Source: Candidatus Shapirobacteria bacterium (lineage in GTDB: Bacteria; Patescibacteriota; Microgenomatia; UBA12405). Taken from it: 64,000 nucleotides of DNA. Below are positions 1 to 64,000 of the stretch, one piece after another (the first letter of the stretch is position 1; each line of letters starts with the position of its first letter). A program made the translations under genes and the position numbers. Under the pieces are notes generated by a model, which saw only the letters and a list, made by a program, of their open reading frames with translations, searched no databases and was not told the origin of the DNA. The stretch spans positions 355,324 through 419,323 of the forward strand of contig JACPHO010000001.1 in assembly GCA_016188545.1 (NCBI GenBank). Reading direction: 5' to 3'.

Positions 1-63
1 CCGCCTTATTCATAAGTCATACATCATACTTCATAAATCAAAGTAAATTAGTTACACTGAATC

Positions 64-954
64 GTGACCAAACTAGTCAAACTTCTCTTTTTCCCCCACG
101 AGGACAATAACCATAAAGCATTTTTAATCCAACCGGGTTATATTGGCCTTCTAATTGGTGTCTATCTCTTAAACCAGTCATTTATTCGCACCCTGACAAT
201 AGCTCGACCTGGAGTCTTGGGTTATTCATCAGAAATCACCGCTCAAAAAGTTATTGACCAAACAAACGCTCGCCGTGCCCAAGCCGGACTTGCCCCGTTA
301 CTACTCAACCCAGTATTGTCTCAATCAGCCGCCGCCAAAGCAGACAATATGTTTGCCGAAAACTACTGGTCTCACAACTCTCCTTCTGGTAAAACACCAT
401 GGGATTTCTTCAAAGCAGTCAAATACCAATATTCAGTGGCCGGTGAAAACTTAGCTAAGGACTTCTACGACACCGATTCTATGATGCGAGCCTGGATGAA
501 CTCTCCAACTCACAAAGCAAATATAGTAAATACAAAATATCAAGAGATAGGTATTGGGGTAGTCAATGGAGTTCTCCGTGGAGTCAAAACGACCTTAGTT
601 GTCCAGCACTTTGGTACACCACTTTCGAGTCAAGTCAGAGCAGCTGATACTTCAAACAATCAAACAGATGAAATCGCCATCGCAACCAACGAGCCACCCG
701 TCACTGAAACCGTACTAGCTGAAGTCTCCGCTCCAGCGGTAACACCCTCGTTCATGATAAGCCCACTTCAAATCAGTCAACTTGTCGGTCTGGCTATGTT
801 TATAGTTATTATAGTCACTCTAATTATTGACATCATTTCTTCAATGAAAACCAAGAACCATCGACTGAGTAGTTCATCATTAAGTCATGTTGGTTTCTTG
901 GCGATTATTCTGATGCTTTTGCTATTTACCCGACAAGGTAATATCCTCTATTAA
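64..954 (+). CDS. CAP/SCP (YkwD-like) domain protein with C-terminal transmembrane anchor; GTG start
   Basis: Motifs NYWSHNSPSGKTPW and GENLAK are typical of the CAP/SCP-PR1 fold. The C-terminus has a hydrophobic stretch, LVGLAMFIVIIVTLIIDII. Confidence 0.55.
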   Translation: MTKLVKLLFFPHEDNNHKAFLIQPGYIGLLIGVYLLNQSFIRTLTIARPGVLGYSSEITAQKVIDQTNARRAQAGLAPLLLNPVLSQSAAAKADNMFAENYWSHNSPSGKTPWDFFKAVKYQYSVAGENLAKDFYDTDSMMRAWMNSPTHKANIVNTKYQEIGIGVVNGVLRGVKTTLVVQHFGTPLSSQVRAADTSNNQTDEIAIATNEPPVTETVLAEVSAPAVTPSFMISPLQISQLVGLAMFIVIIVTLIIDIISSMKTKNHRLSSSSLSHVGFLAIILMLLLFTRQGNILY

Positions 955-1196
955 TGATCAAAAAACTTGAAAATATAATTCTTGGTTTTATTTTGGTTAC
1001 TGGTCTCTTTCTATATATCTATTTTAGGAACAATAGCCACTATCAACGTAATATTATCTATCTGACTGGTGGCTCATACTTTCTCTGGAGCCTCTACCAT
1101 CACTATCAAAAAGGGGATCTGCACCTATCTATTATTATCGAATACTTAATAATAATTTTATTTGCCCTGGTGGTTATTTCCTCGACTTTTCTCTAG
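954..1196 (+). CDS. small hypothetical membrane protein
   Basis: 80-aa ORF with two hydrophobic segments and no recognisable motif. Confidence 0.3.
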   Translation: MIKKLENIILGFILVTGLFLYIYFRNNSHYQRNIIYLTGGSYFLWSLYHHYQKGDLHLSIIIEYLIIILFALVVISSTFL

Positions 1197-1836
1197 TAAC
1201 GTCATTCTGCCATTCCTCGATTTTCTTCGGATCACCCGATAGTAGTACTTCTGGTACAGTTTCTCCATTAAATTCTCTTGGTCTGGTGTACTGCGGATAC
1301 TCAATATACCCTTCAGTCGAAAAACTTTCTCTCGTAGATGACTCATCTTTACCCAAAACACCTGGTAATAACCTACTGACGCTATCAATTACTACCATTG
1401 CTGGAATTTCCCCTCCGGTTAGGACAAAGTCTCCTATTGATATTTCCTCATCTACCAAACTGCTGACTCTTTCATCAAAACCTTCATAGTGACCACATAC
1501 TATCACCAAGTTCTTGTAGCCAGAAAGTCTTTTAGCATCAGCCTGAGTATATCTCTTCCCTCTCGCGCTCATCAACACCACCCTAGCACCCTCCTTTTTA
1601 ACGTCTTTTAGTGCCTTGGCAATCACATCAACGCGGATCAACATTCCTACTCCGCCTCCAAACGGGCGATCGTCTACAGCTCCATAGCTATTCCACGCCC
1701 ACTGGCGCATGTCGTGAGTATGGATTTCCACAACTCCCTTTTCGACAGCCCTCTTTACCATACTCTCTGCAAATGGCCCCTCAAACATTTTTGGAAACAA
1801 AGTCAGTACATCAAATCTCATAAGCGATGTTATCAT
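1174..1836 (-). CDS. trmD: tRNA (guanine37-N1)-methyltransferase TrmD
   Basis: The opening motif MRFDVLTLFPKMF is canonical for TrmD. The SPOUT-type SAM site motifs VVLMSARG and GHYEGFDERV are present. Confidence 0.9.
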   Translation of the reverse strand: MITSLMRFDVLTLFPKMFEGPFAESMVKRAVEKGVVEIHTHDMRQWAWNSYGAVDDRPFGGGVGMLIRVDVIAKALKDVKKEGARVVLMSARGKRYTQADAKRLSGYKNLVIVCGHYEGFDERVSSLVDEEISIGDFVLTGGEIPAMVVIDSVSRLLPGVLGKDESSTRESFSTEGYIEYPQYTRPREFNGETVPEVLLSGDPKKIEEWQNDVTREKSRK

Positions 1837-2116
1837 ATGCCATGAGAATAGGACTTGTTATAGAAGACGGCGAAAAACAAATCGGCTTTTACCCCACATC
1901 TATTCCACGATCACCAATCTCAGATACCTCCTTAACTATCTCTCGAGATTTTATTGGCGGTACGGTCACTATTAATGATGGAGACAGTGTTGTGACTAGG
2001 CCAATAAAATCCTTACTAAAAAAACCTGTCCTAATTAACTCACGAATGGTTTCCGGTACTTTAGCCAAAATAAAAGCTATAGAAACCTTCCACGGACTCC
2101 AAAGCTGAACAAGGAG

Positions 2117-2410
2117 CTAGACATTACATCTTCTAGCGAAGGTAAGTAAGTTGTCAGCTGTTCGTTCATCATCTGGCAAAAATGACAGTACTTCTTGAGC
2201 CAATGAATCTGGAGATCTTCCATCTTTTCTTCTTCTAATTTCGCCATCAACTACTGGATATGCTGAACTACCATACACAAGCAGTGTTATTTCACGTGCA
2301 GTTCGAGACTTGCGGTTTCTACCATTTGATCGACTCATAAATTCAGTTAATCTCAATCCTTCTAGGCTCCTGTGTCCATTGCTTTGCATCTCCAACTCAA
2401 CTTCCGCCAT
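2117..2410 (-). CDS. hypothetical small basic protein
   Basis: The ORF track gives 2117..2572, but that overlaps the upstream methyltransferase gene in another frame. An internal Met (MAEVELEM) at 2410 gives a non-overlapping, tightly spaced gene. No recognisable domain. Confidence 0.3.
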   Translation of the reverse strand: MAEVELEMQSNGHRSLEGLRLTEFMSRSNGRNRKSRTAREITLLVYGSSAYPVVDGEIRRRKDGRSPDSLAQEVLSFLPDDERTADNLLTFARRCNV

Positions 2411-2429
2411 GACAGCTTTCTCATATTCT

Positions 2430-2993
2430 TCATTGTCGAACTTGGACTGTCTTGACATTCTTTTTTTCATACACATACAAAATTTTATTTTGCCCTTTGA
2501 AATTAATTTTATCAGTTTTAATATCCAGACCCAATTTTCTTCCATAGTCAACAAGTGACTCAAACCAGTCAATGTTAGGTTTGATCTCGATCGGCTCGTC
2601 TACAACGCAGCAGGGGAGCAGAACAAACTTTTTGCCATATTTTTTACAAGCATCTATTATTTTCATGTTAACTCCATGAGCATGCAAACCAATTAGCAAA
2701 TCATAGTCTTTAGCCATTTCTGGCTCAAAATGTCTAACCCTCCGTGGAATACTCATTGCCTCCTTTTTACTCACCAATACCCGCTTACCTGTCTCAATAT
2801 TTTTGTACTTACTAAATGGTTGCGGTACAAATGGGTCGATCACAGTGCATTTCCACCCTTGGGAATTTAGCAAGTATGCCAACAATCCCTTGCTCCCTCC
2901 CACATCCGCCGCTAATTGCGGCTGATAATGATCGGTCAACCATTTTGTCAGCAACTGAAATCTAAACTTATGATCCATGGATCTCATCTTCAT
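2430..2993 (-). CDS. class I SAM-dependent methyltransferase (small)
   Basis: The motif DVGGSKGLLAYLL fits the glycine-rich SAM-binding motif I. An acidic residue follows a beta-strand at VIDPF. Confidence 0.5.
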   Translation of the reverse strand: MKMRSMDHKFRFQLLTKWLTDHYQPQLAADVGGSKGLLAYLLNSQGWKCTVIDPFVPQPFSKYKNIETGKRVLVSKKEAMSIPRRVRHFEPEMAKDYDLLIGLHAHGVNMKIIDACKKYGKKFVLLPCCVVDEPIEIKPNIDWFESLVDYGRKLGLDIKTDKINFKGQNKILYVYEKKNVKTVQVRQ

Positions 2994-3079
2994 ATCCGTA
3001 TTTTACCCAACAAATCAGCTTTTTTAGAATTTAGGATTTGGGATTTAGAATTTTCCCTGTTTTGGGTTATACTTTTAAC

Positions 3080-4267
3080 ATGAAAACCAGCCAAGAGACA
3101 GCCGTCATTGTAATTCCAACCTACAATGAAGCCGGAAGTATCGGTGAGATGATTGATCATCTTTGTACCAAGACCTTCCCCTCTCTTAATAAAAAGTGGG
3201 ACATGAAAATATTGGTAGTCGATGGCAACTCACCAGATGGTACCAGTAAGGTTGTTTTTGAAAAGACCAAAAAATATAAAAATGTCTTCCTTCTCACTGA
3301 GACTTCGAAGGATGGGATTGGAGCTGCCTATCTTAAGGGCTTCAAATATGCCCTAGAAAAACTAGCTGCCGATTATCTATTCGAATTTGATGGCGACTTC
3401 CAACATCCTCCGGAAACTATTCCTCTAATGCTCGACGCTATGGACGAAGGCTACGACTATGTTATCGGTTCTCGCAAGATAAAAGGCGGCAGCAATCCCA
3501 AGGGCTGGGGTTTCAAGCGTCTTTTCTTCTCCGAGGCCGGCGGCATGACTGCCAGGTTTATTCTCTTTTTCCCATTCAAGAACTTCTTCAAAGTTACCGA
3601 TCCAACCACTGGCCTCAAAGTTACCCGGGTCAAAGGATTCGCCGACAAACTAAATCTTGATTTTTCACATCTTTACACCAAAAGTTTTGGATACAAACTT
3701 CAGCTTCTTTTCGAGACCCTAAAAATGGGTGCCCGCTTCAAAGAGGTTCCCTTGGTGTTTAATGTCCGTAATGCAGGTGAATCAAAAATTGAACCTCAGA
3801 CTGCCAAAGATATTCTGCTGGTAGCCATAAAAATTCGTTGGTTTGATGATTTCACTCAAAAATTCCTCAAATTCGGCATTATTGGCGGTTTTGGCTTTGT
3901 GGTTAATGTTGTTGGTGCCAAGTTTTTTAAATCTGTTTTAATTACTCCAGATTCAAACATCAGTCTTCTAAATGGAGTTTGTAACGCTTTGGCTTCAGAG
4001 TTAGCCATTATTTCCAACTTTACCTTCAACAACATTTGGACTTTTTCCAATGAAAAAATCACCAGTCCTGGCGCACTTTTAACAAAGTTCCTCACCTTTA
4101 ACTTCTCTTCGCTTATCACCGGGATCGTTATTCCCTCGGTTGTTATCGCCGTACTTACCTCAATGTTTGGCGATTACCTCTTCCTCTACCAGGTTATTGC
4201 TATTTTTGGACTAACTATTCCCCTCAACTGGATGGTCTACAACACCATCATCTGGAAGAAAAAATAG
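3080..4267 (+). CDS. family 2 glycosyltransferase (Dpm1/polyprenyl-phosphate sugar transferase-like) fused to a C-terminal GtrA-like membrane domain
   Basis: GT2 motifs VIVIPTYNE, DGNSPDGT and DGDFQHPP are present. The C-terminal 120 aa is hydrophobic and GtrA-like (FLKFGIIGGFGFVVN). The likely start is the ATG at 3080 (MKTSQE), not the ORF-track start at 3038. Confidence 0.75.
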   Translation: MKTSQETAVIVIPTYNEAGSIGEMIDHLCTKTFPSLNKKWDMKILVVDGNSPDGTSKVVFEKTKKYKNVFLLTETSKDGIGAAYLKGFKYALEKLAADYLFEFDGDFQHPPETIPLMLDAMDEGYDYVIGSRKIKGGSNPKGWGFKRLFFSEAGGMTARFILFFPFKNFFKVTDPTTGLKVTRVKGFADKLNLDFSHLYTKSFGYKLQLLFETLKMGARFKEVPLVFNVRNAGESKIEPQTAKDILLVAIKIRWFDDFTQKFLKFGIIGGFGFVVNVVGAKFFKSVLITPDSNISLLNGVCNALASELAIISNFTFNNIWTFSNEKITSPGALLTKFLTFNFSSLITGIVIPSVVIAVLTSMFGDYLFLYQVIAIFGLTIPLNWMVYNTIIWKKK

Positions 4268-4270
4268 TTT

Positions 4271-4699
4271 TTAGGCAACAGTAAGCACTTTGCCTTCGGT
4301 TTTCGCCACCAACTCATCAAAAGTAAGTTCAAACACTGCATTATTCTTGCCGGCAGCTGCATAGATACGATCATATTTTGACAAATCAATATCAATTATT
4401 GTTATTGGTGTAACTTTGTGACCCCAAGGTGCGACACCTCCGATGACATAACCCGACATTTCTCTCACATATTCAGCATCCGCTTTGAGAATCTTTGTTC
4501 CGATCGCATTATTGATCTTAGTTTCATCAATTCTATTCACCCCTGAGGCTACCACCAAGACCGGCTTTCCTGCCTCAGTTTTGAAGACTATCGACTTCGC
4601 AATTTGGCCAATTTCGCACCCCAGAGCATCTGCCGCATCCTGAGCAGTTCTAGTCAATTTTTCAAATTCTATAACCTTAAAATTATCTGCAAAAAACAT
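4271..4699 (-). CDS. YbaK/ProX-family aminoacyl-tRNA deacylase (free-standing)
   Basis: It has the size and pattern of YbaK-type trans-editing domains (SIVFKTEAGKPVLVVASG, EMSGYVIGGVAPWG). Confidence 0.65.
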   Translation of the reverse strand: MFFADNFKVIEFEKLTRTAQDAADALGCEIGQIAKSIVFKTEAGKPVLVVASGVNRIDETKINNAIGTKILKADAEYVREMSGYVIGGVAPWGHKVTPITIIDIDLSKYDRIYAAAGKNNAVFELTFDELVAKTEGKVLTVA

Positions 4700-4784
4700 A
4701 ATCTTTGATCACAAATATACAACTCACCTAGTTTACTACAAATAGCTTGTTGCTTTCCCACTTCTGTTGTCATAAATTTACTTA

Positions 4785-5267
4785 ATGACAAAAACAACCC
4801 CATCTCAGAGCTCTTCTTCAGACTTTCGCACCATGTTCAATCAGTTGGAAGTCCTCTTTGATGAATACTTAGGTAAAAAAGCACCCGCTTTACCAGCAAA
4901 TGTCAAAGAGCTAATAGTCAAATACTCTCCCTACATCTCTTTGGTCGTAATTATCTTCACCCTCCCAGCCATCCTGTTTGCATTAGGTCTTGGAGCACTT
5001 TTGACCCCCTTTGCTTTTATGGGTGGTGTTCGTTATGGTTTTTCCTTTTCATTTTCGACCCTATTCCTACTTGCTACACTTATTCTTGATATTGTCGCAA
5101 TTCCAGGTTTGTTTGCTCGTCAACTCTCTGGATGGAAGAAAATTTATTTAGCCACACTTCTTGGAGCTGTTCATTCATTATTGAATTTTCAGCTTGGTAA
5201 CATGGTTATCGGAACCGCGATTTCCTTGTATTTTCTTTTCCAGGTCAAAAGCTATTATAAAAATTAG
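4785..5267 (+). CDS. hypothetical integral membrane protein
   Basis: 160 aa with three or four predicted TM helices and no motif. Confidence 0.4.
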   Translation: MTKTTPSQSSSSDFRTMFNQLEVLFDEYLGKKAPALPANVKELIVKYSPYISLVVIIFTLPAILFALGLGALLTPFAFMGGVRYGFSFSFSTLFLLATLILDIVAIPGLFARQLSGWKKIYLATLLGAVHSLLNFQLGNMVIGTAISLYFLFQVKSYYKN

Positions 5268-5268
5268 C

Positions 5269-6381
5269 CTAAATCGTCCGAACACTCAATCTATTTGCCG
5301 GTCCCTGTCCAAACCAAGAGTCACCGTGTACTACCACGACAGTATCCTTAGAATGCAACAGCCCATCTTTTTTTAAGTCTGAAAATATTGGATCTTCGGT
5401 TGCGTACGCCTCAGTCAGGAAGTCTTTATAATAGGGGATTACTCCGTAAGATAGGCATAACTGGTTCAACACCTTTTTGTCGTTACTTATGGCGATTATT
5501 GGTACTCCAAGTCTATAACGCGACATCATTTTCGTCGTCGTCCCTCCTCGAGTAAAAGTTAATACCGCTTTAATAGGTTTATCCAAATCGTCCTTAGTCA
5601 TCCTGGCAGCAGATTCTGTTAATGCATCTGTTAGTGTTTTTGCACCTAAGTTTATTGTTCTAAGTTCACCTGTCGTCTCACAAAACTTGGCAATTTTAGC
5701 CATAACCATAACTGCTTCAACTGGGTGATTACCTAAAGCTGTTTCTTCTGACAACATGACGGCATCTGTCCCATCAAACACCGCATTTGCCACATCGGTT
5801 GCCTCAGCCCTAGTCGGAGTCATGTTTTTAGTCATTGAGTAGAGCATCTCAGTGGCGACAATCACTGGTATACCTGCAGTTCTAGCCGCGTCAACTATCT
5901 TTTTTTGGAAAAAAGCCAACTCTTCTATGGGAGTTTCTCTACCCAAATCACCTCGAGCTACCATTAGCCCATCGGCCACCTCAATAATATTGTTGAGTTC
6001 CGTCATCGCATAACCATTTTCGATTTTGGCTATGATCTTGGTCTCTATTTTTCGTCTCCTAAGTCGATTCTTTAGTTCAATTATGTCTTTTGCACTCTTT
6101 AGATATGACAGCGCAATGTAGTCAAAATCAGTAATCTCAACCAGAAAATCATTTCTAGGCACATCAATAATTATTCCTGCCCGAATTCCGAGTCGCTTGG
6201 CGCACCTTCTGATTTTAGCGATCTTATCGTTATGCCACTCGTTAGGGCTATATTTCATGTTAAATCTAAACATGTTGGCGCCCCCTAGTAGTAGTTTTGA
6301 GATTATTTTCTCAGTCTCAGTAGCTGGACCTATAGTCGCTACTATCTTGGTTCTTTTGTCTATTTTTTGCATTTTTTCCAT
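5269..6381 (-). CDS. pyk: pyruvate kinase (compact form, C-terminal domain reduced)
   Basis: Motifs TKIVATIGPA, MVARGDLG, PTRAE, DVANAV and MLSEETA are present. At 370 aa it is shorter than typical pyruvate kinases. Confidence 0.85.
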   Translation of the reverse strand: MEKMQKIDKRTKIVATIGPATETEKIISKLLLGGANMFRFNMKYSPNEWHNDKIAKIRRCAKRLGIRAGIIIDVPRNDFLVEITDFDYIALSYLKSAKDIIELKNRLRRRKIETKIIAKIENGYAMTELNNIIEVADGLMVARGDLGRETPIEELAFFQKKIVDAARTAGIPVIVATEMLYSMTKNMTPTRAEATDVANAVFDGTDAVMLSEETALGNHPVEAVMVMAKIAKFCETTGELRTINLGAKTLTDALTESAARMTKDDLDKPIKAVLTFTRGGTTTKMMSRYRLGVPIIAISNDKKVLNQLCLSYGVIPYYKDFLTEAYATEDPIFSDLKKDGLLHSKDTVVVVHGDSWFGQGPANRLSVRTI

Positions 6382-6881
6382 AAACCTAGTTGATTATCTT
6401 TTGCATAATTTTGAGCATCTAATAATCGCTGATAATATTTTACATCAGGCGGGTATGTTGCTACCGATCCAAAACCTTGTTTGACCAATTCTTCGTTAAT
6501 TAAAGTTTCCTTAATCCACACATATCGTAGCAGTCTGCCATATTTATCCTTATCACTAACATCTTTTTCCAAAGTAACCGCCTTACCTTCAACCAGGCTT
6601 TTATTAAACTCATATGCCTCAATTCCAAAACACTCAACTCCTTTCCTTGGATCCTTAGTTTCTGGAGTATCAACTCCTATATAACGGACTTTTTCACCAT
6701 TTTCAATTTCGACAGTGTCACCATCAACCGCTCGTGTAACCACCATATTGTTTTTCGACAGCGGCTTTTCAGGTATTATTATTTTTACTTCAGTGAGGTT
6801 TTCTTGGATTTTTGGACCAATCAATATCGCGATGATAACAACAAAAAATACAAATAGCCATCCATACTTCTTTTCACTCAT
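6360..6881 (-). CDS. thermonuclease (staphylococcal nuclease-like) with N-terminal membrane anchor
   Basis: Motifs DGDTVEI, RYIGVDTPE, GRLLRYVWI and NEELVKQGFG are present, with an N-terminal TM helix. Confidence 0.75.
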   Translation of the reverse strand: MSEKKYGWLFVFFVVIIAILIGPKIQENLTEVKIIIPEKPLSKNNMVVTRAVDGDTVEIENGEKVRYIGVDTPETKDPRKGVECFGIEAYEFNKSLVEGKAVTLEKDVSDKDKYGRLLRYVWIKETLINEELVKQGFGSVATYPPDVKYYQRLLDAQNYAKDNQLGLWKKCKK

Positions 6882-6931
6882 ACCAAAAATTCTATCAAAA
6901 TAGAGCTTACTAGTGATATCATCTATGTATT

Positions 6932-8260
6932 ATGTCAAGGTACCTCATCAATGGCGGCCGGCCACTCCACGGCGAAGTATCAATTAGAGGGGCCAAGAAT
7001 GCTGGCTTTAAGCAAATAATTGCCTCACTGTTATCAGAAGAAACAACTCATCTAACCAATGTTCCTAGCATAACCGACGTCCATATAACTCAAAGCATTG
7101 CTGAGAGTCTGGGTTCAAACTTTGTCAAAATCGGTCCGCATGGGCTTGAGGTCACGACCCCAAAAATCACTAGTTCAGTTGTCCCGCAAGGAACCGGTGA
7201 AAAATCTCGCTCTTCTTTTATGTTTGCTGCGCCACTTTTAGCCCGTACAGGGGAGGCCACCATCCCCATCCCTGGAGGGGACAAATTAGGCGCCCGCCCG
7301 CTTGATCGTCTTTTTGAGTGCTATCGTCAGATGAATATTAAGGTAGAAGAAAGCGGTTCCAAAATCCATTTTTCTACCACCGGCATCCAGGGGACTGTCT
7401 ACAAATTTGAAAAACCTTCGCATACAGTTACCGAAGTCATACTTATGACCAGCGCTGTTGCCCGCGGTGAAAGTACCATCCACAACGCCGCTCTAGAACC
7501 AGAAATTGACGATCTTATCGAGATGCTCAACTCGATGGGAGCTAAGATTACCCGTGACCCTGTCGATCCCAAGATTATCCGAATCAAAGGCGTTCCTTTT
7601 CTGAATGGGGCTCACCATCAAGTGATCGCCGACCGTAACGAATCAATCACCTTTGCCTGTGCCGCGTTAAGTACTCGTGGTTCAATCAATATTCTTCGGA
7701 TTGAGCCAAAAATTATCGAAACCTTTCTTCGAACTATTGAAACAATGGGCGCGCATGTCGATCGTGGTCGCGACGAAGTTTCCATTACTTGGTTAGCTCC
7801 ACTTAAAGCAATTGACATCGAGACCGAACCTGAGCCTGGTTTCATGACCGATTGGCAAGCGCTTTTTAGTTTGGTTATGACCCAGTCAATTGGTTGTAGT
7901 ACTATTATTGAAAAAATATTTCCTTCCCGTTTTCAGCATATTGAAACCTTAGACCAGATGGGTGCTAAGACTAAGTTGTTTAACCCGGAGGTGTCCGACC
8001 CCTCAACTTATTATCACTTCAACCCAGAATCAGATTTGCCAACATACTTTCATGGAGTCAAAATTTATGGACCATGTAAACTATCCCCAGTAAACATTAC
8101 TGTTAAAGATCTAAGAGCGGGTGCTTTGGCTACTCTCGCCGCACTTACGGCCACAGGACAGTCAGTTATCGAAAGAGTGGAATATATTGAGCGTGGCTAT
8201 GAAAGGTTAGCTGAAAGGCTCTTAGCTCTTGGGGCCGATATCAAGTACATCAAGACCTAA
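6932..8260 (+). CDS. murA: UDP-N-acetylglucosamine 1-carboxyvinyltransferase MurA
   Basis: The N-terminus (GGRPLHGEVSIRGAKNAGFKQIIASLL) and C-terminus (LRAGALATLAALTATGQSVIERVEYIERGYE) are MurA/EPT-fold signatures. Confidence 0.9.
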   Translation: MSRYLINGGRPLHGEVSIRGAKNAGFKQIIASLLSEETTHLTNVPSITDVHITQSIAESLGSNFVKIGPHGLEVTTPKITSSVVPQGTGEKSRSSFMFAAPLLARTGEATIPIPGGDKLGARPLDRLFECYRQMNIKVEESGSKIHFSTTGIQGTVYKFEKPSHTVTEVILMTSAVARGESTIHNAALEPEIDDLIEMLNSMGAKITRDPVDPKIIRIKGVPFLNGAHHQVIADRNESITFACAALSTRGSINILRIEPKIIETFLRTIETMGAHVDRGRDEVSITWLAPLKAIDIETEPEPGFMTDWQALFSLVMTQSIGCSTIIEKIFPSRFQHIETLDQMGAKTKLFNPEVSDPSTYYHFNPESDLPTYFHGVKIYGPCKLSPVNITVKDLRAGALATLAALTATGQSVIERVEYIERGYERLAERLLALGADIKYIKT

Positions 8261-8262
8261 CC

Positions 8263-9321
8263 ATGTTTCGCCGACCCATTTTTCTCTACCTCATCTCTAT
8301 TTTATTTGCTGTACTCATCGTTTCATTGATATTTTCTTTTATTTACAAATTTAAAATTAAAAATTATAAATTACCACCAACGACACCTATTGTCGTTGTG
8401 GTTCCCTCTCCCACCCCCGACCCTCTAGCCCCAATCTCTATTTTGTTAATGGGCTACGGAGGTGTTGGCCATGACGGTGGATCACTGACCGATTCAATTG
8501 TTTTGGCTAATATCAAGCCAAAAGAAAAAAAGATTACCCTAATTTCCATTCCCCGCGACCTCTGGGTATTAGTCGATGATAGCCAGGTGGAGCCGCTCTA
8601 CTCCAAAATAAACTATGCCTTTCCTTTTGGTGGCGGTCAAAAGTCAAAAGAAATTGTTTCTCGTATCACCGGCATCAGCCCAGACTATTTTTTCGCAGTC
8701 GATTTTGCCGGTTTTTCAAAGGCAGTCGATCAAATTGGTGGAATTGATCTAAAAATTACCCGTCCTTTTATCGATAACTTCTATCCACTCGATATTGGTG
8801 CCACCGACTCTTGTGGCAAAACTCCTGAAGAAATAACCGCCCTCGAGGCCACTCTGTCAGGGGATCGTCTCGACCAACAGTTCAGCTGTCGCTATGAGCA
8901 GTTGGTATTTGATGTTGGCACTACTCACCTCAACGGCATCACTGCGCTAAAATATGCCCGCTCTCGTCATTCAGAAACCTCCGGAGGAGATTTCAACCGC
9001 AGCGACCGCCAACGCCAGGTTGTGGTCGCCATTCGTGACAAATTTTTGAAACTGGGAATTATTACCAAAATCATTCCTATTTATCAAACAATAGTTGCTC
9101 ACACCCAAACAGATCTTGGTATAAATGACATTCAAAAGCATATCTTCAAAACCGGGGAGTATTCCAGATATTCTGTGGAGTCAATCTCCCTAAATGATAA
9201 GAATGTTTTGACCCAATCATTTACACCCAAAGGCCAGTCTATTTTGATGCCAAAGTTAGGGGTAGAACAATATTCAGAAATTCAGGCGTACATAGCTTCC
9301 TCTTCTGCTATTTCACGCTAG
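8263..9321 (+). CDS. LytR-CpsA-Psr (LCP) family protein
   Basis: An N-terminal TM helix is followed by the LCP core (SLTDSIVLANIKP, ISIPRDLWV). Confidence 0.75.
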   Translation: MFRRPIFLYLISILFAVLIVSLIFSFIYKFKIKNYKLPPTTPIVVVVPSPTPDPLAPISILLMGYGGVGHDGGSLTDSIVLANIKPKEKKITLISIPRDLWVLVDDSQVEPLYSKINYAFPFGGGQKSKEIVSRITGISPDYFFAVDFAGFSKAVDQIGGIDLKITRPFIDNFYPLDIGATDSCGKTPEEITALEATLSGDRLDQQFSCRYEQLVFDVGTTHLNGITALKYARSRHSETSGGDFNRSDRQRQVVVAIRDKFLKLGIITKIIPIYQTIVAHTQTDLGINDIQKHIFKTGEYSRYSVESISLNDKNVLTQSFTPKGQSILMPKLGVEQYSEIQAYIASSSAISR

Positions 9322-10462
9322 TTACTATGGTTGCTGCAATCATTTCCGGAACATTTTTATCCAGAATACTTGGCAACAAATTATTAGCGGTTAGGTTCGG
9401 TAAATTATATTCATAAATAGCCTTAGCTGTCGCAAGTTTTATCTCTATCGTCGCTTTAGTAATCTTGGCCGCCAACAAACCCTTAAATACTCCCGGGTAT
9501 GCCAGAGCGTTATTGATTTGGTTATCAAAATCAGATCTACCAGTTGCTACTATCATTGCTCCAGCAACTTTTGCCAAGTCAGGCATAATTTCTGGAGTCG
9601 GGTTAGCCATCGCAAACACAATTGGGTCTTTGTTCATTGATCTGATCATATCTTCTGTCAGTGAGTTGGGTGCAGATACTCCTACAAAAATGTCAGCTCC
9701 AACTAATCCCTCTTGGATGGACATGGTTTTTGTCTGTCCAGTCAGTTGAGCCATCTCCATCTTATATTTATCCAAATCAGTTCTATCAGTCGACACCAGG
9801 CCTTTTGAGTCAAACAATTTGATATCACTAACCGGCAGTTCCGACGCCTTAATAAGTCGGGTTATTGCATTTCCAGCCGCCCCCGCTCCAGTAATCACCA
9901 CTTTTAAGTTTTTACTTTTAACTTTTAATTTTTTATTTTTTATTTTTATCGCCCCCATTAGTGCTGCTAAAGTCACAATTGCTGTTCCATGTTGATCATC
10001 GTGAATAATGGGGATTGGCAACTCATCACTCAATCTTTTTTCAATTTCAAAACATCTTGGTGCCGAAATATCTTCTAGATTTATGGCTGCAAAGTTTACC
10101 GATATTGCTTTTACAATTTTGATAATTTCTTCAGTGTCCTGAGTGTCAAGACAGATTGGGAAAGCATTTAGCCCAGCAAACTCCTTAAAAATTACACACT
10201 TACCTTCCATCACTGGAAGTGCTGCCTTGGCACCTATATTTCCAAACCCAAGAACTGCGCTTCCATCAGATATTACAGCTACCATTTTTCCGGCAATTGT
10301 ATATTCCCTTACCGCATCAGGATTATCTTTAATTACCATGCATATCTTACCTACATTTGGGGTGTAAATATTTGACAAATCTTCCTTTGTATTTACTTGC
10401 ACTGTCGGCACAATCTCTAACTTACCAGTATTTTTTTTATGAATTTCAAATGTGTCTGTCAT
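9308..10462 (-). CDS. NAD(P)-dependent malic enzyme (small bacterial type)
   Basis: Motifs LSNIYTPNVGK, VISDGSAVLGFGNIGAKAALPVMEGK, HDDQHGTA and the Rossmann motif VITGAGAAG are present. There is a lysine-rich insert, KIKNKKLKVKSK. Confidence 0.8.
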   Translation of the reverse strand: MTDTFEIHKKNTGKLEIVPTVQVNTKEDLSNIYTPNVGKICMVIKDNPDAVREYTIAGKMVAVISDGSAVLGFGNIGAKAALPVMEGKCVIFKEFAGLNAFPICLDTQDTEEIIKIVKAISVNFAAINLEDISAPRCFEIEKRLSDELPIPIIHDDQHGTAIVTLAALMGAIKIKNKKLKVKSKNLKVVITGAGAAGNAITRLIKASELPVSDIKLFDSKGLVSTDRTDLDKYKMEMAQLTGQTKTMSIQEGLVGADIFVGVSAPNSLTEDMIRSMNKDPIVFAMANPTPEIMPDLAKVAGAMIVATGRSDFDNQINNALAYPGVFKGLLAAKITKATIEIKLATAKAIYEYNLPNLTANNLLPSILDKNVPEMIAATIVTSVK

Positions 10463-10543
10463 ATGTCTCAGTCTCTAAATTTTCCTAATAATATTTTCAA
10501 AGATTATTCAATACAACTTTACCTCAGATCAATAATATTTTGG

Positions 10544-10855
10544 CTATTTTATCACCATATAGTAGATAGAACCAGGATACATTCTGAATGCAGATTTTTT
10601 ATCAGGTCCCCACACGAACCTAACCCCCAGTTTCTTTTCGCAACCGACGCAAACCAACTCCTTATTCTTTTTTAGGTTTATATTATCGAGCATCGAATCA
10701 AAAAATATCTTGTCTATCGGGCCATTACCACTTTTGTTGTACGTCATCTGGGTAGTTTTACAGTTTACACATTTTATTTCCACTTCAAGTCTTCGTGGAT
10801 TTCTTCCCTTCGGATATCGATCGTAAGAAAATAATTTTTTAATATTGGCTACCAT
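10544..10855 (-). CDS. hypothetical zinc-ribbon protein
   Basis: Two CxxC pairs are present (CVNCK ... CVGCEKK). Confidence 0.35.
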   Translation of the reverse strand: MVANIKKLFSYDRYPKGRNPRRLEVEIKCVNCKTTQMTYNKSGNGPIDKIFFDSMLDNINLKKNKELVCVGCEKKLGVRFVWGPDKKSAFRMYPGSIYYMVIK

Positions 10856-11066
10856 ATTCTGAGTGTATTATAGCTGTTTTAGAAGTTCTAAGTTACCAGA
10901 GATCAAGGCATCTTTTTTCTCTCTAGACCACCCCTTTATTTGTTTTTCCCTTCTCATAACATCAACTCTTGAAGAATATTCTTCTTTGTAAACTTTGCCC
11001 CATAAAGCGAGTGCTGTTGGTGATCAACAATTCTCAGCGAGCTCTCTAGGCGAGTCGAAAGGTTAA

Positions 11067-11189
11067 GGCTGTACGTACAAATTCGAACGTATTTTCAAAA
11101 TGGACTCTCGCCCCGCATCGCCGCGGGTGGGGGCGCGGCGAAAAAAGCGGGGCTCGATTGAACAAAACTGTCGGCTCGAAACGCAAAAA
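11067..11189 (+). repeat. mosaic GC-rich structured repeat, copy A (P1 imperfect palindrome + nested GC hairpin + tail)
   Basis: GGCTGTACGTACAAATTCGAACGTATTTT is followed by the nested hairpin GCCCCGC[ATCGCCGCG..CGCGGCGA]AAAAAGCGGGGC. The tail is CTCGATTGAACAAAACTGTCGGCTCGAAACGCAAAAA. Related copies lie at 13423..13520 and, inverted, at 16166..16280. Confidence 0.7.
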
Positions 11190-11348
11190 TTTATTCAGTA
11201 CTTAAACATTAACGTATATATCAACAAAAGTGTTACAATCGGATGAATTTGAAAAAATATGAACAAACAATACTTTTTTGTGATCATTGAATATTTATGA
11301 AAAATAGGTGATTTTTTTATCAAAACGGAAGTAGGAAGAATTATTGGA

Positions 11349-12179
11349 TTGCTTACAGGTGTGGTTGTATTTATTAAAACAATTGGTATTTGGGAAAAAT
11401 TGATCAATGTCATCAAAAATATCTTCATATTTTTGACCATAGTATTGCCATTACCATTTTTTAACATCCCTGTCTATTTTTGGATAATTTTACTTTGCGT
11501 AATTTTCTGGTTATTCAATCAATCAAGACTTTTAAAATTAGTTTCTGGAGAATTTTATGACGACTTTAGAAGTGGATTAAATAATTGGGAGTATGGCGGA
11601 GAGGGTTGGAAGACTGAATTTGAAAATGGCACCCCCTTGTTGAGTGTATCTGAGTCTCAAGATGGCGGAATAAGTAAAAAAGGGTTTAGTTGGAATGATT
11701 ATCAATTTAGTTTTAAAACTAAAATAATAAGTAAAAATTCTGGATGGATAATAAGGGCTGAAAATAGAAATAAATATATAATGATACAACTGTGGATGGA
11801 GAAATTGGACAGCCCAAAAATAAGACTACATTATAGAGTTCCTCCAAGTAGTGAAAGACAAATTCAATGGATAGTTGCGGAGGAAATAGCCATTAGTTCA
11901 GATAAAAAAATTAAGATTCTTGAGTGGGTTGACGTAAGGATAGCAGTACTGGGAAGTACTATTGATATTTATCTTAATAACCAACATTGTGCACATTACT
12001 TTATACCAGATCCAATCAGGTGGGAGAATAAATTTATAACGATTGCAGAAGAAGGAAGACCGAGTGAAAAAACATATATTGATTCCATCAATTATCCTGT
12101 GGGAAGAATCGGTTTTAGGTGCTCAGGTGGTGCAGAGCACGCACATTTTAGAGAAGTCAGAGTAAAACCGCTGCTTTGA
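11349..12179 (+). CDS. membrane-anchored DUF1080/LamG-like (3-keto-disaccharide hydrolase-like) domain protein; TTG start
   Basis: Two N-terminal TM helices are followed by a domain with a GWK..FENG pattern. The C-terminus GRIGFRCSGGAEHAHFREVRVKPLL resembles the DUF1080 C-terminal G.IaLQ.H....FRNI.IK.L signature. Confidence 0.45.
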   Translation: MLTGVVVFIKTIGIWEKLINVIKNIFIFLTIVLPLPFFNIPVYFWIILLCVIFWLFNQSRLLKLVSGEFYDDFRSGLNNWEYGGEGWKTEFENGTPLLSVSESQDGGISKKGFSWNDYQFSFKTKIISKNSGWIIRAENRNKYIMIQLWMEKLDSPKIRLHYRVPPSSERQIQWIVAEEIAISSDKKIKILEWVDVRIAVLGSTIDIYLNNQHCAHYFIPDPIRWENKFITIAEEGRPSEKTYIDSINYPVGRIGFRCSGGAEHAHFREVRVKPLL

Positions 12180-12203
12180 GATTTAGGTAACAGGTTTAAT
12201 TCG

Positions 12204-12253
12204 ATTGTTTTCGTCTTTGTAGACTCATCAGTCCCGCAATTCGGGATAACAAT
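12204..12253 (-). ncRNA. hammerhead ribozyme motif, type III (HHR-3)
   Basis: Minus-strand RNA, 5' to 3': AUUGUU-A-UCCCG[AAUUG]CGGGA-CUGAUGA-GUCU[ACAA]AGAC-GAAA-ACAAU. Conserved core nucleotides CUGAUGA, GAAA, U16.1 and H17 are all present. Stems I and II are closed and stem III is open. Confidence 0.7.
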
Positions 12254-12277
12254 TTCCTCTTGGCACAACCAACGCTT

Positions 12278-12297
12278 GGGTCCCCTTGAGGGGACCC
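12278..12297 (-). other. perfect 8-bp GC hairpin between the stop codon and HHR-3 (module hairpin)
   Basis: GGGTCCCC-TTGA-GGGGACCC. No U-run follows on the minus strand, so it is not a terminator. It lies 40 nt 3' of the stop of gene 12338..12976. Confidence 0.6.
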
Positions 12298-12337
12298 ACT
12301 CGTCGTTTTTTTTGTTGTGCCTTGAGGGCGATAGGAA

Positions 12338-12976
12338 TTACTGCACAATGATGGTGACTGTAATCGTTTCTGTTGTTGCAAGATTGACATAATCTTCGCC
12401 AGTTACGATAATCGTGAATGTCTGCCCAACAGCATCTGCGGGTGCATTTGCTTTCAGTAATCCCGATTGAGCAGCATAGAAATCATCTGAGGTAATCCAA
12501 CTCGGAAGGTTTGAGTATTCGTAATGACCATTCCCATTGGGGATGTTTGAACCGATGGATATCCAAGATTCTTGTCCAGCACTCACGACAGCTGTAGCGG
12601 TTAAGTCATAGTGCACTGTGTGAGGTATTTCAACTGTGTACACCAGAGTGATAACTTCATCACCTGATATGGAGGTTGCCTCGCAGGTGAATTCGCCTTC
12701 AACATCAGCAGAAGGGTATGAATCAATTGTTTGACTACCCAATGTCAGCCATGAGGGGCAGTCGGAAGACAAATTGTAGCCACCTGTAGTTGCAAATCCA
12801 GCAACTTTCAAATCCAGTGACTTGCCGAGACCTGCGGCAACTCTGATGTATTGAGTGCTGGTGATAACTGAGGCAGTGTCTTGGGGGGTGCTTGTGGCGG
12901 AAGGCGCGCAAGCAGTCATGATAATCGTCATGGCTACGAATGCAAAGAGCAGGGAACGTACGGTATTGCGGGACAT
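12338..12976 (-). CDS. secreted lipoprotein with tandem Ig-like/beta-rich repeats; visibly GC-richer than surroundings
   Basis: There is a signal peptide with a lipobox-like IMTAC. Repeated SWLT/SWIT segments are present. The likely start is the internal ATG at 12976 (MSRNTVRS). Its base composition is atypical for this window. Confidence 0.5.
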   Translation of the reverse strand: MSRNTVRSLLFAFVAMTIIMTACAPSATSTPQDTASVITSTQYIRVAAGLGKSLDLKVAGFATTGGYNLSSDCPSWLTLGSQTIDSYPSADVEGEFTCEATSISGDEVITLVYTVEIPHTVHYDLTATAVVSAGQESWISIGSNIPNGNGHYEYSNLPSWITSDDFYAAQSGLLKANAPADAVGQTFTIIVTGEDYVNLATTETITVTIIVQ

Positions 12977-13238
12977 GGCTTCTCCTTTTGAAGTCGAACA
13001 AAATTGTGGGAAATACTTGGACTCTTTATTAGAAAACAACCGAGTTGTTTTTACTAATTAAAAAGCCCAAATACTTGCTTAAATCGCCATTCCTATCCTA
13101 ATTATTAAAGTGCATCTGAACAGAAAATACATAGCTAATATGTAAACCTATTCGTCCATATTTTAACATAACTAGACATAAAAAACAATGTTATAAGATA
13201 TATAGAATATTTTCTTAATCGCGAGCGTAAAAATAATT

Positions 13239-13260
13239 GCGATGATTTATCAATCATCGC
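13239..13260. promoter_or_regulatory. perfect 9-bp inverted repeat GCGATGATT-TATC-AATCATCGC (operator-like or hairpin)
   Basis: Seen directly. It is intergenic, upstream of repeat copy B. Confidence 0.3.
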
Positions 13261-13332
13261 CAAAACCGTCGGCTCGAACTACTTTTTATTGGATAAAACC
13301 ATACTCCCAAAATATCAAAATGACGGATTCTT

Positions 13333-13520
13333 GGCGCTGGCCAATCCTGTGCGCCTGTCCGCCTCTGGCGGAGGCGTGGCCTGCGCCATGGCAAAAATCA
13401 TGCGATTTGCAAAAACTGTTGAGGCTGTACGTACAAATTCGAACGTATTTTAAGAAATTATAACAGTCGCCCCGCTCGTCCCGTCGCCGGTCGGGACGAA
13501 AAACGCGGGGCTCGATTGAA
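13333..13520 (+). repeat. mosaic GC-rich structured repeat, copy B (P3 long hairpin + CGATTTGCAAAAACTGTT linker + P1 + nested GC hairpin variant 2)
   Basis: P3 is TGGCGCTGGCCAATCCTGTGCGCCTGTCCGCCTCTGGCGGAGGCGTGGCCTGCGCCA at 13333-13390. P1 is at 13423-13451. The hairpin GCCCCGC[TCGTCCCG..CGGGACGA]AAAACGCGGGGC is at 13466-13520. Confidence 0.7.
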
Positions 13521-13580
13521 AATTATTTTTTGCGCGCGCGATTTTAAGAATTGTTGGAACTATTAAGATATAATCAAAAC

Positions 13581-14726
13581 ATGAAGTTGACCTCAAATCT
13601 CATCAAATATTACCTGTGGCAATTCATTTCTGGTTTTTATTTTATCTACACTCTCCAAGCACTGTATTTACTTAGTAAGGGTATTACACCGACACAATTA
13701 GCTCTATTTGCCAGTGTCACGGCCATTTCGTCAACTGCTCTCGAAATCCCCACCGGATTTATTGCAGACAAATTTTCTCGAAAATTATCCGTATCACTTG
13801 GGTTTTTTTGTAGTGGCTTGGCATATCTTGGTTTTATATTTATCACTAATTTTTATGGATTATTGATAATTTCGTTTTTACTGGGACTAGCAGAAGCTCT
13901 AAAAAGCGGTGCCGAGGAATCATTAATTTACGATGATTTAAAATCATTAAACCAAGAATCAGATTATTTGAAAGTCACATCAAAGGGAACAACTATCGGT
14001 ACAGTCTCGGGAGCAGTGGCCACATTTTTAGGGCCGATACTTTTTGTAATTCACGCCACAATTCCATTTATTTTAAGTTCCATAACTCACTTATTGCTCG
14101 GTGTGTTAATTCTTAGTTTTACTGAATCTAGAAATTCATCCGAAGTTAAGGAAGAAGTAAAAGTAATGGGAGGAGTAATGGCAATCTTAAAAAACAAATA
14201 TGTTCGCTTGATTGTCTTGATGGATACAATTTTACTTGTTTTTGTAAATATCTATTATCAGGTTTTATTTTTTCCAAAGATTAATGGTTTGGGTTTAGAT
14301 GTTCAGTATTTAGGAACTTTAGATGTAATCAATATCGTCTTAATGTCGGGGATGTTTATTATTTTGCCACGGTTAGTATTAAAGAATGAGAAAAACAATT
14401 TAGTCCTTTACACCATGTTGCCGGTATTATTTTTCATTTTGTTTGGACTTAGTAACAAGCTAATACCAGCCTTAATTTTTGGTGTAGTTTTTGATTTAGT
14501 TTGGTCAGCCAGAAAGCACATTTTACCTACAATTACCAACCGACATTTCAATTCCAGTGACCGCGCATTAAGTATTTCTAGTATGAGTTTTATTAGCAAT
14601 CTCTGCGCGGCAATATTTGTCCCAATTGCTCTAATCTTGTTTAATGTAAGTTATTATTACACTTTAATACCGGCAGTCTTTATTATATTTCTACTTTATA
14701 TTTACCCCAAGAATCAAAACTCATAA
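13581..14726 (+). CDS. MFS-family transporter
   Basis: About 12 TM segments. An MFS motif-A-like sequence, EIPTGFIADKFSRK, lies between TM2 and TM3. Likely start is the ATG at 13581. Confidence 0.6.
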   Translation: MKLTSNLIKYYLWQFISGFYFIYTLQALYLLSKGITPTQLALFASVTAISSTALEIPTGFIADKFSRKLSVSLGFFCSGLAYLGFIFITNFYGLLIISFLLGLAEALKSGAEESLIYDDLKSLNQESDYLKVTSKGTTIGTVSGAVATFLGPILFVIHATIPFILSSITHLLLGVLILSFTESRNSSEVKEEVKVMGGVMAILKNKYVRLIVLMDTILLVFVNIYYQVLFFPKINGLGLDVQYLGTLDVINIVLMSGMFIILPRLVLKNEKNNLVLYTMLPVLFFILFGLSNKLIPALIFGVVFDLVWSARKHILPTITNRHFNSSDRALSISSMSFISNLCAAIFVPIALILFNVSYYYTLIPAVFIIFLLYIYPKNQNS

Positions 14727-14750
14727 ACAATATCGTGTTTCGAGTCTGGT

Positions 14751-15497
14751 TTATTTCCAATTAGGGTAGTCAATAATTTGTAGGAATTCTTGATATACCA
14801 CCCTTAGTTCTTTTGATATGTTAATTAGGTCATCTCGTTTTGCAATGAATCTTCGATTGTGTGCGCTCAAATCTCCAAACCTCTTAATTTCTTTAAGGCC
14901 ACTTTTGCAATTCCGACTTAAGTTAAAACTAGCCTCAGCTACAGCAAGTCGAATCAAATCCTCAAGATAATAAAAGTCACCTTGAGAATTTTTAATTTTG
15001 GTCGACAAATTGTTCTTCTCGAATGTCTCAATTATTAATGTTTCTAACAACCTGCGCAACATTACGTTACATGCATCATATAAACCATTATCAAAACAGG
15101 CGATAGCTTGATATGCCACTTTTTCAATATAGCCACGAGTATTTTCAAACAAACTTATTGGAAGTAAATTATTTGATACCTCAGGCGTGGTTGGATTTTT
15201 AAGATATTTCTCTTCTATTAGTTTCTGTCCAAATGGGGTTAAGAAGTACATTCCTGATTTCACGAAAAATCTTGCCGTCTTCTTGACATTTCTCTTAGCG
15301 TTTATTTTTAGATACTGTGGGATGTTGGAGTATGACGGCAAATTCAATTCATCAAAACAAGCTACAACATCCGAAGATCTCACGCCAGGCTTATTTTGCT
15401 CTTTTAGTAAAAAATATACAAAACAATCTACCTGCGACGACAATCCGATATCGTTATGGTCGAAAATGCTTTTAGTAAAACTTTTCAGGTCTAACAT
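14751..15497 (-). CDS. HEPN/DUF4145-like domain protein with N-terminal winged-helix-like domain (candidate toxin or abortive-infection effector)
   Basis: The C-terminal motif EIKRFGDLSAHNRRF carries an R-x6-H spacing with G(D/N)..AH, as in DUF4145/HEPN. The preceding RRLLETLI helix fits the family pattern. It starts 5 nt after the stop of 15503..16078. Confidence 0.5.
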   Translation of the reverse strand: MLDLKSFTKSIFDHNDIGLSSQVDCFVYFLLKEQNKPGVRSSDVVACFDELNLPSYSNIPQYLKINAKRNVKKTARFFVKSGMYFLTPFGQKLIEEKYLKNPTTPEVSNNLLPISLFENTRGYIEKVAYQAIACFDNGLYDACNVMLRRLLETLIIETFEKNNLSTKIKNSQGDFYYLEDLIRLAVAEASFNLSRNCKSGLKEIKRFGDLSAHNRRFIAKRDDLINISKELRVVYQEFLQIIDYPNWK

Positions 15498-15502
15498 TTA
15501 AG

Positions 15503-16078
15503 TTATTGATTTTTATCAGCAACCACTTTTGATTTTTTCGTTTTCTTTTTCGGTAATTTCGCAGTACCACTATCCCTTGAAATTATTTCTAAAGCTTTCC
15601 TTTTTCCATCATCGGTGACGACATATTCTGCTCCATTTAGTTGGCTGAGCCATTTATTTTTAACTACATTGTTAAGTGATGCGGATAGATTTTTAATTTT
15701 ACTTGGTGTCTTTCTCCTTGACTCCGCATACTTATCAATTATTTCTTTTCTGGTTAAAGTATCTTTGCCTTCCTTTGTTATATAAAACGCATATATCAAA
15801 ACCCATTCAGTTTCACCTTGTGGTTTATTTTGTCTTGCCAAATCAAACAACGTCATTGTTCCCACTTCCGATACAACCTCACTAACAGTGTCCGTAGAAA
15901 TTGGCTTTGTTACTGGATTAAAAGATATTGGTTTTTCATTTTTGACTGCATATACATCGGCAATTTTACCAATACCATCCTGTTTTATTTGATTGAATTG
16001 ACTAATAACTTCACTAGAATCTCCCTCAAGTTCTACCTTAAAGTCACCAACAGAAACATTTATTTTTAAGTTTCCCAT
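15503..16078 (-). CDS. hypothetical partner protein of the HEPN-like gene; shares a winged-helix-like domain with it; lysine-rich C-terminal tail
   Basis: The segment QNKPQGETEWVLIYAF...NVVKNKWLSQLNGAEYVVTDDGKRKALEII aligns with the downstream protein's EQNKPGVRSSDVVACF...NAKRNVKKTARFFVKSGMYFLTPFGQKLIEE. The tail is KKKTKKSK. Confidence 0.45.
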   Translation of the reverse strand: MGNLKINVSVGDFKVELEGDSSEVISQFNQIKQDGIGKIADVYAVKNEKPISFNPVTKPISTDTVSEVVSEVGTMTLFDLARQNKPQGETEWVLIYAFYITKEGKDTLTRKEIIDKYAESRRKTPSKIKNLSASLNNVVKNKWLSQLNGAEYVVTDDGKRKALEIISRDSGTAKLPKKKTKKSKVVADKNQ

Positions 16079-16165
16079 ATAAGTAATAACATATAATTAA
16101 TATGACTATATCATACGACTGTTACAAATGCCATACGACATCATATCTTCAAATCATTTAAAAAT

Positions 16166-16280
16166 TTTTGCGTTTCGAGCCGACAGTTTTGTTCAATCGA
16201 GCCCCGCGTTTTTCGTCCCGACCGGCGACGGGACGAGCGGGGCGATGTTAAAATATTTGAAATACAGTTCGAATTTTTCG
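16166..16280 (-). repeat. mosaic GC-rich structured repeat, copy C (inverted orientation)
   Basis: Its reverse complement reads P1-like AATTCGAACTGTATTT, then hairpin variant 2 (identical to copy B), then GGGGCTCGATTGAACAAAACTGTCGGCTCGAAACGCAAAAA (tail identical to copy A). Confidence 0.7.
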
Positions 16281-16322
16281 GTACAATGCCGACAATTCGT
16301 GAATGTCATGATTTTTTGATGT

Positions 16323-16381
16323 GGCGCTGGCCAATTCTGTGCGCCTGTCCGCCTATGGCGGAGGCGTGGCCTGCGCCACAT
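16323..16381 (+). repeat. P3 long GC hairpin element, second copy, abutting tRNA-Gln
   Basis: TGGCGCTGGCCAATTCTGTGCGCCTGTCCGCCTATGGCGGAGGCGTGGCCTGCGCCA. It differs from the 13333-13390 copy at only two positions, both in predicted unpaired regions. The same CGATTTGCAAAAACTGTT linker follows. Confidence 0.7.
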
Positions 16382-16407
16382 CAAAATCTTTCGATTTGCA
16401 AAAACTG

Positions 16408-16478
16408 TTACCCCGCATGGATTCGAACCACAATCACGAAGTTCAGAGCTTCGTGTCCTACCATTAGACGACGGGGTA
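16408..16478 (-). tRNA. tRNA-Gln (anticodon CUG)
   Basis: Reverse complement: TACCCCG-TC-GTCTAATGGTAGGAC-A-CGAAG-CTCTGAA-CTTCG-TGAT-TGTGG-TTCGAAT-CCATG-CGGGGTA-A. The cloverleaf has a 7-bp acceptor stem and a TTCGAAT T-loop. Confidence 0.85.
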
Positions 16479-16490
16479 TTAAAAAATAAA

Positions 16491-16581
16491 GAGCTAGTGT
16501 CCTATTGTACCAAGCCGTAGCCTTGGCGTAGGCTGGTTTACCTTGCCGTAACGGGGTGAAGGCAGGCCATTAGACGACGGG
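16491..16581 (-). pseudogene. partial duplicate of the tRNA-Gln 5' half, interrupted by about 62 nt
   Basis: TACCCCGTCGTCTAATGG is followed by a 62-nt insert and then TAGGACAC-TAGCTC. This matches the first 18 nt, the D-arm 3' part and the anticodon-stem start of the adjacent tRNA-Gln. Confidence 0.55.
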
Positions 16582-16668
16582 GTATCGACGTATTTTACAT
16601 TATATTGTTTTAAAAGTCTCCCTTGTCAAAGGGAGATTTAGAGGGATTGAACATGTTAAAATAAACCC

Positions 16669-16854
16669 ATGCAAACCATAGATGAACTTTGTCAGCAACT
16701 AAAACTAACCCCAGAACAAAAACTAGCAATCGAAGCCTATTGTAGCCAACTGGTTGTCGAGCTTCTCGAAAGCATCAAGCAGGACAATGTCCAAAACTTC
16801 GATGAGACCATCAGCACTATAAGCTCCCAAGTCGACGCGAAGAATTCAAAATAG
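16669..16854 (+). CDS. hypothetical small protein (uncertain)
   Basis: 61-aa ORF whose 3' end overlaps the convergent MBL gene. No motif. Confidence 0.2.
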   Translation: MQTIDELCQQLKLTPEQKLAIEAYCSQLVVELLESIKQDNVQNFDETISTISSQVDAKNSK

Positions 16855-17455
16855 TATCTTCTTCCCCGTGTCCAGGTAGAACTATAACCTCTCCCGGTAA
16901 TTTAATAAGCTCTCTTAAACTTTTTCGTAAATCAGACATCGAGGAATAGTTATGATCAGTACTTCCTATCCCACCCTCCGCAAACAGGGTATCCCCGCTA
17001 AACAATAATTTACCACTGGTATCATAAAAACAAACCCCACCAGGCGTATGACCGGGGGTTTTCAGTACCTTCAGCTTCTCCTCCCCAAGTAATATGTTTT
17101 TTGCGTTACTCAGGTCAACATCTGTCTCAGCTATGTCTAGCGTGTCTACTCTATGTTTCAAAAAATGTTCTGCTGTTTCTTTTTGTCGCTTAAGTAAAAA
17201 CATGTCGAGTTTGCTTACTCCGATAGGAATGTTGTACATCAATTTTAAGTCCATAGCTGCCAACAAGTGGTCAAAGTGCCCGTGTGTCGCCAGTATCATT
17301 AGTAGCTTCAATTGGAGCCTCTGAACCTCATCGCTAATCTCAGTCGCAGCATCAGCCGGGTCAATAATTACTCCTTCTTTTGTTTCATCATCCCAGACTA
17401 TATAACAGTTGGTTTCTAGTTCACCCAAGACCAACTTTTCGTATTTCAACATCAT
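16817..17455 (-). CDS. MBL-fold metallo-hydrolase (glyoxalase II-like)
   Basis: The HxHxDH motif ATHGHFDH is present, with downstream His/Asp ligands. Confidence 0.75.
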   Translation of the reverse strand: MMLKYEKLVLGELETNCYIVWDDETKEGVIIDPADAATEISDEVQRLQLKLLMILATHGHFDHLLAAMDLKLMYNIPIGVSKLDMFLLKRQKETAEHFLKHRVDTLDIAETDVDLSNAKNILLGEEKLKVLKTPGHTPGGVCFYDTSGKLLFSGDTLFAEGGIGSTDHNYSSMSDLRKSLRELIKLPGEVIVLPGHGEEDTILNSSRRLGSL

Positions 17456-17504
17456 TATATTTTACTTTTTATTTTTTATTTTTGAATTTTTGATATACTT
17501 CACT

Positions 17505-18098
17505 ATGCCTTCGCCAAATATTGACCCAACTGTTCGACTTTTTATTGGTGGCCTTCCTTACCGTTTTACGGAAGGGGAGTTACTTACTCTCTTCGCTCCC
17601 TTCGGGCGAGTCGTTTCACTTAAAATAATGCACACCCCTTGGGGTAAAAGCCGAGGTATGGGATTTGTTGAGTTTGATAACGTTGATTCTGCCATCAAAG
17701 CCAAGCAAAGTCTTCACAATCATCGAGTCTCTGAAGAGAGAACTATTATTGTCGACTTTGCCGCTCCAGACCCAGCCACTACTGAAGAAGGTCGCTTGCG
17801 TCGAGAGCAGGTCCAGAGTCGCAAACCCCTCCGTCGTCAATTTTCAAATGTAAGTAATACTAGTATAAGTCCTAAGGATCCATTTACTCGTCAAAATCGT
17901 GGTACCAACAAATCAGATTCAGGTCGTCGACCATATAGCCCCAAGACATCCGAGGGTACAGACTCAGAAAAACCCCGCAAATTCGGCAATTTCAAGCGTG
18001 GAAAAAGTGCTTTTGGAAACAACCGTCAATCGGTATTTGATTCTCGGTCCCATCATTCCCGAGTCGGTGCCAAGTTTGCCAACCGACAAAAGAACTGA
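17505..18098 (+). CDS. RRM-domain RNA-binding protein with R/S/G-rich disordered tail
   Basis: RNP-2 LFIGGL and RNP-1 RGMGFVEF are present. Start moved to the ATG at 17505 (MPSPNID) to avoid overlap with the divergent MBL gene. Confidence 0.8.
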   Translation: MPSPNIDPTVRLFIGGLPYRFTEGELLTLFAPFGRVVSLKIMHTPWGKSRGMGFVEFDNVDSAIKAKQSLHNHRVSEERTIIVDFAAPDPATTEEGRLRREQVQSRKPLRRQFSNVSNTSISPKDPFTRQNRGTNKSDSGRRPYSPKTSEGTDSEKPRKFGNFKRGKSAFGNNRQSVFDSRSHHSRVGAKFANRQKN

Positions 18099-18099
18099 T

Positions 18100-18357
18100 T
18101 TAGCCGTTGATTTTAGGTTCAATCACCTCTACCAACCTAGCACATACTAGTTCAAACTCTGGCATAGTCTCCTTATACATTTGAATTCCGCCGCCAAAAA
18201 TAGCAGCCACCTCAACCCTATTATTATTGCCTTTTATTGAGGCAGTCAAGTCTTTTAATGTCGCTTCCTGATACCGAGCTATTTCAACAAGCCTGTTCAT
18301 CAGAGCTTCTTCCTTAAGTTCAATAATATTTTCAGCTGTAATAACTGGTTTATACAT
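18100..18357 (-). CDS. hypothetical protein
   Basis: 85-aa ORF with no motif. Confidence 0.3.
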   Translation of the reverse strand: MYKPVITAENIIELKEEALMNRLVEIARYQEATLKDLTASIKGNNNRVEVAAIFGGGIQMYKETMPEFELVCARLVEVIEPKING

Positions 18358-18393
18358 AACCCAATTCTACACCACTATAGGGTATAATTCAAC

Positions 18394-19446
18394 ATGGATT
18401 TTAGAGAGTTTATTCATAGCCAGAAAATAATTGCCCTTTCCCCGATGGATGGTGTAACCGATTGTAGCTATCGACAAACCCAATGTTTTGTCAAAAAACC
18501 AGACGTCATCTTTACTGAGTTTGTCAGTGCCGAAGGGATTAGTCGGGGTGGAGTTCGTCTTTACGATCAATTGCTATATGGGAACAATGAAAGGTATATT
18601 GTTGGTCAAATTTTTGGCAAAGACCCAGAAAGTTTTTATAAAGCAGCTGTCATTCTTTGCCACCTAGGCTTCGATGGTATTGATATCAATATGGGTTGTC
18701 CCGCCAAGACTGTCACCCAACACGGTTCCGGAGCCGCCCTCATCGAGAAGCCGGAAGTCGCCAGTCAAATAATCAATTCAACTCGACAGGGGATTGAAGA
18801 TTATTGTAGTGGCAAGACAACAGTCACCGATATTGGTATCAAGCAATCTTCCCTGGACGTTATTGAGCGAAACTGTCTGTTTTCCGAATACACAGGCACA
18901 TATAAGGACTATCAAAAACCCACTCTTTCGGTAAAAACAAGAGTTGGTGTTACTCACAATGTTGTCCCTGTTTGGATTCCCCATCTACTTTCTCACAATT
19001 TGGATTTTCTCAGTTTACACGGTCGAACCCTAAAACAAGGATACTCGGGTCTTGCCGATTGGGAAGCCATAAAACTGGCCGCCAGCTTTGCCAAGGAAGC
19101 AGGGACACTTATCTGGGGAAATGGCGATGTGACTACTCTTCCCCAAGCCTATGAATATATAGACAAATACAACGTCGATGGGATATTAATCGGACGTTCC
19201 AGTATGGGCAACCCATGGGTATTTACAAATACCGAACCGTCCCTCAAAGATAAGTTCTCACTCATGTGTTACCACGCAGACCAGTTCACCCGCATTTTTC
19301 CTCATCGTCGACTAGATCCACTAAGAAGGCATTTTCTACTCTATGCTAGCGGTCATCCCCGTGCCAAACAGCTTCGGGAAAAGATTGTCCATGTCAACAC
19401 CATTGCTGAACTTTATGCTCTTGAAGAAGATTTTTTGACCTGCTAA
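18394..19446 (+). CDS. dus: tRNA-dihydrouridine synthase (Dus family)
   Basis: Motifs ALSPMDGVTD, GFDGIDINMGCPAKTV and GSGAALI are present. The MGCP motif holds the catalytic Cys. Confidence 0.8.
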   Translation: MDFREFIHSQKIIALSPMDGVTDCSYRQTQCFVKKPDVIFTEFVSAEGISRGGVRLYDQLLYGNNERYIVGQIFGKDPESFYKAAVILCHLGFDGIDINMGCPAKTVTQHGSGAALIEKPEVASQIINSTRQGIEDYCSGKTTVTDIGIKQSSLDVIERNCLFSEYTGTYKDYQKPTLSVKTRVGVTHNVVPVWIPHLLSHNLDFLSLHGRTLKQGYSGLADWEAIKLAASFAKEAGTLIWGNGDVTTLPQAYEYIDKYNVDGILIGRSSMGNPWVFTNTEPSLKDKFSLMCYHADQFTRIFPHRRLDPLRRHFLLYASGHPRAKQLREKIVHVNTIAELYALEEDFLTC

Positions 19447-19456
19447 AGTTATCCGT

Positions 19457-19852
19457 ATGTCAAATCAAGCCACAACCCTTCTCTCTATCGAGTCCCTTAT
19501 TAACAGCCACGATGCTAAGCTCAGCACTCTTTCAAAAGAACTTTCTGTTCAAAAGGAAATGCTCAGTAATATTTTGGAAAATGACGAAGAATATGTCAAG
19601 CTCGCGGCTGAAGCAGGTAAACTTGCAAAGCAAAAAACAATTGCAAAGCAAAAAGTTCTACACACTCAAAATGCTATTTCTGTTGTTGAAAAAACCAAAG
19701 ATCTCCAAAGTCAGCTCAAAGAATTAAAAGTGGCCATGTCAGATTATTTATCGCAGTACGTCAGTCTTTCTGGTACCAACCAGTTTGAAGGCGCCGATGG
19801 GGTTACTCGTCAAATTACTTTTAGTGCTAAGTTAATCAAGAAAAACGACTAG
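19457..19852 (+). CDS. hypothetical coiled-coil protein
   Basis: 131 aa with heptad-like K/E/L-rich sequence. Confidence 0.35.
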   Translation: MSNQATTLLSIESLINSHDAKLSTLSKELSVQKEMLSNILENDEEYVKLAAEAGKLAKQKTIAKQKVLHTQNAISVVEKTKDLQSQLKELKVAMSDYLSQYVSLSGTNQFEGADGVTRQITFSAKLIKKND

Positions 19853-19853
19853 T

Positions 19854-20156
19854 ATGATTTCAGCCACAAAGGCAAGTTTCCAGACAGAGGTCTTAGACTT
19901 TAAAGGTAAAGTTTTAGTAGATTTCTGGGCGCAGTGGTGCGGTCCATGCCAGATGTTGTCTCCAATCATTGACCAAATTGCCGCCGAAAAACCAGATGTT
20001 AAGATTGTCAAAGTCAACGTCGACGAAGAGATCGATCTAGCTACTGCGTACAATATTTCCAGCATTCCCGCCATTATGATTTTTGATAATGGAAAACCAG
20101 TTAAAACTATCATTGGTTTTCGCCAAAAGCAGGAATACCTCCAAATCCTGGTATAA
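19854..20156 (+). CDS. trxA: thioredoxin
   Basis: The WCGPC active site is present (WAQWCGPCQ). Confidence 0.85.
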   Translation: MISATKASFQTEVLDFKGKVLVDFWAQWCGPCQMLSPIIDQIAAEKPDVKIVKVNVDEEIDLATAYNISSIPAIMIFDNGKPVKTIIGFRQKQEYLQILV

Positions 20157-20162
20157 TCCATC

Positions 20163-21152
20163 ATGGATTTTACCGAACTTTCCAACTATCTAGTTGAAAA
20201 ATCATTCCCAGCATACCGACTCCGTCAGATTCAGAAAAACTATTTCTCTGGTAGGTATTCAAGCTTTTTGGAAATGTCAGACTTACCCCTAGGCCTTCGC
20301 ACAGAACTTGATCAAAAATTTCCACTATTTTCTGTAGCGGTAAAAAACATTTTAAAAGGGGATTCATCTCAAAAAGCTGTGCTCGAGCTAAGCGACGGTC
20401 TTAAAATCGAGACCGTACTCATGGATTACGAGCAGTGGTTAACCGCCTGTGTTAGTACACAAGTAGGTTGTCCCTTAGCTTGTACTTTTTGCGCCACTGG
20501 CAAAATGGGATTAAAAAGAAATTTAACAGCCTCAGAAATAGTTGATCAAATTATTTTCTGGAACCATCAGGTGTATCCAAAATACGTTGGTCGGATAGTC
20601 TTTATGGGGATGGGAGAACCATTTTTGAACTGGGATAATCTAGTTAACTCCTTACAGATTCTTCGTAATGAACTAAAAATCGGTGCTCGAAAAATCAGCA
20701 TATCCACTGCCGGAGTTGTGCCTCGAATCTACGACTTTGCCAATTTAGATACTGAGATAAACTTAGCCATCTCCCTTCATTCAGCCGATCAAATTACTCG
20801 CGAAGAAATGATGCCCATCGCCAAGCAATATTCACTTACAGATCTGGCCAAAGCACTAGATTACTACACTAAAAAGACCAATAGACAGGTATTTTTTGAA
20901 TATCTCTTGGCTAAGGATGTCAATGATAGTGACTACCATCTCGATCAATTAATCGAATTTTTGAGAACCAACAAATTGTTTTACTTGAATCTAATTCCTC
21001 TAAATCCAATAAAAGGCGGCCTTACTCCTTCACCTCGACTTGATATCTTTCAAAAAGAGTTAGTCAAAAATAATATTGATTTTTCAGTAAGACATTCAAT
21101 TGGTCAATCAATCAACTCCGCCTGCGGTCAATTAATAGTAAATGACCAGTAG
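20163..21152 (+). CDS. rlmN: 23S rRNA m2A2503 methyltransferase RlmN (radical SAM)
   Basis: The CxxxCxxC cluster GCPLACTFCATG is present. GMGEPFLN and a C-terminal Cys are also present. Confidence 0.85.
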   Translation: MDFTELSNYLVEKSFPAYRLRQIQKNYFSGRYSSFLEMSDLPLGLRTELDQKFPLFSVAVKNILKGDSSQKAVLELSDGLKIETVLMDYEQWLTACVSTQVGCPLACTFCATGKMGLKRNLTASEIVDQIIFWNHQVYPKYVGRIVFMGMGEPFLNWDNLVNSLQILRNELKIGARKISISTAGVVPRIYDFANLDTEINLAISLHSADQITREEMMPIAKQYSLTDLAKALDYYTKKTNRQVFFEYLLAKDVNDSDYHLDQLIEFLRTNKLFYLNLIPLNPIKGGLTPSPRLDIFQKELVKNNIDFSVRHSIGQSINSACGQLIVNDQ

Positions 21153-21243
21153 ACTGATATTGGTCATTAGTTGTTATATTAACCTATAAATAGGATATAA
21201 TAACTTTACAAACTTTTAACTTTTAAACTTTATAAACTACCCC

Positions 21244-22191
21244 ATGTTAGTCGATGAAGTCAAAATTACCCTCCAAGCCGGAAAAGGTGGCGATGGTCTA
21301 GTCCATTTTTATACCGATCGTTGGCGCCCTAAGGGTGGGCCAGATGGTGGTAACGGTGGTGATGGTGGTAATGTCTATTTCCGGGCAGTTTCAGACATTA
21401 GTCGACTCCATCAATTTCGTCACCAAAAAAACTTTGAGGCGCAAGATGGTGGAAAAGGTGGCCCCAACAATTGCACCGGTAAAAATGGTGTCGATCTCTA
21501 TTTAGATATTCCCTATGGTTCTGTTATTAGTTATGACAACGGTACCCAAGTAGAGCTGGAAACTGTCGGCCAAATTATTCTCGCTTCAAAAGGAGGGAGG
21601 GGAGGCAAAGGTAATCATCATTATCGTAGCGCCACCAATCAGACACCCAAAGAACACACCACCGGTTTTTCACCTCCAGTAAAAAACATTCATATCAAAC
21701 TAAAACTTATTGCTGATATAGGCTTTATCGGGCTACCAAATGCCAGTAAAACGTCACTCCTTAACGAATTGACCAGTGCTAACGCCCAAGTAGCCAACTA
21801 CGCTTTTACCACCCTAGAACCAAATCTTGGTGTCATGAAAGGTGGCCAAATCATTGCTGACATCCCAGGGTTAATAGAAGGCGCCAGTGATGGTAAAGGT
21901 TTGGGATATAAGTTCCTTAAGCATGTCGAACGCACCAAGATTCTGGTCCATTGTGTCTCAGCCGAATCGGCCGACCCAGTAGCTGACTATCAAGTCGTTC
22001 GCCAAGAGCTCAAAAACTATAGTAGTGTTCTCGATTCCAAAACCGAGATTGTCGTCCTCACTAAATCAGATCTCCTTGATCAAAAAGATATCAAGAAAAT
22101 AAGTAAAAAAATCGGAGCCGCTCTAGCAGTGTCAATAGTTGACGACAAAAGTCTCAAGAGTCTGTCAGACATGCTTTCCAAATTGATTTAA
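21244..22191 (+). CDS. obg: GTPase Obg
   Basis: A glycine-rich Obg fold (KGGDGLVHF, GGPDGGNGGDGGNVYF) is followed by the G domain (GLPNASKTSLLN). Confidence 0.85.
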   Translation: MLVDEVKITLQAGKGGDGLVHFYTDRWRPKGGPDGGNGGDGGNVYFRAVSDISRLHQFRHQKNFEAQDGGKGGPNNCTGKNGVDLYLDIPYGSVISYDNGTQVELETVGQIILASKGGRGGKGNHHYRSATNQTPKEHTTGFSPPVKNIHIKLKLIADIGFIGLPNASKTSLLNELTSANAQVANYAFTTLEPNLGVMKGGQIIADIPGLIEGASDGKGLGYKFLKHVERTKILVHCVSAESADPVADYQVVRQELKNYSSVLDSKTEIVVLTKSDLLDQKDIKKISKKIGAALAVSIVDDKSLKSLSDMLSKLI

Positions 22192-22250
22192 CCCACAGCC
22201 CCCGTCTTTTGTTTTTTACTTTTGAATTTTTACTTTTGAAATTCTCAGCT

Positions 22251-22679
22251 TTAGCTGAGCGCCTTCTTCATTCTTTCCCAGTCTTTCTTGAGATAAGTGA
22301 CAATTTTTTCGGCACCTGATTTTGTACTCTTAAAATCATCCTTAAAGTCAGCCACCACACCCTCGACTACTTTTCCATATTTGTCTTTATCAAGTTCTTC
22401 ACCCGCAGTTCGTATTGAGGCCACTTTACCGACTACCGCATTCTTTACCTCATTGTACTTGTCAGTCGCATCTTCGGTCGCTTTACCAAAAACATCCCTA
22501 ACTCTTTCTTTTGTTTCACTGGTCTCAGTCTTAATCCTTTTCGAAATCTCTGAGGCAAGCTTGGCAATATCTTTCCTGGTTTCTTTCCCAGATTTTGGCG
22601 CTAGAAGTAAACCTCCAACTGCACCGGCCAAAGCACCGAGTAAACCAGCTAAGAAAAATCCACCTTTATTTTTTGACAT
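22251..22679 (-). CDS. YtxH-like protein
   Basis: The N-terminus GGFFLAGLLGALAGAVGGLLLAPKSGKETRKDI fits the YtxH pattern. Confidence 0.5.
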   Translation of the reverse strand: MSKNKGGFFLAGLLGALAGAVGGLLLAPKSGKETRKDIAKLASEISKRIKTETSETKERVRDVFGKATEDATDKYNEVKNAVVGKVASIRTAGEELDKDKYGKVVEGVVADFKDDFKSTKSGAEKIVTYLKKDWERMKKALS

Positions 22680-22687
22680 GTATTTAT

Positions 22688-24139
22688 TTAAAGAATAACT
22701 GTCTTAAGTCTACGAGATCGTCTAATCTGTGTCAAGAAATATACCCCGACCAATAGGAGTACTGGCACTGCCATATTGCCGTATTTAATTACATTTTTTA
22801 TATTATCAGGCACCTCTCTGAGCTGATTTACGCTCATCACTTTATTTCGAATCTCAAATATTCCGCTATCCCCCGACATGTAGTCAATCAAGTTTAGTGC
22901 TAGCGCCAAGTTCTGTTGGCTATTAACCACAAACTGATCGGTCACAAAGTCTTTATCGCTTATCACCGCCAGTTTTAACTTATCACTCCGAACCGCTCCC
23001 ACAACATATCGCTTACCCGCTTCTGAGGATTTTTTCAGGCTAGCCGGGGAGACATCACTCACACTATCGTCCAGTGTTGAGTTATCAACCCAAAACAACG
23101 GCTTTGCCTCGTTGTTTACTTCGATATTCGAAGCCCAGGGAATCAACAATGAATTAATCCCTGATAATGTTGGATTTGAACTATCAATTTGGTTGGAATT
23201 TATTTGCAACCAATAAGGATATTGAACCAAAAAACTTCCTGTCTGAGTTTTGAAGCTAGCTACCGCACCCTTGGGACTACTAATTAGTCCACTGTTCATT
23301 TTCATTCCTCGATCCTCAAATATTTTTTCCAAGCCGGTATCAACCGTTTTTGTAACTACCATATTCTGGTTCACCTCAGTTCGATCAACAAATGCCACGG
23401 TCGGTCTGCCACTGTCAATCCACCTTACTAGTTTAGTGATGCCTTTATCATCTATTTTTGTTGATCTTCCCACAATAACAAGGCCGCTTGCCTCCGTCGG
23501 AAACTCTTTATCACCATCCAGCGCCACCTCGACAACTTTATATGAACCCTCTAAATACTTTTTCAAATATTGAATTCCACTTTGAACCGTACCTTCATCT
23601 TCATAAAAAGCTAGTATTGGTATTGCAGTCGAAGTCAATCTCTTTATTCCCGAGACTAGTAGATATTCCAGGTTACCAACATCACCCGCCACTGGTAACA
23701 CTTCGTATTTTTCTTTGTACTTCATCACCAGTCCAAAATATCCTTTTTGAACTTCAAACTTATCATTTTTAATCGACGAAAATTGCAGTTCTTTTATACC
23801 GTATTTGGCCACATCAGCCTTTGCCTTATCATCACTGGATGGATCAATTATTGTCAGTTTGAATTTCGATTTATTCACTGTTTCCATCGACTTTAATATC
23901 GCCCTCAATCCATAAAGTACTGGTCTAGCTTCCCCAGGCAAATTGTTTGAGGCATACACCACCATCTCTACCTGTCCGTCAATATTATTAATTGTTTTCG
24001 TGGTGTAGTTTGATAGGCTGTTTATTTTATTGGCACTCAGGTCAATTTTTAAGTCCGGAAGTTGATACACCCCCAAATTAACTCCGATAATTATTGTCAA
24101 AAATAACAAGGTAGTTGTAAAACTAATTATTTTTTTCAT
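22688..24139 (-). CDS. GldG-like ABC-transporter auxiliary component
   Basis: N- and C-terminal TM anchors flank a large periplasmic domain. It is the last gene of an ATPase-permease-auxiliary operon. Confidence 0.55.
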   Translation of the reverse strand: MKKIISFTTTLLFLTIIIGVNLGVYQLPDLKIDLSANKINSLSNYTTKTINNIDGQVEMVVYASNNLPGEARPVLYGLRAILKSMETVNKSKFKLTIIDPSSDDKAKADVAKYGIKELQFSSIKNDKFEVQKGYFGLVMKYKEKYEVLPVAGDVGNLEYLLVSGIKRLTSTAIPILAFYEDEGTVQSGIQYLKKYLEGSYKVVEVALDGDKEFPTEASGLVIVGRSTKIDDKGITKLVRWIDSGRPTVAFVDRTEVNQNMVVTKTVDTGLEKIFEDRGMKMNSGLISSPKGAVASFKTQTGSFLVQYPYWLQINSNQIDSSNPTLSGINSLLIPWASNIEVNNEAKPLFWVDNSTLDDSVSDVSPASLKKSSEAGKRYVVGAVRSDKLKLAVISDKDFVTDQFVVNSQQNLALALNLIDYMSGDSGIFEIRNKVMSVNQLREVPDNIKNVIKYGNMAVPVLLLVGVYFLTQIRRSRRLKTVIL

Positions 24140-24833
24140 TTGTCCTCTGCGCCAACCAAGTAAAAAGAACTATTGTAGAAACCAAATATACCGTGGTGTT
24201 TAAGCCAATTTCACCATTATAAAACGGTGTCATTTTATCATTCAGGCTTAATTGTTCAAAAACTCTCGCTAAAAAATATGGAATCTTTGACAATACCATT
24301 TCCTGACTCATCAAACTGTTTAACACTAAGACTATTGTTGTTCCGATAAAAGCCACTGCTGGATGTTTTGTCAAGCTTGATATCCATAACCCTATTGCCA
24401 GATATGTCGATCCAAGTAAGAAAAGGCCAACATAACCACTAAAAACCACACCAATATCCATTTTCCCTAGGTACAATAAACTAAGTAATGTTGGTGTTGT
24501 TAACAATAAACTAACCAGTAAAAATCCCATACCAGCTAACATTTTCCCCCACAAAATCATTTTTATGTTTACCGGGTTTGTAATTAAAACTTCCCAAGTA
24601 CCACTTTTTTTCTCATCAGCAATCCAGCCCATAGTTATCGCCGGTATAAAAACAGAAAACAAGTATGTCAGTGTCTGAAAAAGTGGTTTTATGTCGGCAT
24701 TTCCGGCCACAAACACATCCCCCCAAAAAACCCAACACGCCAACATCAACATAATTCCCAAAAATACGTATCCGATAGGATTAAAAAAATATCCTTGAAA
24801 CTCTTTGGCAGCAATAGTCAGTACTTTTTTCAT
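24123..24833 (-). CDS. ABC-2 type permease (GldF-like)
   Basis: Six TM helices. It sits between the ATPase and the GldG-like gene. Confidence 0.6.
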   Translation of the reverse strand: MKKVLTIAAKEFQGYFFNPIGYVFLGIMLMLACWVFWGDVFVAGNADIKPLFQTLTYLFSVFIPAITMGWIADEKKSGTWEVLITNPVNIKMILWGKMLAGMGFLLVSLLLTTPTLLSLLYLGKMDIGVVFSGYVGLFLLGSTYLAIGLWISSLTKHPAVAFIGTTIVLVLNSLMSQEMVLSKIPYFLARVFEQLSLNDKMTPFYNGEIGLNTTVYLVSTIVLFTWLAQRTNEKNN

Positions 24834-25516
24834 GATGTAAGTTGTATAAACTTTTTCTCGAGGTTTTTTATTTTTGAAGTCGTCTCATCCAAAACAATTT
24901 TTCCACTATTAATTATCAATAGTTGACTGCAAATAGCTGCTGCCTCAGGAAGTATATGTGTCGATAGAATAACCATCTTCTGCTTAGCCAGTTTCTTAAT
25001 AAGTTGTCTTATTTCAATTATCTGCTTGGGGTCCAGACCAGTTGTCGGTTCATCTAGTATCAGTAGGTCTGGATTGCCAATAAGTGCGGCAGCCAACCCT
25101 ACTCTTTGGCGATATCCCTTGGACAGGGTTTCTATCTTACTCTCGTACACATTAGCCAGTCCACATTCCGTCGTCACCCTCATTGTTTCCATAACACAAT
25201 CCTCAGCCCCTTTTATTTTTACGATGTATTCCAAATATTCCCTGACCAACATATACCCGTAGAGTGGATTATTTTCAGGTAAATAGCCGATCTTCGATTT
25301 GTGAAGAAGTGATTTTAGATTAACTTCCTTCATATCCCAAGTCACCGACCCGCTATCTGCTCCAAAATAACCCGTTAAAATTCTCATCAATGTTGTCTTA
25401 CCAGCACCGTTTGGGCCAAGTAGACCAGTAACACTCTTGTCTTTTATTTCAAAACTGACATTATCAAGTACTGTCTTGTCTCCAAATTTTTTACTTATAT
25501 TTTTAACACTCAACAT
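24830..25516 (-). CDS. ABC transporter ATP-binding protein (GldA-like)
   Basis: Walker A GPNGAGKTT, the signature LSKGYRQR and Walker B LLILDEPT are present. Confidence 0.85.
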   Translation of the reverse strand: MLSVKNISKKFGDKTVLDNVSFEIKDKSVTGLLGPNGAGKTTLMRILTGYFGADSGSVTWDMKEVNLKSLLHKSKIGYLPENNPLYGYMLVREYLEYIVKIKGAEDCVMETMRVTTECGLANVYESKIETLSKGYRQRVGLAAALIGNPDLLILDEPTTGLDPKQIIEIRQLIKKLAKQKMVILSTHILPEAAAICSQLLIINSGKIVLDETTSKIKNLEKKFIQLTS

Positions 25517-25520
25517 GTTT

Positions 25521-25898
25521 TTACTTTTTACTTTTTACTTTCGAATTTTCTATCCTAAGTATCTTTTTTATCACAACAAAAACCAGTAGTGCAATAATCA
25601 AAAAGTTTAAAGTAGATCCCATCATATTACCGATCTTAAATTCCGATCCAGCTATTGTGAATACAATTTCTCTCCATGAACCGGTAGGAGATATAATCCC
25701 TATTATTGGCATAATCATATCATTGGCAATCGATGTAGTTAGATCCTTTACTGCCCCGGCAATCACCACCCCGATAGCCAGTTCCAATACATTATAGTTT
25801 TTCAAAAAATCCAAAAACTCATTTTTACTTTCACTCGCTTTCTCGATAATAATTTTAGTTCTTCCTGCTTTAACTTTTACAACTTTTGTTTTTTCCAT
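25521..25898 (-). CDS. mscL: large-conductance mechanosensitive channel MscL
   Basis: Motifs FLDFLKNYNVLELAIGVVIAGAV, DMIMPIIG and a C-terminal hydrophobic helix are present. Confidence 0.75.
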   Translation of the reverse strand: MEKTKVVKVKAGRTKIIIEKASESKNEFLDFLKNYNVLELAIGVVIAGAVKDLTTSIANDMIMPIIGIISPTGSWREIVFTIAGSEFKIGNMMGSTLNFLIIALLVFVVIKKILRIENSKVKSKK

Positions 25899-26231
25899 GA
25901 CAAATTATACAACCTGTTCGGTAGGTTAGTTTACCCTGAGCGAATGAAACGAGTCGAATGGGTCATTGCGCTTTGCCCGCCGAAGCGAAGCGTAGGTGGG
26001 AGCGAAGGAATGAGCGTGGCAATCTTCTGTAATTCTGCCAGTGGGATTAACTTTTCCCACTATTCCAAATTCTGTTTACTTTTGAATTTATTTTTTTTGC
26101 CTTATTCTCGTTTCTATCCTATTCCAGTTACTAGTTACTAATTACCAGTGACATCTCACACCTTATGTTTCTTGTTTTTATTTTTAACTTTTTACTTTTA
26201 ACCTTTTACTTTTGTACTTAGTTTTTTTGTT

Positions 26232-26291
26232 AATGATTTCGTCCTCCGAATCGAAGGACTCATCAGGCCCGATACCTATCGGACAATCATT
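26232..26291 (-). ncRNA. hammerhead ribozyme motif, type III (HHR-1)
   Basis: Minus-strand RNA: AAUGAU-U-GUCCGAU[AGGU]AUCGGGC-CUGAUGA-GUCCUUCG[AUU]CGGAGGAC-GAAA-UCAUU. All invariant core nucleotides are present. Stem III is a 6-bp AAUGAU/AUCAUU duplex. Confidence 0.75.
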
Positions 26292-26308
26292 CACTAAGCA
26301 CACCGCGG

Positions 26309-26333
26309 CTGGCAGGGGATAAACCCCTGCCAG
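26309..26333 (-). other. perfect 10-bp GC hairpin between the stop codon and HHR-1 (module hairpin)
   Basis: CTGGCAGGGG-ATAAA-CCCCTGCCAG. It lies 30 nt 3' of the stop at 26363 and is not followed by a U-run. Confidence 0.6.
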
Positions 26334-26362
26334 TAGCATGTGCGCTCAGCGCTTTGGATAGG

Positions 26363-27085
26363 TTATTGGTAAGGAGTTGCGCAGAATACCGCATTTTCGT
26401 GATCAGTATGTTCATCTCTGTCAAACTCGTAGTAGTTATCCCACTTCTGCGAGGCGACATTAATATATGGACTTTCAATCGTTATTACTGGCATTGGGAT
26501 TGCCATTTCGTTTGAATAACCAACTTGGTCATCGAACAGCATCCATCTGGCGTCGTTTACGTATAAAAGGCTTCCTTTGGCTTCACGCGTGTTCGTGTCA
26601 GTATGCATAACAATACTATTATCGTAGCAAGTCAAGCTTCGTTGATTTGTTTCAGGAGCTGTTCTAGGCAAAGCATCAAAGTAGGCATAAACCTCAGTCA
26701 CGACTGTTTCTTTGTGCTCGGCAAACGCCCAGATCGTCATCCTATACAAGCCTGACTTTCCAGTCGTCCATTCAAAAACATCGAAATCCCCCGGTTGAAT
26801 CTCAAAATGGCCATAGTCTTCATCCATCCACATTACACTTCTCCAGGTAATTCTCTGGGGGTTGACGTTTTCTTCAGATTTATCAATTCCATCTCCTTCA
26901 GGTGCAAAGTCGATTTTTGCATAATAAAGAAGGGGGTCCTCGGATGAATTTGGATGGATAGTTGCTTTGCAAGTTTTGCGGTCACAGATTATCTTTGCAT
27001 TTGCAGGCATTGCTTTCCCACATGCTGAAAGAAACAACCCAATTGTTGCAAAGAACAATACAGCTAACAGTTTTCTTGTTTTCAT
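26363..27085 (-). CDS. secreted hypothetical lipoprotein
   Basis: The signal peptide MKTRKLLAVLFFATIGLFLSACG has a lipobox-like LSAC. No known domain. Confidence 0.45.
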   Translation of the reverse strand: MKTRKLLAVLFFATIGLFLSACGKAMPANAKIICDRKTCKATIHPNSSEDPLLYYAKIDFAPEGDGIDKSEENVNPQRITWRSVMWMDEDYGHFEIQPGDFDVFEWTTGKSGLYRMTIWAFAEHKETVVTEVYAYFDALPRTAPETNQRSLTCYDNSIVMHTDTNTREAKGSLLYVNDARWMLFDDQVGYSNEMAIPMPVITIESPYINVASQKWDNYYEFDRDEHTDHENAVFCATPYQ

Positions 27086-27138
27086 TTCAATCTCCTCTGT
27101 TTAGATAGAATATTTCAAACGACCTTTTAGGGTCATCA

Positions 27139-27441
27139 TCAGGCACGCCTGGAATTACGAATTACCGCTATGATCAAAAATCCCCCAAGCAAAATCAACC
27201 CCAGTGATACAAGGAAAATCCCTTCAAACCCCCAGGTAATTTCCCATAACATTCGTTCAATTGAGACCTTGGTTATTGGAAAAAACTGCCAAATTAGCCA
27301 AATTTTTTCGCGACAATTTATCGCCGCGTTGCCATTGGGGCAATTTGGCCACAACCCCATTGAGGTTACCCACAACAGGGAACCGGCAACCATCGAGTAA
27401 AGCCCCGCTAAAATTCCAAAAAAACTTACAAATCTTTTCAT
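27139..27441 (-). CDS. small hypothetical membrane protein
   Basis: The likely start is the ATG at 27441 (MKRFVSFFGILAG), preceded by AAGGAG. It ends in the triple stop TGATGATGA. Confidence 0.4.
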   Translation of the reverse strand: MKRFVSFFGILAGLYSMVAGSLLWVTSMGLWPNCPNGNAAINCREKIWLIWQFFPITKVSIERMLWEITWGFEGIFLVSLGLILLGGFLIIAVIRNSRRA

Positions 27442-27585
27442 CTCACATTCTCCTTTTTGTATATTTTTAGACACACGGTCAATTCCCCTTTTGGGGTAAC
27501 TGACTAGTGTGTCTAAAACTTTTTCCTATCCAAATTTTTAAAGAACTAAACCTACTTCAACACGCAATGTATTGAGTTAGTTGCA

Positions 27586-27646
27586 AATGATTTCGTTCTT
27601 CAAATCAATGAAGAAGCTCATCAGTCCGCCTTGGGCGGAAATCATT
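27586..27646 (-). ncRNA. hammerhead ribozyme motif, type III (HHR-2)
   Basis: Minus-strand RNA: AAUGAU-U-UCCGCC[CAA]GGCGGA-CUGAUGA-G(C)UUCUUC[AUUGAUUU]GAAGAAC-GAAA-UCAUU. The core and stem III match HHR-1. Stems I and II differ but remain paired. Confidence 0.75.
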
Positions 27647-27666
27647 CACGGCATACAATCGCAGGT

Positions 27667-27686
27667 GGGGAGCCAGAAGGCTCCCC
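27667..27686 (-). other. perfect 8-bp GC hairpin between the stop codon and HHR-2 (module hairpin)
   Basis: GGGGAGCC-AGAA-GGCTCCCC, 23 nt 3' of the stop at 27709. Confidence 0.6.
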
Positions 27687-27708
27687 AAATCCTGGATTGC
27701 GCCGCGCT

Positions 27709-28200
27709 TTACGGAGTTTCGATAATGGAGTTGACACAGTATAGTGTTTCATCTTGATAGAAACGGCAGTCCGCCAATTTTTCAACCTTGTATCCTGTAA
27801 ATTCCGATATCCAACCGGATGTATTATCGTCTTGCGTTGCAACTTCCCGCATCCAAACTTCTTCTCCATACAGAAGATAAACAATATGAACTCCGTCTGG
27901 ACTCCAGAAGAATTCAGTCACAGAGGTGACTATTAGGACCAAACCACCTGGAATTGTAGGATTGACTTGCAACACCGAAACCCCTGTTTCAAGGTTTTTA
28001 AGTATAAATGCTTCCTGTCCTTTAGTCGAAAACTTACTTTCCCCATGTTGATAAATCAACTTTGGTGCTTCGGTGGCTACAGGCATTGCAGTAGGGCTGA
28101 TTGCTGGCCGATGATCGCCATTATTTATGGTCGATGCAAGTAATGCAACTGCGAGACCCAAAACAATGTGCCACCATTTTAAACCTAGTCGAGTTTTCAT
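27709..28200 (-). CDS. secreted hypothetical protein
   Basis: Signal peptide MKTRLGLKWWHIVLGLAVALLAS. No known domain. Confidence 0.45.
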   Translation of the reverse strand: MKTRLGLKWWHIVLGLAVALLASTINNGDHRPAISPTAMPVATEAPKLIYQHGESKFSTKGQEAFILKNLETGVSVLQVNPTIPGGLVLIVTSVTEFFWSPDGVHIVYLLYGEEVWMREVATQDDNTSGWISEFTGYKVEKLADCRFYQDETLYCVNSIIETP

Positions 28201-28279
28201 CTCTTCTCCTTAAATATAATTCCTCTGACAAAAAGCTGTCAGGCCAATTGAACTTCCCGAATCATTTGATTCGATCGTT

Positions 28280-28726
28280 TTAGCGCTCTGATTTTGCTTT
28301 TGGTGTGCAGGTTGGTATGGTTCTTCCAGCAGTTACAACACAAACCTGTGAAGAGGTATCGTAGGTCATTTGACCATAAGCTACCCACTTCGTCGAACCT
28401 GCTACGAACCAAGGTTCAGTCCAACAACTCCAGTCAAGTGTATTGCGATCATTCAATACTGCTATACACAATGATTGACTGTTGTGGTTCTGGTAAACAG
28501 CAGCTTGCATAATCTGCCTACCAGAAAAAGGAGACATCTGAGATGTTCCGTCAATATAGACCCCCTTCGGCTCTTCTGAAAATGGATTTTCGATGTGAAT
28601 ATTTTTTACTGTTTTAATTCCCCATGTTTTTATATCATCATCAAATCCGACCCCAACAGATACTGCAGCCAAAATCATACAAGCACAGACGCCGATCAAA
28701 ATTCCAATAACCAACAGTTTGTTCAT
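28280..28726 (-). CDS. secreted or membrane-anchored hypothetical protein (Cys-rich)
   Basis: N-terminal hydrophobic helix and several Cys residues. No known domain. Confidence 0.4.
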   Translation of the reverse strand: MNKLLVIGILIGVCACMILAAVSVGVGFDDDIKTWGIKTVKNIHIENPFSEEPKGVYIDGTSQMSPFSGRQIMQAAVYQNHNSQSLCIAVLNDRNTLDWSCWTEPWFVAGSTKWVAYGQMTYDTSSQVCVVTAGRTIPTCTPKAKSER

Positions 28727-28968
28727 CTCAACTCTCCTTTGAGTTTCAAATAGTCTTTGGATACACAGTTAACTTCCCCCTTTGGGTGAAATTAATCGGT
28801 GTACCCAAATCTTCTCTACTCCGTAATTTTTTAAAGTGCCAAGTAATCGGCATTACACAGCAATTGTGTAGTTTGATTACTTAGCAAATACTAGCAAAAA
28901 ATAACCCAAATGTCAATATTATGGGCTGTAATTTAAAGTAAAAATTCAAAAGTAAAAAGTAAAATAAC

Positions 28969-29319
28969 TTATGACTTAAGTTTATTTACAATAGAACTTA
29001 AAATTAGGCTTACTTCTTTGGTTTCTTGATATAAATTTGCTGATTTCACCCTTAGCTTTGGCTCAGCCTCAATTAGCATTATTATCCAATATAGGGTTTC
29101 TCGAGCTTCTTTTCTCGCAATACCAACTTTGTGTATAAAATCATTTTTACTTTCTGAATTATTGGCTTCACAATAATTTGCCCCAATACTAGTACCTGCA
29201 CGAATAAATTGACTGATCAGTGGCAAAGTAATCGTATTTTTGGGCACCAACTTTGCGAAACATATGACTTGCTTACCCAAACTTTCCAGTCTCTCAATAA
29301 GATCAAATTTTGTTGCCAC
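28969..29319 (-). CDS. four-helix-bundle protein (23S rRNA intervening-sequence protein family)
   Basis: The pattern IGANYCEA...KEARETLYWI is characteristic of this family. Confidence 0.65.
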   Translation of the reverse strand: MATKFDLIERLESLGKQVICFAKLVPKNTITLPLISQFIRAGTSIGANYCEANNSESKNDFIHKVGIARKEARETLYWIIMLIEAEPKLRVKSANLYQETKEVSLILSSIVNKLKS

Positions 29320-29370
29320 GTATTAATTCTAACAAGTTTAGTTTTTACTTTTTATTTTTTACTTTTGAAT

Positions 29371-30270
29371 TTATGCATTAAAGCTCCTCTCCATCCAATG
29401 TCGGTCTATCTCCACTGTCATTTCCAAAAATACTTTACGTCCAGACATTAGCTCCAATTCCTTTCTGGCGTTAAATCCGATTTCTTTTATTTTTTGCCCG
29501 TTCTTACCGATAATCATTTTCTTGTATCTATCTGCATTAGTGTTGATAACTGCCTTAATATAGATCAATTTTCCCTTATCTTTTACCTCTTTTACTTCAA
29601 CGTTAATGGTATAAGGCAGCTCTTCTCGTAAAAACAAATATGCCTTCTCCCTGATTATCTCTCCGATATACTCACGTGAACCCATTCCCATAAGTAGGCC
29701 TTTCTTTTCAGCCATCACACCCAGCTCGCTGTTTATTTCTTTCTCAGTTTTTTCGGGTAAAAAGTCAAAAATTAGGTTTAAAAGTCCCTTGACATTCTTT
29801 TCTTTTATAGCGCTAATACTGATGACCTTGTCAAATTCTTCCTCCAAGTAGTTATATTCAGCCAAGTGATCCTTGGTCCCAATAGCTTTATCTGTTTTGT
29901 TGTATACCAATATTTTTTTTGAAGGCATTTTACGAACTAATCCAATTACCTTATTCTCTTCTTCAGATTTCTCTCGGGAAATATCGACCAAGCAGACAAT
30001 TACATCCTTCCTGGCTGTTGACTTGGGCGCTTCCAAATTGATGTTCTTTGACATCAAGTCTTCTACTTGGTTAATGATTCCGGGTGTATCAGTAAAAACA
30101 ATCACTCCTTTCTCATTTCGGAACACCACTTGACTACTTTTTCGGGTTGTTTGCGGTAGGGGAGAAGTAATCGCTACCTTTTGGTTCATCAGCGCGTTTA
30201 GTAGAGTTGATTTACCGGTATTTGGTCGACCTACAATCGCGACACGACCAAACTTTAACTTATTTATCAT
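29371..30270 (-). CDS. era: GTPase Era
   Basis: The G1 motif GRPNTGKSTLLNAL and DTPG are present, with a C-terminal KH domain. Confidence 0.9.
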   Translation of the reverse strand: MINKLKFGRVAIVGRPNTGKSTLLNALMNQKVAITSPLPQTTRKSSQVVFRNEKGVIVFTDTPGIINQVEDLMSKNINLEAPKSTARKDVIVCLVDISREKSEEENKVIGLVRKMPSKKILVYNKTDKAIGTKDHLAEYNYLEEEFDKVISISAIKEKNVKGLLNLIFDFLPEKTEKEINSELGVMAEKKGLLMGMGSREYIGEIIREKAYLFLREELPYTINVEVKEVKDKGKLIYIKAVINTNADRYKKMIIGKNGQKIKEIGFNARKELELMSGRKVFLEMTVEIDRHWMERSFNA

Positions 30271-30377
30271 TATTGGTATTTTACACTAAATTTGTTTTAC
30301 TCATAAATCATAAATCATTCATCATAAATCATATTTCTCTCTTGACACCTAGCAGTTCAGTTGTTAGACTGCTAAAT

Positions 30378-32765
30378 ATGTCCGAAGAACAACCAATAAT
30401 TGATCAAACCAATCGAGAAACAGCCCTCGAGCCTGTCAAGAAAATTCTGCCTCTAATTCCACTTCGTAACATCGTTTTATTTCCATCGGTAGAAACCTCG
30501 CTTTTCTTTGGCCGCAAGGAGTCCATGAACTCACTGCTACACGCCTACGACAATACTAACAAGTTGGTAATTATCACCACCCAGCAAAATTCAAAAACCG
30601 AAAAGCCAACTCTAAATGATTTATATACAGTTGGTGTCCTAGCCAAAATCGAACACATTCTCCATACTGACGGTTCACTTCATGCCATTGTTAAGGGGAT
30701 TTCTCGGGTCAACATTATCAATATGGTTCAATCCGAACCTCATTTTCTTGTCGAATTTGTCGATCTTCCAGTTATTACCGAGTCCCTTACTGATATCCAG
30801 CAATCGGCTGAAGTCCTACTAGATCAACTCAAAAAGGCATTTGCTATGGGTCGTCAATTCGACCTCCCCGCCATGATGCAACTTAGCACTGGTGTCAGTA
30901 GTAGCGACCTAGCCGACCAGGTTTGTTTTTCGGTCAATGCCAAGCTACCCGAGAAACAACAGCTTTTAGAAACCCTCATGGTAAGTCAGCGCCTTCGTTC
31001 TGCCGCCGAACACCTGGTTAAAGAAATGAAAGTTGCCGAGCTTGAGCGATCAATTGAAGACAAAACCCAGGAAAAGTTCAATTCGAGTATGAAGCGAAAT
31101 GTGCTTGAAGAACGTAAGCATCAAATTGAAAAGGAGCTCAAAAAACTTGGGCATGAATCCGGCAGTGATACTGATGAATTAGCTAAGAAGATTAAGAAGC
31201 TAACCATGCCCAAAGAGATTAGGAAAAAGATCCTCAAAGAACTTCACCGTCTCGAAGAAATGGGTAGTATGTCTCCTGAGTCTAGCTACATTCGTACTTA
31301 TCTAGAAACTGTCGTTGAACTCCCTTGGGGAAAATACGGCAAATCAGTATTAAGCTTAAAAGAAGCCGAAAAGATTCTCGAACATGACCACTTTGGTCTA
31401 AAAGACGTTAAAGATCGTATTTTAGAGTACCTTTCTGTTTTGAAGCTCAAAGAATCCCAAAAAGACAAAAACCAAATCGCTACCGCCAACATCCTTTGTT
31501 TCATCGGCCCTCCGGGGGTAGGTAAGACTTCCCTTGGTAAATCCATTGCCAAAGCTCTCGGCCGTGAGTTCATTAGAGCCTCGCTCGGTGGTATTCGTGA
31601 TGAAGCAGAGATTCGTGGACATCGTCGAACTTATGTTGGAGCCATGCCAGGTCGTATCGTAAAGGGGTTAAAAGAAGCCAAATCAATGAACCCAGTCTTC
31701 ATGTTAGATGAGGTAGATAAAATCGGAGCCGACTACCGGGGTGACCCGTCTGCTGCCCTTCTCGAAACACTGGACCCAGAACAGAATCGTGAGTTTTCCG
31801 ATCATTACCTCGATTTTCCCCTCGATTTATCTAAAGTGTTTTTTATTTTAACCGGTAACGATCTTGGTTCAATTCCACATGCGCTTAGAGATCGTCTCGA
31901 AATCATCAGCTTCAGTGGTTACACTCTAGAGGAAAAGTTCAATATTGCCAAAAAATATTTATCTAAGAAACAATTGGAAGCCAATGGACTTACCGATAAA
32001 AGTATCGAAACCATTTCCGATGACACCTACCGCTATCTGATCGACAAATACACTCGTGAAGCTGGTGTTCGTAATTTAGAAAGAACGGTTTCAGCTCTAT
32101 ATCGTAAAGTTGCCAAGGAAATTGTTTCCAAAAAAAGTACCAAAGTAAATCTAAACGACCAAAAAGTAATCAAAAAATATCTTGGGCCGGAGCGGTTTAC
32201 TTCCCAGCTTAAAGGTAAAAAAGACGAAATCGGTGTCAGTACTGGTCTTGCCTGGACTAGTGTCGGTGGAGATATTCTCTTCATTGAAGTCAATATTATG
32301 CCAGGTAAGGGTTCTTTGATCCTTACAGGTAAGCTTGGTTCAGTCATGAAAGAATCCTGTCAGGCTGCTGTTTCCTTTGTTAGATCTATGGCTAAAGATT
32401 GGGGGATTAAGCAAGATTTCCATAAAGTTGACATTCATATCCACGTTCCGGAAGGGGCAACTCCTAAGGATGGCCCTAGTGCTGGTGGTGCAATTACCAC
32501 TGCCCTCATTTCAGCACTTAAAGAAGTCCCTATGCCCCGCGACATTGGTATGACCGGCGAAATCACTCTTCGGGGAAATATTTTAGAAATAGGTGGGCTT
32601 AAGGAAAAATCAATAGCGGCTCATCGAGCCGGGCTCAAGACTATCTTTATTCCAAAAGACAACGAGAAGTCTCTAGTGGAAATCCCCAAAGAAGTTAAAA
32701 AAGCCATAAAATTCATTCCAGTTGAGCACTACACCGAAATCTATCGTCGGATATTCAAAAAATAG
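30378..32765 (+). CDS. lon: ATP-dependent Lon protease
   Basis: An N-terminal LON domain is followed by the AAA+ Walker A GPPGVGKTS and the catalytic Ser in PKDGPSAG. Start moved to the ATG at 30378 (MSEEQP). Confidence 0.9.
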   Translation: MSEEQPIIDQTNRETALEPVKKILPLIPLRNIVLFPSVETSLFFGRKESMNSLLHAYDNTNKLVIITTQQNSKTEKPTLNDLYTVGVLAKIEHILHTDGSLHAIVKGISRVNIINMVQSEPHFLVEFVDLPVITESLTDIQQSAEVLLDQLKKAFAMGRQFDLPAMMQLSTGVSSSDLADQVCFSVNAKLPEKQQLLETLMVSQRLRSAAEHLVKEMKVAELERSIEDKTQEKFNSSMKRNVLEERKHQIEKELKKLGHESGSDTDELAKKIKKLTMPKEIRKKILKELHRLEEMGSMSPESSYIRTYLETVVELPWGKYGKSVLSLKEAEKILEHDHFGLKDVKDRILEYLSVLKLKESQKDKNQIATANILCFIGPPGVGKTSLGKSIAKALGREFIRASLGGIRDEAEIRGHRRTYVGAMPGRIVKGLKEAKSMNPVFMLDEVDKIGADYRGDPSAALLETLDPEQNREFSDHYLDFPLDLSKVFFILTGNDLGSIPHALRDRLEIISFSGYTLEEKFNIAKKYLSKKQLEANGLTDKSIETISDDTYRYLIDKYTREAGVRNLERTVSALYRKVAKEIVSKKSTKVNLNDQKVIKKYLGPERFTSQLKGKKDEIGVSTGLAWTSVGGDILFIEVNIMPGKGSLILTGKLGSVMKESCQAAVSFVRSMAKDWGIKQDFHKVDIHIHVPEGATPKDGPSAGGAITTALISALKEVPMPRDIGMTGEITLRGNILEIGGLKEKSIAAHRAGLKTIFIPKDNEKSLVEIPKEVKKAIKFIPVEHYTEIYRRIFKK

Positions 32766-32922
32766 AAAACTAAAATAATTGATATTGATCCTGGAACAAT
32801 TACCGAACCGAGTCTGCAAATCGATGGTAAAATTCTCGGTAATAAAAAAAGACACCTATCTAACGACTCGTTTCCACCACGTATCAGTTGATGAATTAAC
32901 CAATAGTGCCTAGGTTAGCTGT

Positions 32923-34671
32923 CTACTTAAGATATTCTGTTTTCCAGACTGAAAAATCGACCAAGTTAACCTGACCATCGTTGTTAAAGTCAGAAATTTT
33001 GGTAGTCACTTGCCCAAGATACTCAGCTTTCCACCTGGAAAAATCAACTAGATTGATTTTTCCATCACAGTTAGTGTCTCCCTTTATTTTTGGCAAAGAA
33101 CACCCTTCGGTTATCAAGGTGGGTTTGGTCGAAGGTAATGTACTACTACCTTTATTTTCATACGCTCCGATATCATAATTTCCCGACTGGGGGCGGGGCA
33201 CTCCATCAAAATCATCAGAGACCAAAGAACCTAAGTTATATCCAGAATTAATCAGCGGAGAATTACTTTTTAAACCGAAGTTATGGGCATTTACATCTAC
33301 AAAACTAAAATTTCCCTGACTAGCGTTATGATCAGCAATCAGACTTGTTGGTAGCCCCCGACAGGTCCCGTTGCTTGAGTTATAGAGACAAATACTGCCT
33401 CTGCTCCACATAGAAAAAACATTATTACGGATAATAGTGCCACTTCCAACTAGTGGATAAAGACGAATCCCTTCAACAAACCCATGAATTGTGTTGTTAT
33501 AAATTTGATTGCCATAAGAATGGCAATTTCTAGGATTGTAATAATATTTATAATCGGGATGTGCCGGATTGTTAGGAGGAACAATCGCCTGAGAACTACC
33601 CTCCGTCTCGTCACAAGGCCAGTCTTTTTTTACGTTATTATCGTATGACTTAATTTCAATACCACCCACAAATTTGCTAGGGGTATCTGTCGAGTAAATA
33701 ATGTTATTACGGATAATATTGTTGTCACCACCCTCAATATCAATCCCTTTTGACGTTCCAAAAATTTTGTTTTTCTCAATCACATTGTTATCAGATATAT
33801 CCCATTCGAACAAAATACCAGTACAGTTAGTTTTGCTCCCCAACTGACTCAATTTATTTCCTCTAACCACATTATTATTTCCCAGTAAGTTTATTAGCTG
33901 ACATCCATATGGAGTATCTACTCGATCAGTGACTTTGTAAATTTCATTGTTCTCAATTCTATTGTGATTACCGTTAAACTGCATACCCGACTCCCGATAA
34001 TATGTGTGTACCCGGTTGTCATGGACGTACCAATGGTCAGTGCTATGCTCAGTCATAGTGGACCAGTTGTCTTTGAAAGTAAAAATTCCATTTGAAACAT
34101 CGACAAAATCTATTCCAGATACTTCCCAGCTGTCACAATCACCTGCGATAATTCCCGAAGATTGTTCCGCTACCATTCCCTGCACTACAATTCCCTTTTT
34201 GCTATCGACACCATTTGACAACTTCCTTGTAGTTACATCAATGCCAATAATATGAATATAATCAGCTTTCGGAGTAGACCAAGACGGAGGATTGCGGGGA
34301 TTAATAATACAGCGAAAAATTTCACGATCGTTTCTGTCGGCAGTTAATATTTTTAAAATAACTTGCTCACCTGGAAAATTTGAAAATGTGATTGGTTTAG
34401 ATTGTGTCCCTGAGTTTTGGAATCTCCACCCATTGGAAATTCCCTCGTATTGACCACCGCGTACATAGACTGTATCACCGGCTACTATGCTTTTTGTCGC
34501 CTTTTCTATTGTTCTCCATGGAGCAGTTGTCGATCCACTGTTGACGTCACTTCCCGAATTGGAGACATAATAATTAGCTGAATATGAATATTTAGGCAAA
34601 GAAAATATCAATATTAGTAGATAACAAATTACATACTTCATATATTTTAATATACTCCTTTTCGCCGACAC
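32923..34671 (-). CDS. secreted right-handed parallel beta-helix (pectate-lyase-like) protein with C-terminal dockerin-like duplicated Ca-binding repeats
   Basis: A signal peptide is followed by many NN..I/G repeats typical of beta-helix proteins. The C-terminus carries two copies of D.N.DG..N..D (DTNCDGKINLVDF and DFNNDGQVNLVDF). Confidence 0.55.
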   Translation of the reverse strand: MSAKRSILKYMKYVICYLLILIFSLPKYSYSANYYVSNSGSDVNSGSTTAPWRTIEKATKSIVAGDTVYVRGGQYEGISNGWRFQNSGTQSKPITFSNFPGEQVILKILTADRNDREIFRCIINPRNPPSWSTPKADYIHIIGIDVTTRKLSNGVDSKKGIVVQGMVAEQSSGIIAGDCDSWEVSGIDFVDVSNGIFTFKDNWSTMTEHSTDHWYVHDNRVHTYYRESGMQFNGNHNRIENNEIYKVTDRVDTPYGCQLINLLGNNNVVRGNKLSQLGSKTNCTGILFEWDISDNNVIEKNKIFGTSKGIDIEGGDNNIIRNNIIYSTDTPSKFVGGIEIKSYDNNVKKDWPCDETEGSSQAIVPPNNPAHPDYKYYYNPRNCHSYGNQIYNNTIHGFVEGIRLYPLVGSGTIIRNNVFSMWSRGSICLYNSSNGTCRGLPTSLIADHNASQGNFSFVDVNAHNFGLKSNSPLINSGYNLGSLVSDDFDGVPRPQSGNYDIGAYENKGSSTLPSTKPTLITEGCSLPKIKGDTNCDGKINLVDFSRWKAEYLGQVTTKISDFNNDGQVNLVDFSVWKTEYLK

Positions 34672-34683
34672 ATGATATTTATA

Positions 34684-37005
34684 TTACATTTTTTCCAGTG
34701 TCCCAATTCCCAAAATATTTAGGCCATCCCTAATAATTTTTGCAGTTACAGCCGTCAAAAACACTCGCCGTCCCTCCTGAGGATCCCCAATAACTCTACA
34801 CTTCCCATAAAACTCATTATATTTTCTAGCCAAATTTAGTAAATATTCCGCCAACACCGCCGGGTTATATCTTTCACCAGCCTCGACAATCTTTTCCTTA
34901 AAAATATAAAAATATCGCAGCAGGGGAGTCTCATTCTCATCAAACCCTTCGCTTGTTTTGATGTTTGATGTTTGATGTTTGGATTTTAATATAACACTCT
35001 TACATCTGGCATAAGTGTATTGTAGATATGGTGAAGAATTTCCCTCCATGCTCATAACCCTATCCCAGTCAAAAACGATATCCTTTTTAGGGTCAGATGA
35101 CAAATCATTAAATTTCACCGCTCCTATAGCTACTTTTGCAATCGACACATTATCATTTTCAGGAGCGATACTTTTTGCCATATCCATGGCTTTATCAATT
35201 ATATCTGATAAATGGATAGTGTCACCTTTGCGAGTTGAAAATTTTCCGTCTTTCCAGCGAATCAAACCGTGGCCAATGTGGACAAAATTTGCCTCCCAGC
35301 CTACTAGTTTAGCCGCCGCGAATACTTGCTTAAAGTGCAATGTCTGCTCTGAGCCAACCTCATAAATAATCAAATCCGGGTTCCATTTTTCTTTTCTAAA
35401 TTTAATCGTTGCCAAATCTCGAGTAAAATATGTCGTCGCCCCATCCGATTTTAATATCATTGCCGGTGGTAAATTTGGCACTTCCACTATCTCTGCGCCA
35501 GCACTTATTTTACTCAATTTTTTATCCCTAAAAATCTGCTCGATTTCTGACAACATTTTTAAATAGAACTCCTCACCATAAGCATTATCAATTTTTACGC
35601 CCAACATTTCATAGACCCTGTTAAATTCTTTAATGGATATATCGATACATTCTCGCCAAATTTTTCGTGCCTCAACATCACCCTTTTCTAGCTTGGCAAA
35701 CCAGTCTCTACCCTCATCAATTAATGTTTTATCATTTTCTGACTCAGCGTGAAATCTGACATAAAGCTTTTCTAGTCCTTCTATTGTGCTTTCCATTCCC
35801 CAATGTTTTATCGCTGTTATCATTTTTCCAAATTGTGTACCCCAATCACCCAAGTGATTATCGCCAATTGTATTCCAACCCAACACTTTGTAAATGTTAT
35901 ACAAAGCATGTCCAATATTGGTTGACCTTAGGTGGCCTATCCCAAAAGGCTTCGCGATATTTGGTGATGAATATTCAACAATTACTGTTTTTCCTTTTCC
36001 GATGTTTTCTAATTCGTTTTTATACATATCACTCAAAATATAATTTGATTCATCAATCAGTACACTTTCTTTTATCCACAAGTTGCTAAATCCAGCTACA
36101 GTATCAACTCTTTCAATAACATCTAAATCGGAAAAATTAGCTATACCCCTTACTGCATAATCCCCAAATTTTTCCACTGCTGGGTGTTCAACTGGCATCT
36201 TTGCCACATCAAATATTTGTTTGGCAATGCCATAATATTTCTTTGCGTTAACAATCTTCTTTTTTTTACTTTCAATAATATCCTCAACTTTTTTTGATAC
36301 AAAATCAATTTCGACCGTAGGGTTATCCTTATCCAGCCACAATATCTCGAATGTTCCCCCAAACAATCCCTTAACTTTTTGTACAAATTCATTAGCTATT
36401 TTTTTTATCAAATCATCATTTATCCCCCTAAACCCATCCATCACGAAGTAACCGTTAGTCGACTCGCTCGTGAGTTTTGTGCGCTCACATTGTCGCCAGT
36501 TCAGCGCTCTAGTTGACAGGTCCAGTCCGTCACCCCACACTAGTTCACCTTCCACTGCCGATTTACTTTTTATTGCTCCAATTGGAAACCATTTTTCTCC
36601 ACCTTTGGCAATAAACAATCTAAAATTCCCATATACTTTGTCCAAGTCCTCACCTCCAAACGGAATAATATTGGTGATACTATACGAATTGTATAAATTT
36701 ACCATCGGGTTAATATCCGGAATCAGTCCGCCTTCCAAAACCCTTTTTGATAGTGCTACATGAGCCGGTGCAAAAACTTTTGGGTCAGTTCCAAATTCAC
36801 TGAAACACTTTTCGTAAGCTGTTACTTTTTCTAACTCAAAAAAACTTTCGCTGGTGTGTTGTTTTTTAAGACTTTCCTCGGCACTTCTCAAGAGTTCGAC
36901 TGATTTTTCAACTGACTGGTGGTTGTCAAATCCATAAATAATCGGTATCGCTACTACTAGGTTCGGAAACTTTTCAAAAACACTATTATCAATTTCAAAT
37001 TTCAT
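34684..37005 (-). CDS. argS: arginine--tRNA ligase with an N-terminal B3/4-like domain extension of about 230 aa
   Basis: The ArgRS core has SSPNIAKPFGIGHLRS (HIGH-type) and the Add-1 N-domain. Residues 1-230 resemble the PheT B3/4 editing or tRNA-binding fold (PMVNLYNSYSITNIIPFGGEDLDKV, ALNWRQCERTKL). Confidence 0.8.
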   Translation of the reverse strand: MKFEIDNSVFEKFPNLVVAIPIIYGFDNHQSVEKSVELLRSAEESLKKQHTSESFFELEKVTAYEKCFSEFGTDPKVFAPAHVALSKRVLEGGLIPDINPMVNLYNSYSITNIIPFGGEDLDKVYGNFRLFIAKGGEKWFPIGAIKSKSAVEGELVWGDGLDLSTRALNWRQCERTKLTSESTNGYFVMDGFRGINDDLIKKIANEFVQKVKGLFGGTFEILWLDKDNPTVEIDFVSKKVEDIIESKKKKIVNAKKYYGIAKQIFDVAKMPVEHPAVEKFGDYAVRGIANFSDLDVIERVDTVAGFSNLWIKESVLIDESNYILSDMYKNELENIGKGKTVIVEYSSPNIAKPFGIGHLRSTNIGHALYNIYKVLGWNTIGDNHLGDWGTQFGKMITAIKHWGMESTIEGLEKLYVRFHAESENDKTLIDEGRDWFAKLEKGDVEARKIWRECIDISIKEFNRVYEMLGVKIDNAYGEEFYLKMLSEIEQIFRDKKLSKISAGAEIVEVPNLPPAMILKSDGATTYFTRDLATIKFRKEKWNPDLIIYEVGSEQTLHFKQVFAAAKLVGWEANFVHIGHGLIRWKDGKFSTRKGDTIHLSDIIDKAMDMAKSIAPENDNVSIAKVAIGAVKFNDLSSDPKKDIVFDWDRVMSMEGNSSPYLQYTYARCKSVILKSKHQTSNIKTSEGFDENETPLLRYFYIFKEKIVEAGERYNPAVLAEYLLNLARKYNEFYGKCRVIGDPQEGRRVFLTAVTAKIIRDGLNILGIGTLEKM

Positions 37006-37020
37006 ACTTAATATTAAACC

Positions 37021-37064
37021 AAAAACCCCGCCTTTGGGATTAAATAATTAATCACAAGGACGGG
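37021..37064 (-). terminator. intrinsic terminator-like hairpin plus U-run in the argS leader (attenuator candidate)
   Basis: Minus-strand RNA CCCGUC-[loop with GAUUAA/UUAAUC sub-hairpin]-GGCGGG-G-UUUUU. It lies 16 nt before the argS ATG. Confidence 0.4.
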
Positions 37065-37092
37065 ATTTATCTGCCGGTAGGTAGATTTCTCT

Positions 37093-37104
37093 CGTGGTAC
37101 CACC
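37093..37104 (-). promoter_or_regulatory. T-box-like sequence in the argS leader
   Basis: Minus-strand AAAGGUGGUACCACG compares with the T-box consensus AGGGUGGNACCGCG. The UGGU would pair with a tRNA ACCA 3' end. Confidence 0.3.
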
Positions 37105-37261
37105 TTTATTTTTCTCTTTTGAGTTTGTACGGTTCACTCCGTTTCCGATTTTGCGGAAGACTCCACCTTCGCGACAGGCTTCGTTGTCTTTGGAAATTAT
37201 ATACTATTCATTGTCATCTGGGTAGAATCTAACTAATCTCCACACGAAACACACCTAATAG

Positions 37262-37588
37262 TTATTTCGCCTCTTTCTGAATTGTTTTCCAGTGATACAA
37301 ATACAATGGCAAACCTACCGAAATCATCGCCAAAGAATTGGCCAGTTCGCTTTGTCGTAGATTTTTCGTTTGCTGTTCCTGCTGAGCTTTCATTGCCTCA
37401 GGATCAACATATTCCGGATCAGTTTTTGCTGGAGTAGGACCGTAAAACACGAATCCATCAGCATCCCTAAAAACCCAGGTCTTCAATCCAAGATTAACAA
37501 TCTGAATCCCTCCAAACACCACAATTAACAACCCTACAAATGAAAATAAATACAAATAAAGCAATCTTAAATTAAATTTCATTACCAA
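37262..37588 (-). CDS. small hypothetical membrane protein
   Basis: Two TM helices and no motif. Confidence 0.4.
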   Translation of the reverse strand: MVMKFNLRLLYLYLFSFVGLLIVVFGGIQIVNLGLKTWVFRDADGFVFYGPTPAKTDPEYVDPEAMKAQQEQQTKNLRQSELANSLAMISVGLPLYLYHWKTIQKEAK

Positions 37589-37975
37589 TTATACTACAAC
37601 CATTTCTTAACAGCTTTACAATTTAAATATTATCCTATATAATAATCTATGTCATGTTTAGTAGCCAGAAAAGTTGATATAGGTGGTTTTTATTGTCCTC
37701 TGACTGATGTAATTTATGCAAAAAGAGCCGATGTCCCATTTTGTAGAAATTATGCACAACAAGCAGCCTGTGGAATAGTTGCCAATCAAGTGATTAGTCG
37801 GGAATCAGGTTTAGGAGGGGTTAAAAAGAATGAAGGGAAAAGCAGTGGTCTTTCACCTACGGTTGAAGGTATGCCTCATGTAAAGGGTCGAGGTAAGTCC
37901 AAAAAATAACTAAAATACGAGGTATTCTCTCCTTGTTCTTTTATAGTTTTTGGTTTAGAATTTACTTACATAAAT

Positions 37976-38419
37976 ATGGCTTTTTCAATTAATTTGGCAA
38001 TTATCACCGGCAACTTAACTCGCGACCCAGAGCTTCGTTTTACTCCCTCCGGTCAGGCAGTTTGTTCATTCGGAGTCGCCACCAACCGATCCATTAAAAA
38101 AGGTGAACAATGGGAAGATGTCCCAACCTTCCACAATGTAGTTCAGTGGGGTAAGCCAGCTGAGTTTACCGCCAACAATCTAAAAAAAGGTATGAAAGTT
38201 ACTGTTACTGGTCGAATCGATAACCGTAGTTACGATGCCAAAGATGGTACCAAAAAATATATTAGTGAAATAGTCGCCGATACTGTCATTGGTCTTACCG
38301 ATCACCGTGGTGGCGGAACCCAAGCTAGTCATGACTCTTCAAACGAATCAGCCCCACTTCCCGATAAAACTATCGATGCCGTCGAAGACATTGTAATACC
38401 AGACGAAATGCCTTTTTAG
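37976..38419 (+). CDS. ssb: single-stranded DNA-binding protein
   Basis: The OB-fold is present (TGNLTRDPELRFTPSG, TFHNVVQWGK) and the acidic C-terminal tail ends IPDEMPF. Confidence 0.85.
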   Translation: MAFSINLAIITGNLTRDPELRFTPSGQAVCSFGVATNRSIKKGEQWEDVPTFHNVVQWGKPAEFTANNLKKGMKVTVTGRIDNRSYDAKDGTKKYISEIVADTVIGLTDHRGGGTQASHDSSNESAPLPDKTIDAVEDIVIPDEMPF

Positions 38420-38488
38420 ATAACCGAAGATATTGCTTGCCAGTCCGTAGCTTCAGCGTAGGATGGTCATCCCTGACGAAATGCCGTT

Positions 38489-38815
38489 TTAGCCAAACCG
38501 CTTTCTATCACGACTTCGATAATAATCGGCAGTAAGGTTAGATTCATTATCCGTACTTCTGCGAGATCTCAAATATACGGCAGCAGCATGCCCACCTTGG
38601 TATCTCTGAACTCTTCGATATTCGTCACAATCAAATTGCAACGGCAAGGGAGGGGTTACCCTTGTCGACCCTTCGCAACCTTGAGACTCATCACCCGACA
38701 ACACGCTTAATACCTCATCGCTTATTTGCCCTTCACGTCTCAACCTTAGCAAGTCTTCCGTGGATAACAAAACAATATCCTCCCTCAATGTTATTCCAGC
38801 AATTACAACTGCCAT
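38489..38815 (-). CDS. hypothetical protein (uncertain)
   Basis: 108-aa ORF, GC-richer than surroundings, with no motif. Confidence 0.2.
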   Translation of the reverse strand: MAVVIAGITLREDIVLLSTEDLLRLRREGQISDEVLSVLSGDESQGCEGSTRVTPPLPLQFDCDEYRRVQRYQGGHAAAVYLRSRRSTDNESNLTADYYRSRDRKRFG

Positions 38816-38826
38816 AATTCACTATT

Positions 38827-39507
38827 CTACCACACGATCGGTCCACATCCATTTAATATAAGATACTCATTACACTTTGAAAACGGTTTGGATCCAAAAA
38901 ATCCGCTTCTGGCCGCAAACGGTGATGGGTGTGGTGATTCGATGACCAAATGTTTTTGCCTATCAATTACCACTCCTTTCTTTTTGGCATAGTTACCCCA
39001 GAGGATAAATACTAGATGTTCTCTTTGTTCTGATAATAGTTTAATAACCTTATCTGTAAAATTTTCCCAACCTTTATTTTGATGTGAACCAGCCTTATTT
39101 GCCTCTACCGTCAGCGTCGCATTCAGTAGTAGCACTCCCTGTTTAGCCCACTCTTCCAAATCACCTTCTGGATACTTTGATTTATGATCTAGGTCAGACT
39201 CTATTTCTTTGTAAATATTCTGAACTGATGGTGGTAGAGTTACGCCTTTATTAACGGCAAAACAAAGTCCATTTGCTTGTTTTGGCCCGTGGTAAGGATC
39301 TTGTCCGATTATTACTACCTTAACTTTGTCAAAAGGTGTTAGCCAAAATGCCCTAAAAATAAATCCGGGTGGGGGATAGATAGTTTTGCTCGCGTATTCC
39401 TTTTTGACAAATTCAGATAACAGCCCAAAATAATCTTTATCAAACTCCTTCTCGAGTACACTTTTCCAAGTCGGTTCAATTTTTACATCCACTCCCAATT
39501 TTATCAA
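38827..39507 (-). CDS. ung: uracil-DNA glycosylase (family 1)
   Basis: The water-activating loop GQDPYHGP, a C-terminal HPSPF-like segment and LLNATLTV are present. Confidence 0.85.
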   Translation of the reverse strand: MIKLGVDVKIEPTWKSVLEKEFDKDYFGLLSEFVKKEYASKTIYPPPGFIFRAFWLTPFDKVKVVIIGQDPYHGPKQANGLCFAVNKGVTLPPSVQNIYKEIESDLDHKSKYPEGDLEEWAKQGVLLLNATLTVEANKAGSHQNKGWENFTDKVIKLLSEQREHLVFILWGNYAKKKGVVIDRQKHLVIESPHPSPFAARSGFFGSKPFSKCNEYLILNGCGPIVW

Positions 39508-39512
39508 GTTTT

Positions 39513-39587
39513 TGGTGACCCCACGGGGAATCGAACCCCGGTTAGTAGAATGAGAATCTACTGTCCTAACCGCTAGACGATGGGGCC
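39513..39587 (-). tRNA. tRNA-Glu (anticodon CUC), CCA encoded
   Basis: Reverse complement: GGCCCCA-TC-GTCTAGCGGTTAGGAC-A-GTAGA-TTCTCAT-TCTAC-TAAC-CGGGG-TTCGATT-CCCCG-TGGGGTC-A-CCA. Confidence 0.9.
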
Positions 39588-39823
39588 TTGTTTAATAGTC
39601 TTTCTACTGCCTTCCTACTATGCCAAGACTTAATTTGTTTTTCCCTACTTCTTGCTTCAGATAGAGTTAAAAACTCTTCGTAGTATATCAATTTCCACGG
39701 CCGTTTTCTGGAAGTATATTTCGATCTCCCATTATTATGGTAAACCAACCTTATGGAAAGATTATTCGTAGATCCAATATAGTAGCTATTGTCAATTTCG
39801 GATTGCAAAATGTATGTATACAT
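39566..39823 (-). CDS. GIY-YIG nuclease-family small protein
   Basis: YTYILQSEIDNSYYIGSTNNLSIRLVYHNNG ... E...K (GIY-YIG, Arg, Glu). Its 3' end overlaps the tRNA-Glu 5' end by 22 nt. Confidence 0.55.
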   Translation of the reverse strand: MYTYILQSEIDNSYYIGSTNNLSIRLVYHNNGRSKYTSRKRPWKLIYYEEFLTLSEARSREKQIKSWHSRKAVERLLNKAPSSSG

Positions 39824-39956
39824 TATTTACTCCGCTAGTCCCGATCTTTCAGATCGTGGATGCTCGATCAACGACGAAGTCGTGATCGGCAACGATGGGG
39901 CCTTAAATGTTCATCGATGCCTACCCAAGTAGGTATATGTTGTACAATTAAGGCAG

Positions 39957-41093
39957 ATGAATTTTATCAAATATTCGCATTATATCTACCTCACCATTTT
40001 TACAGTCCTCCTAAGCGTAACTTTTTGGTTTGGCTTCTACTACGACATACCCGGAAAGATGGGCTTTCCCCACACAACTCTTGAAACTGTATTTTCAAAT
40101 TACGACGGTCCCAATTATATGGTCATTGCCAAGTGTGGCTATGTCAAGAATTGTATCGCTACCAAGTTTTCCTTACCTCAGCCTCTTGAATACTATCCGG
40201 CCCATTTTCCCGGCTTTCCTATACTTGTAAAATACTTTGGACTTTATACTACTACTCCCAAGGCCATGTTAATCGCTGGTCTTCTTGGTTCCATTGTTTT
40301 TACCCTGGCTGTCTATCAGTTTTTTAAAAATTATCTAGGTGATACAGCCGCTTATTATTTATCCGTTCTCTCACTGTTTTTCCCAGCTAGAATGTTAGTA
40401 CTCCGTCTAGCTGGTGCTCCTGAAACACTATTTATTGGTCTGACTTTATTTTCTATTATCTACTTCCAAAAACAGCGCTATATAATTTCGGCTATTTTAG
40501 CATCACTCGCTCTATCTCTTAAAAGTCCAGGGATAATTCTATTTATGGCCTATCTTTGTATGGCCATTTTTGACTATGTCAAAAATAAAAACATCGCCGC
40601 CGTAGTAAATAAATATTTTATATACTTACTTGGTCCTATCGTTCTCGGGCTGATCTTCTATAGCTACTATCTTCAAACAGGTGATTTTCTGGCTTATTTC
40701 CACAGTGGTGACAATATCCACTTAAACATACTTCCTTACCTCGTATTCATTAGTAATCACACTTGGATTAATACCATCTGGCTAGAAGATGTGTTGTACA
40801 TATTCCTTTTAGCTTTTGTTGGTCTAAAATCAGTCTTTACCAAATACCGTTTTAATCTAATTTTTGTTTATCCATTTCTTTTTGTCTTGGCCACAATTTT
40901 CGTCGCTCATCGAGATATTAGTCGCTACATTGCCCCAGCCTATCCTTTTCTACTTCTAGGTTTTAGCCATTTTTTATTACAAAAAAGCTCGAAATATATT
41001 TTCTGGCTAATACTTCCAGCCATTATTCTTTTTGCTGTCAACTTCATCATCGGCAATACCGCACCGATCTCTGACTGGACTCCTTATCTATGA
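39957..41093 (+). CDS. polytopic integral membrane protein (possible GT-C-type glycosyltransferase)
   Basis: About 10 TM helices with no clear motif. The GT-C assignment rests on topology only. Confidence 0.4.
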   Translation: MNFIKYSHYIYLTIFTVLLSVTFWFGFYYDIPGKMGFPHTTLETVFSNYDGPNYMVIAKCGYVKNCIATKFSLPQPLEYYPAHFPGFPILVKYFGLYTTTPKAMLIAGLLGSIVFTLAVYQFFKNYLGDTAAYYLSVLSLFFPARMLVLRLAGAPETLFIGLTLFSIIYFQKQRYIISAILASLALSLKSPGIILFMAYLCMAIFDYVKNKNIAAVVNKYFIYLLGPIVLGLIFYSYYLQTGDFLAYFHSGDNIHLNILPYLVFISNHTWINTIWLEDVLYIFLLAFVGLKSVFTKYRFNLIFVYPFLFVLATIFVAHRDISRYIAPAYPFLLLGFSHFLLQKSSKYIFWLILPAIILFAVNFIIGNTAPISDWTPYL

Positions 41094-41195
41094 GTAGTGA
41101 TCTAACCTCAAAATCATTAGAACGGTTGATTTTCGACCAACCTGAGTCAACTTCTCTTGATATTTCCCCCTAAACTATTCAGTACCACACTTAAA

Positions 41196-42074
41196 TCAGC
41201 TTAAATAAATTTTCCCTCCGTTTTCCTCGACAAGATCCCTCATCATCATAAGAGAAATATTTCGACCTATCTCAGCTACTGATATTTTCAACTTCTGTCC
41301 TAACTCGTCCACTGTCACTGCCTCATTTTCCAAAACTACAATAATCTTTTTCTCTATTTCCGATAAGTCAGCGTAATCTCTAAATAGATCTGTTTGTACA
41401 TGCACTGAATTAGTTTCTTTTAAAATATCGCTAATTTCAGTAATCATTTCTGCTCCATCCGTTTTAATTAGCCAGTTAGTTCCCTCCGACACCATCGAAT
41501 TAATTGGCCCTGGGATAGCCATAACCCTTTTACCTTGTTTTAGGGCAAACTTGGCAGTAATTAAGCTTCCAGACTTAATTCCTCCCTCAATTACTAATAC
41601 TCCAATTGTTGATATTGCCGACATCAGTCGGTCCCTTTGGGGAAACGACCAGATTGTTGGTTTAAAATTTGGCTCGTACTCCGACATAACCAACCCACCA
41701 CTTTCCAATATTCGTGTATACAACTTTTCATTATATTGAGATTCAATTGTATCCAACCCACCGCCGGCAATTGCTAGTGTTTTTCCACCACAGTCGAGAC
41801 ATTGATTATGACACTCAATATCAACACCATACATAAATCCAGAGATAATTGTGATTCCGTTTGCTACCAGGATGGGTATAACTTTTTTAATGATGTCAGC
41901 CCCATATTTTGTCATCCTGCGGCTACCTACAATGGTGATTGTCTTCTCGTACAACTTTTCATCCCAACTACCTCTATAAAACATTCTCGCAGGCGGGTTA
42001 CTAATGTTCCTCAATCCCTTTGGAAAATCATCTTTAGTCAATAATTCTATCGGCCATTTTTTCCACTCATTCAT
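41196..42074 (-). CDS. dprA: DNA processing protein DprA (Smf)
   Basis: Rossmann-like IISGFMYGVD, GKTLAIAGGGLD and VMAIPGPI motifs are present. The likely start is the ATG at 42074, which overlaps the yraN stop by 8 nt (ATGAATGA). Confidence 0.8.
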   Translation of the reverse strand: MNEWKKWPIELLTKDDFPKGLRNISNPPARMFYRGSWDEKLYEKTITIVGSRRMTKYGADIIKKVIPILVANGITIISGFMYGVDIECHNQCLDCGGKTLAIAGGGLDTIESQYNEKLYTRILESGGLVMSEYEPNFKPTIWSFPQRDRLMSAISTIGVLVIEGGIKSGSLITAKFALKQGKRVMAIPGPINSMVSEGTNWLIKTDGAEMITEISDILKETNSVHVQTDLFRDYADLSEIEKKIIVVLENEAVTVDELGQKLKISVAEIGRNISLMMMRDLVEENGGKIYLS

Positions 42075-42426
42075 AGCCCAAATTCTTATAATATCTAATT
42101 TCAGATCCCAAGATACACACCCCGTCGATTCTGTATTTTTCAAATACACTTCTCATTTGTTGATTTTTCATTAAATAAATTTCTGCCACCCGCTTTACCT
42201 GAGAAATTTTTCTTTTATTAATCATTTCTTCAGGCATTCCCATGTGGTCATCACTTTTATATTTCACCTCTACAAATACCAGCCAATCATGATCAGACAT
42301 AATTAAATCTATTTCTCCAATATCCACCTCAAAATTACTTACTATAAACTCAAATCCTCTGTTAACTAAATACTGCTTTGCAATATCTTCCCCACCCCTT
42401 CCTTTTTTATAATTATGTTTTTTCAT
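42067..42426 (-). CDS. yraN: YraN-family (UPF0102) endonuclease
   Basis: The PD-(D/E)xK-like core GEIDLIM...VFVEVKYK is present. Confidence 0.7.
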   Translation of the reverse strand: MKKHNYKKGRGGEDIAKQYLVNRGFEFIVSNFEVDIGEIDLIMSDHDWLVFVEVKYKSDDHMGMPEEMINKRKISQVKRVAEIYLMKNQQMRSVFEKYRIDGVCILGSEIRYYKNLGYE

Positions 42427-43958
42427 TCGTTTCTGACTCTATATTGCAACGCTTCCGCCACATGACTATCTCCAATATTTAGTGATCCAGCCAAGTCAGC
42501 AATTGTCCTTGACACTTTTATTAAGCGAAAGTAGGTACGTGCCGACAAATTAAACTTATTAACTGCCTGTTTTAGCAGTAAATTAGCGTCAGTTGTTAAC
42601 TTAGCAAATTCCTTTAAATGTACGTTTTTCATATCGGCATTACAATGAATATCGATAACCTTATCAAACCTTTTTCGCTGAACTTCTCTGGCCTGTATCA
42701 CTCGTAATTTTATATTCTTCGATTTCTCAGACATAATTCCATCTGTGCTGTCCAACATTAGCTTATTAATGTCCACCGCTGGTACATTAAGATGTAAATC
42801 AATGCGATCCATTATGGGTCCAGACAGCTTCTTTTGATAATTCATAATTTGATGAACCGAGCAATGACACTCCTTTTTGATATCACCCAAGAATCCACAG
42901 GGGCAGGGATTGGCAGCTGCTACTAGCATAAACTGGGCAGGAAAAGATATTGATCCTGCCGATCTGGAAATATTAACCGATCCATCCTCCAGCGGCTGAC
43001 GAAGAGCTTCCAACGAATTTCTCCCAAATTCCGGAAACTCATCCAGGAACAACACACCTCTATGTGCCATCGACACTTCTCCGGGGTGGGGGATCGACCC
43101 TCCACCAATCAGTCCCACTAAAGAAGTTGTGTGGTGAGGACAACGAAACGGTCGCAGACGAATCAGTGAGCCACCAGCCGGAATATTACCTGTAATAGAA
43201 AAAATTTTAGTTACCTCGAGACTTTCTCTTTCACTCAAATCAGGTAGTATTCCGGCTGTCGCCCTTGACAACATTGTCTTACCGCTTCCCGGTGGTCCCA
43301 TCATAAAAATATTGTGTCCGCCTGAAGCCGCAATTTCCAAGGCTCTCTTGGCTGTCTCTTGTCCCAATATTTCACCAAAGTCAAACTCAGGGCGAATGTC
43401 ACTCAGTACTTCCTCTACTATCACTGTCTCCAATGGCACAATTTTTTTGGCACCTCGTAAATGTAATATCAAAGATTTTAAACTATCTACTGGATACACA
43501 CTCACTCCCTCAACGACGCTTGCCTCGTTAGCGCACAGTCGCGGTACAAAAATATTTTTAATCCCTTGCTCTTTAGCTAGCACTGCTAGCAAAAAAACTC
43601 CTCTGGTATGTCTCAATGTCCCATCTAATGATAATTCTCCATAAAAATAGGCTTTTTCTCTGGTCATATCCAGCTCACCCATTGATGACAGTATTCCAAC
43701 AGCAATTGGCAGGTCATACCCTGATCCATCCTTTGGTAAATCGGCCGGTGCTAGGTTTACAGTGACCTTCATCGGCCGAAAGTCGATATCAGTATTAATA
43801 ATTGCTGTTTTGACCCGTTCTTTTAATTCTTCCCCACTTTTACTAGCTATTCCTACTATCCCAAATGAGGGAAAGCCTTTCTCAGCCACATTTACTTCGA
43901 CCTCTATTTCTACGGCTTTTAATCCATAGTTAGCCACCGATGACACTTTTGTAAGCAT
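42423..43958 (-). CDS. comM: YifB/ComM family Mg-chelatase-like AAA+ ATPase
   Basis: An N-terminal Lon-like domain is followed by the AAA+ Walker A GPPGSGKTML and Walker B VLFLDEF, then the C-terminal domain. Confidence 0.85.
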   Translation of the reverse strand: MLTKVSSVANYGLKAVEIEVEVNVAEKGFPSFGIVGIASKSGEELKERVKTAIINTDIDFRPMKVTVNLAPADLPKDGSGYDLPIAVGILSSMGELDMTREKAYFYGELSLDGTLRHTRGVFLLAVLAKEQGIKNIFVPRLCANEASVVEGVSVYPVDSLKSLILHLRGAKKIVPLETVIVEEVLSDIRPEFDFGEILGQETAKRALEIAASGGHNIFMMGPPGSGKTMLSRATAGILPDLSERESLEVTKIFSITGNIPAGGSLIRLRPFRCPHHTTSLVGLIGGGSIPHPGEVSMAHRGVLFLDEFPEFGRNSLEALRQPLEDGSVNISRSAGSISFPAQFMLVAAANPCPCGFLGDIKKECHCSVHQIMNYQKKLSGPIMDRIDLHLNVPAVDINKLMLDSTDGIMSEKSKNIKLRVIQAREVQRKRFDKVIDIHCNADMKNVHLKEFAKLTTDANLLLKQAVNKFNLSARTYFRLIKVSRTIADLAGSLNIGDSHVAEALQYRVRNE

Positions 43959-43999
43959 TATTACTAAACTATAGTCATAAAAGTCCTCAAATGAAAGTC

Positions 44000-44794
44000 T
44001 TACTTTTCAAACCCTCTCATTTCTGGTTGGTAGTCATATCTGGCAGGAAGATTGTTTATTCCCACTAAACAAAAACTATGACTTAGTTCTGTAGCAATCG
44101 AAGTATTCCTCAGGGTGTGAACGAGGAACAGATCAGGAAAATGAGTCCGTGATATCAAACTTGTTTGATCGCCATCAACCAATCTTACTGGGGTGTATTT
44201 CCCCAATACCCCACTCAAAAACATACCCATGGCCGGAGGTTTTGCACCTGAATATCCTCCTATGAACAAGTATGTCTCTTCAAGTGGTTCTCCTTTTGCT
44301 GTTACTGATTTAACTTCGTGAACAAACTCGTACACATAGCTGGCTAAACGAATACATTTTTGTTTTTTTGAGTTAGAGTCGGCTTGAAAAGGCATCCCGA
44401 TAATTAATGACTTTGCTTTTAACTCAACTTTGTTTAAGGCGTTGTCGAGTACTCTTGATTGGACAGTTGGTGGAGAATCGTCTGATTGTTGATGAAAAAG
44501 TGCTCCAGAAACTTTTTCAGCCATATCTTTTTCTGCATAAATTGAAACATAAGTTCGAATTATATCCACTGTCAGTGGTGTATCAGATTGAACTAAAGAA
44601 GAAAGATTTTGGACGAGGTCAATATAAAAACTCACAAAGTTAAGACACTCCCTTTTATCCCTGATTCCTTTCGAGTTATCAAACGATGAGACAACTAAAC
44701 TATTCATTCTATGAATCACACCAGTAAGTACATGTTCATTAGCTTCTGGCACACTCATTAAGTTCGGTTCGCTCACAGCTACATCAAACGTCAT
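44000..44794 (-). CDS. hypothetical protein
   Basis: 264 aa with no recognisable motif. Confidence 0.35.
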   Translation of the reverse strand: MTFDVAVSEPNLMSVPEANEHVLTGVIHRMNSLVVSSFDNSKGIRDKRECLNFVSFYIDLVQNLSSLVQSDTPLTVDIIRTYVSIYAEKDMAEKVSGALFHQQSDDSPPTVQSRVLDNALNKVELKAKSLIIGMPFQADSNSKKQKCIRLASYVYEFVHEVKSVTAKGEPLEETYLFIGGYSGAKPPAMGMFLSGVLGKYTPVRLVDGDQTSLISRTHFPDLFLVHTLRNTSIATELSHSFCLVGINNLPARYDYQPEMRGFEK

Positions 44795-44901
44795 AATGGA
44801 TTATAACCAAAACTACCTGCCAACAATCAACTCATATAGCCTTTGCATCATCCATTGATATTAGACCCGAAACAAACCCAAATAATTTGTTAAAATCAAG
44901 A

Positions 44902-46917
44902 ATGTCTTTTGAACTCGTAACCAATATGATCCCATCAGGTGATCAGCCTGAAGCCATTTCCAAATTAACCACCAATTTTGACGCCGGTATTGATCGTCAA
45001 ACCTTACTCGGAGTAACTGGCTCGGGTAAGACTTTTACCATAGCCAATGTCATAGCCAAGACCCAGCTACCAACCCTAATAATTTCTCACAACAAAACCC
45101 TAGCAGGCCAGTTGTACCAGGAGTTCAAAGAACTTTTTCCCAAAAACAAAGTCTCATATTTTGTTTCTTACTACGATTATTACCAGCCTGAAGCTTATAT
45201 TCCCGCCTCCGACACCTATATTGCCAAAGAAGTCGAAATTAATGATCTGATTGACAAGCTCAGGCTCGAGGCCACTTCAAATCTTTTTGAAGGAGCTGAC
45301 AATATCGTCATCGCTTCAGTCTCTTGTATCTATAATATTGGAGACCCGCGAGTGTTTGGAGACAAAACATTTGATCTAAAAATAGGTGACAATTGGTCAA
45401 GGCGTCAGCTTTTTGAAGAATTTGTCAAGCTTTATTACACCAGGTCAGAATTGGAATTCAAACGTTCCCAGTTTCGCCTCCGTGGTTCAAATGTCGAAAT
45501 CTGGCCAAGTAGTGCCGATTGGATTATCGCCATCGAATTTAGTCCAGATGACAAGATAATCTCCATAACTCAAAGGAACCCCTTTTCTGGCCATGAATTT
45601 GATCTTCAAAAATATCGTCTTTATCCAGCCAAACAGTTTGTCGGTGCCAGTGGTGAACTAAAAGATATTATTGCCAAGATCAGAAGTGATTGTGCTCTAG
45701 AAGTTGAAAAATTTAAATCGCAGGGAAAAATACTGGAGGCTCATCGCCTGGAACAACGTGTCGATTATGACTTAGAAATGCTCCAAGAACTAGGTTATGT
45801 CAATGGTATTGAGAATTATTCGCTTTACTTTGAGCCAGGCCGACAAACAAGTGACCCTCCGTATACATTAATCGACTATTTCCGCCACCTATGGAGAGAT
45901 AAATTTTTAACTGTCATTGATGAGTCGCATGTCACCGTTCCCCAAGTCCATGGGATGTATGGTGGTGACTTTTCCCGTAAGACTAATCTCGTCGAATTTG
46001 GTTTTCGTCTTCGTAGTGCATTTGATAATCGTCCCTTAAAATGGGAAGAATTCAACGACCGTCTTTCAAAAGTTGTTTACGTCTCTGCCACTCCATCTGA
46101 ATTTGAAATCAAAGACGCCCATGACAATGTCATAGAACAAATTATCCGCCCTACCGGACTAGTTGATCCACCCATCACCATCAAAGCCACCAAAGATCAG
46201 ATTCCCAATCTTATCAAAGAGATCGCGTCTCGTGTCGCCAAAAAGGAGCGGACTCTAGTCGTGACCATCACCAAAAAAATGTCCGAGGATCTGGCCAACT
46301 ATCTTTCTGACGAAAAAAAGACAGGAGTCAAATTAAAAGTAGCCTATCTTCATTCAGATATCGAAACTTTGGAGCGTTCAGATATCTTAGATAAGCTCCG
46401 CTCTGGTGACTTCGATGTCTTGGTGGGTATTAATTTGCTTCGCGAGGGTCTCGATTTGCCTGAAGTATCACTTGTCGCCATTCTCGATGCTGACTCCCAA
46501 GGTTTTCTCCGTTCTCGTTCTTCACTGATTCAGTTAATGGGCCGTGCTTCCCGTAACGTCGAAGGTCAAGTAATTCTCTATGCCGATTCTATTTCTGATG
46601 CTATGAATGCCGCCATTAAGGAAGTCAACCGTCGTCGCCAAATTCAACTCAAGTACAACCAGGAACACGGTATTACTCCCCAAACTATCATCAAATCAAT
46701 TCGGGCCCGAATTATCGAAAAACCTGCCGACAAAACCTTAGAAATACCCATCATTTCCGTCGATACATTATCACTTACACCAAACCAACGTAAACACCAC
46801 ATCTCTTCACTCAAAAAGGAAATGCGCACAGCAGCTGCTGACCTAAACTTCGAACTTGCCATCCGCCTCCGCGACAAAATCCTCGAAATCGAACACCTCT
46901 TTCATCACCTATTTTAG
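44902..46917 (+). CDS. uvrB: excinuclease ABC subunit B
   Basis: The helicase motif GVTGSGKT, DESH and a C-terminal UVR domain (ELAIRLRDKILEIE) are present. Likely start is the ATG at 44902. Confidence 0.9.
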   Translation: MSFELVTNMIPSGDQPEAISKLTTNFDAGIDRQTLLGVTGSGKTFTIANVIAKTQLPTLIISHNKTLAGQLYQEFKELFPKNKVSYFVSYYDYYQPEAYIPASDTYIAKEVEINDLIDKLRLEATSNLFEGADNIVIASVSCIYNIGDPRVFGDKTFDLKIGDNWSRRQLFEEFVKLYYTRSELEFKRSQFRLRGSNVEIWPSSADWIIAIEFSPDDKIISITQRNPFSGHEFDLQKYRLYPAKQFVGASGELKDIIAKIRSDCALEVEKFKSQGKILEAHRLEQRVDYDLEMLQELGYVNGIENYSLYFEPGRQTSDPPYTLIDYFRHLWRDKFLTVIDESHVTVPQVHGMYGGDFSRKTNLVEFGFRLRSAFDNRPLKWEEFNDRLSKVVYVSATPSEFEIKDAHDNVIEQIIRPTGLVDPPITIKATKDQIPNLIKEIASRVAKKERTLVVTITKKMSEDLANYLSDEKKTGVKLKVAYLHSDIETLERSDILDKLRSGDFDVLVGINLLREGLDLPEVSLVAILDADSQGFLRSRSSLIQLMGRASRNVEGQVILYADSISDAMNAAIKEVNRRRQIQLKYNQEHGITPQTIIKSIRARIIEKPADKTLEIPIISVDTLSLTPNQRKHHISSLKKEMRTAAADLNFELAIRLRDKILEIEHLFHHLF

Positions 46918-47235
46918 CTGATATGGCCGCCGTCATAGCAACAGCCTTCAGCTCTTCATGCCTCGCTTCAAAACCACTAACAAATCTGACAACTCCATGT
47001 TGATTTACAGTCAATGCAGTTGTTAACGGTGAAGTCTCAGAAAAAAATGCAACTGTTGTAGACATAATGGCGATTATATCACCAAACTAACTAAATCAAT
47101 AAATAAAATACCCGAAGACAAACCGAAGACTTTGACGTATAATTAACAATTGTTGCAATTTTGTCATAAATTTTTTGTAAGATAAAATTTGTGTCAAAAT
47201 GCAATCCGCCGAGGCGGATAGTTCCAAAGAAATAT

Positions 47236-49941
47236 ATGATTAACAAAATAACTGTCAAAGGTGCCCGCGAAAACAACCTAAAAAGCGTTTCATTTGAGTT
47301 CCCTAAAAACCAACTGGTTGTCTTTACTGGTGTTTCCGGATCCGGTAAATCCAGCATGGCTTTTGACACCTTATTTGCCGAAGGTCAGCGTCGTTATGTA
47401 GAATCACTATCATCCTACGCACGTCAGTTTCTTGGCAACATGCATCGACCCGAAGTAGATCAAATTGAAGGACTTTCCCCCAGTATTGCTATTAACCAAA
47501 AAGCTATTTCACATAATCCTCGTTCCACTGTTGGTACAGTCACTGAAATATACGACTACCTTAGACTTTTATTTGCCCGTATCGGTCACCCTCACTGTCC
47601 CACTTGTGGTCGTGAAGTCATGCCCCAGACTAGTAAGCAGATAGTTACTCAGATTATCGAAAGCGCCCAAAAATACTGCACCCCTACTACAAACTATCGT
47701 TTCTTTATCCTCGCTCCCATTGTTCGTTCCAAGGCAGGTGACTTGCATGGATTACTCGAAAACCTCCGCAAACAAGGTTATAAGTGGATTAGAGCTGATG
47801 GTAAGATAATTGATCTTTATTCTGACTTTGGCCTCACTAAGACTAACAAACACACTATCGAGGCTGTCTGCGACAGAGTATCGTTGAACTTTGAGCAGCT
47901 TAAAAAGTCAGAAGAGATATTTTCCCGACTAGTCGATAGCGTCGAACAGGCACTCAAGTTGAGTAATGGCTTGTGTATGGTGGCTCAAATAAATGATATT
48001 GGTTTCGACTTTCCTGATAGCCCCAAGGATTTAACTGATACCCTGTATTCCGAAAATTTTGCCTGTCCTGTCTGTAACTTATCTCTTCCCCAAATCGAGC
48101 CCAGACTGTTTTCGTTCAACTCACCCGAAGGTGCCTGTACAGAATGTAAAGGTCTAGGTAACAAATATCAGATTGACCGCAGTAAGTATCCTGAGTGGAA
48201 AGCCCGCTACTTAGAATCACGGTATTTTACTTCTCAATCAGAAACAATTCGTGAAGAGCTGGAAAAGTTTATGATCAAGACAAACTGTCCCGTTTGCCAC
48301 GGCTCTAGACTAAACCCAGATGCTCTTTCAGTCACAATCGAAAGCAAAAACATCCATGACATTTGCCAACAACCCATAGGAGAGTTGACCACCTGGGTAG
48401 ATGCCCTGGAATCAAAACTAAACAGTTCCAAGGAAAAAGAAATCCTCGATTCAATTCATCGCGAAATCCACACCCGTTTAGAATTCTTACTGGCAGTTGG
48501 TTTAGATTATCTGTCACTTGAAAGAGAAGCTGGAACGCTTTCGTCTGGTGAGTCACAACGCATCCGTTTAGCTTCTCAAATAGGTACCGGACTCACTGGT
48601 GTTCTATATATTCTTGATGAACCTACCATCGGTCTCCACTCTCGAGATAATGACAGGTTGATTGGCACTCTCAAAAAGCTACGTGATACTGGCAACTCAG
48701 TTGTGGTTGTAGAACACGATGAAGAAGTAATTCGTTGTGCCGATCACATCGTTGATTTTGGCCTACATGCTGGTAAAAACGGTGGTCAAATTGTCGCCCA
48801 AGGTAGCTTAGAATCTATTCTTAAAGACAAAAATAGTCTGACCGGTCAGTATCTCTCAGGAAGAAAAATAATCTCTACTTCTCTCCAGCCTGAAATAGTA
48901 CCCAAGCACAAATCAATCACCATCAAAGGGGCTCGTCAGTGGAATTTAAAAAACGTTGATGTTTCTTTCCCCCTAAATAAACTTATTTCCGTCACTGGTG
49001 TTTCCGGATCAGGTAAATCAACTTTGGTTCACGACACCCTCTATGGTGGAGTCAGAAAATCCACTCTTGGTACCTACTTTGGGACGATAGGTGAGTATGA
49101 CGAAATAACCGGTGCCGATGGAGTCAAGGATGTTTTATTGGTCGACCAGTCACCCATTGGTCGTACTCCCCGAAGCAATCCAGCTACTTATACAAAAGTC
49201 TTCGATGATATCCGTGCCCTTCTAGCCCGAACTACAGAAGCTCAGATCCGAGGATATAGTGCCTCTCGTTTTTCTTTCAATACCAAAGGTGGTCGTTGTG
49301 AGGCGTGTCAAGGTCAAGGACAAATCAAAATTGAGATGCAATTTTTAGCCGACATTTACGTCACTTGCGACGAGTGTCACGGTTCCCGATTCAAAGATGA
49401 AACTTTGGAAGTCTACTATAAAGAAAAAAACACTGACGAAATTCTCAAGCTCACTTTTGATGAGGCTGCTGATTTCTTTAAGAACATCAACTCCCTCCGA
49501 CGCAAAATTACTACTATTCAGGAGGCAGGCCTAGGCTATCTCCAGTTAGGTCAACCTAGCAACACACTCTCAGGAGGAGAATCCCAAAGACTCAAAATCA
49601 GCCGCGAATTAGTCAAGCGTTTTAATGGACAAATCCTCTATATTCTCGACGAACCTACTACTGGATTACATTTCTACGATATTGATAAGTTAATCAAAGT
49701 TCTTCGCAAGTTAGTTGATATGGGTAATACTGTGGTTGTTATCGAACACAATCTTGATGTCATCAAAAATTCCGACTGGATAGTTGACCTTGGGCCCGAA
49801 GGTGGTCATCGTGGTGGTGAAGTTTTGACATCAGGTACTGTTGAAGATATTATCGCTTGTAAAAACAGTTATACCGGTATCTACCTAAAAAAACATCTTG
49901 ACCAATTAGATGCTATCCGGCCAAAAAAAGTAAATCGATAA
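47236..49941 (+). CDS. uvrA: excinuclease ABC subunit A
   Basis: Two ABC modules are present (GVSGSGKSS twice, LSGGE, ILDEPT), with CxxC zinc-finger pairs. Start moved to the ATG at 47236 (MINKITVKG). Confidence 0.9.
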   Translation: MINKITVKGARENNLKSVSFEFPKNQLVVFTGVSGSGKSSMAFDTLFAEGQRRYVESLSSYARQFLGNMHRPEVDQIEGLSPSIAINQKAISHNPRSTVGTVTEIYDYLRLLFARIGHPHCPTCGREVMPQTSKQIVTQIIESAQKYCTPTTNYRFFILAPIVRSKAGDLHGLLENLRKQGYKWIRADGKIIDLYSDFGLTKTNKHTIEAVCDRVSLNFEQLKKSEEIFSRLVDSVEQALKLSNGLCMVAQINDIGFDFPDSPKDLTDTLYSENFACPVCNLSLPQIEPRLFSFNSPEGACTECKGLGNKYQIDRSKYPEWKARYLESRYFTSQSETIREELEKFMIKTNCPVCHGSRLNPDALSVTIESKNIHDICQQPIGELTTWVDALESKLNSSKEKEILDSIHREIHTRLEFLLAVGLDYLSLEREAGTLSSGESQRIRLASQIGTGLTGVLYILDEPTIGLHSRDNDRLIGTLKKLRDTGNSVVVVEHDEEVIRCADHIVDFGLHAGKNGGQIVAQGSLESILKDKNSLTGQYLSGRKIISTSLQPEIVPKHKSITIKGARQWNLKNVDVSFPLNKLISVTGVSGSGKSTLVHDTLYGGVRKSTLGTYFGTIGEYDEITGADGVKDVLLVDQSPIGRTPRSNPATYTKVFDDIRALLARTTEAQIRGYSASRFSFNTKGGRCEACQGQGQIKIEMQFLADIYVTCDECHGSRFKDETLEVYYKEKNTDEILKLTFDEAADFFKNINSLRRKITTIQEAGLGYLQLGQPSNTLSGGESQRLKISRELVKRFNGQILYILDEPTTGLHFYDIDKLIKVLRKLVDMGNTVVVIEHNLDVIKNSDWIVDLGPEGGHRGGEVLTSGTVEDIIACKNSYTGIYLKKHLDQLDAIRPKKVNR

Positions 49942-49974
49942 GAACCCAGTAATAATACATCACCCTCCGTCTTC

Positions 49975-50280
49975 TTATTCTTTCATTTCAAATGAATCAG
50001 CACCTATCATAACTTTTTGATTCTGTCTCAGTGCTACCATCCCAACTACTTCGTTATCAATCGCACTTATGGTTATTTCCGGACTCCCTTTGAGTGTCCT
50101 CAATCTTAAATCGGGAGCATCTGACCTAAATCTAATACTTGCTATCTCATGTACTACCACCAACTGGTTGACCGAGCTAGAATCAACACCTAACACGGCG
50201 TTGACATTAAGCCTATGATCACCCTCCTCAATAACATGTCTTTTCACCCCCGAGTCAATGTTCCGATGTATAAGTGACAT
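49975..50280 (-). CDS. hypothetical protein
   Basis: 101 aa with no motif. Confidence 0.3.
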   Translation of the reverse strand: MSLIHRNIDSGVKRHVIEEGDHRLNVNAVLGVDSSSVNQLVVVHEIASIRFRSDAPDLRLRTLKGSPEITISAIDNEVVGMVALRQNQKVMIGADSFEMKE

Positions 50281-50317
50281 ATATTTATAATATTATAAAG
50301 ACTTTTTAAAAAAATAA

Positions 50318-50674
50318 CTAATCGTTTGCGGTAAAAGAAAAGACCTCACGGTCATCAATTATCGTCAAAGACGCACCAACACTTTTCAATCGATAAATCA
50401 GTCTTTCTTTAGGCATTCTAGCATCAACTTCTAGTTCAATTTCTCCACCTCTCATTTCAATATGGTCTCTCAACCAAGGTTTTTCCAAATTAATCACAAT
50501 TGAGCCACTATTCACTCTTGCGGCCACAAAGAGGTTGGCATATTCGCCATCCAAATCAGCTAATAATCTTCTTCTACTTACCCGTGCACCTAAGCAATAT
50601 AAGTTATTGCTATTAACTTCTAATTCATCAGTAGCAAATTTTTCCACTAATAATTTCATGCCATATAGTATCAT
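50318..50674 (-). CDS. hypothetical protein
   Basis: 118 aa with no motif. Confidence 0.3.
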   Translation of the reverse strand: MILYGMKLLVEKFATDELEVNSNNLYCLGARVSRRRLLADLDGEYANLFVAARVNSGSIVINLEKPWLRDHIEMRGGEIELEVDARMPKERLIYRLKSVGASLTIIDDREVFSFTAND

Positions 50675-50685
50675 AAAGATATAAA

Positions 50686-51966
50686 ATGGCTAATATTGAT
50701 CTAAAAAAAATTCCTGCATCTCCCGGTATTTATATTTATCGAAATATTCTTGGTGAAATCATCTACGTCGGTAAGGCTATAAATCTTAAAAAAAGAGTTA
50801 CTCAATACTTTCAGCGTGATGATGCCCTGGGCCCGAAAACCAAAACACTTGTCGCTCAGATAAACACTATCGAAACCAAAGTCGTTGGCTCAGAAATTGA
50901 GGCTTTGATTCTAGAAGCCTCATTTATCAAAAAGTACCATCCCAAATATAATTCACTTCTCAAAGACGACCGAAGCTACCAATATATTTGTATTACAAAG
51001 GAAAAGCATCCACGGGTATTTAGTGTTTTTCAATCTCGTGCCGATGCTAGTCAAAACTTATACGGACCTTTTCCTAGTGGCTTGGCTGTCCGGTCGCTAC
51101 TCAAAATCCTCCGGCATATATTTCCCTATTACGGTCTAAAACAACACCAAAAGACCAAGTGTCTCTATTGCCATCTCAATATGTGCCCAGGACCACTACC
51201 TGACCCGGTAGCTTATAGACAAAACATCCGAAAGATTAAAAGTATACTTTCAGGCAGATTCACAACTGTCCAAAGACAGCTTAAAAAAGAGATGCTTCTT
51301 GCCTCCTCTTTGCACAATTTCGAACAAGCACTAATAATACGAAATCAATTAGATTCGATTAATTATATTGTCTCCGGTTGGCACAATCTTAATAACTTGT
51401 TTGACCAAATCAATCTTCCTGAAGATCGCCAAAGCTCAGCAGTATCTGAGTTAGTTACCACCCTAAAACCTTATCTGAACATCACCAAAATAGACCGTGT
51501 AGAGTGTTTTGATATTTCCCAACTAGGAATCAAATACTTTGTCGGATCGATGACGGTTTGGCAAAATGGAAAACAAGACCACTCCCAATACCGAAAGTTC
51601 AAAATAAATACTAAGGTAACACCTGACGATCAATATATGATCAAAGAAGTAGTCTACAGGCGTTTGCAACACCCAGAATGGGGAACACCTGACCTTATTG
51701 TCGTAGACGGTGGAAAGCCTCAAGTGGCTGCGGCACTCTCTGCAGCCATCCTGAGCGAGCATAGCGAGTCGAAGGATCTACCAATTATCGGATTAGCCAA
51801 GAAACAGGAAACCATCGTTATCAAACCGGATAAACAGTTTATCGAGATAAATTTACCTAAAAATTCAACAGCCTTGAACCTACTCCAATCACTTCGTGAT
51901 GAAGCCCATAGATTTGCCAACCGTTACCGTAAATCACTGATGCTAAAATCAATCAATGGTAACTAA
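50686..51966 (+). CDS. uvrC: UvrC-like excinuclease subunit, short form (GIY-YIG + Cys-rich + RNase H-like endonuclease domain; no C-terminal HhH pair)
   Basis: GIYIYRNILGEIIYVGKAINLKKR is the GIY-YIG motif. The UvrC Cys cluster CLYCHLNMCPGP and the C-terminal DLIVVDGGKPQ...IGLAKK are present. At 426 aa it is about 170 aa shorter than canonical UvrC. Confidence 0.7.
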   Translation: MANIDLKKIPASPGIYIYRNILGEIIYVGKAINLKKRVTQYFQRDDALGPKTKTLVAQINTIETKVVGSEIEALILEASFIKKYHPKYNSLLKDDRSYQYICITKEKHPRVFSVFQSRADASQNLYGPFPSGLAVRSLLKILRHIFPYYGLKQHQKTKCLYCHLNMCPGPLPDPVAYRQNIRKIKSILSGRFTTVQRQLKKEMLLASSLHNFEQALIIRNQLDSINYIVSGWHNLNNLFDQINLPEDRQSSAVSELVTTLKPYLNITKIDRVECFDISQLGIKYFVGSMTVWQNGKQDHSQYRKFKINTKVTPDDQYMIKEVVYRRLQHPEWGTPDLIVVDGGKPQVAAALSAAILSEHSESKDLPIIGLAKKQETIVIKPDKQFIEINLPKNSTALNLLQSLRDEAHRFANRYRKSLMLKSINGN

Positions 51967-52693
51967 ACCGCCACTTGTTTCAGTCATAACTTGTGTCAAA
52001 AATAACGAAGTTTATCTCCACAAATGCCTTAGTTCGATAGCTTCTCAAACTTACCCCTATATCGAACATATCATCGTTGAAGGACACTCCACCGATACCT
52101 CGCTTCAGATAGTAAAAAAGTATATTTCCGACCATCCACATAAAAACATTAAATTGTATATACGTCCAGCCAAAGGAATAGCTAATGCCCTAAATTATGG
52201 TATTTCCAAAGCATCCGGCAAGTTTGTCCATATTGTTCATTCCGATGATTATTACTATTCCCGTTATTCGGTTAGTAAGGCTGTCAAGGTTTTTAAAAAC
52301 AATCCAGGTGCTACTTGGATTGTAGGTAATCATTTACTGGATGTTGACGGACAAGTCGTTACTCTTGAGAACAGACTTTTAGCCAAAAAATTGGGTAAGT
52401 ATCTGATCTGGCTTTTACCATGGATGTCACACCAAAACATGTTTTACGACAGAGAGGTCTACGAGCATGGTGGTTTGTATGATGAAAGCTATGGCAATTC
52501 ACTCGATTATGAACAGTGGCTTCGCCTAATAAAAAAAATCCCAATTTTGGTAGTTAACGAAAAATTCAGCGTCTTTCGGGTTCACCTTAAAAGCACCACT
52601 TTTAACCCCATGAACTTACCTAGGTTGCTTTCTGAAAACTTTAGGGCAGTAACTTCCAACCTACTTTCTCAAAAGCTCCCTCATTCTAGCTAA
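51956..52693 (+). CDS. family 2 glycosyltransferase
   Basis: VSVITCVKNNE is the nucleotide-sugar binding start. DxD-like HSDDYY and the ED motif are present. Confidence 0.65.
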   Translation: MVTKPPLVSVITCVKNNEVYLHKCLSSIASQTYPYIEHIIVEGHSTDTSLQIVKKYISDHPHKNIKLYIRPAKGIANALNYGISKASGKFVHIVHSDDYYYSRYSVSKAVKVFKNNPGATWIVGNHLLDVDGQVVTLENRLLAKKLGKYLIWLLPWMSHQNMFYDREVYEHGGLYDESYGNSLDYEQWLRLIKKIPILVVNEKFSVFRVHLKSTTFNPMNLPRLLSENFRAVTSNLLSQKLPHSS

Positions 52694-54223
52694 GCCATTA
52701 GCCACCTCAGGTATCTCAAAGTGAGCTCTAGCCGGCTCAAGTTTTTTAATGATCCAGTCAGCTAAAGCGTTTTTAAGATCTAGTGGAAAAAGAGAACCAT
52801 CAGAATAACTGTTAACTACATCAGAGAATTTGCTAAAAGTAATATTACCTCCAAATTTGTCTGGTCTTTCAATCACAAATTCACCGCTCTCTTCTCCCCA
52901 AAATACCAATGTTTTAACCCAGTTTAGAAGAGGGTTGAATTCAACTACTTTTGGTGGACCATAGGCTTTTCGGATCTTATCCCTAATTTCATCAGGTGTA
53001 TCATGTATGAATATCGCACTTCCTGGCTTCGACTTGCTCATCTTTAAACTCTCCTCATCATTTGCACCTGTCTCAGGCGCAGTCAGCCCCGCAATCAAAT
53101 TTTGATGAATCGCTAGTGGCTTCCACTTGCCAATCTTCTCACCAACTTCTAGAGCTATTACATGAGCTTTACGTTGGTCTATTCCTCCGTGAGCCAAGTT
53201 AACATTCATTGTAAAAATATCTGCCACTTGTAGTGGTGGGTAAAACAGAGTTGCCATATCGACATCTTCTTTCATTTTCTTGCCCATAATCGAAATTGAC
53301 CTTAGGTTTCGAGACAAGGTAACGTGTTTACCTACTCTCATAAATGTTTCCCAATGTTCCGGATGTTGTTCGTATAGTTCTTTTCCACTAATAAATTCGA
53401 CTTGGTCCTCATTAACCCCAAAACATTTCAGCGAGGCGATCAATCCCTCCTTAAAGTAGCTATCTGTCGCAGTTCTAATATTCTCCCAATTACCTCCCAT
53501 TTTATTATTTAAAAAGGAATGAAAGTCAGCCAAAAATATTTTGCATTTAACCCCAGCCTTCAGAAAGTCAGCAATCTTTCCCATCGACATTAATCCGGTT
53601 CCCAAATGAACTAACCCAGAAATTTCAAAACCGATGTAATGCTGTATTTCTTTTCCAGACTCGATAAGTTCCTTTAAATCCACCTCAGTCAGCACTTCCT
53701 GACAGTTTCTAGTAATTAGTCTAAACTTTTCTTCTGTATTCTCAGAAAACACTGTCGACTTCAAAGATACCTTCATCTTCTCGAACTTCAACACTTTCAA
53801 GACATCTTTAGTTTTTACATTCAGTCCCGTTTTTATTTCACCACTTCCCATACTCCAAACATCCTTACAAAGTACATTTTCGTCCACAATTAGAGGAATT
53901 CCCAATACCAGTGGGCACACTGTACCCGGAACAAATCCAAATTCATCAAGCAGAGTTTCCTCATCGACTACGCTCCATTTTCCCACCAACTTCTCCAGCG
54001 ACAGACTGTCAATTTTTTCATTACCGTCTAGCACCACCGCCTTAAATCCATCCTTTGTTGTGATGACCAAAGTTTTTATAGCGTTCTTAGGATCGTAATT
54101 CTGATCAATCGAAGTATCACTCTTCCTGGCAGCAACTACCTCATCAGTAAAAGTTACTACATCAAATGTAATATTCTTTTGTTTTAATAATTTTATTACT
54201 GTTTCAAAATTCATAAATTTCAT
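52661..54223 (-). CDS. tyrS: tyrosine--tRNA ligase (archaeal/eukaryotic type) with an N-terminal YbaK/ProX-like domain of about 170 aa
   Basis: The class I core has HLGTG (HIGH-like), KIADFLKAG, LADFHSFLNN, GGIDQRK and KMSKS. These strings closely match eukaryote/archaeal-type TyrRS. The N-terminus FDVVTF...FGFVPGTVCPLVLGIPLIVDENVL...GSGEIKTGL follows the YbaK deacylase pattern. Confidence 0.75.
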   Translation of the reverse strand: MKFMNFETVIKLLKQKNITFDVVTFTDEVVAARKSDTSIDQNYDPKNAIKTLVITTKDGFKAVVLDGNEKIDSLSLEKLVGKWSVVDEETLLDEFGFVPGTVCPLVLGIPLIVDENVLCKDVWSMGSGEIKTGLNVKTKDVLKVLKFEKMKVSLKSTVFSENTEEKFRLITRNCQEVLTEVDLKELIESGKEIQHYIGFEISGLVHLGTGLMSMGKIADFLKAGVKCKIFLADFHSFLNNKMGGNWENIRTATDSYFKEGLIASLKCFGVNEDQVEFISGKELYEQHPEHWETFMRVGKHVTLSRNLRSISIMGKKMKEDVDMATLFYPPLQVADIFTMNVNLAHGGIDQRKAHVIALEVGEKIGKWKPLAIHQNLIAGLTAPETGANDEESLKMSKSKPGSAIFIHDTPDEIRDKIRKAYGPPKVVEFNPLLNWVKTLVFWGEESGEFVIERPDKFGGNITFSKFSDVVNSYSDGSLFPLDLKNALADWIIKKLEPARAHFEIPEVANGLARMRELLRK

Positions 54224-54236
54224 AAAGTAGTATATC

Positions 54237-55493
54237 TCAGTCTTCCATTACTCTCTCGTTCCAAAAAAACAAAAAGGCAGGTTTATTGTTACTTTTTTTA
54301 GCTCCATTTAGAAAGACATCTGCTGCTGCAGGAGTTCTCGCTCTTTGAACAAAAACTACGTTATCTTCACCGGCTAGTTCTTTTCCCATTACAAATTCCA
54401 GAGCCATTTTCTTCTTCGCTAAATTTCTTGCTGACTCCCTTGTTTTTAAATTTTCAGGTAGACGTCTTTCTTGAAGACGGGTAAAAATTCCATCAACCTC
54501 AGATTCAACCTGCTTTTCAGTAAACACAGTCTCAGGATGTACCATAATTTTTTTTACATCAGGGAGGCAGAAAAATTCTTCTCTACTCCTTACACCCAAT
54601 TGTCTCGATACTTTTTCAATTTTTGAGCCTGGCAGTATCTTACTAGTTAAGGGCTCAAATTTTTTTTCAAATTCTTCAACGGCTTGTTCCCTATTTGGGG
54701 AATCAATGACAAAAGCGTCAATGTCCACTAAAGTCACCTTTGGAGAATTCATTATTTTCCACTTGTTTAATATTTTCGTAATTCCCTGAACAGAAGCAAA
54801 GTTTACTTCCTGATCAACAACGGCTTTCCTCCCACTCGACGTAGTAGTTTCAAACCAAATTTCCGGAGAAACCGATATCCCCTCAGTTTCCGAGTCACGC
54901 TGAGGTGGACATCTTAATATATTCAGGTCCAAACCTCTTTTTCCGCAAGCGGCATTTGCCAATGATTTTACTAATGACGCCATATTCAACATATCACCAA
55001 AATCTGTTTGAGTCGACACCAGCTCAACCAAACAGTTAACCACATTATCCGCCTGAGAATTTGTACAACCAAGTTCTTTTGCCCTGAGTTTCCATGATTC
55101 AATTTGACCATCCAATCTTATGTTTCTAGCAATTTCAATTCCATTACCTTGAAGTTCATCTCTAATTCTCCGTTTTAATATACCTGACTGAATGCCTTGT
55201 TCAGTTTTAGCTTTTGTTGGTCGGTCTGTAGTCAGCTGCTTCTTTACTTCACTTACGGTCAAGCCCAACCTGTCGGCGGACATTCTAGCAGTAATTTCTC
55301 CCCATTTTGAGCCAAAATCATTATTAGTATCATGAATGACTAGTGGACGAATTGTTTCATTTACTTTTGCGTTAATTGCAGGCCCAATTTCCTTCTCAGG
55401 TATTTGAGGAAACAAAAAATTAGCAACTTTATGTTTTGTTTGATTTGATATTTTCATATTATCAATAAGGTAACCTCCCATTCTCCCTACCAA
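54237..55493 (-). CDS. hypothetical protein
   Basis: 418 aa with no recognisable motif. It sits between tyrS and tRNA-Tyr. Confidence 0.35.
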   Translation of the reverse strand: MVGRMGGYLIDNMKISNQTKHKVANFLFPQIPEKEIGPAINAKVNETIRPLVIHDTNNDFGSKWGEITARMSADRLGLTVSEVKKQLTTDRPTKAKTEQGIQSGILKRRIRDELQGNGIEIARNIRLDGQIESWKLRAKELGCTNSQADNVVNCLVELVSTQTDFGDMLNMASLVKSLANAACGKRGLDLNILRCPPQRDSETEGISVSPEIWFETTTSSGRKAVVDQEVNFASVQGITKILNKWKIMNSPKVTLVDIDAFVIDSPNREQAVEEFEKKFEPLTSKILPGSKIEKVSRQLGVRSREEFFCLPDVKKIMVHPETVFTEKQVESEVDGIFTRLQERRLPENLKTRESARNLAKKKMALEFVMGKELAGEDNVVFVQRARTPAAADVFLNGAKKSNNKPAFLFFWNERVMED

Positions 55494-55584
55494 TCGGCAA
55501 AAACCCCAAATTTTTAGTATTACCGAAACCGATCATTTTTTCTGTTGTTTTTATAAACATATTATTAATAAATAATAAACTTAG

Positions 55585-55656
55585 TACGGAGGAGGGGAGT
55601 TGAACCCCTATAAAACTGTTTTACAGACAGTTGCATTACCGGCCTGCCCCCTCCGT
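55585..55656 (-). tRNA. tRNA-Tyr (anticodon GUA), short variable arm
   Basis: Reverse complement: ACGGAGG-GG-GCAGGCCGGTAATGCA-ACTGT-CTGTAAA-ACAGT-TTTAT-AGGGG-TTCAACT-CCCCT-CCTCCGT. The 7-bp acceptor stem is perfect. The D-stem is short. Confidence 0.7.
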
Positions 55657-55660
55657 AGAA

Positions 55661-55717
55661 CCAAAAAAGCCCTCGCCTTTGCAAAACCAATAAATGGCTT
55701 CACAAGGGTGAGGGCTT
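55661..55717 (-). terminator. intrinsic terminator on the minus strand, immediately 5' of tRNA-Tyr
   Basis: The 11-bp stem CCGUGAGAAGCCCUCACC...GGCGAGGGCUU (one G-U) is followed by UUUUUUGG on the minus strand. Confidence 0.5.
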
Positions 55718-55957
55718 CTCACGGTACCACCTTGTTTCGTAAATAAAAAAAGCTCCCACAGGAGCTCGATAATTATTTACCTTATTATCGAGTACTTGTT
55801 TACCTCGCCTCTGGCGGACTTGCAGTGATACTCTAGCTCTATTTAGGGAGCTCCCTTACCGATTTTGTCGGTATGCTCAGAGGGTGTATTATGTCCTCCT
55901 TAACGCGTTCCAAACTTAGTCAAGTTTATCACGAGGAAATTTCTTGTCAAGAATATA

Positions 55958-56683
55958 TTATAAGACTCTTTCTCCAAACACCAACAATCTCTTCCAATCA
56001 GTCCCTAGAGGCCAACAAGTCTGCATTATCAAGACTTCTTTAGAGGGATCGGAATACTTTAGGTATTCAATTTCAGAGGCATTCACAATTTTCCTCATAT
56101 AAACTTTATAAGTAAAAATCTTTCCCTTGTCGTTTACAAAAAATACATCACCATCTTTAAGTTCACCAAGTAGGTAAAAAATTGCATTCTGTCTTACCAT
56201 GCTCAAACCTTGTTCTGTCGAGTGAGCAAAAATAAATGTTGAGCTACCATTTCCCATTCCCGGTCTAGATGAGCCCTTTGCTTGAGCCACCACCCTATCT
56301 TTAAGAACTTGAGAATATGCCTTCTGGTCAAAAGGGGATATTCCATCAACTATGCTTGCATATGCCCCTATTTTAGGGATGGAAATGGAGTACTCAGTTG
56401 TACCAATTTCTGTGACAGTTGGTGTTGGAATTGGCGCACTCGTGGGCTCACCCGAAATTACTACAGTAGGTGAAGTATTTTGGCTTATTTGCCAATATGC
56501 CAGTACCGCATCCGCCAAAGGATAATATAAGTAGATCGTATAAAGCAGAGCCCCGATTAAAAGGCCATTTCCTAGGTGAAAAAGAGACCTTCCTAACTTG
56601 CCAGGATCGTTAAACAGCACGCCACTTTTTTTAATCAATTTTATTGTTCTTCTTTTAGGTACTGGTCTAAAAAAATCAAGCAC
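55958..56683 (-). CDS. sortase-family transpeptidase
   Basis: An N-terminal TM helix, a His in FIFAHST, the catalytic LIMQTCWP (TLxTC-like) and a downstream Arg are present. Confidence 0.6.
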   Translation of the reverse strand: MLDFFRPVPKRRTIKLIKKSGVLFNDPGKLGRSLFHLGNGLLIGALLYTIYLYYPLADAVLAYWQISQNTSPTVVISGEPTSAPIPTPTVTEIGTTEYSISIPKIGAYASIVDGISPFDQKAYSQVLKDRVVAQAKGSSRPGMGNGSSTFIFAHSTEQGLSMVRQNAIFYLLGELKDGDVFFVNDKGKIFTYKVYMRKIVNASEIEYLKYSDPSKEVLIMQTCWPLGTDWKRLLVFGERVL

Positions 56684-56757
56684 ATTCTTATTGTATCAGA
56701 AGAAAAACCGATGGAAATATCCATAAGTATTCAATGTGTATCACAAAAAACATTTAG

Positions 56758-56786
56758 TTGACAAACGGCGAGAACTCACTTAATAT
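56758..56786 (+). promoter_or_regulatory. sigma70-like promoter for greA (TTGACA-17 nt-TAATAT)
   Basis: The hexamers TTGACA and TAATAT have a 17-nt spacing. Seen directly. Confidence 0.45.
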
Positions 56787-56829
56787 AACTACCTGTGGCC
56801 CAAGAAATATTAACCAAAGTAAACCTTTC

Positions 56830-56865
56830 ATCCCGTTCACGGGATCGCGTTTCTTTTATTTTCTG
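56830..56865 (+). terminator. intrinsic terminator/attenuator in the greA leader
   Basis: The hairpin ATCCCG-TTCA-CGGGAT is followed by CGCGTTTCTTTTATTTTCT. It lies between the promoter and the greA start. Confidence 0.4.
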
Positions 56866-56932
56866 CGTCATTACTTGCCTCTCCAAATAAGTTTGGTTTA
56901 ATACAACCAACTTATAAAAATCGGGAGGCTTT

Positions 56933-57412
56933 TTGTTTATTAAAATGAAAACAATGAGTAAAACTCTATTGACACAAGAGGGGTTCCAAAAGTTAACCGA
57001 AGAGTTGTCAGTCCTTAAAGATAAAAGTAATCACTTGATTACTCAAATCGAAGAAGTTGCTCAACCTGATGAGTCAGGTGAGGATGGTTTGGCAACTCAA
57101 CTAAAAGAAGAGTTGGAAGTAGTCAATGAAAAAATTGACTCCATCGAAGAAGCTTTAGGCAATTCTGAAATTATTTCCGGAAAACTTTCCAAAAGCCAGG
57201 TTCAAGTTGGTTCCAAAGTTAAAATTAAACTTACCGGTAACACTATAAAATCATTTCACATCGTTAGTCACATTGAAGCCGATCCGGTCCAGCAAAAAAT
57301 CTCGGATCAGTCTCCACTCGGTCAGGCTTTACTTGGTCGTAAAATCAATGATCTGGTTGAGGTTACCGCCCCTGTTGGTAAAATCACCTACAAGATTGTC
57401 GCTATAAGCTAG
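56933..57412 (+). CDS. greA: transcription elongation factor GreA
   Basis: An N-terminal coiled-coil and the C-terminal FKBP-like domain (SDQSPLGQALLGRKINDLVEVTAPVGKITYKIVAIS) are present. The ORF track uses a TTG start. An ATG at 56945 or 56954 is equally plausible. Confidence 0.8.
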   Translation: MFIKMKTMSKTLLTQEGFQKLTEELSVLKDKSNHLITQIEEVAQPDESGEDGLATQLKEELEVVNEKIDSIEEALGNSEIISGKLSKSQVQVGSKVKIKLTGNTIKSFHIVSHIEADPVQQKISDQSPLGQALLGRKINDLVEVTAPVGKITYKIVAIS

Positions 57413-57442
57413 AAGTTTGATGGTAAACTTCTCTAATCAATT

Positions 57443-59320
57443 ATGACCGATCTAATCAAGATTCGCCAGGAAAAGCTGGGTAAGCTTATCGAAGCTGGAC
57501 ACGACCCTTACCCCCAACCAAATTTGGCCAAGCGTGATCTTGCTGCTACTATCGCCTCCAAAAAAGACCAAACGGTAGAAGTCGCTGGGCGGCTAATGCT
57601 TCTCCGAGGTCATGGCAAGATTTTATTTGCTGATCTTCATGATGACTCTGGTAAAATCCAACTTTTTTTCCAGCAAAAGTCTCTGGGGACTTCCTTTCCT
57701 CTGACCAAACTCTTTGATATTGGTGACATTATCAGTGCCAAGGGAAAGGTCATTACCACCGAAGCTGGTGAGACTACTATCGATATTACTGAATTCCAGA
57801 TACTTGCCAAAAACCTCAGACCACTTCCTGAAAAATGGCATGGTTTGACTGATGTTGAGGAAAGATATCGTCAACGCTATGTAGACCTAATTACCAACCC
57901 AGAATCCCGGAAAGTCTTCACGGTACGTACCAAGATTTTATCAACTATGCGTCAGTTCCTCGATGACAATGGATTTATGGAAGTGGAAACACCTATACTC
58001 CAACCGGTTTATGGCGGTGCCTCAGCCAAACCATTTGTTACCCATCACAACGAACTTGATCAAGATATGTATCTCCGTATTAGCGACGAGTTGTATCTCA
58101 AAAGACTAATTGTTGGTGGTTTTGAAAAAGTATACGAAGTTTCTCGAGACTTCAGAAACGAAGGTGTCTCCCGTTTTCATAATCCAGAATTCACTCAAAT
58201 CGAGTTTTATTGGGCATATATTGATTACGACGAATTGATGAAGTTTACTGAAAAACTTGTTTCTCACGTTATCAAAACAATCAATAGTAACTATATCGTC
58301 GAATTCCAGGGAAAAAGTTTAGACTTCACCCCACCTTTCAAAAGATTAACCTTTAGAGATGCCATTCTTGAAAAGACCAAAATAGACATTGACGAAATAA
58401 ATACCGAAGAAGAGTTTTTTGACAAATTAAAATCCTCAAAACTAAAAGTAGATACCAAAGGAGTAATTGGGCTAGGTGCTTTATTCGATGCTCTATATAA
58501 AGAATACGTTCGTCCTTACTTACTCGGACCCGTCTACATCACCGATTATCCAGCAGAAATGATTGCTCTCGCCAAGAGAAAATCTGACAATCCCAAAAAA
58601 ATTGCCTCATTCCAACTGTTGGCCGATGGCGCCGAGTTACTTAAAGCTTACAATGAGTTAAACGACCCCAAAGATCAATACGACCGCTGGATGGACGAGG
58701 TAGCCCTCGAGAAAAAAGGCGCTCAAAATACCATGCAAATGGACGACGATTATATTCGTGCCCTCGAATACGGCATGCCACCTACCGCTGGTTGGGGTAT
58801 GGGTATCGACCGTTTCACCCAGTTCGTCACCAACTCACCCACCATCAAAGACGTCATCCTCTTCCCCTCCATGCGAAGTGAAGAAAAGCCTGCGTCATTG
58901 CGCCTGCCCGCCTCGGAGGGAGGAACTGAGGGCGACGCGGCAATCTCGTTGGGAATCGGTCTCGCCTCCAACCTCATTGTCATCGGCAAAATCACCAAAC
59001 TTGAATCTCACCCCAACGCTGACAAACTCCATGTTCTCCACGTTGACATTGGTACAGAATCTTTACAGATAGTCTGCGGTGCCAACAACATAAAAGTTGG
59101 CGACATTGTCCCTGTGTCTCTAATTGGCGCCTCAGTCTATGGTGACGAAATGGTTCCCTGGCAAGTCGGTTTATCCAAGCTACGTGGAGTCGAGTCGAAC
59201 GGAATGCTCTGTTCCACCCGCGAACTCGGTCTTGGCCCAGATCATGATGGGATATATCTTCTCGACAAAAAACTATCTCAACACCTCGGCGAACCAGTCA
59301 ACAAACATCTTAAAAAATGA
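57443..59320 (+). CDS. lysS: lysine--tRNA ligase (class II) with a C-terminal Trbp111/EMAP-like OB-fold tRNA-binding domain of about 120 aa
   Basis: An N-terminal anticodon-binding OB and class II motifs (FRNEG, GGASAKPF, ELKAYNELNDP, GMGIDR) are present. The C-terminus GKITKLESHPNADKLHVLHVDIG...IVCGANNIKVGD...GVESNGMLCS matches the Trbp111/CsaA-type domain. The extension is visibly GC-richer. Confidence 0.8.
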   Translation: MTDLIKIRQEKLGKLIEAGHDPYPQPNLAKRDLAATIASKKDQTVEVAGRLMLLRGHGKILFADLHDDSGKIQLFFQQKSLGTSFPLTKLFDIGDIISAKGKVITTEAGETTIDITEFQILAKNLRPLPEKWHGLTDVEERYRQRYVDLITNPESRKVFTVRTKILSTMRQFLDDNGFMEVETPILQPVYGGASAKPFVTHHNELDQDMYLRISDELYLKRLIVGGFEKVYEVSRDFRNEGVSRFHNPEFTQIEFYWAYIDYDELMKFTEKLVSHVIKTINSNYIVEFQGKSLDFTPPFKRLTFRDAILEKTKIDIDEINTEEEFFDKLKSSKLKVDTKGVIGLGALFDALYKEYVRPYLLGPVYITDYPAEMIALAKRKSDNPKKIASFQLLADGAELLKAYNELNDPKDQYDRWMDEVALEKKGAQNTMQMDDDYIRALEYGMPPTAGWGMGIDRFTQFVTNSPTIKDVILFPSMRSEEKPASLRLPASEGGTEGDAAISLGIGLASNLIVIGKITKLESHPNADKLHVLHVDIGTESLQIVCGANNIKVGDIVPVSLIGASVYGDEMVPWQVGLSKLRGVESNGMLCSTRELGLGPDHDGIYLLDKKLSQHLGEPVNKHLKK

Positions 59321-59868
59321 TCACCTCATCACTAATTTCCTCAGTCCGTGAGTTTGCCAAGGTCGACGGCCCGATGGAAACTCACCAACTAATTGCTAAC
59401 GAAGCAGGTCAGAAAATTTCTCAACTACTTCACGCCGACCCAAATATTGTTTTGCTAGGCACATTATTAATGGATTGTGTAATTGGTATTGCCATCCAAG
59501 AAAATAGAATGGCGGAACATGTAAGTATGTGTCAACATAAAGCCAAAGAACTACTTGACCAGGATCCAGACATCACGCCAGAAGAAAAAAATAATGTCCT
59601 CGCTTGTGTCCTCGAACACCACGGTGTTCCCAAGTTCACAACTTTAGAGTCAGAAATTGTTTGCAATTCTGATTGCTACCGGTTTGCATCCGTTAAAGGA
59701 TTTTATTATTCCCTCAGATATTTCCGTCAAATGCCTGATGAAAACTTCATATCTCTAGTCAAAGTCAAATTCAATGAAAAGAGAAATTGTGTAACTTTAG
59801 ATATTGTAAAAAATGAACTAAAATATCAATTTATTGCAATTGAAAATTATTTAAATTTATTAAAATAA
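59317..59868 (+). CDS. hypothetical protein, possible HD-superfamily
   Basis: HADPNIVLLGTLLMD and VLEHHGV suggest a weak HD-like pattern. Confidence 0.35.
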   Translation: MITSSLISSVREFAKVDGPMETHQLIANEAGQKISQLLHADPNIVLLGTLLMDCVIGIAIQENRMAEHVSMCQHKAKELLDQDPDITPEEKNNVLACVLEHHGVPKFTTLESEIVCNSDCYRFASVKGFYYSLRYFRQMPDENFISLVKVKFNEKRNCVTLDIVKNELKYQFIAIENYLNLLK

Positions 59869-59870
59869 GT

Positions 59871-60458
59871 ATGGATCGTCAAAAATTTGCGGGTGCAGTC
59901 AAGTCAAATTTAGAAAATAACATTTACAATCACAGCTTATCACTCGAAGCTTGTATGTTTGGGCTCTACGATTATTTCAAATCAAATAATTTATTAGCTG
60001 ACACCGAGCCAACTCGAGAAGAATGGGGAATAGCAGGACTGATTCATGACATCGACTTTGCCGGTGATACCAAGGAATTGCACCCACTTCGTACCCGCGA
60101 AGTACTTGCCAAATACGGTCTGGAAATAAACAACACCGTCCAACAAATAATTTTATCTCACGACAAAAGACAGGGGATTTCAATGGACAGCAAAGCCAAG
60201 TGGTCCATCTATTGTGCCGATTCCCTCACTGGTCTAATTACCGCCGTTGCATTCGTTTATCCGGATCGCAAACTGGCCTCAGTCAAAGTTTCCTCCGTCC
60301 TAAAACGTTTTTTAAAAGAACCAAAGTTTGCGGCTGGCACCAGGCGCGACGAGGTTACCGAGTGCACCAACCCAGATGGTCTAAACCTACCTCTCGAAAA
60401 ATTCATCGAAATTTGTCTCACTTCAATGCAAAAAATCGCCACAGAAATCGGACTTTAA
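59871..60458 (+). CDS. HD-domain phosphohydrolase
   Basis: H..L..A......GLIHDIDF supplies the His and the HD dyad, and a downstream His (ILSHD) is present. Confidence 0.55.
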   Translation: MDRQKFAGAVKSNLENNIYNHSLSLEACMFGLYDYFKSNNLLADTEPTREEWGIAGLIHDIDFAGDTKELHPLRTREVLAKYGLEINNTVQQIILSHDKRQGISMDSKAKWSIYCADSLTGLITAVAFVYPDRKLASVKVSSVLKRFLKEPKFAAGTRRDEVTECTNPDGLNLPLEKFIEICLTSMQKIATEIGL

Positions 60459-60629
60459 TATTATCTTCCTACATATTCACTATATACCACTTTGATATAT
60501 TTATATGTATTTAAATTTGCTCCAAATTTGCGGTAAAAAAACATTCCTTTTGTGCTAGAATATCTAATCAATGAAACGAATCTTTCGCACTTCTTTGGTA
60601 AGTTTTTCTTCATCTACTTTGGGGTGCTT

Positions 60630-60665
60630 TTGGCGTCTCCCCCACACCAACTGACGCCAGTTTTT
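60630..60665 (+). terminator. intrinsic terminator in the serS leader with an overlapping alternative (antiterminator-like) pairing
   Basis: The hairpin UGGCGUC-[15 nt]-GACGCCA is followed by GUUUUU, 21 nt before the serS ATG. The upstream GGGG (60620-60623) can pair with the CCCCC (60638-60642) in the terminator loop as a competing fold. Confidence 0.4.
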
Positions 60666-60686
60666 ACTTTTGAATTTAAATTAACT

Positions 60687-61952
60687 ATGTTAGATATAAA
60701 CCAAGTCAGGAAGGAACCTGACACTATCAAAAAAGCCCTCGTCGATCGTCAAAAAGATCCTGCAATATTAGATCAAGTAATTACCCAAGATTCTCAGTAT
60801 CGTCAGTTACTTTTAGAAGTTGAAGAACTACGTAGTCAGCAAAACACACTCTCAAAAACAATTAAAGGTAAGCCAACTGATGAACAGTTATCACAAGGCA
60901 AGGAAATTAAAGAAAAGCTGAGGGGCTTGGAAGACACTCTCGATACAACTCAGTCTGCCCTAAATTCTCTCCTCGAAGAGATACCTAATATCCCATCAGC
61001 CGATACCCCAGTTGGTAAAGACGACTCAGAAAATGTAGTAATTAAGACTTATAGAGAAAAACCAACATTTGATTTTCAGCCGCTAGATCACCAAGATCTC
61101 GGAGATAAACTAAATATTATCGACAAAGAGCATGCTAGTAAATTATCTGGGTCACGTTTTGGCTATTACAAAAATCAAGGTGCAATTCTAGAAATGGCAG
61201 TGATGTTTTACACCATGAAGAAAGTTTCTTCAATGGGTTTTAGCGCCATGCTTCCACCACTGATGGTCAAGTCAAAAACTGAGTGGGGTTGTGGTTATGC
61301 CAGCAATAAAAATTTATTTAATGCCTACTATTCTATTCCTGAAGATGATTTGGTTTTCATCAGTAGCTCAGAACACTCAGTAGTCCCTTTTCACTCCGAC
61401 GAAGTTCTCGACTCTAGTATCTTCCCTATAAAGTACGTCAACTTTACTCCCTGTTTTCGTCGTGAGTCAGGTACCTATGGAAAGGATATGAAGGGGATGC
61501 TCCGGGTACATCATTTCAACAAAGTCGAGATGAATGTATTTACACTACCAGACTATGAGATATCTGACCAAATGTGTCTTGATATGCTCGGCATCGAAGA
61601 AGGTATCTTGCAAGATTTCGGATTACATTATCAAATAGTCCAAGCTTGCACTGGAGATCTACCTCAACCTAACCGACGAATGTATGACATCAACGCCTGG
61701 TTTCCAGGTCTTGGTCAGTACAAAGAAACCGGCTCATGTAGTAACTGTGGTGACTACCAAGCCAGAAGGCTAAATACAAAAGTAAAAATCAATGGTAAAA
61801 ACGAATTTGTTCATATTCTCAACTCTACCGCCGTTTCAGATAGACCATTCCTAGCTATATTAGAAAACTTCCAGCAAAAAGATGGAAGTATTAAAATTCC
61901 CGAGGTTCTTTGGCCCTTAACCGGCTTTAAAGATATCGGCCCTACATTATAG
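60687..61952 (+). CDS. serS: serine--tRNA ligase
   Basis: An N-terminal coiled-coil arm and class II motifs (FRRESGTYGKDMKGMLRVHHF, TGDLPQPNRR, SNCGDYQARRL) are present. The start is the ATG at 60687. The ORF-track N-terminal extension covers the leader terminator. Confidence 0.85.
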   Translation: MLDINQVRKEPDTIKKALVDRQKDPAILDQVITQDSQYRQLLLEVEELRSQQNTLSKTIKGKPTDEQLSQGKEIKEKLRGLEDTLDTTQSALNSLLEEIPNIPSADTPVGKDDSENVVIKTYREKPTFDFQPLDHQDLGDKLNIIDKEHASKLSGSRFGYYKNQGAILEMAVMFYTMKKVSSMGFSAMLPPLMVKSKTEWGCGYASNKNLFNAYYSIPEDDLVFISSSEHSVVPFHSDEVLDSSIFPIKYVNFTPCFRRESGTYGKDMKGMLRVHHFNKVEMNVFTLPDYEISDQMCLDMLGIEEGILQDFGLHYQIVQACTGDLPQPNRRMYDINAWFPGLGQYKETGSCSNCGDYQARRLNTKVKINGKNEFVHILNSTAVSDRPFLAILENFQQKDGSIKIPEVLWPLTGFKDIGPTL

Positions 61953-62058
61953 AGGAGCCACTCTTTCCCCGGTCTATAGCTTGCTATAGCACCGGGGCCA
62001 GAGCATCTTTATCATCACTTTTATTAATGTTTATCTCTAGTTAAGCTATAATAGCCTC

Positions 62059-64000
62059 ATGCTCTCTTTTCTAAAAAATATCTTTGATGAAGATCGTCGT
62101 CGGATCAGTTCATTTAAGCCAATCATCCAGCAAATCAACAGTTTTGAAGCTGCAATTAAAGAACTCACTGACAAGGAGTTATCCGCAAAAACAGTCTATT
62201 TTAAGGAACAATTGTCAAATGGTAAAAAACTTAATGACATTCTTCCTGAGGCCTATGCTGTGTGCCGCGAAGCTATTAGTCGTACCATCGGTGAACGTGC
62301 CTATGATGTTCAATTAATGGCCGCAATTACTTTACACCAAGGTGCTATTGCTGAGCAGAGAACTGGAGAAGGTAAAACTCACTCAGTTATTTTTCCGGCA
62401 TATCTAAACGCTCTAACTGGGAAAGGAGTCCACGTAGTTACCCCAAATGATTACCTAACCCGTGTTGGTGCAGGTTGGTATCCCCAGGCTTTAAATCTAT
62501 TAGGTATTAGTACTGCTTGCATAGTTCATGAACAATCATTTATTCTAGATCCGACATTCACCGACGCGTCAGAAGACGTAGATGAACGTCTCGCCCATCT
62601 TCGACCTGTCTCACGTACTGAAGCTTATCAAGCTGACATTACCTACGGAACCAACAATGAATTTGGATTTGACTATCTTCGGGATCATATGGTTGGTAGT
62701 CAAACTGAAAAAGTCCAGCGTGACTACCATTATTTTGCCATAGTCGATGAGGTCGACTTTGTCCTTATCGACGAAGCCAGAACTCCTTTGATTATTTCGT
62801 CCCCAAACAATTCTCCAGTCGACAAGTACTACAAATTTGCCCAAATCGCCGATACATTGCAATCATCAGATTATGTCATCGAAGAAAAGTCACGTTCAGC
62901 TTCCTTATCTGAATTTGGCATCCGTAAAGTCGAAAAAATTCTCGGAGTCGGCAACCTTTACGAAGAATCTTTTGAAACTATTCATTTTATTGAAAATGCC
63001 ATTAAAGCTAGAGCAATTTTTCATAAAGATAAAGATTATGTCATCAAAGATGGCGAAATTATAATTGTTGATGAATTTACCGGCCGTCTGATGCCAGGTC
63101 GTCGTTGGTCTGATGGTTTGCATCAGGCAGTCGAAGCCAAAGAAAACGTTACCGTCCAAAAAGAATCCCAAACTTGGGCTACCATAACTTTCCAAAACTT
63201 TTTCCGTCTTTATGAAAAACTCGCCGGGATGACTGGAACCGCCGCTACTGAAGCTGAAGAGTTCAAAAAAATCTACAATCTCGATGTTATTACCATCCCC
63301 ACTTATCGGAATCTGCAACGTCTCGATGGTCACGACTATATTTTCAAAACCCAAAGAGCCAAATACGCTGCCATCGCCGCCACTGTCGAAAAACTACATC
63401 AATCAGGTCAACCAGTATTAATTGGAACCACCTCAATTGAGAAAAATGAAATCATCGCATCCTTGCTCCGTAAGAATGGAATTCCCTTCCAAATGCTCAA
63501 TGCCAAGAATCACCGTTCTGAAGCAGAGATAATTGCCAAGGCGGGTATCAAGGGTGCTGTCACAGTGGCCACCAATATGGCCGGAAGGGGAGTCGATATT
63601 ATTTTGGGTGGACCAAAAGCTACCACCAAAAACTGGCAAGCCGCCCATGACGAAGTCATCTCTCTTGGTGGACTCCATGTAATCGGCACCGAACGACACG
63701 AATCTCGTCGTATCGACAATCAGCTTCGTGGTCGCGCCGGTCGTCAAGGTGATCCTGGTTCATCCCAATTTTATGTGGCCCTCGACGATGATCTCATGAG
63801 AATCTTTGGAGGTGAAAAAATATCGTCCCTCATGACTAGATTCAATATGCCCGATGAAGAAGCCCTAACACATCCACTTGTATCTAGGGTGATCGAACAA
63901 ATCCAAGTAAAGGTCGAGGGCTACAACTTTGATGTTCGCAAGAACATTGTCGAATACGATGATGTCATCAACAAACAGCGTAAAATTATTTATAACCTCA
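62059..64000 (+). CDS. secA: preprotein translocase ATPase SecA (5' partial; continues beyond the window)
   Basis: It begins MLSFLKNIFDEDRRRISSF. Motifs AEQRTGEGKTH, VDEVDFVLIDEARTPLIIS, TGTAATEAEEF and RGRAGRQGDPG are present. It is not in the ORF track because no stop falls in the window. Confidence 0.9.
   Translation, partial: MLSFLKNIFDEDRRRISSFKPIIQQINSFEAAIKELTDKELSAKTVYFKEQLSNGKKLNDILPEAYAVCREAISRTIGERAYDVQLMAAITLHQGAIAEQRTGEGKTHSVIFPAYLNALTGKGVHVVTPNDYLTRVGAGWYPQALNLLGISTACIVHEQSFILDPTFTDASEDVDERLAHLRPVSRTEAYQADITYGTNNEFGFDYLRDHMVGSQTEKVQRDYHYFAIVDEVDFVLIDEARTPLIISSPNNSPVDKYYKFAQIADTLQSSDYVIEEKSRSASLSEFGIRKVEKILGVGNLYEESFETIHFIENAIKARAIFHKDKDYVIKDGEIIIVDEFTGRLMPGRRWSDGLHQAVEAKENVTVQKESQTWATITFQNFFRLYEKLAGMTGTAATEAEEFKKIYNLDVITIPTYRNLQRLDGHDYIFKTQRAKYAAIAATVEKLHQSGQPVLIGTTSIEKNEIIASLLRKNGIPFQMLNAKNHRSEAEIIAKAGIKGAVTVATNMAGRGVDIILGGPKATTKNWQAAHDEVISLGGLHVIGTERHESRRIDNQLRGRAGRQGDPGSSQFYVALDDDLMRIFGGEKISSLMTRFNMPDEEALTHPLVSRVIEQIQVKVEGYNFDVRKNIVEYDDVINKQRKIIYNL

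Follow-up and report, generated by a model that had tools for sequence, protein, structure and literature searches.

The window analysed here, a 64,000-nt stretch of a Candidatus Shapirobacteria bacterium genome, is ordinary chromosome that encodes malic enzyme, Dus, Obg, Era, MscL, an ABC transporter and ArgRS. Within a strain-specific insert next to tRNA-Gln, two genes converge, a lipoprotein gene on the minus strand and a gene of the 3-keto-disaccharide hydrolase family on the plus strand, and the gap between their 3' ends holds a hammerhead ribozyme motif, HHR-3, preceded by a short leader and a long hairpin (Table 1). The stop codon of the lipoprotein gene precedes HHR-3 by 84 nt. Because the hydrolase gene is convergent and its stop codon lies so close to the motif, any minus-strand transcript that reads through HHR-3 would be antisense to it.

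The insert is absent from the closest relative at this locus (L013, with a Dus protein 92% identical to that of the window), where 5 nt separate the end of the orf10544 homologue from a tRNA-Gln with 100% identity to that of the window. These 5 nt correspond to 5,548 nt in the window (10859-16406), which bears out the proposal of the initial annotation that the motif sits in a tRNA-Gln island. A repeat of about 100-150 nt occurs in the insert at 11062-11209, 13418-13547 and 16145-16285 (inverted), and 88 nt of the sequence flanking the tRNA on its 3' side occur twice, as a second repeat pair (13332-13420 and 16322-16409). The lipoprotein gene had been described as atypically high in GC; its GC content is indeed raised, but only moderately: it is 46.9%, where the window as a whole has 39.8% and the gene's neighbours in the island have 33-34%. 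Its product matches no Pfam or NCBIfam family, and the two open reading frames that overlap HHR-3 (12196-12390 and 12092-12268) have no Pfam family match.

Table 1. Features of the HHR-3 locus and hammerhead copies in the window and at related loci
Feature	Position	Strand	Remarks
Strain-specific 5.5-kb insert holding HHR-3	10859..16406	.	between orf10544 and tRNA-Gln
Convergent gene, 3-keto-disaccharide hydrolase family	11349..12179	+	stop codon 24 nt from HHR-3 3' end
HHR-3, predicted type III hammerhead	12204..12253	-	sequence, Rfam RF00008, descriptor, covariation with 7 relatives
HHR-3 stem III, 5' strand	12253-12248	-	
HHR-3 H17	A12247	-	predicted cleavage between 12247 and 12246
HHR-3 stem I and loop	12246-12232	-	
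HHR-3 core CUGAUGA	12231-12225	-	
HHR-3 stem II and loop	12224-12213	-	
HHR-3 core GAA	12212-12210	-	
HHR-3 stem III, 3' strand	12209-12204	-	
Long imperfect hairpin, 26 bp	12256..12327	-	directly 5' of HHR-3; from folds
Leader UUCCUAUCG	12329..12337	-	between stop codon and hairpin; complementary to GGAUAGGAA at 13090-13098
Upstream lipoprotein gene, HYV64_02270	12338..12976	-	212 aa, lipobox MTAC
GGAUAGGAA motif, putative cassette 5' end	13090..13098	-	114 nt upstream of start codon, past an AT-rich stretch
HHR-1, sister copy	26232..26291	-	3' of lipoprotein gene 26363-27085; leader CCUAUCC, hairpin 26292-26352
HHR-2, sister copy	27583..27649	-	one-base bulge in stem II; 3' of membrane-anchored protein gene 27709-28200; upstream hairpin
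Hammerhead copy, L002	6165-6222		related locus
Hammerhead copy, L002	5065-5159		52-nt stem II; Rfam 32.8 bits
Hammerhead copy, L003	12226-12286		related locus
Hammerhead copy, L020	14231-14298		related locus

Sequence, fold and Rfam score of HHR-3

Read on the minus strand, the 50 bases of HHR-3 are AUUGUU-A-UCCCG[AAUUG]CGGGA-CUGAUGA-GUCU[ACAA]AGAC-GAA-AACAAU, with the loops in brackets, and this sequence agrees exactly with that first written down for the motif. All of the roughly 15 conserved core positions are intact (C3 U4 G5 A6 U7 G8 A9, G12 A13 A14, and H17, which is A and not G); G10.1-C11.1 closes stem II, and A15.1 (12209) pairs with U16.1 (12248). Stems I, II and III comprise 5, 4 and 6 bp, every one of the 15 pairs being canonical, and the topology is that of type III, in which stems I and II are capped by loops and stem III is open.

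A permissive scan with the Rfam model RF00008 (Hammerhead_3, clan CL00010) matched 12203-12254 on the minus strand at 31.4 bits with all 54 model positions aligned, the E-value being 4.4e-5 for a 301-nt search and 0.0093 for the entire window. The only indel relative to the model is in loop II, which is 4 nt shorter; the 5 bp of stem I and the 4 bp of stem II are the Rfam type III consensus, so that the term "minimal version", used for the motif at the outset, is overstated. The score lies below the RF00008 gathering score of 48.5 bits, a threshold that is a property of the model and not a biochemical criterion, and it does so because of the shorter loop II and of stem sequences that depart from the consensus rather than because of any mismatch in the core. 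With default settings, the Rfam scan of the window returned three tRNAs only. All eight copies of the family described below are likewise under the gathering score or undetected, and are therefore missed by standard annotation.

Chance is excluded as the source of the motif. The loose pattern CTGATGA-N(8-38)-GAAA occurs 9 times in the window compared with 2.1 expected, and three of the nine matches, those at 12209, 26237 and 27591 of the minus strand, have a self-complementary stem II. A type III descriptor, which specified the core, an NUH site and stems I, II and III of at least 4, 3 and 4, matched the window at 12204-12253 and 26232-26291 and none of 300 dinucleotide shuffles; a bulge-tolerant form additionally found 27583-27649. 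When the relaxed descriptor was applied to 1.05 Mb (the window and related loci), it returned seven copies, with none in three shuffled copies of the same sequence, and the scan of this 1.05 Mb found hammerheads of type III only, with no type I or type II. Descriptor matches in L018 and L019 were rejected: a U-A pair replaces G10.1-C11.1, the "stems" are loose over 40 nt, and the matches run antisense within an RRM gene.

Some properties of HHR-3 call for caution. Its stems are the shortest in the set of eight copies, and stem III, with 17% GC and -2.1 kcal/mol as a duplex, is also the weakest. For the 50-mer, the predicted minimum-free-energy structure is not the hammerhead (-10.7 kcal/mol) but a competing fold of -12.3 kcal/mol that pairs the 5' strand of stem III with CUGAUGA; the exact hammerhead fold accounts for about 3.5% of the ensemble. 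The UUA cleavage triplet is among the slower NUH sites in the literature on minimal hammerheads. Full-length natural hammerheads, which are fast, have a tertiary contact between loops or bulges of stems I and II. In HHR-3, loops I and II can pair over 3 bp (UUG:CAA), which weakly suggests a pseudoknot; five of the eight copies show complementarity of this type (P about 0.015), but the L102 orthologue does not.

Relatives of HHR-3 and covariation of the stems

The family comprises eight related type III copies, of which the window has three, its relatives have four and contig L102 has one; the loci of the relatives had been retrieved through Obg for genomes and through Dus alignment for metagenomes. 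HHR-1 and HHR-2, the two further hammerheads that the initial annotation had reported, are both present in the window. The copies in L002, L003 and L020 lie on the same strand relative to conserved genes and share a single variable gap, between era (orf29371 in the window) and mscL/ytxH, which in the window contains HHR-1 and HHR-2 and which is empty in L005, L006, L007, L015 and L090. Rfam detected no hammerhead in the seven close relatives that lack descriptor matches. L003 carries an orthologue of HHR-1, with compensatory changes, behind a gene whose product is 35% identical.

Across the eight copies the core is invariant and compensatory substitutions occur in all three stems. Six copies were placed in an N-padded structural alignment. 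Its core columns show no variation, the pairs next to the core are all canonical, and 18 of the 25 pairs show changes on both sides, compared with 8.8±1.8 in shuffles and 2-4 when the pairing partners were slid; as the copies were picked and aligned by their fold, the 100% pairing is partly circular, whereas the diversity of pair types is not. A MAFFT alignment of the same six sequences, in which stems III and I were misaligned, was dropped. The covariation of stem III relative to HHR-1 and HHR-2, which had been noted from the first, holds good, with A-U versus U-A double changes at 15.2-16.2 and 15.5-16.5.

A further comparison comes from the lipoprotein gene itself. A word-indexed protein search gave no homologue for the product of this gene or of the HHR-1 gene. 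An exhaustive HMMER search found a full-length relative of the lipoprotein with 41% identity (P0040, contig L102), together with a few weaker ones. Downstream of the P0040 gene lie, in the same order, a leader (CUAUCUAUCC), a long hairpin and, at 1423-1473, a hammerhead of the form UUCUU-U-UACGGAU[GUGU]GUCCGUA-CUGAUGA-GCCC[AAAA]GGGC-GAA-AAGAA, which scores 35.3 bits with Rfam (E=2e-4) and has the same 4-nt deletion in loop II. In the closest homologue, the hammerhead has thus been kept along with the gene. Nucleotide-level alignment of the two loci is possible only in the core, and all three stems have compensatory changes: C-G to G-C in stem III, C-G to A-U and C-G to G-C in stem I, and U-A to C-G twice in stem II. 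The L102 ribozyme also shares the short stem II of 4 bp with a 4-nt loop, which argues that the compact form is conserved and not degenerate.

Among the other lipoprotein homologues, L107 (P0044) may be compared only in part: the same leader and hairpin base are present and the contig ends at the hairpin; in the more distant homologues of L103-L106, the 3' UTRs are different and contain no hammerhead. The idea that HHR-3 is part of the convergent hydrolase gene was rejected, since homologues of that gene with 69-52% identity (L097-L101) have no hammerhead, and this, with the retention of the ribozyme in L102, assigns HHR-3 to the lipoprotein cassette.

Judged by all the sequence and structure features tested, with the Rfam gathering score as the one exception, HHR-3 is a genuine hammerhead of type III and adds a member to a ribozyme class already known; it is predicted to cleave itself. 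The identification proposed originally is thereby supported, through eight copies with an invariant core and covarying stems; catalysis and biological function are inferred.

The leader, hairpin and hammerhead module

The eight copies are built alike: an open reading frame for an exported protein is followed, in most of them, by a short leader that contains CUAUCC, and then by a long hairpin and the hammerhead. The proteins are of 149-243 aa, and each has a signal peptide, a transmembrane segment or a lipobox. They are mostly unrelated to one another, the sole related pair being that of HHR-1 and L003 (35% identity). The hammerheads are always in the sense orientation and lie 59-84 nt past the stop codon (128 nt in L102). 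Leaders related to that of HHR-3 precede HHR-1, both L002 copies and the copies in L003 and L102, and also occur in L107.

An equivalent hairpin stands 5' of the hammerhead in eight of eight cases, with the ribozyme following within 0-10 nt and none of the hairpins followed by a U-tract or reported by the terminator scan. The predicted 5' cleavage products would end in hairpins of 22-29 bp (-34 to -46 kcal/mol) with unpaired tails of 2-10 nt; for HHR-3, the 3' region of this product folds at -45 kcal/mol. Throughout the set, stem III is poorer in GC than stem I (17-33% versus 42-83%). On the minus strand, the hairpin at 12256-12327 lacks the U-tract that directly follows the GC-rich stem-loop of an intrinsic (Rho-independent) terminator, and the terminator scan does not report it; on the plus strand, eight U residues follow its apical part and could terminate the convergent hydrolase gene. 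A canonical U-tract terminator is found downstream of the L002 copy at 5065, and because the lineage uses such terminators, the U-less hairpins of the module appear to be a different kind of element.

Scans for sigma-70 promoters and terminators gave results at the level of shuffles and were uninformative. The G-U asymmetry of the hairpins, taken as a guide to the strand on which they act, was mixed, with four of six favouring the sense strand. The hairpin base was discarded as a candidate dispersed repeat, as GTGTGCTTAG with up to 2 mismatches occurs at chance level. With up to 1 mismatch, GGATAGGAA is not enriched across the window, and only its exact copies are informative.

The modules are found only in strain-variable gene cassettes that are present or absent between close relatives, at two insertion hotspots. 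The open reading frames are flanked by inverted motifs, GGAUAGGAA and UUCCUAUCC, the L102 pair being GGAUAGA/UCUAUCC. Exact GGAUAGGAA has nine sites in 2.1 Mb of strand sequence, seven of them in the regions of hammerhead cassettes. Adjoining the GGAUAGGAA motif of the HHR-3 cassette, the stretch 13017-13071 shares 84% identity with the 5' region of L003's hammerhead cassette.

Possible roles of the module

The explanation that we lean towards places HHR-3 at the end of a conserved 3'-UTR module that would act as a maker of 3' ends and as an insulator for a horizontally exchanged cassette. In Shapirobacteria-like CPR bacteria, this module is attached to small exported-protein genes that lie in variable cassettes. 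Transcription of the lipoprotein gene would pass the hairpin, which, as it has no U-tract, probably does not stop the transcript, and would continue through the ribozyme. HHR-3 would then cut between A12247 and U12246, so that the mRNA upstream of the cut has a terminal 2',3'-cyclic phosphate and extends 9 nt beyond a hairpin of about -45 kcal/mol. This hairpin should block 3' exonucleases acting on the lipoprotein mRNA, and the weak, AU-rich stem III (6 bp, 17% GC) may let the two cleavage products come apart. The RNA downstream of the cut, whose sequence is antisense to the convergent hydrolase gene, would begin with a 5'-OH and would be discarded. On this explanation, HHR-3 would be an element that selection maintains.

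Two other ribozyme systems offer parallels. RiboJ is an engineered insulator in which a type III-like hammerhead and a flanking hairpin uncouple neighbouring transcription units; it is placed in the 5' UTR and its hairpin comes after the ribozyme, whereas the hairpin of HHR-3 is upstream and the module lies in the 3' UTR. The degradation of the 5'-OH product of the glmS ribozyme in the RNase J1 pathway is a precedent for the fate of an mRNA being set by the chemistry of a new end (PMC6765202), although glmS is a metabolite-dependent 5'-UTR element with a different fold, and no ligand dependence is suggested for HHR-3.

Some observations weigh against a 3'-end maker. The Rfam score of HHR-3 is below the gathering threshold, its hammerhead has to compete with a more stable predicted fold, stem III is weak and the triplet is UUA; the more distant homologues in L103-L106 do without a hammerhead, and the loop contact is missing in L102. 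The hairpin might also terminate transcription by itself, leaving little RNA to cleave.

An alternative is that HHR-3 is a decaying or very slow copy, brought in by a horizontally acquired cassette and without a role at this locus, the family itself being real. The weakest stem III (-2.1 kcal/mol), the shortest stems, the suboptimal UUA and the competing minimum-free-energy fold all agree with decay, as does the position in a strain-specific island; apart from antisense RNA, moreover, nothing on the minus strand downstream requires insulation. Set against this are the intact core and the canonical state of all 15 stem pairs, the equally compact form of the L102 orthologue, and the in vitro cleavage of designed 54-nt type III hammerheads, which are similar in size to HHR-3 (PMC4191386). 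We consider this alternative unlikely.

A further alternative is that the module serves the mobility or exchange of the cassettes and not the formation of mRNA 3' ends. In an RNA version, cleavage at successive hammerheads would release unit-length RNAs with 5'-OH and 2',3'-cyclic phosphate ends, and these RNAs would be ligated or copied in the manner of retrozymes; in a DNA version, the leader, the hairpin and GGAUAGGAA would be recombination sites, and the ribozyme would mark the boundary of the cassette. Much about the distribution of the modules invites such a reading: all copies are in present/absent cassettes at the two hotspots, one 3' module is joined to unrelated open reading frames between the inverted GGAUAGGAA and UUCCUAUCC motifs, homology to relatives breaks at or beside the ribozyme, and the 5' region of the HHR-3 cassette recurs, at 84% identity, in a cassette at a different locus of L003. 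In addition, HHR-2 and HHR-1, in the same orientation, bracket a two-gene unit of 1.36 kb, and Perreault et al. raised the possibility of circular or spliced products, yet did not detect circular ones (PMC3088659). The machinery expected for mobility is not apparent, however. Pfam and NCBIfam scans of the cassette neighbours revealed no reverse transcriptase, integrase, transposase or phage family; upstream of the lipoprotein gene there is no ribozyme that could act as a partner to HHR-3; repeats of 9 bp are short for a recombinase site; and nothing comparable turned up on viral contigs, where no copy of HHR-3 was found and the four pattern matches, all due to chance, had no stems. Taken together, these points make a role in mobility quite doubtful.

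A related and comparably improbable reading takes the leader, hairpin and hammerhead as the 3' boundary of an undescribed kind of exchangeable surface-protein cassette in CPR bacteria, with GGAUAGGAA at its 5' end and UUCCUAUCC at its 3' end. Such a cassette would start with the AT-rich stretch and GGAUAGGAA and end with the complementary UUCCUAUCC, the long hairpin and the ribozyme, and its product might be an mRNA with pairable ends or a unit-length RNA that aids the movement of the cassette.

Finally, the hairpin alone could be functional, as a bidirectional terminator or stability element between the convergent genes, with a fortuitous hammerhead-like sequence beside it; the plus-strand U8, which could terminate the hydrolase gene, and the sub-threshold Rfam score are in keeping with this, but the comparative data make it very unlikely, there being zero matches in shuffles, seven more copies with the same core (among them L102, behind a homologous gene), and hairpin plus ribozyme at HHR-1 and HHR-2, where there is neither a convergent gene nor a U- or A-tract.

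Hammerheads of the RF00008 type are known from viroids, satellite RNAs, plant retrozymes and some bacteria (RF00008, clan CL00010). HHR-3 has their catalytic core unchanged, the open stem III, the capped stems I and II and the consensus lengths of stems I and II, and differs in its loop II, shorter by 4 nt, and in its stem sequences. Unlike the hammerheads of replicating circular RNAs and retroelements, the copies are chromosomal and single, and would lie in the 3' UTRs of bacterial mRNAs. The bacterial clusters described by Perreault et al. in 2011 are similar in that a few kb contain several ribozymes, which lie on either side of one gene or of a short block of genes that vary in identity; those clusters are near integrases or prophages and often of type II, whereas here all copies are of type III and there is no phage context (PMC3088659). 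Every copy in the present set follows an open reading frame for an exported protein and is preceded by a long hairpin, and the host is a CPR bacterium, which sets it further apart from those clusters.

The production of gene-length mRNAs from longer transcripts was proposed for bacterial hammerheads by Perreault et al. in 2011, and their function is still unproven (PMC3088659); reviews suggest the processing of mRNAs or 3' UTRs for hammerheads and twisters in bacteria (PMC3088659, PMC6765202), and ribozymes have also been suggested to process polycistronic transcripts (PMC6765202). The twisters in bacterial 3' UTRs resemble HHR-3 in being self-cleaving RNAs that follow a coding region, and have been proposed to determine how stable the transcript is; they belong to another ribozyme class, and no hairpin-plus-ribozyme module or association with cassettes is described for them (PMC6765202). 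Our literature search found no report of hammerhead ribozymes in Patescibacteria/CPR and no earlier description of the present setting, a 3' module of hairpin and hammerhead behind exported-protein cassettes, which we take to be undescribed.

Hundreds of bacterial hammerheads are known, and their roles have been called "largely elusive" (PMC6765202). The set of eight copies reported here is one that curated Rfam thresholds miss, and its uniform context turns a vague notion of mRNA processing into a concrete hypothesis, in which 3' ends made by a ribozyme and protected by a hairpin would insulate acquired genes. Should the cassette-boundary reading be true, hammerheads would have a defined role in the expression or spread of hypervariable cell-surface genes in episymbiotic bacteria. 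The lineage thus offers a clean and testable setting for the role of bacterial hammerheads.

Complementary motifs and possible recombination in the hammerhead cassettes

On the 5' flank of the cassettes, an AT-rich TTTAAAAATTT-like stretch is followed by an exact GGAUAGGAA motif, which recurs a short distance downstream from two of the hammerheads. The motif and the UUCCUAUCC leader located after the cassette stop codon have complementary sequences. Exact copies number nine in 2.1 Mb of strand sequence, with 8/9 being intergenic and 7/9 falling in hammerhead cassette regions. In the related hammerhead-bearing locus L102 the pair takes the form GGAUAGA/UCUAUCC. Such a pair could reflect pairing between the 5' and 3' ends of the mRNA, a promoter-proximal signal, or an inverted repeat at the DNA level.

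The two modules of a second related locus, L002, have a near-identical leader, hairpin and 5' strand of stem III (...GGGAGCCCUUUAUUGGGCUCCCAACGGAGGUGUGUUUAGUUGAUUGUA) in common, while their stems I and II differ completely. This combination of a shared and a wholly different part suggests gene conversion or recombination inside the module, with its breakpoint at the cleavage site.

Features of the cassettes and their surroundings (window positions unless a related locus is named)
Feature	Location	Strand
GGAUAGGAA with leader, HHR-3 cassette	13090-13098 with 12329-12337	-
GGAUAGGAA with leader, HHR-2/HHR-1 region	27523-27531 with 26356-26362	-
Motif with leader, L002	7824 and 6113 with 6293 and 5229	
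Motif, L003 (related hammerhead locus)	13690	
Motif with leader, L102	533 with 1369	
Leader and hairpin part, two L002 hammerhead modules	5160-5229 and 6223-6293	-
GC-rich repeat, tRNA-Gln island	11062-11209, 13418-13547, 16145-16285 (inverted)	
GC-rich repeat, L015 (relative's genome)	4273-4403	
88-nt direct repeats	13332-13420 and 16322-16409	
Further long hairpin	27465-27510	-
PF05635 gene	28969-29319	-
T-box-leader-like match	55701-55912	-
tRNA-Tyr gene	55584-55656	-
418-aa ORF	54237-55493	-
Second T-box-like match	37053-37193	-
ArgRS gene	34684-37005	-
RRM_1 protein gene	17409-18098	+

Repeats and other elements at the insertion sites

Three copies of a GC-rich, hairpin-forming repeat (~100-150 nt) occur in the tRNA-Gln island, flanking a 2.36-kb segment that carries HHR-3 together with the genes for the lipoprotein and the hydrolase. 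The repeat is also present in a relative's genome and possibly represents a REP-like or other small mobile element. The MFS/DUF4145/orf15503 segment is enclosed by 88-nt direct repeats (92% identical) that copy the sequence immediately 3' of tRNA-Gln, a layout that a single att-like site would be expected to acquire through successive insertions; scanning the window genes for protein families showed no integrase for this segment.

The era-mscL hotspot of HHR-1 and HHR-2 also holds one more long hairpin, UUUAGACACAC...GUGUGUCUAAA, which has CCCC/GGGG at its apex. It is located between the next gene's start and the GGAUAGGAA downstream of HHR-2, and would lie in the 5' UTR of that next gene. Another gene in the same hotspot encodes a 23S rRNA-intervening-sequence protein (PF05635, whose fold is that of the Avd accessory proteins of DGRs); no reverse transcriptase was seen near it.

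Other RNA-related features of the window

Directly upstream of a tRNA-Tyr gene is a match resembling a T-box leader, which scores 45.3 bits and so falls short of the 93-bit cut-off. The tRNA gene is followed by a 418-aa ORF not recognisable as TyrRS because it has no Pfam family. A T-box preceding a tRNA gene is odd for a CPR genome. A second, weaker match precedes an ArgRS with an N-terminal B3_4 domain.

Adjoining Dus, and kept in all Shapirobacteria-like relatives compared, is a gene whose 229-aa product contains an RNA-recognition motif of eukaryote type (RRM_1); this protein is a possible candidate for an RNA-binding partner in this ribozyme-bearing lineage.

Follow-up and report, generated by a model that had tools for sequence, protein, structure and literature searches.

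A two-gene locus from a Shapirobacteria genome pairs a winged-helix–HEPN protein with a co-inherited winged-helix partner: a candidate conflict module

Do two short adjacent genes in a Candidatus Shapirobacteria genome, one of them encoding a HEPN-like protein, form a functional unit, and if so, of what kind? HEPN RNases rank with the most frequent effectors in prokaryotic immunity, and to our knowledge, the way in which such an enzyme is kept off and turned on has been worked out in few cases, among them Csm6/Cas13, HepT-MntA, and RAZR. Moreover, the bacteria of the Candidate Phyla Radiation (CPR), from which this locus comes, have sparse defence repertoires.

We examined this question in a 64,000-nt stretch of contig JACPHO010000001.1 (hereafter, the window). 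The two genes, A and B, are encoded on its reverse strand, and by their open reading frame coordinates they are separated by 5 nt (Table 1). A sequence-only reading of this DNA had proposed them as a two-gene operon and a candidate defence or toxin module, and both reading frames are present as it described them, with 191 and 248 aa and the same spacing. We take the start of A to be the ATG because its homologues keep the N-terminus MGNL(K/R)I. The GC content of A and B is 33–34%, versus 39.8% for the window. The promoter-like site lies 27 nt upstream of the start codon of A, in a region that has fewer such sites than its shuffles.

Table 1 Features of the A–B locus and its surroundings (window coordinates).
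Feature	Coordinates	Strand	Basis
Gene A, partner/regulator candidate	15503..16078	-	191-aa ORF, ATG start
Gene B, wH-HEPN (DUF4145) effector candidate	14751..15497	-	248-aa ORF, ATG start
A residues 1-34, beta-hairpin and helix head	15977..16078	-	Family alignment, AlphaFold secondary structure
A residues 77-167, winged-helix domain W1	15578..15850	-	
A residues 168-191, Lys-rich tail KLPKKKTKKSKVVADKNQ, predicted disordered	15506..15577	-	AlphaFold pLDDT 30-50
B residues 1-100, N-terminal winged helix, paralogous to A-protein W2/W1	15198..15497	-	
B residues 114-248, HEPN (DUF4145) all-alpha domain	14754..15158	-	
Putative active-site motif of B, K205-R-F-G208-D209-L-S-A212-H213-N214-R215-R216	14850..14885	-	Alignment of 33 sequences
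HEPN helix of B, R148-RLLETLIIETFE-160	15018..15056	-	Invariant R148, E152, E157, E160 in alignment
Promoter-like site ATGGCA-18 nt-TATAGT, TG extension	16105..16134	-	Consensus match only
Variable slot: A, B and their upstream region	14705..16158	.	blastn against related-strain contig L097
Left GC-rich dispersed repeat copy; inverted-repeat arm 13467-13520, direct-repeat copy 13332-13420	13217..13547	+	
Right copy of the same repeat element; inverted-repeat arm 16192-16245, direct-repeat copy 16322-16409	16126..16409	-	
tRNA-Gln (CTG)	16407..16478	-	
MFS transporter gene, convergent with B, inside the repeat-bounded block	13551..14726	+	Pfam MFS_1, E = 8.5e-17

The larger protein, B, could be assigned to a known domain family. 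A profile search matched its residues 131–224 to DUF4145 (PF13643; 24.7 bits, E = 2.6e-5), a borderline score that passes the gathering cut-off of 23.1 bits by 1.6 bits and bears out the HEPN/DUF4145 call made from the bare sequence. Few close homologues (about 8 of 120) carry a precomputed match to PF13643. The predicted structure of the domain is an all-alpha, up-down helical fold, and by sequence and predicted fold together, B is a DUF4145/HEPN protein. Its homologues are numerous: 812 were retrieved by a word-indexed search, and 1474 clusters at 50% identity by an exhaustive search (E ≤ 1e-3). The N-terminal fusion partners of this HEPN clade are diverse, a P-loop NTPase being one of them; judged from domain architecture, such diversity is the pattern of immune effectors.

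The most conserved stretch of B is the motif region G-D-x-S-A-H-N-R-R. Across 33 aligned sequences, K205, D209, A212, H213, N214, R215, and R216 are invariant, as are R148, E152, E157, and E160 of the HEPN helix, whose first residues (148–155) are the RRLLETLI helix pointed out earlier. The alignment also revises the motif first proposed for this domain: R-x6-H is literally present as R206-x6-H213, but R206 varies across the family, and what is kept is K205-x7-H213-N-R-R. Likewise, the string EIKRFGDLSAHNRRF does occur in B, at residues 203–217 of 248; it belongs to the C-terminal region and stops short of the terminus, where it had been placed. Lys205 stands where DUF4145 proteins canonically have Arg, which one relative (P0264, IRDSGNLSAHNRK) retains, and the same x7 spacing separates R146 and H154 of RAZR (PMC13017515). 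Since an invariant Lys replaces the canonical Arg, the domain might work by a different chemistry or lack catalytic activity.

A proved to be the regular companion of this protein. Whether the two genes stay together in other genomes had been named as a point on which the proposal could fall; we found a homologue of A directly upstream of B, on the same strand, in 70 of 74 genome loci encoding a winged-helix–HEPN B, and in these 70 the junction is tight or overlapping (–38 to +9 nt). Of the four loci without a scored upstream A, one lies at a contig end and one has a frameshifted B with A present. Loci of the pair occur in Bacteroidota, Clostridia, Acholeplasmataceae, Proteobacteria, Desulfobacula, and CPR bacteria. 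At all six loci where a HEPN of the same clade carries a different N-terminus, A is absent (0/6). The co-occurrence of A with the winged-helix-bearing form of B is strict. A single-sequence, word-indexed protein search with A returned only A itself and would have cast it as an orphan; that result was misleading, and mining the neighbourhoods of B loci recovered its homologues.

These homologues revealed what A has in common with B. In longer A proteins, we detected a second winged helix, W2, and profile–profile comparison matched W2 to the N-terminus of B (probability 97.9%, E = 4.6e-13), W1 to W2 (96.7%, E = 4e-10), and W1 to the N-terminus of B (72.7%, E = 3e-5). The likeness needs profiles to be seen, because pairwise BLASTP of A against B gives no significant match (E = 7). 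The idea that both proteins carry the same winged-helix-like module is thus supported at the profile level through W2, as well as by the two AlphaFold models, and the alignment that first suggested it holds in part. Its C-terminal half (FGQKLIEE against DGKRKALEII) is in register; its anchor (EQNKPG against RQNKPQG) is out of register with the profile alignment, which places residues 90–166 of A on residues 20–98 of B, and the shared QNKP is a chance word match. On the strength of these profiles, the winged helices of A and B are judged homologous, and paralogous by descent.

Outside the winged helix, A is less easily placed, and profile searches of Pfam, NCBIfam, PADLOC, and PHROGs gave no match for it. 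The part most widely shared across the family alignment is the head, with the consensus IELEGD..V...F..(I/L)(K/R)..G(L/I)G and a predicted secondary structure of two strands (residues 4–10 and 13–19) and a helix (21–34), modelled at low confidence (pLDDT 54–65). The AlphaFold model of A as a whole was built from nine sequences and has a pLDDT of 58, being low outside the winged helix. The winged helix itself is H1/H5-like, and throughout the family W1 is followed by linkers rich in Lys and Ser. Many relatives carry an N-terminal Cys4-type double zinc ribbon, which the A of the window lacks, and many, with 300–400 aa, exceed B in length and have two winged helices besides the zinc ribbon. With its H1/H5-like winged helix, its Lys-rich tail, and the zinc ribbons of its relatives, A looks like a nucleic-acid binder.

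The genomic setting of the pair suggests a cassette. In L097, a contig of a related strain, blastn aligned both flanks of the pair: window positions 13546–14704 correspond to L097 positions 1–1155 (88.9% identity) and 16159–16254 to 2064–2160 (97.9%). Between these matching flanks, the slot holding A and B is replaced by a 908-nt segment encoding one unrelated protein of 282 aa, for which the libraries searched gave no match. The neighbouring MFS transporter is 95% identical in L097 at the protein level, and this conservation places its gene outside the swapped slot.

As the sequence-only reading had noted, the block lies beside a tRNA-Gln gene and has GC-rich repeats on both flanks. These form a direct repeat of about 90 nt and an inverted repeat of 54 nt with 100% complementarity, and shuffles of the window gave no match to either repeat core. 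The right copy abuts the 3′ end of the tRNA-Gln gene. We considered the direct repeat as an attachment site and rejected this: it is a dispersed element, and no integrase is present. A third copy lies elsewhere in the window, and more were found in 13 other metagenome contigs, some beside tRNA genes and most without a tRNA in the stretch examined. No Rfam family covers the repeat. Both GC-rich repeats belong to a dispersed element that is specific to the lineage. A further related contig has the same repeat pair on either side of a Type IIG restriction-modification enzyme and a PLD-like PDC-S05 protein.

The genes surrounding the pair suggest a defence and mobile-element setting. The commonest family among the 148 nearest neighbours is AbiLii/RloB (7 of 148, a raw count), and an AAA_15–RloB gene pair lies directly upstream of A–B both in Chitinophagaceae and in Firmicutes. 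Other neighbours include serine recombinases, integrases, TnpV, methyltransferases and restriction endonucleases, Vsr, and PbeA. At several loci, the pair stands alone amid housekeeping genes, which fits an autonomous cassette but also weighs against a defence setting. The distribution of A–B is patchy, and the pair is horizontally moved and found in defence and mobile-element contexts. With tblastn, B had no match in the collections of phages and plasmids, and IMG/VR yielded two matches, both to the HEPN domain only; since the pair is absent from the former and nearly so from viral contigs, the case for its carriage by mobile elements is indirect.

We regard A–B as probably a conflict module that is self-contained, has two components, and belongs to the toxin–antitoxin or abortive-infection type, a reading in which we have moderate confidence. 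B would be the effector, its N-terminal winged helix joined to a C-terminal HEPN domain of the DUF4145 clade that would most likely cleave RNA once two HEPN domains meet, and that would be toxic. A, with its beta-beta-alpha head, one or two winged helices, and Lys-rich linkers, would be an obligate nucleic-acid-binding partner that either keeps B inactive, as an antitoxin does, or serves as a sensor or scaffold that licenses B upon a trigger. The two would be coupled through the winged-helix module they have in common by descent, with the winged helices pairing together or docking side by side on one nucleic acid, and the outcome would be an anti-phage or anti-plasmid effect. No A–B fusion protein was found among the longer members of the HEPN clade, which we count against treating physical interaction of the two as proven. 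As the pair joins a regulator to a candidate nuclease carrying a paralogous winged helix, and is compact and strictly co-inherited, it offers a specific regulatory hypothesis that can be tested. CPR bacteria, gut and soil Bacteroidota, and Clostridia would also gain a defence candidate.

A wider reading can be offered only tentatively. Here, A–B would be the first example of a widespread but undescribed two-gene immune system, present in about 0.1% of species genomes and with members in Bacteroidota, Firmicutes, Mollicutes, Proteobacteria, and CPR. A, as sensor and regulator, and B, as HEPN nuclease, would communicate through the duplicated winged helix, that of B mimicking the second one of its partner; the binding of an invader's nucleic acid or protein by A would bring B into active HEPN dimers with a non-canonical Lys...His-Asn-Arg-Arg site. 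In CPR bacteria, such systems would be carried as exchangeable cassettes between inward-facing GC-rich hairpin repeats.

Three other explanations were weighed against the conflict-module reading. In the first, which we consider rather unlikely, the pair is a plain type II toxin–antitoxin addiction module that stabilises the island and has no immune function, B being the toxin and A a labile, DNA-binding, autoregulating antitoxin. In its favour, the partner gene is small and lies upstream, the junction is tight or overlapping at –38 to +9 nt, the winged helix and basic tail of A suit operator binding, A evolves faster than B (48% versus 68% identity to the nearest relative), and an integrase or resolvase adjoins some loci. 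However, the known antitoxins of HEPN toxins are MNT proteins and A has no such domain, and many A proteins exceed B in size, as antitoxins seldom do, and are in this respect more reminiscent of sensors. Because toxin–antitoxin and abortive-infection roles are compatible, we see this explanation as a narrower version of the conflict module.

According to the second, an improbable one, the Lys in place of the canonical Arg marks a catalytically inactive HEPN domain, and the pair forms a complex that binds nucleic acid or has a regulatory role, such as one of chromatin-like proteins or of transcription or RNA-binding factors, and is no nuclease system. Against this, the invariant H213, N214, R215, R216, R148, E152, E157, and E160 are typical of an active site rather than of decay, and the positive charge could be supplied by Lys or by the adjacent R215 and R216; moreover, a housekeeping regulator would not be expected to be distributed so patchily, to be replaced as a cassette, or to have defence-island genes as neighbours. 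The last explanation, that A and B are merely adjacent, functionally unrelated, and alike by chance, could draw on the non-significant BLASTP comparison and the word-indexed search that finds A alone, but is effectively refuted by the near-zero spacing of neighbours in 70 of 74 loci from several phyla, the restriction of A to loci where B has a winged helix, and profile–profile probabilities of up to 97.9%.

How, then, does the candidate module A–B relate to known systems? The earlier statement that this is not a described system agrees with our searches: neither A nor B of the window matched PADLOC-DB v2.0.0 at E ≤ 1, searches of NCBIfam, PHROGs, and PDB sequences were empty for both, and the papers found to mention DUF4145 describe other architectures. 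Literature searches on wHTH plus HEPN defence, on HEPN/winged-helix two-gene anti-phage systems, and on DUF5343 retrieved nothing relevant. Among relatives of B, PADLOC gave weak matches, one to PD-Lambda-5_A (E = 1e-3, for a single relative and spanning about 57 HEPN-region residues) and others to AbiJ (E about 0.01), the latter with none for the window protein. In the eukaryotic RNA-binding protein Roquin, a non-catalytic HEPN domain is split around the ROQ winged helix; the likeness is one of analogy only, because there is no sequence similarity (10% identity).

The pairs of DUF5343 (PADLOC candidate PDC-M34A) with a short HEPN protein resemble A–B more concretely: the HEPN belongs to the same clade, of GDxSAHNRR type, and the partner gene is directly upstream of it. 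The short HEPN proteins, of 171 aa in Xanthomonas, Thiomonas, and Stenotrophomonas, lack a winged helix, unlike B, and DUF5343 itself, considered as a divergent A-type winged helix, has no detectable homology to the domains of A (hhalign probability below 2%). Known HEPN toxins are partnered by an MNT nucleotidyltransferase antitoxin. In these HEPN–MNT systems (HepT-MntA, type II/VII), the partner is thus a nucleotidyltransferase, whereas A is not one: A and eight of its homologues gave no such match, only zinc ribbons or nothing. B also differs from the HEPN of these systems in its extra winged helix and in its motif, K-x7-H-N-R-R as opposed to Rx4-6H.

AbiJ and other abortive-infection proteins of this layout resemble B in joining a variable, mostly helical N-terminal adaptor to a C-terminal HEPN, but they form single-gene systems, while A–B has two genes. 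Fusions of DUF4145 with sigma-HTH, zinc-ribbon, AbiJ-NTD1, and other domains in defence contexts were described by Anantharaman et al. (2013), whose passages on DUF4145 contain no partner bearing a paralogue of the N-terminal domain. Several DUF4145 proteins, namely RAZR/PD-T7-4, BxaP, and Ishtar, were experimentally shown to be defence RNases or defence proteins. [quoted passage not shown] The PADLOC model of PD-T7-4 did not match B or its relatives. RAZR is a single polypeptide (ZFD and HEPN) in contrast to the two genes of A–B; it has a zinc finger where B has a winged helix, the zinc ribbon, if any, being on the partner A; and it carries the canonical Arg where B has Lys, an invariant replacement that makes this family a natural experiment on HEPN catalysis.

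Both open reading frames that the sequence-only reading had proposed as an operon were found exactly where it had placed them, five nucleotides apart (TAA-cttaa-ATG). The upstream gene (A), the downstream gene (B) and the adjoining transporter gene have a GC content of 33-34%, compared with 39.8% for the window. The peptides quoted in that reading are all present in the two proteins, but EIKRFGDLSAHNRRF, taken for the end of B, spans residues 203-217 and lies 31 residues short of the C-terminus.

Features of the A-B locus, and the inverted element copies of a second contig (L095, own coordinates)
Feature	Position	Strand	Remarks
Gene A	15503..16078	minus	191 aa, ATG start
Gene B	14751..15497	minus	248 aa, ATG start
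MFS transporter gene	13551..14726		adjoins A-B
tRNA-Gln(ctg)	16407-16478	minus	
54-nt perfect inverted repeat	13467-13520 / 16192-16245		folds to a strong hairpin, -35 kcal/mol, z -5.4
~90-nt direct repeat	13332-13420 / 16322-16409		right copy abuts tRNA-Gln 3' end
Dispersed-element copies in the window	11059-11195, 13217-13547, 16126-16409		
Inverted element copies in L095 (795 kb)	838-940 and 5986-6088		103 nt each, bracket 5 kb

The proposed DUF4145/HEPN assignment of B was borne out by a match to Pfam PF13643 (E 2.6e-5) whose score of 24.7 bits barely exceeds the gathering score of 23.1. A highly confident AlphaFold model built from 33 homologues (mean pLDDT 93.7) comprises two domains: a winged helix at residues ~1-100, with three core helices, a beta-hairpin wing and a trailing helix, and an all-alpha bundle at residues ~114-248. 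A word-indexed search recovered 812 homologues, nearly all full length at ~246 aa, and an exhaustive search yielded 1474 clusters at 50% identity. Across 33 aligned members, R148, E152, E157 and E160 of the RRLLETLIIETFE helix are invariant, as are K205, D209, A212, H213, N214, R215 and R216 of the motif (I/L)K-x-x-G-D-x-S-A-H-N-R-R. The R-x6-H motif initially suggested did not hold, as its R206 varies (K/R/N/M/S) and the basic residue that never changes, K205, lies eight residues ahead of the histidine. The K205/H213 spacing equals that between R146 and H154 in the DUF4145 RNase RAZR, a pair validated by experiment (PMC13017515), and one relative of B (P0264) has arginine exactly at the K205 position (IRDSGNLSAHNRK); K205 therefore corresponds to the usual DUF4145 arginine. 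In this clade, lysine replaces that arginine, an invariant Asn-Arg-Arg follows the histidine, and the HEPN domain is likely to be catalytically competent.

Proteins of 300-515 aa (P0205, P0212, P0222, P0230, P0283 and others) also end in a HEPN of this clade, preceded by N-terminal regions of many unrelated kinds; P0212 contains a P-loop NTPase-like motif (GQRKIGKTS). Such a variety of N-termini on one HEPN clade matches the variable-sensor/constant-effector pattern of immune proteins.

Protein A had no match in Pfam, NCBIfam, PADLOC or PHROGs, and a single-sequence word-indexed search retrieved only A itself. We rejected the idea that A is an orphan, which was an artefact of the word index: homologues are encoded upstream of B homologues. 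Upstream of the closest B homologue (L001, 68% identical) is a gene whose 195-aa product matches A along its full length at 48% identity (E 1e-62); in Deminuibacter soli, the 401-aa upstream protein shares 41% identity with A across 128 residues (E 8e-24). Based on the family alignment and domain HMMs, A proteins may begin with a double zinc ribbon (Pfam DZR / Zn_Ribbon_1). A head of ~35 residues (consensus IELEGD..V...F..(I/L)(K/R)..G(L/I)G) leads through a variable linker to the first winged helix (W1), and a linker rich in Lys and Ser connects W1 to a second winged helix (W2). Several loci encode a third, A-like protein of ~180-195 aa (L023:6717-7259, L025, L039, L042, L024:6959-7519, L014:4216-4800), either directly 3' of B or as an additional gene upstream; in some Clostridia and Bacteroidota, members of the A family have thus arisen by duplication inside the operon.

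The winged helix is common to both proteins. BLASTP of A against B was negative. Starting from A, profile iteration arrives at the B N-terminus (A 90-166 with B 20-98, E 5e-12 for the window's pair; down to 1e-23 elsewhere), and searching in the opposite direction succeeds too. We compared W1, W2 and the B N-terminus as separate profiles in hhalign, with W1/W2 boundaries taken from the iterated search: W2 matched the B N-terminus at 97.9% (E 4.6e-13), W1 matched W2 at 96.7% (E 4e-10), and W1 matched the B N-terminus at 72.7% (E 3e-5). An HMM of W2 sequences alone found B N-termini down to E 3e-12, and the AlphaFold models of A and B have the same order of secondary structure in this domain. 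Profile searches, hhalign and models therefore uphold the shared domain first suggested from sequence, although the closest counterpart of the B domain is W2, which the window's A lacks. In the originally proposed alignment, the C-terminal half is in register with the profile alignment, whereas the EQNKPG/RQNKPQG anchor is not.

To what extent are the two genes found together? We scanned one genome per species (185,579 species), obtained 176 stretches with B relatives and fetched the best 80 with their flanks, 74 of which encode a B with the N-terminal winged helix. An A-family gene lies immediately upstream on the same strand, with a gap of -38 to +9 nt, in 70 of these 74, confirming conserved co-occurrence. 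The other four comprise a contig end (L036), a locus with A present and B frameshifted (L025), a Bacteroidales contig without A (L019) and a Peribacteria locus with an unrelated 212-aa ORF upstream (L054). At none of the six fetched loci where a same-clade HEPN has another or no N-terminal domain was A found; in four, the upstream gene encodes DUF5343 (PADLOC PDC-M34A). A therefore travels solely with the winged-helix form of B, and this restriction is the strongest argument that the common domain links the two functionally. HEPNs of the GDxSAHNRR clade that lack the winged helix (~171 aa) were seen in Xanthomonas, Betaproteobacteria, Thiomonas and Stenotrophomonas (L062, L068, L075, L078). 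The DUF5343 gene preceding these short HEPNs matches PDC-M34A at E 8e-41 and has no detectable homology to the A domains, making this a sister two-gene arrangement whose partner gene is unrelated.

The distribution of A-B is rare, patchy and horizontally moved, with hosts in Bacteroidota, Clostridia, Negativicutes, Acholeplasmataceae, Gamma- and Alphaproteobacteria, Desulfobacula and CPR. The pair was absent from phage and plasmid collections, and IMG/VR held just two relatives, both HEPN-only. It stands alone amid housekeeping genes in Flavobacterium and Acholeplasma laidlawii, and adjoins an integrase in Sphaerochaeta and a resolvase at another locus. Among 148 nearest neighbours, the commonest family was RloB/AbiLii (7), followed by DUF5343 (4, the alternative partners), serine recombinases (3) and, with two each, tyrosine integrases, TnpV, DNA methylases, restriction enzymes, Vsr, HNH and PbeA; these raw counts are suggestive of defence-gene enrichment. 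In Chitinophagaceae (L004-L006) and at five Firmicutes loci (L056, 1979-5550; L059, L065, L066, L076), A-B directly follows co-oriented AbiL-like genes (AAA_15 ATPase and RloB), with tiny gaps. This arrangement in two distant phyla could represent a single unit of four genes, or part of a defence island that has repeatedly been transferred together.

The GC-rich repeats noted in the sequence-only reading bracket the MFS, A and B genes; they proved to be copies of a dispersed element. We rejected att sites as an explanation, given a third, more diverged copy (the leftmost in the window) and copies in 13 metagenome contigs (L088-L100), some beside tRNA-Gly, tRNA-Arg or tRNA-Gln and most without a tRNA in the fetched stretch. 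The element is specific to the window's lineage, has no Rfam family and is 90-97% identical across contigs. A conserved AT-rich, promoter-like 5' part (...TTCGAAC...17 nt...TATAAC) is followed by a 45-nt hairpin of invariant sequence (-32 to -35 kcal/mol) and by one of two tails, 'a' (AAAATTATTTTTTGCGCGCGCG) or 'b' (ACAAAACTGTCGGCTCGAAACGC). Both the window and L095 contain a pair of inward-facing copies that form perfect inverted repeats (54 nt and 103 nt, respectively, 100%), each pair having one 'a' and one 'b' end. Both pairs bracket cargo with defence-type genes: MFS, A and B in the window, and a Type IIG restriction-modification enzyme (PADLOC E 4e-98) with a PLD-like PDC-S05 protein in L095. 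The element could be MITE-like with terminal inverted repeats, a substrate for inversion or exchange, or an insulator or leader element.

Comparison with a sister strain (L097; MFS identity 89% at the DNA level, 95% at the protein level) showed homology ending at the MFS 3' end (14704) and restarting at the hairpin element (16159). Between these points L097 has one unrelated 282-aa gene (1212-2060, +) in place of A-B, which therefore occupies a variable slot. The 282-aa protein has an N-terminal hydrophobic segment and no Pfam, PADLOC or PHROGs match, and may be another uncharacterised cassette gene, possibly for defence. Nearby, an exact 19-nt direct repeat (CCATTAGACGACGGGGTAT; 16461-16479 and 16567-16585), one copy being the tRNA-Gln 5' end and the second lying 106 nt further on, may be left over from tRNA duplication or rearrangement. 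Next to the gene for an MBL-fold hydrolase (16817-17455), the translation of an ORF at 17409-18098 (+) shows the sequence of an RRM-type RNA-binding domain (LFIGGLPY...GFVEFD) ahead of a long Arg/Ser/Gly-rich tail.

HEPN nucleases generally work as dimers with a composite active site (PMC13017515). Given this, the paralogous winged helices, the nucleic-acid-binder features of A and the zinc ribbon that A proteins carry in many lineages, we propose that A controls B through the module common to both. A might sequester B in an antitoxin-like manner, or might assemble B on a nucleic acid or invader-derived scaffold, whereupon the HEPN domains would dimerise, cleave RNA and arrest the infected cell. 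This function is a well-grounded prediction: we consider it probable that A-B is a two-component HEPN conflict module of the toxin-antitoxin/abortive-infection type, and hold any one particular switch with much less confidence. A pure addiction module seems unlikely, and a complex that binds without catalysis, to which the Lys-for-Arg change in B would point, rather more so; that A and B are merely unrelated neighbours is effectively excluded.

Published DUF4145 defence proteins have other domains joined to them than A-B does, and all but PD-lambda-5 are systems of one gene. RAZR/PD-T7-4 joins a zinc finger to a HEPN, BxaP a HEAT-like domain to DUF4145, and Ishtar a beta-rich C-terminal domain to its HEPN; the zinc ribbon of A proteins in many lineages resembles the one with which RAZR senses phage proteins. 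PD-lambda-5, described as a highly compacted RM+Abi system, has a PADLOC model that weakly matched one B relative over part of the HEPN region. A is not a nucleotidyltransferase, the partner that HEPN-MNT toxin-antitoxin systems require. Sigma-HTH and zinc-ribbon fusions of DUF4145 appear in the 2013 HEPN survey, whose DUF4145 passages do not describe the pair. PADLOC v2.0.0 has no model for A or B and full-text literature searches found no description, in line with the initial impression of an undescribed architecture. The observation made in the sequence-only reading holds and its interpretation gains support, with its motif, alignment register and view of the repeats corrected. We class A-B as a predicted HEPN-based conflict system whose novelty lies in its architecture; such systems are already known, and it is not categorically new.

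Follow-up and report, generated by a model that had tools for sequence, protein, structure and literature searches.

A candidate type III hammerhead ribozyme module behind secreted-protein genes of Candidatus Shapirobacteria

Genes and features of the locus

The DNA analysed here, referred to as the window, is a stretch of 64,000 nucleotides (nt) from a MAG of Candidatus Shapirobacteria (Microgenomates, Patescibacteria/CPR). Between era and mscL it carries, on the minus strand, a cluster of small genes preceded by one good promoter, a sigma-70-like TTGACA-17-TAGTAT with an extended TG (28888..28916, minus strand), and this promoter stretch is conserved with the related locus L002. The first gene pair (27709..28726, minus strand) is made up of a 148-aa ORF (28280-28726) and a 163-aa ORF (27709-28200), both possessing N-terminal signal or membrane-anchor segments. 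The second pair consists of a small membrane-protein gene of 100 aa (27139..27441, minus strand), which lies downstream of a leader hairpin and an AAAGGAG ribosome-binding site, and a gene for a 240-aa lipoprotein (…LFLSAC; 26363..27085, minus strand). The lipoprotein belongs to no Pfam or PHROG family, a homolog search with it returned only itself (‘hypothetical protein HYV64_02360, Candidatus Shapirobacteria’), and Pfam and PHROGs gave no match for the cassette proteins as a group. The ORF starts in the mechanical list for 27139-27474 and 12338-13039 are probably too far upstream. Because of the positions of the leader hairpins and ribosome-binding sites we place these starts at ATG 27441 (100 aa), which is the probable one, and at ATG 12976 (212 aa), which an exact protein match in a public assembly confirms.

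The flagged element, a type III hammerhead motif at 26232..26291 on the minus strand (hammerhead B), sits behind the lipoprotein gene. Between the end of the TAA stop (26363-26365) and the start of the motif at 26291, on the same strand, the distance is 72 nt, exactly the spacing and orientation reported in the preliminary description, and the secreted nature of the upstream gene that was also reported there is borne out by a lipoprotein N-terminus, MKTRKLLAVLFFATIGLFLSAC, with a lipobox. Altogether the window holds three hammerheads, all on the transcribed strand and each 3' of a signal-peptide or lipoprotein ORF. Hammerhead C (27583..27649, minus strand), also of type III, lies between the 163-aa and the 100-aa genes, has a bulged C in stem II and U27640 as H17, and has its stem III (AAUGAU/AUCAUU) in common with B. 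C and B thereby bracket two ORFs, an arrangement that recurs in L002. Hammerhead A (12204..12253, minus strand; type III, H17 = A12247) belongs to a separate locus, 3' of the 212-aa lipoprotein gene (12338-12976).

Each hammerhead is part of a larger 3' module, in the order stop codon, UUCCUAUCC, hairpin of 60-72 nt, hammerhead and, in several relatives, an intrinsic terminator. In module B the imperfect 60-nt hairpin (26292..26351, minus strand; -44.8 kcal/mol) comprises an apical GC helix and a basal helix, and its last base directly adjoins stem III. The hairpin of module C (27647..27706, minus strand; 60 nt, -41.7 kcal/mol) abuts its hammerhead and that of module A (12256-12327, minus strand) has 72 nt and -43.8 kcal/mol, so that the range is -41.7 to -44.8 kcal/mol with a gap to stem III of 0-2 nt. 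The 3' copy of the UUCCUAUCC motif behind the lipoprotein gene, CCUAUCC (26356..26362, minus strand), follows right after the stop and is complementary to the GGAUAGGAA of the 5' leader, and UUCCUAUCC stands between stop codon and hairpin in 8 of the 9 module copies aligned. In module A the post-stop motif is UUCCUAUCG (12329-12337, minus strand), matching GGAUAGGAA at 13090-13098. Of these parts the preliminary description had not included the long hairpin next to stem III, the pair of 9-mers or the relatives' terminator.

The hammerhead-linked genes also have a common 5' leader, in which GGAUAGGAA is followed by a hairpin of about 55 nt with covarying arms and then by AAAGGAG. In the window it is seen at 27465-27531, 28760-28830 and 13010-13098 (all minus strand), and outside it in L002, L003 and L048; it matches no Rfam family. 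For the second gene pair the leader hairpin has 54 nt (27465..27518, minus strand), its structure being kept in the cassettes of relatives, and GGAUAGGAA (27523..27531, minus strand) is the reverse complement of the post-stop motif. In L048 the pair reads GGAUAGAAA with UUUCUAUCC, the one case of a compensatory double change; in L022 the change still permits a G-U pair, and in the window's first cassette both 9-mer motifs are lost. These few cases suggest that GGAUAGGAA may pair with UUCCUAUCC, 5' end to 3' end, in the cassette mRNAs.

The window also holds several repeats. Many intergenic regions share an A/T-rich motif (minus strand …AAAAGUAAAAAGUAAAAA…), seen at 17443-17492, 22197-22246, 25502-25551, 29326-29375 and, just downstream of hammerhead B, 26154-26229; it could be promoter-associated or terminator-like. 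GC-rich nested-palindrome repeats of 88-92% identity are present at 11062-11162, 13418-13520 and approximately 16200-16260, the first two of which bracket the hammerhead A locus, and a Logan contig breaks at both. A second copy of the 3' flank of tRNA-Gln is found 3 kb off (13332-13420 and 16322-16409), and between the two lie MFS and DUF4145 genes, in a segment that may have been inserted as an island. The intact tRNA-Gln (16407-16478) is directly preceded by a copy of its own 5' part (UACCCCGUCGUCUAAUGG…UAGGACAC; 16490-16585, minus strand) that a GC-rich insert of some 60 nt splits; this could be a disrupted duplicate or an intron-like insertion.

Fold and scores of hammerhead B

Read directly, the minus strand from 26291 to 26232 is AATGAT-T-GTCCGATAGGTATCGGGC-CTGATGA-GTCCTTCGATTCGGAGGAC-GAAA-TCATT, or as RNA AAUGAU-U-GUCCGAU[AGGU]AUCGGGC-CUGAUGA-GUCCUUCG[AUU]CGGAGGAC-GAAA-UCAUU. 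Three helices of 7, 8 and 6 bp (stems I, II and III) surround a central junction. Stem I is a hairpin (26267-26284) with the 4-nt loop AGGU, stem II is a hairpin (26241-26259) with the 3-nt loop AUU and G10.1-C11.1 as its first pair, and stem III (26286-26291 with 26232-26237) includes the A15.1-U16.1 pair, formed by A26237 and U26286. The core C3-A9, CUGAUGA, occupies 26260-26266, the GAAA (G12-A14 = GAA) 26237-26240, and H17, a U and not a G, is 26285. With stems I and II capped and stem III open, the topology is that of type III. The preliminary description had read this topology, both core strings, the A15.1-U16.1 pair and H17 = U correctly, and the cut it predicted after AAUGAUU would fall between 26285 and 26284. 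U at H17 (triplet AUU) is allowed, but AUU is not known to be the fastest triplet for hammerhead cleavage.

In RNAfold the hammerhead fold of copy B is the minimum free energy structure of a 74-nt segment (-24.2 kcal/mol, z = -2.9). In a 144-nt context a different fold, with AUCA paired to the UGAU of the core, is favoured over it by 0.3 kcal/mol in the nearest-neighbour model (P ~0.11). Tertiary contact between stems or loops I and II is required for rapid cleavage at low Mg2+; for loops 1 and 2 of copy B a G-U-containing pairing is the sole possibility, and no convincing contact was seen. At least 3 Watson-Crick loop-loop pairs are possible in 4 of the 9 family copies (null mean 1.5, P ~0.03), by which loop-loop kissing across the hammerhead copies is weakly supported.

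A strict descriptor demanding a perfect core, at least 4 bp in all three stems and an H17 other than G found 2 elements in the 64,000-nt window, 26232-26291 and 12204-12253; with one stem defect allowed, 27583-27649 was added as a third. Over 300 dinucleotide shuffles of the window the strict descriptor gave a single match, and in approximately 275 kb of loci from relatives without the inserted genes and from unrelated genomes it gave none. The looser CTGATGA…GAAA pattern occurs 9 times in the window versus 2.1 expected. Two of its matches were rejected as hammerheads: at 27113-27142 the GAAA does not directly follow stem II, and the match at 18280-18328 lies inside an ORF and has 3-bp stems only.

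In the covariance-model check suggested in the preliminary description, hammerhead B aligns end to end with the type III model RF00008 (model positions 1-54) at 26.7 bits, with an E-value of 0.0011 in a 351-nt search and 0.2 in the whole window, and its two sister copies reach 31.4 and 23.4 bits, all three below the gathering score of 48.5, which is a curated score cut-off for one model and not a structural or catalytic property of the family. As the match is real though below the gathering score, the check fails in form only. Because all three copies score below the cut-off, a default Rfam scan of the window is silent, with no hammerhead reported at the gathering threshold, and the three surface with E-value thresholds only. 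Divergent members from bacteria thus seem to go undetected at Rfam's type III threshold. Other sub-threshold matches in the window include a T-box-like leader (RF00230; 55701-55912, minus strand; 45.3 bits, E = 9e-7, gathering score 93), which lies directly 5' of tRNA-Tyr (55584-55656, minus strand) and a 418-aa ORF with no Pfam match (54237-55493, minus strand), a T-box before a tRNA gene being an odd arrangement. An arginyl-tRNA synthetase with an N-terminal B3_4 domain (34684-37005) has a second, weak T-box-like match upstream of it (37053-37193, minus strand; 25.8 bits, E = 0.096).

The low RF00008 score is what speaks for hammerhead B being a chance motif or a dead, inactive relic. Set against it are the rarity of such motifs in the shuffled windows, the nine homologous copies, in which the core never varies and the stems covary, and a strict co-occurrence with the cassette genes, and we consider this explanation scarcely credible.

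Occurrence and covariation in relatives

Relatives were reached via the adjacent era gene, by DNA pattern, and via the adjacent mscL gene. Six lineages (the window, L002, L003, L022, L048 and L050-52) possess small ORFs between era and mscL, encoding proteins with signal peptides, lipoboxes or transmembrane segments, and in all six a type III hammerhead is found 64-75 nt after the stop of such an ORF. No hammerhead was found where era and mscL are adjacent (L053-56, L061-62 and L067), where they are separated by non-coding DNA only (L063-66), or where an opposite-strand ORF (L057) or an MFS gene (L058-60) lies between them. Elements at equivalent positions in related genomes, to which the preliminary description had also looked, thus exist: in L003 the ribozyme follows 73 nt after the stop of a 243-aa lipoprotein gene, the ortholog of the 240-aa gene, and differs by compensatory changes in all three stems, and 8 further copies show the same pattern. 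The two proteins are 35% identical and the 3' modules 69% identical at the DNA level; the non-coding module is therefore better conserved than its gene.

Nine independent modules from the six lineages, each taken from stop codon to ribozyme end, were aligned by sequence alone with MAFFT (alignment A4). Mean column identity is approximately 56%, and yet CUGAUGAG and CGAAA are invariant in all nine homologous copies, the core string CTGATGAG is without change (n = 9), and the column pair 94/176, corresponding to A15.1-U16.1, is U-A in 9 of 9. RNAalifold recovers stems III, I and II together with the upstream hairpin from this alignment. Among the nine copies 21 of 33 pairs have changes on both sides, including 4 of 8 in stem III, 5 of 6 in stem I and 3 of 4 in stem II, and both helices of the upstream hairpin, the apical GC helix and the basal one, covary. 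Paired cells amount to 89.5%, versus 72.0 ± 1.8% after shuffling (0 of 500 shuffles reach the observed value) and 36-52% when the partner column is slid. Judged by sequence comparison, the nine-copy pattern is that of a selected RNA structure with a constrained catalytic core, and the minus strand of 26232-26291 is very probably a selected hammerhead ribozyme.

Stem II varies in size within the family. The hammerhead at 13092-13186 of L002 has a 51-nt branched stem II and the orthologous L022 copy a 20-nt one, and therefore stem II can take up large insertions in this family. Two further candidates for module features were rejected since neither is conserved: a GGAGG in the linker that resembles an SD sequence, and an ORF of 17 codons that spans the ribozyme of L022. 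A covariance model of the whole module built from A4 (R1) found neither additional nor degenerate copies when run on the window and on 15 loci, two pattern scans of viral contigs produced chance matches only, and a metagenome pattern scan gave 30 loci that were mostly chance, with L022 and L026 as the only family members, L026 being identical to L002a. Three other loci from that scan (L018, L030 and L037) are unrelated or doubtful and are not counted as family.

The patchy occurrence of the cassettes raises another explanation, that hairpin, hammerhead and 9-bp inverted repeats are DNA-level marks of the ends of exchanged era-mscL cassettes, with the ribozyme a passenger or a relic of a mobilisation mechanism. 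Cassette content does vary among close relatives, some of which lack a cassette altogether (L063, at 83% MscL identity); GGATAGGAA…TTCCTATCC bracket each cassette; the window and L048 have almost the same hairpin in the module closest to mscL, despite unrelated upstream genes; and Logan contigs break at or near modules. Yet the loci and their surroundings have no gene for an integrase, transposase or reverse transcriptase, target-site duplications are missing, and nothing matches phage DNA or PHROGs. By inspection the hairpin was rejected as an integron attC site (no GTTRRRY/RYYYAAC core sites, no integrase); a diversity-generating retroelement target was likewise rejected (no reverse transcriptase, no TR/VR repeat), as was a prophage context, the neighbours being era, mscL, an ABC transporter, obg and similar genes, with no phage DNA match. 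The hammerhead module was not found in IMG/VR. Moreover, several cassette proteins are diverged orthologs rather than unrelated imports, and the copies themselves are diverged, with compensatory changes and an invariant catalytic core, which argues for selection on RNA and not recent transposition. We therefore regard a mobile or DNA-level role as unlikely.

Proposed role and comparison with known systems

We consider it reasonably probable that self-cleavage forms mRNA 3' ends and punctuates the transcripts of the secreted-protein genes. Once transcribed, the upstream hairpin would fold first and would probably stack coaxially on stem III, after which the ribozyme would cut behind H17 (U26285). 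The upstream mRNA would thus be released with the hairpin, a tail of 7-10 nt (7 nt for hammerhead B) and a 2',3'-cyclic phosphate at its end. Both 3' exonucleases and tailing enzymes act poorly on ends of this kind, and the released mRNA should be resistant to them. The RNA beyond the cut, detached with a 5'-OH, would be the body of the ribozyme together with a terminator, where there is one, and with whatever transcript runs on into mscL or the following gene pair. In the cluster, hammerhead C would split a transcript of about 2.7 kb into two gene-pair mRNAs and hammerhead B would separate the cluster from mscL. We infer constitutive cleavage in vivo, with a stabilising or insulating effect on the mRNAs. 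In Bacillus, 5'-OH products are degraded by RNase J1, and therefore the effect on a downstream gene pair could be negative.

The relation to terminators differs between the lineages. No terminator follows hammerhead B or C in the window, where cleavage is therefore the only evident 3'-end signal. In L002b, L022, L048 and L050 a canonical intrinsic terminator stands 8-12 nt after the ribozyme, and cleavage would therefore remove ribozyme and terminator together; a second 3'-end device where a terminator already follows looks redundant, so that cleavage has no obvious benefit there. The ribozyme-terminator fragment of approximately 95 nt that is expected in these four copies might itself be the product, as a small RNA, or else the hammerhead might be a regulated switch in which the pairing of AUCA with the UGAU of the core competes with stem III, an alternative fold that is nearly isoenergetic in B and C. 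Both seem highly improbable to us: the alternative helix requires the derived form of stem III found in the window's lineage and is not general, the released fragment shows no sequence conservation beyond the catalytic core, and there is no evident ligand-binding domain or partner site.

The stem III that B and C share bears on another reading, namely that cuts at both hammerheads excise a 1,355-nt RNA (27639 to 26285) with two ORFs, whose ends become joined to give a circular or end-joined mRNA. The 3' end made at B (…AAUGAUU>p) would pair with the 3' strand of C's stem III at the RNA's own 5' end, and either the hammerhead reaction run in reverse or a ligase of the RtcB type would seal the junction, as is the case in retrozymes and viroid-like RNAs. 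B and C differ in stems I and II, and yet have an identical, derived stem III and H17 (GUGAAUGAU-U / AUCAUU), whereas UUGAUUGU-A / ACAAUC stands in their positional orthologs, which are L048 and L003 for B and L002a for C; a 3' end made at B could therefore dock on the body of C, and the type III topology would bring the two ends of the excised RNA together. Circles were a possibility considered by Perreault et al. (PMC3088659), who found none. The shared stem III is a single lineage event that short-tract gene conversion between direct repeats 1.35 kb apart explains equally well, and cassettes with a single hammerhead (A, L003, L048 and L050) cannot circularise in this manner and yet keep the same module. 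We hold circularisation to be quite unlikely.

Although speculative, the two ends might instead be joined by base pairing. Such an mRNA format, of 5' GGAUAGGAA plus hairpin of about 55 nt and 3' UUCCUAUCC plus ribozyme-trimmed hairpin, with both ends paired in a closed loop, is doubtful on present evidence. If it were true, two ribozymes with matching stem III that flank genes could give a covalently circular, translatable mRNA.

Punctuation by cleavage, the role we favour, matches by analogy the role proposed for clustered bacterial hammerheads (PMC3088659). For those hammerheads, cutting of polycistronic transcripts was demonstrated in vitro and, with one triple set, on expression in E. coli as well (Perreault et al. 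2011, PMC3088659). Published reviews record type I and III hammerheads from bacterial intergenic regions, and the function of prokaryotic hammerheads still counts as unsettled (PMC6155905). That bacterial hammerheads can flank small, non-conserved ORFs has already been described. Our literature search found no paper linking hammerheads or self-cleaving ribozymes with CPR/Patescibacteria, nor did we find described the CPR host, the non-phage chromosomal context, or a fixed hairpin-ribozyme-terminator module with complementary 5' and 3' 9-mers. Most known prokaryotic hammerheads lie in prophages, where context says little, and here the setting is chromosomal, with the ribozyme tied one-to-one to fast-evolving secreted or surface proteins in an episymbiotic CPR lineage. 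The fixed architecture gives a concrete prediction, that of ribozyme-defined, hairpin-protected mRNA 3' ends.

The module shares with the type III hammerheads of Rfam (RF00008, clan CL00010; sTRSV, PLMVd and plant retrozymes) the core, the A15.1-U16.1 pair, an H17 that is not G, the G10.1-C11.1 pair, and the topology of capped stems I and II with an open stem III. Whereas those lie in a circular RNA replicon or an LTR, the hammerheads described here lie in mRNA 3' UTRs of a bacterial (CPR) chromosome, with a stem II that ranges from 4 bp up to a 51-nt branched insert, no conserved loop-loop contact, and a long hairpin fused to stem III. As in the clustered bacterial and prophage hammerheads of Perreault et al. 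(2011, PMC3088659; reviewed by de la Pena et al. 2017, PMC6155905), copies on the same strand bracket single genes or short gene blocks for small proteins of unknown function, and there, too, polycistronic RNA is proposed to be processed into gene-length mRNAs. In contrast to them, the present module has no prophage, integrase or ardA context, resides in a Patescibacteria/CPR host, and has several accessory parts: a 9-mer behind the stop codon, a hairpin abutting stem III, a terminator, and on the 5' side a leader hairpin with the complementary 9-mer. Retrozymes and viroid-like circular RNAs likewise have two direct-repeat type III hammerheads with matching stem III, as do B and C around 1,355 nt; the segment flanked here, however, is protein-coding, has no LTR-length repeats, PBS or PPT, and single-copy modules exist.

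Two engineered or eukaryotic systems offer further comparison. The module may be likened to RiboJ synthetic insulators, which consist of the sTRSV type III hammerhead with an added hairpin. RiboJ also cuts near its own 5' edge and uncouples the flanking RNA contexts, its adjacent hairpin securing folding and stability, but it is placed in 5' UTRs with the hairpin downstream; the present module is natural, stands in the 3' UTR and has its hairpin upstream of the ribozyme, and the hairpin would therefore stay on the upstream mRNA. In the 3' UTR of rodent Clec2 genes cis cleavage by a discontinuous hammerhead reportedly affects expression of the upstream ORF. That eukaryotic ribozyme is said to be split by hundreds of nucleotides and to lower expression by removing the poly(A) tail, whereas in the module described here a protective hairpin would be retained on the mRNA.
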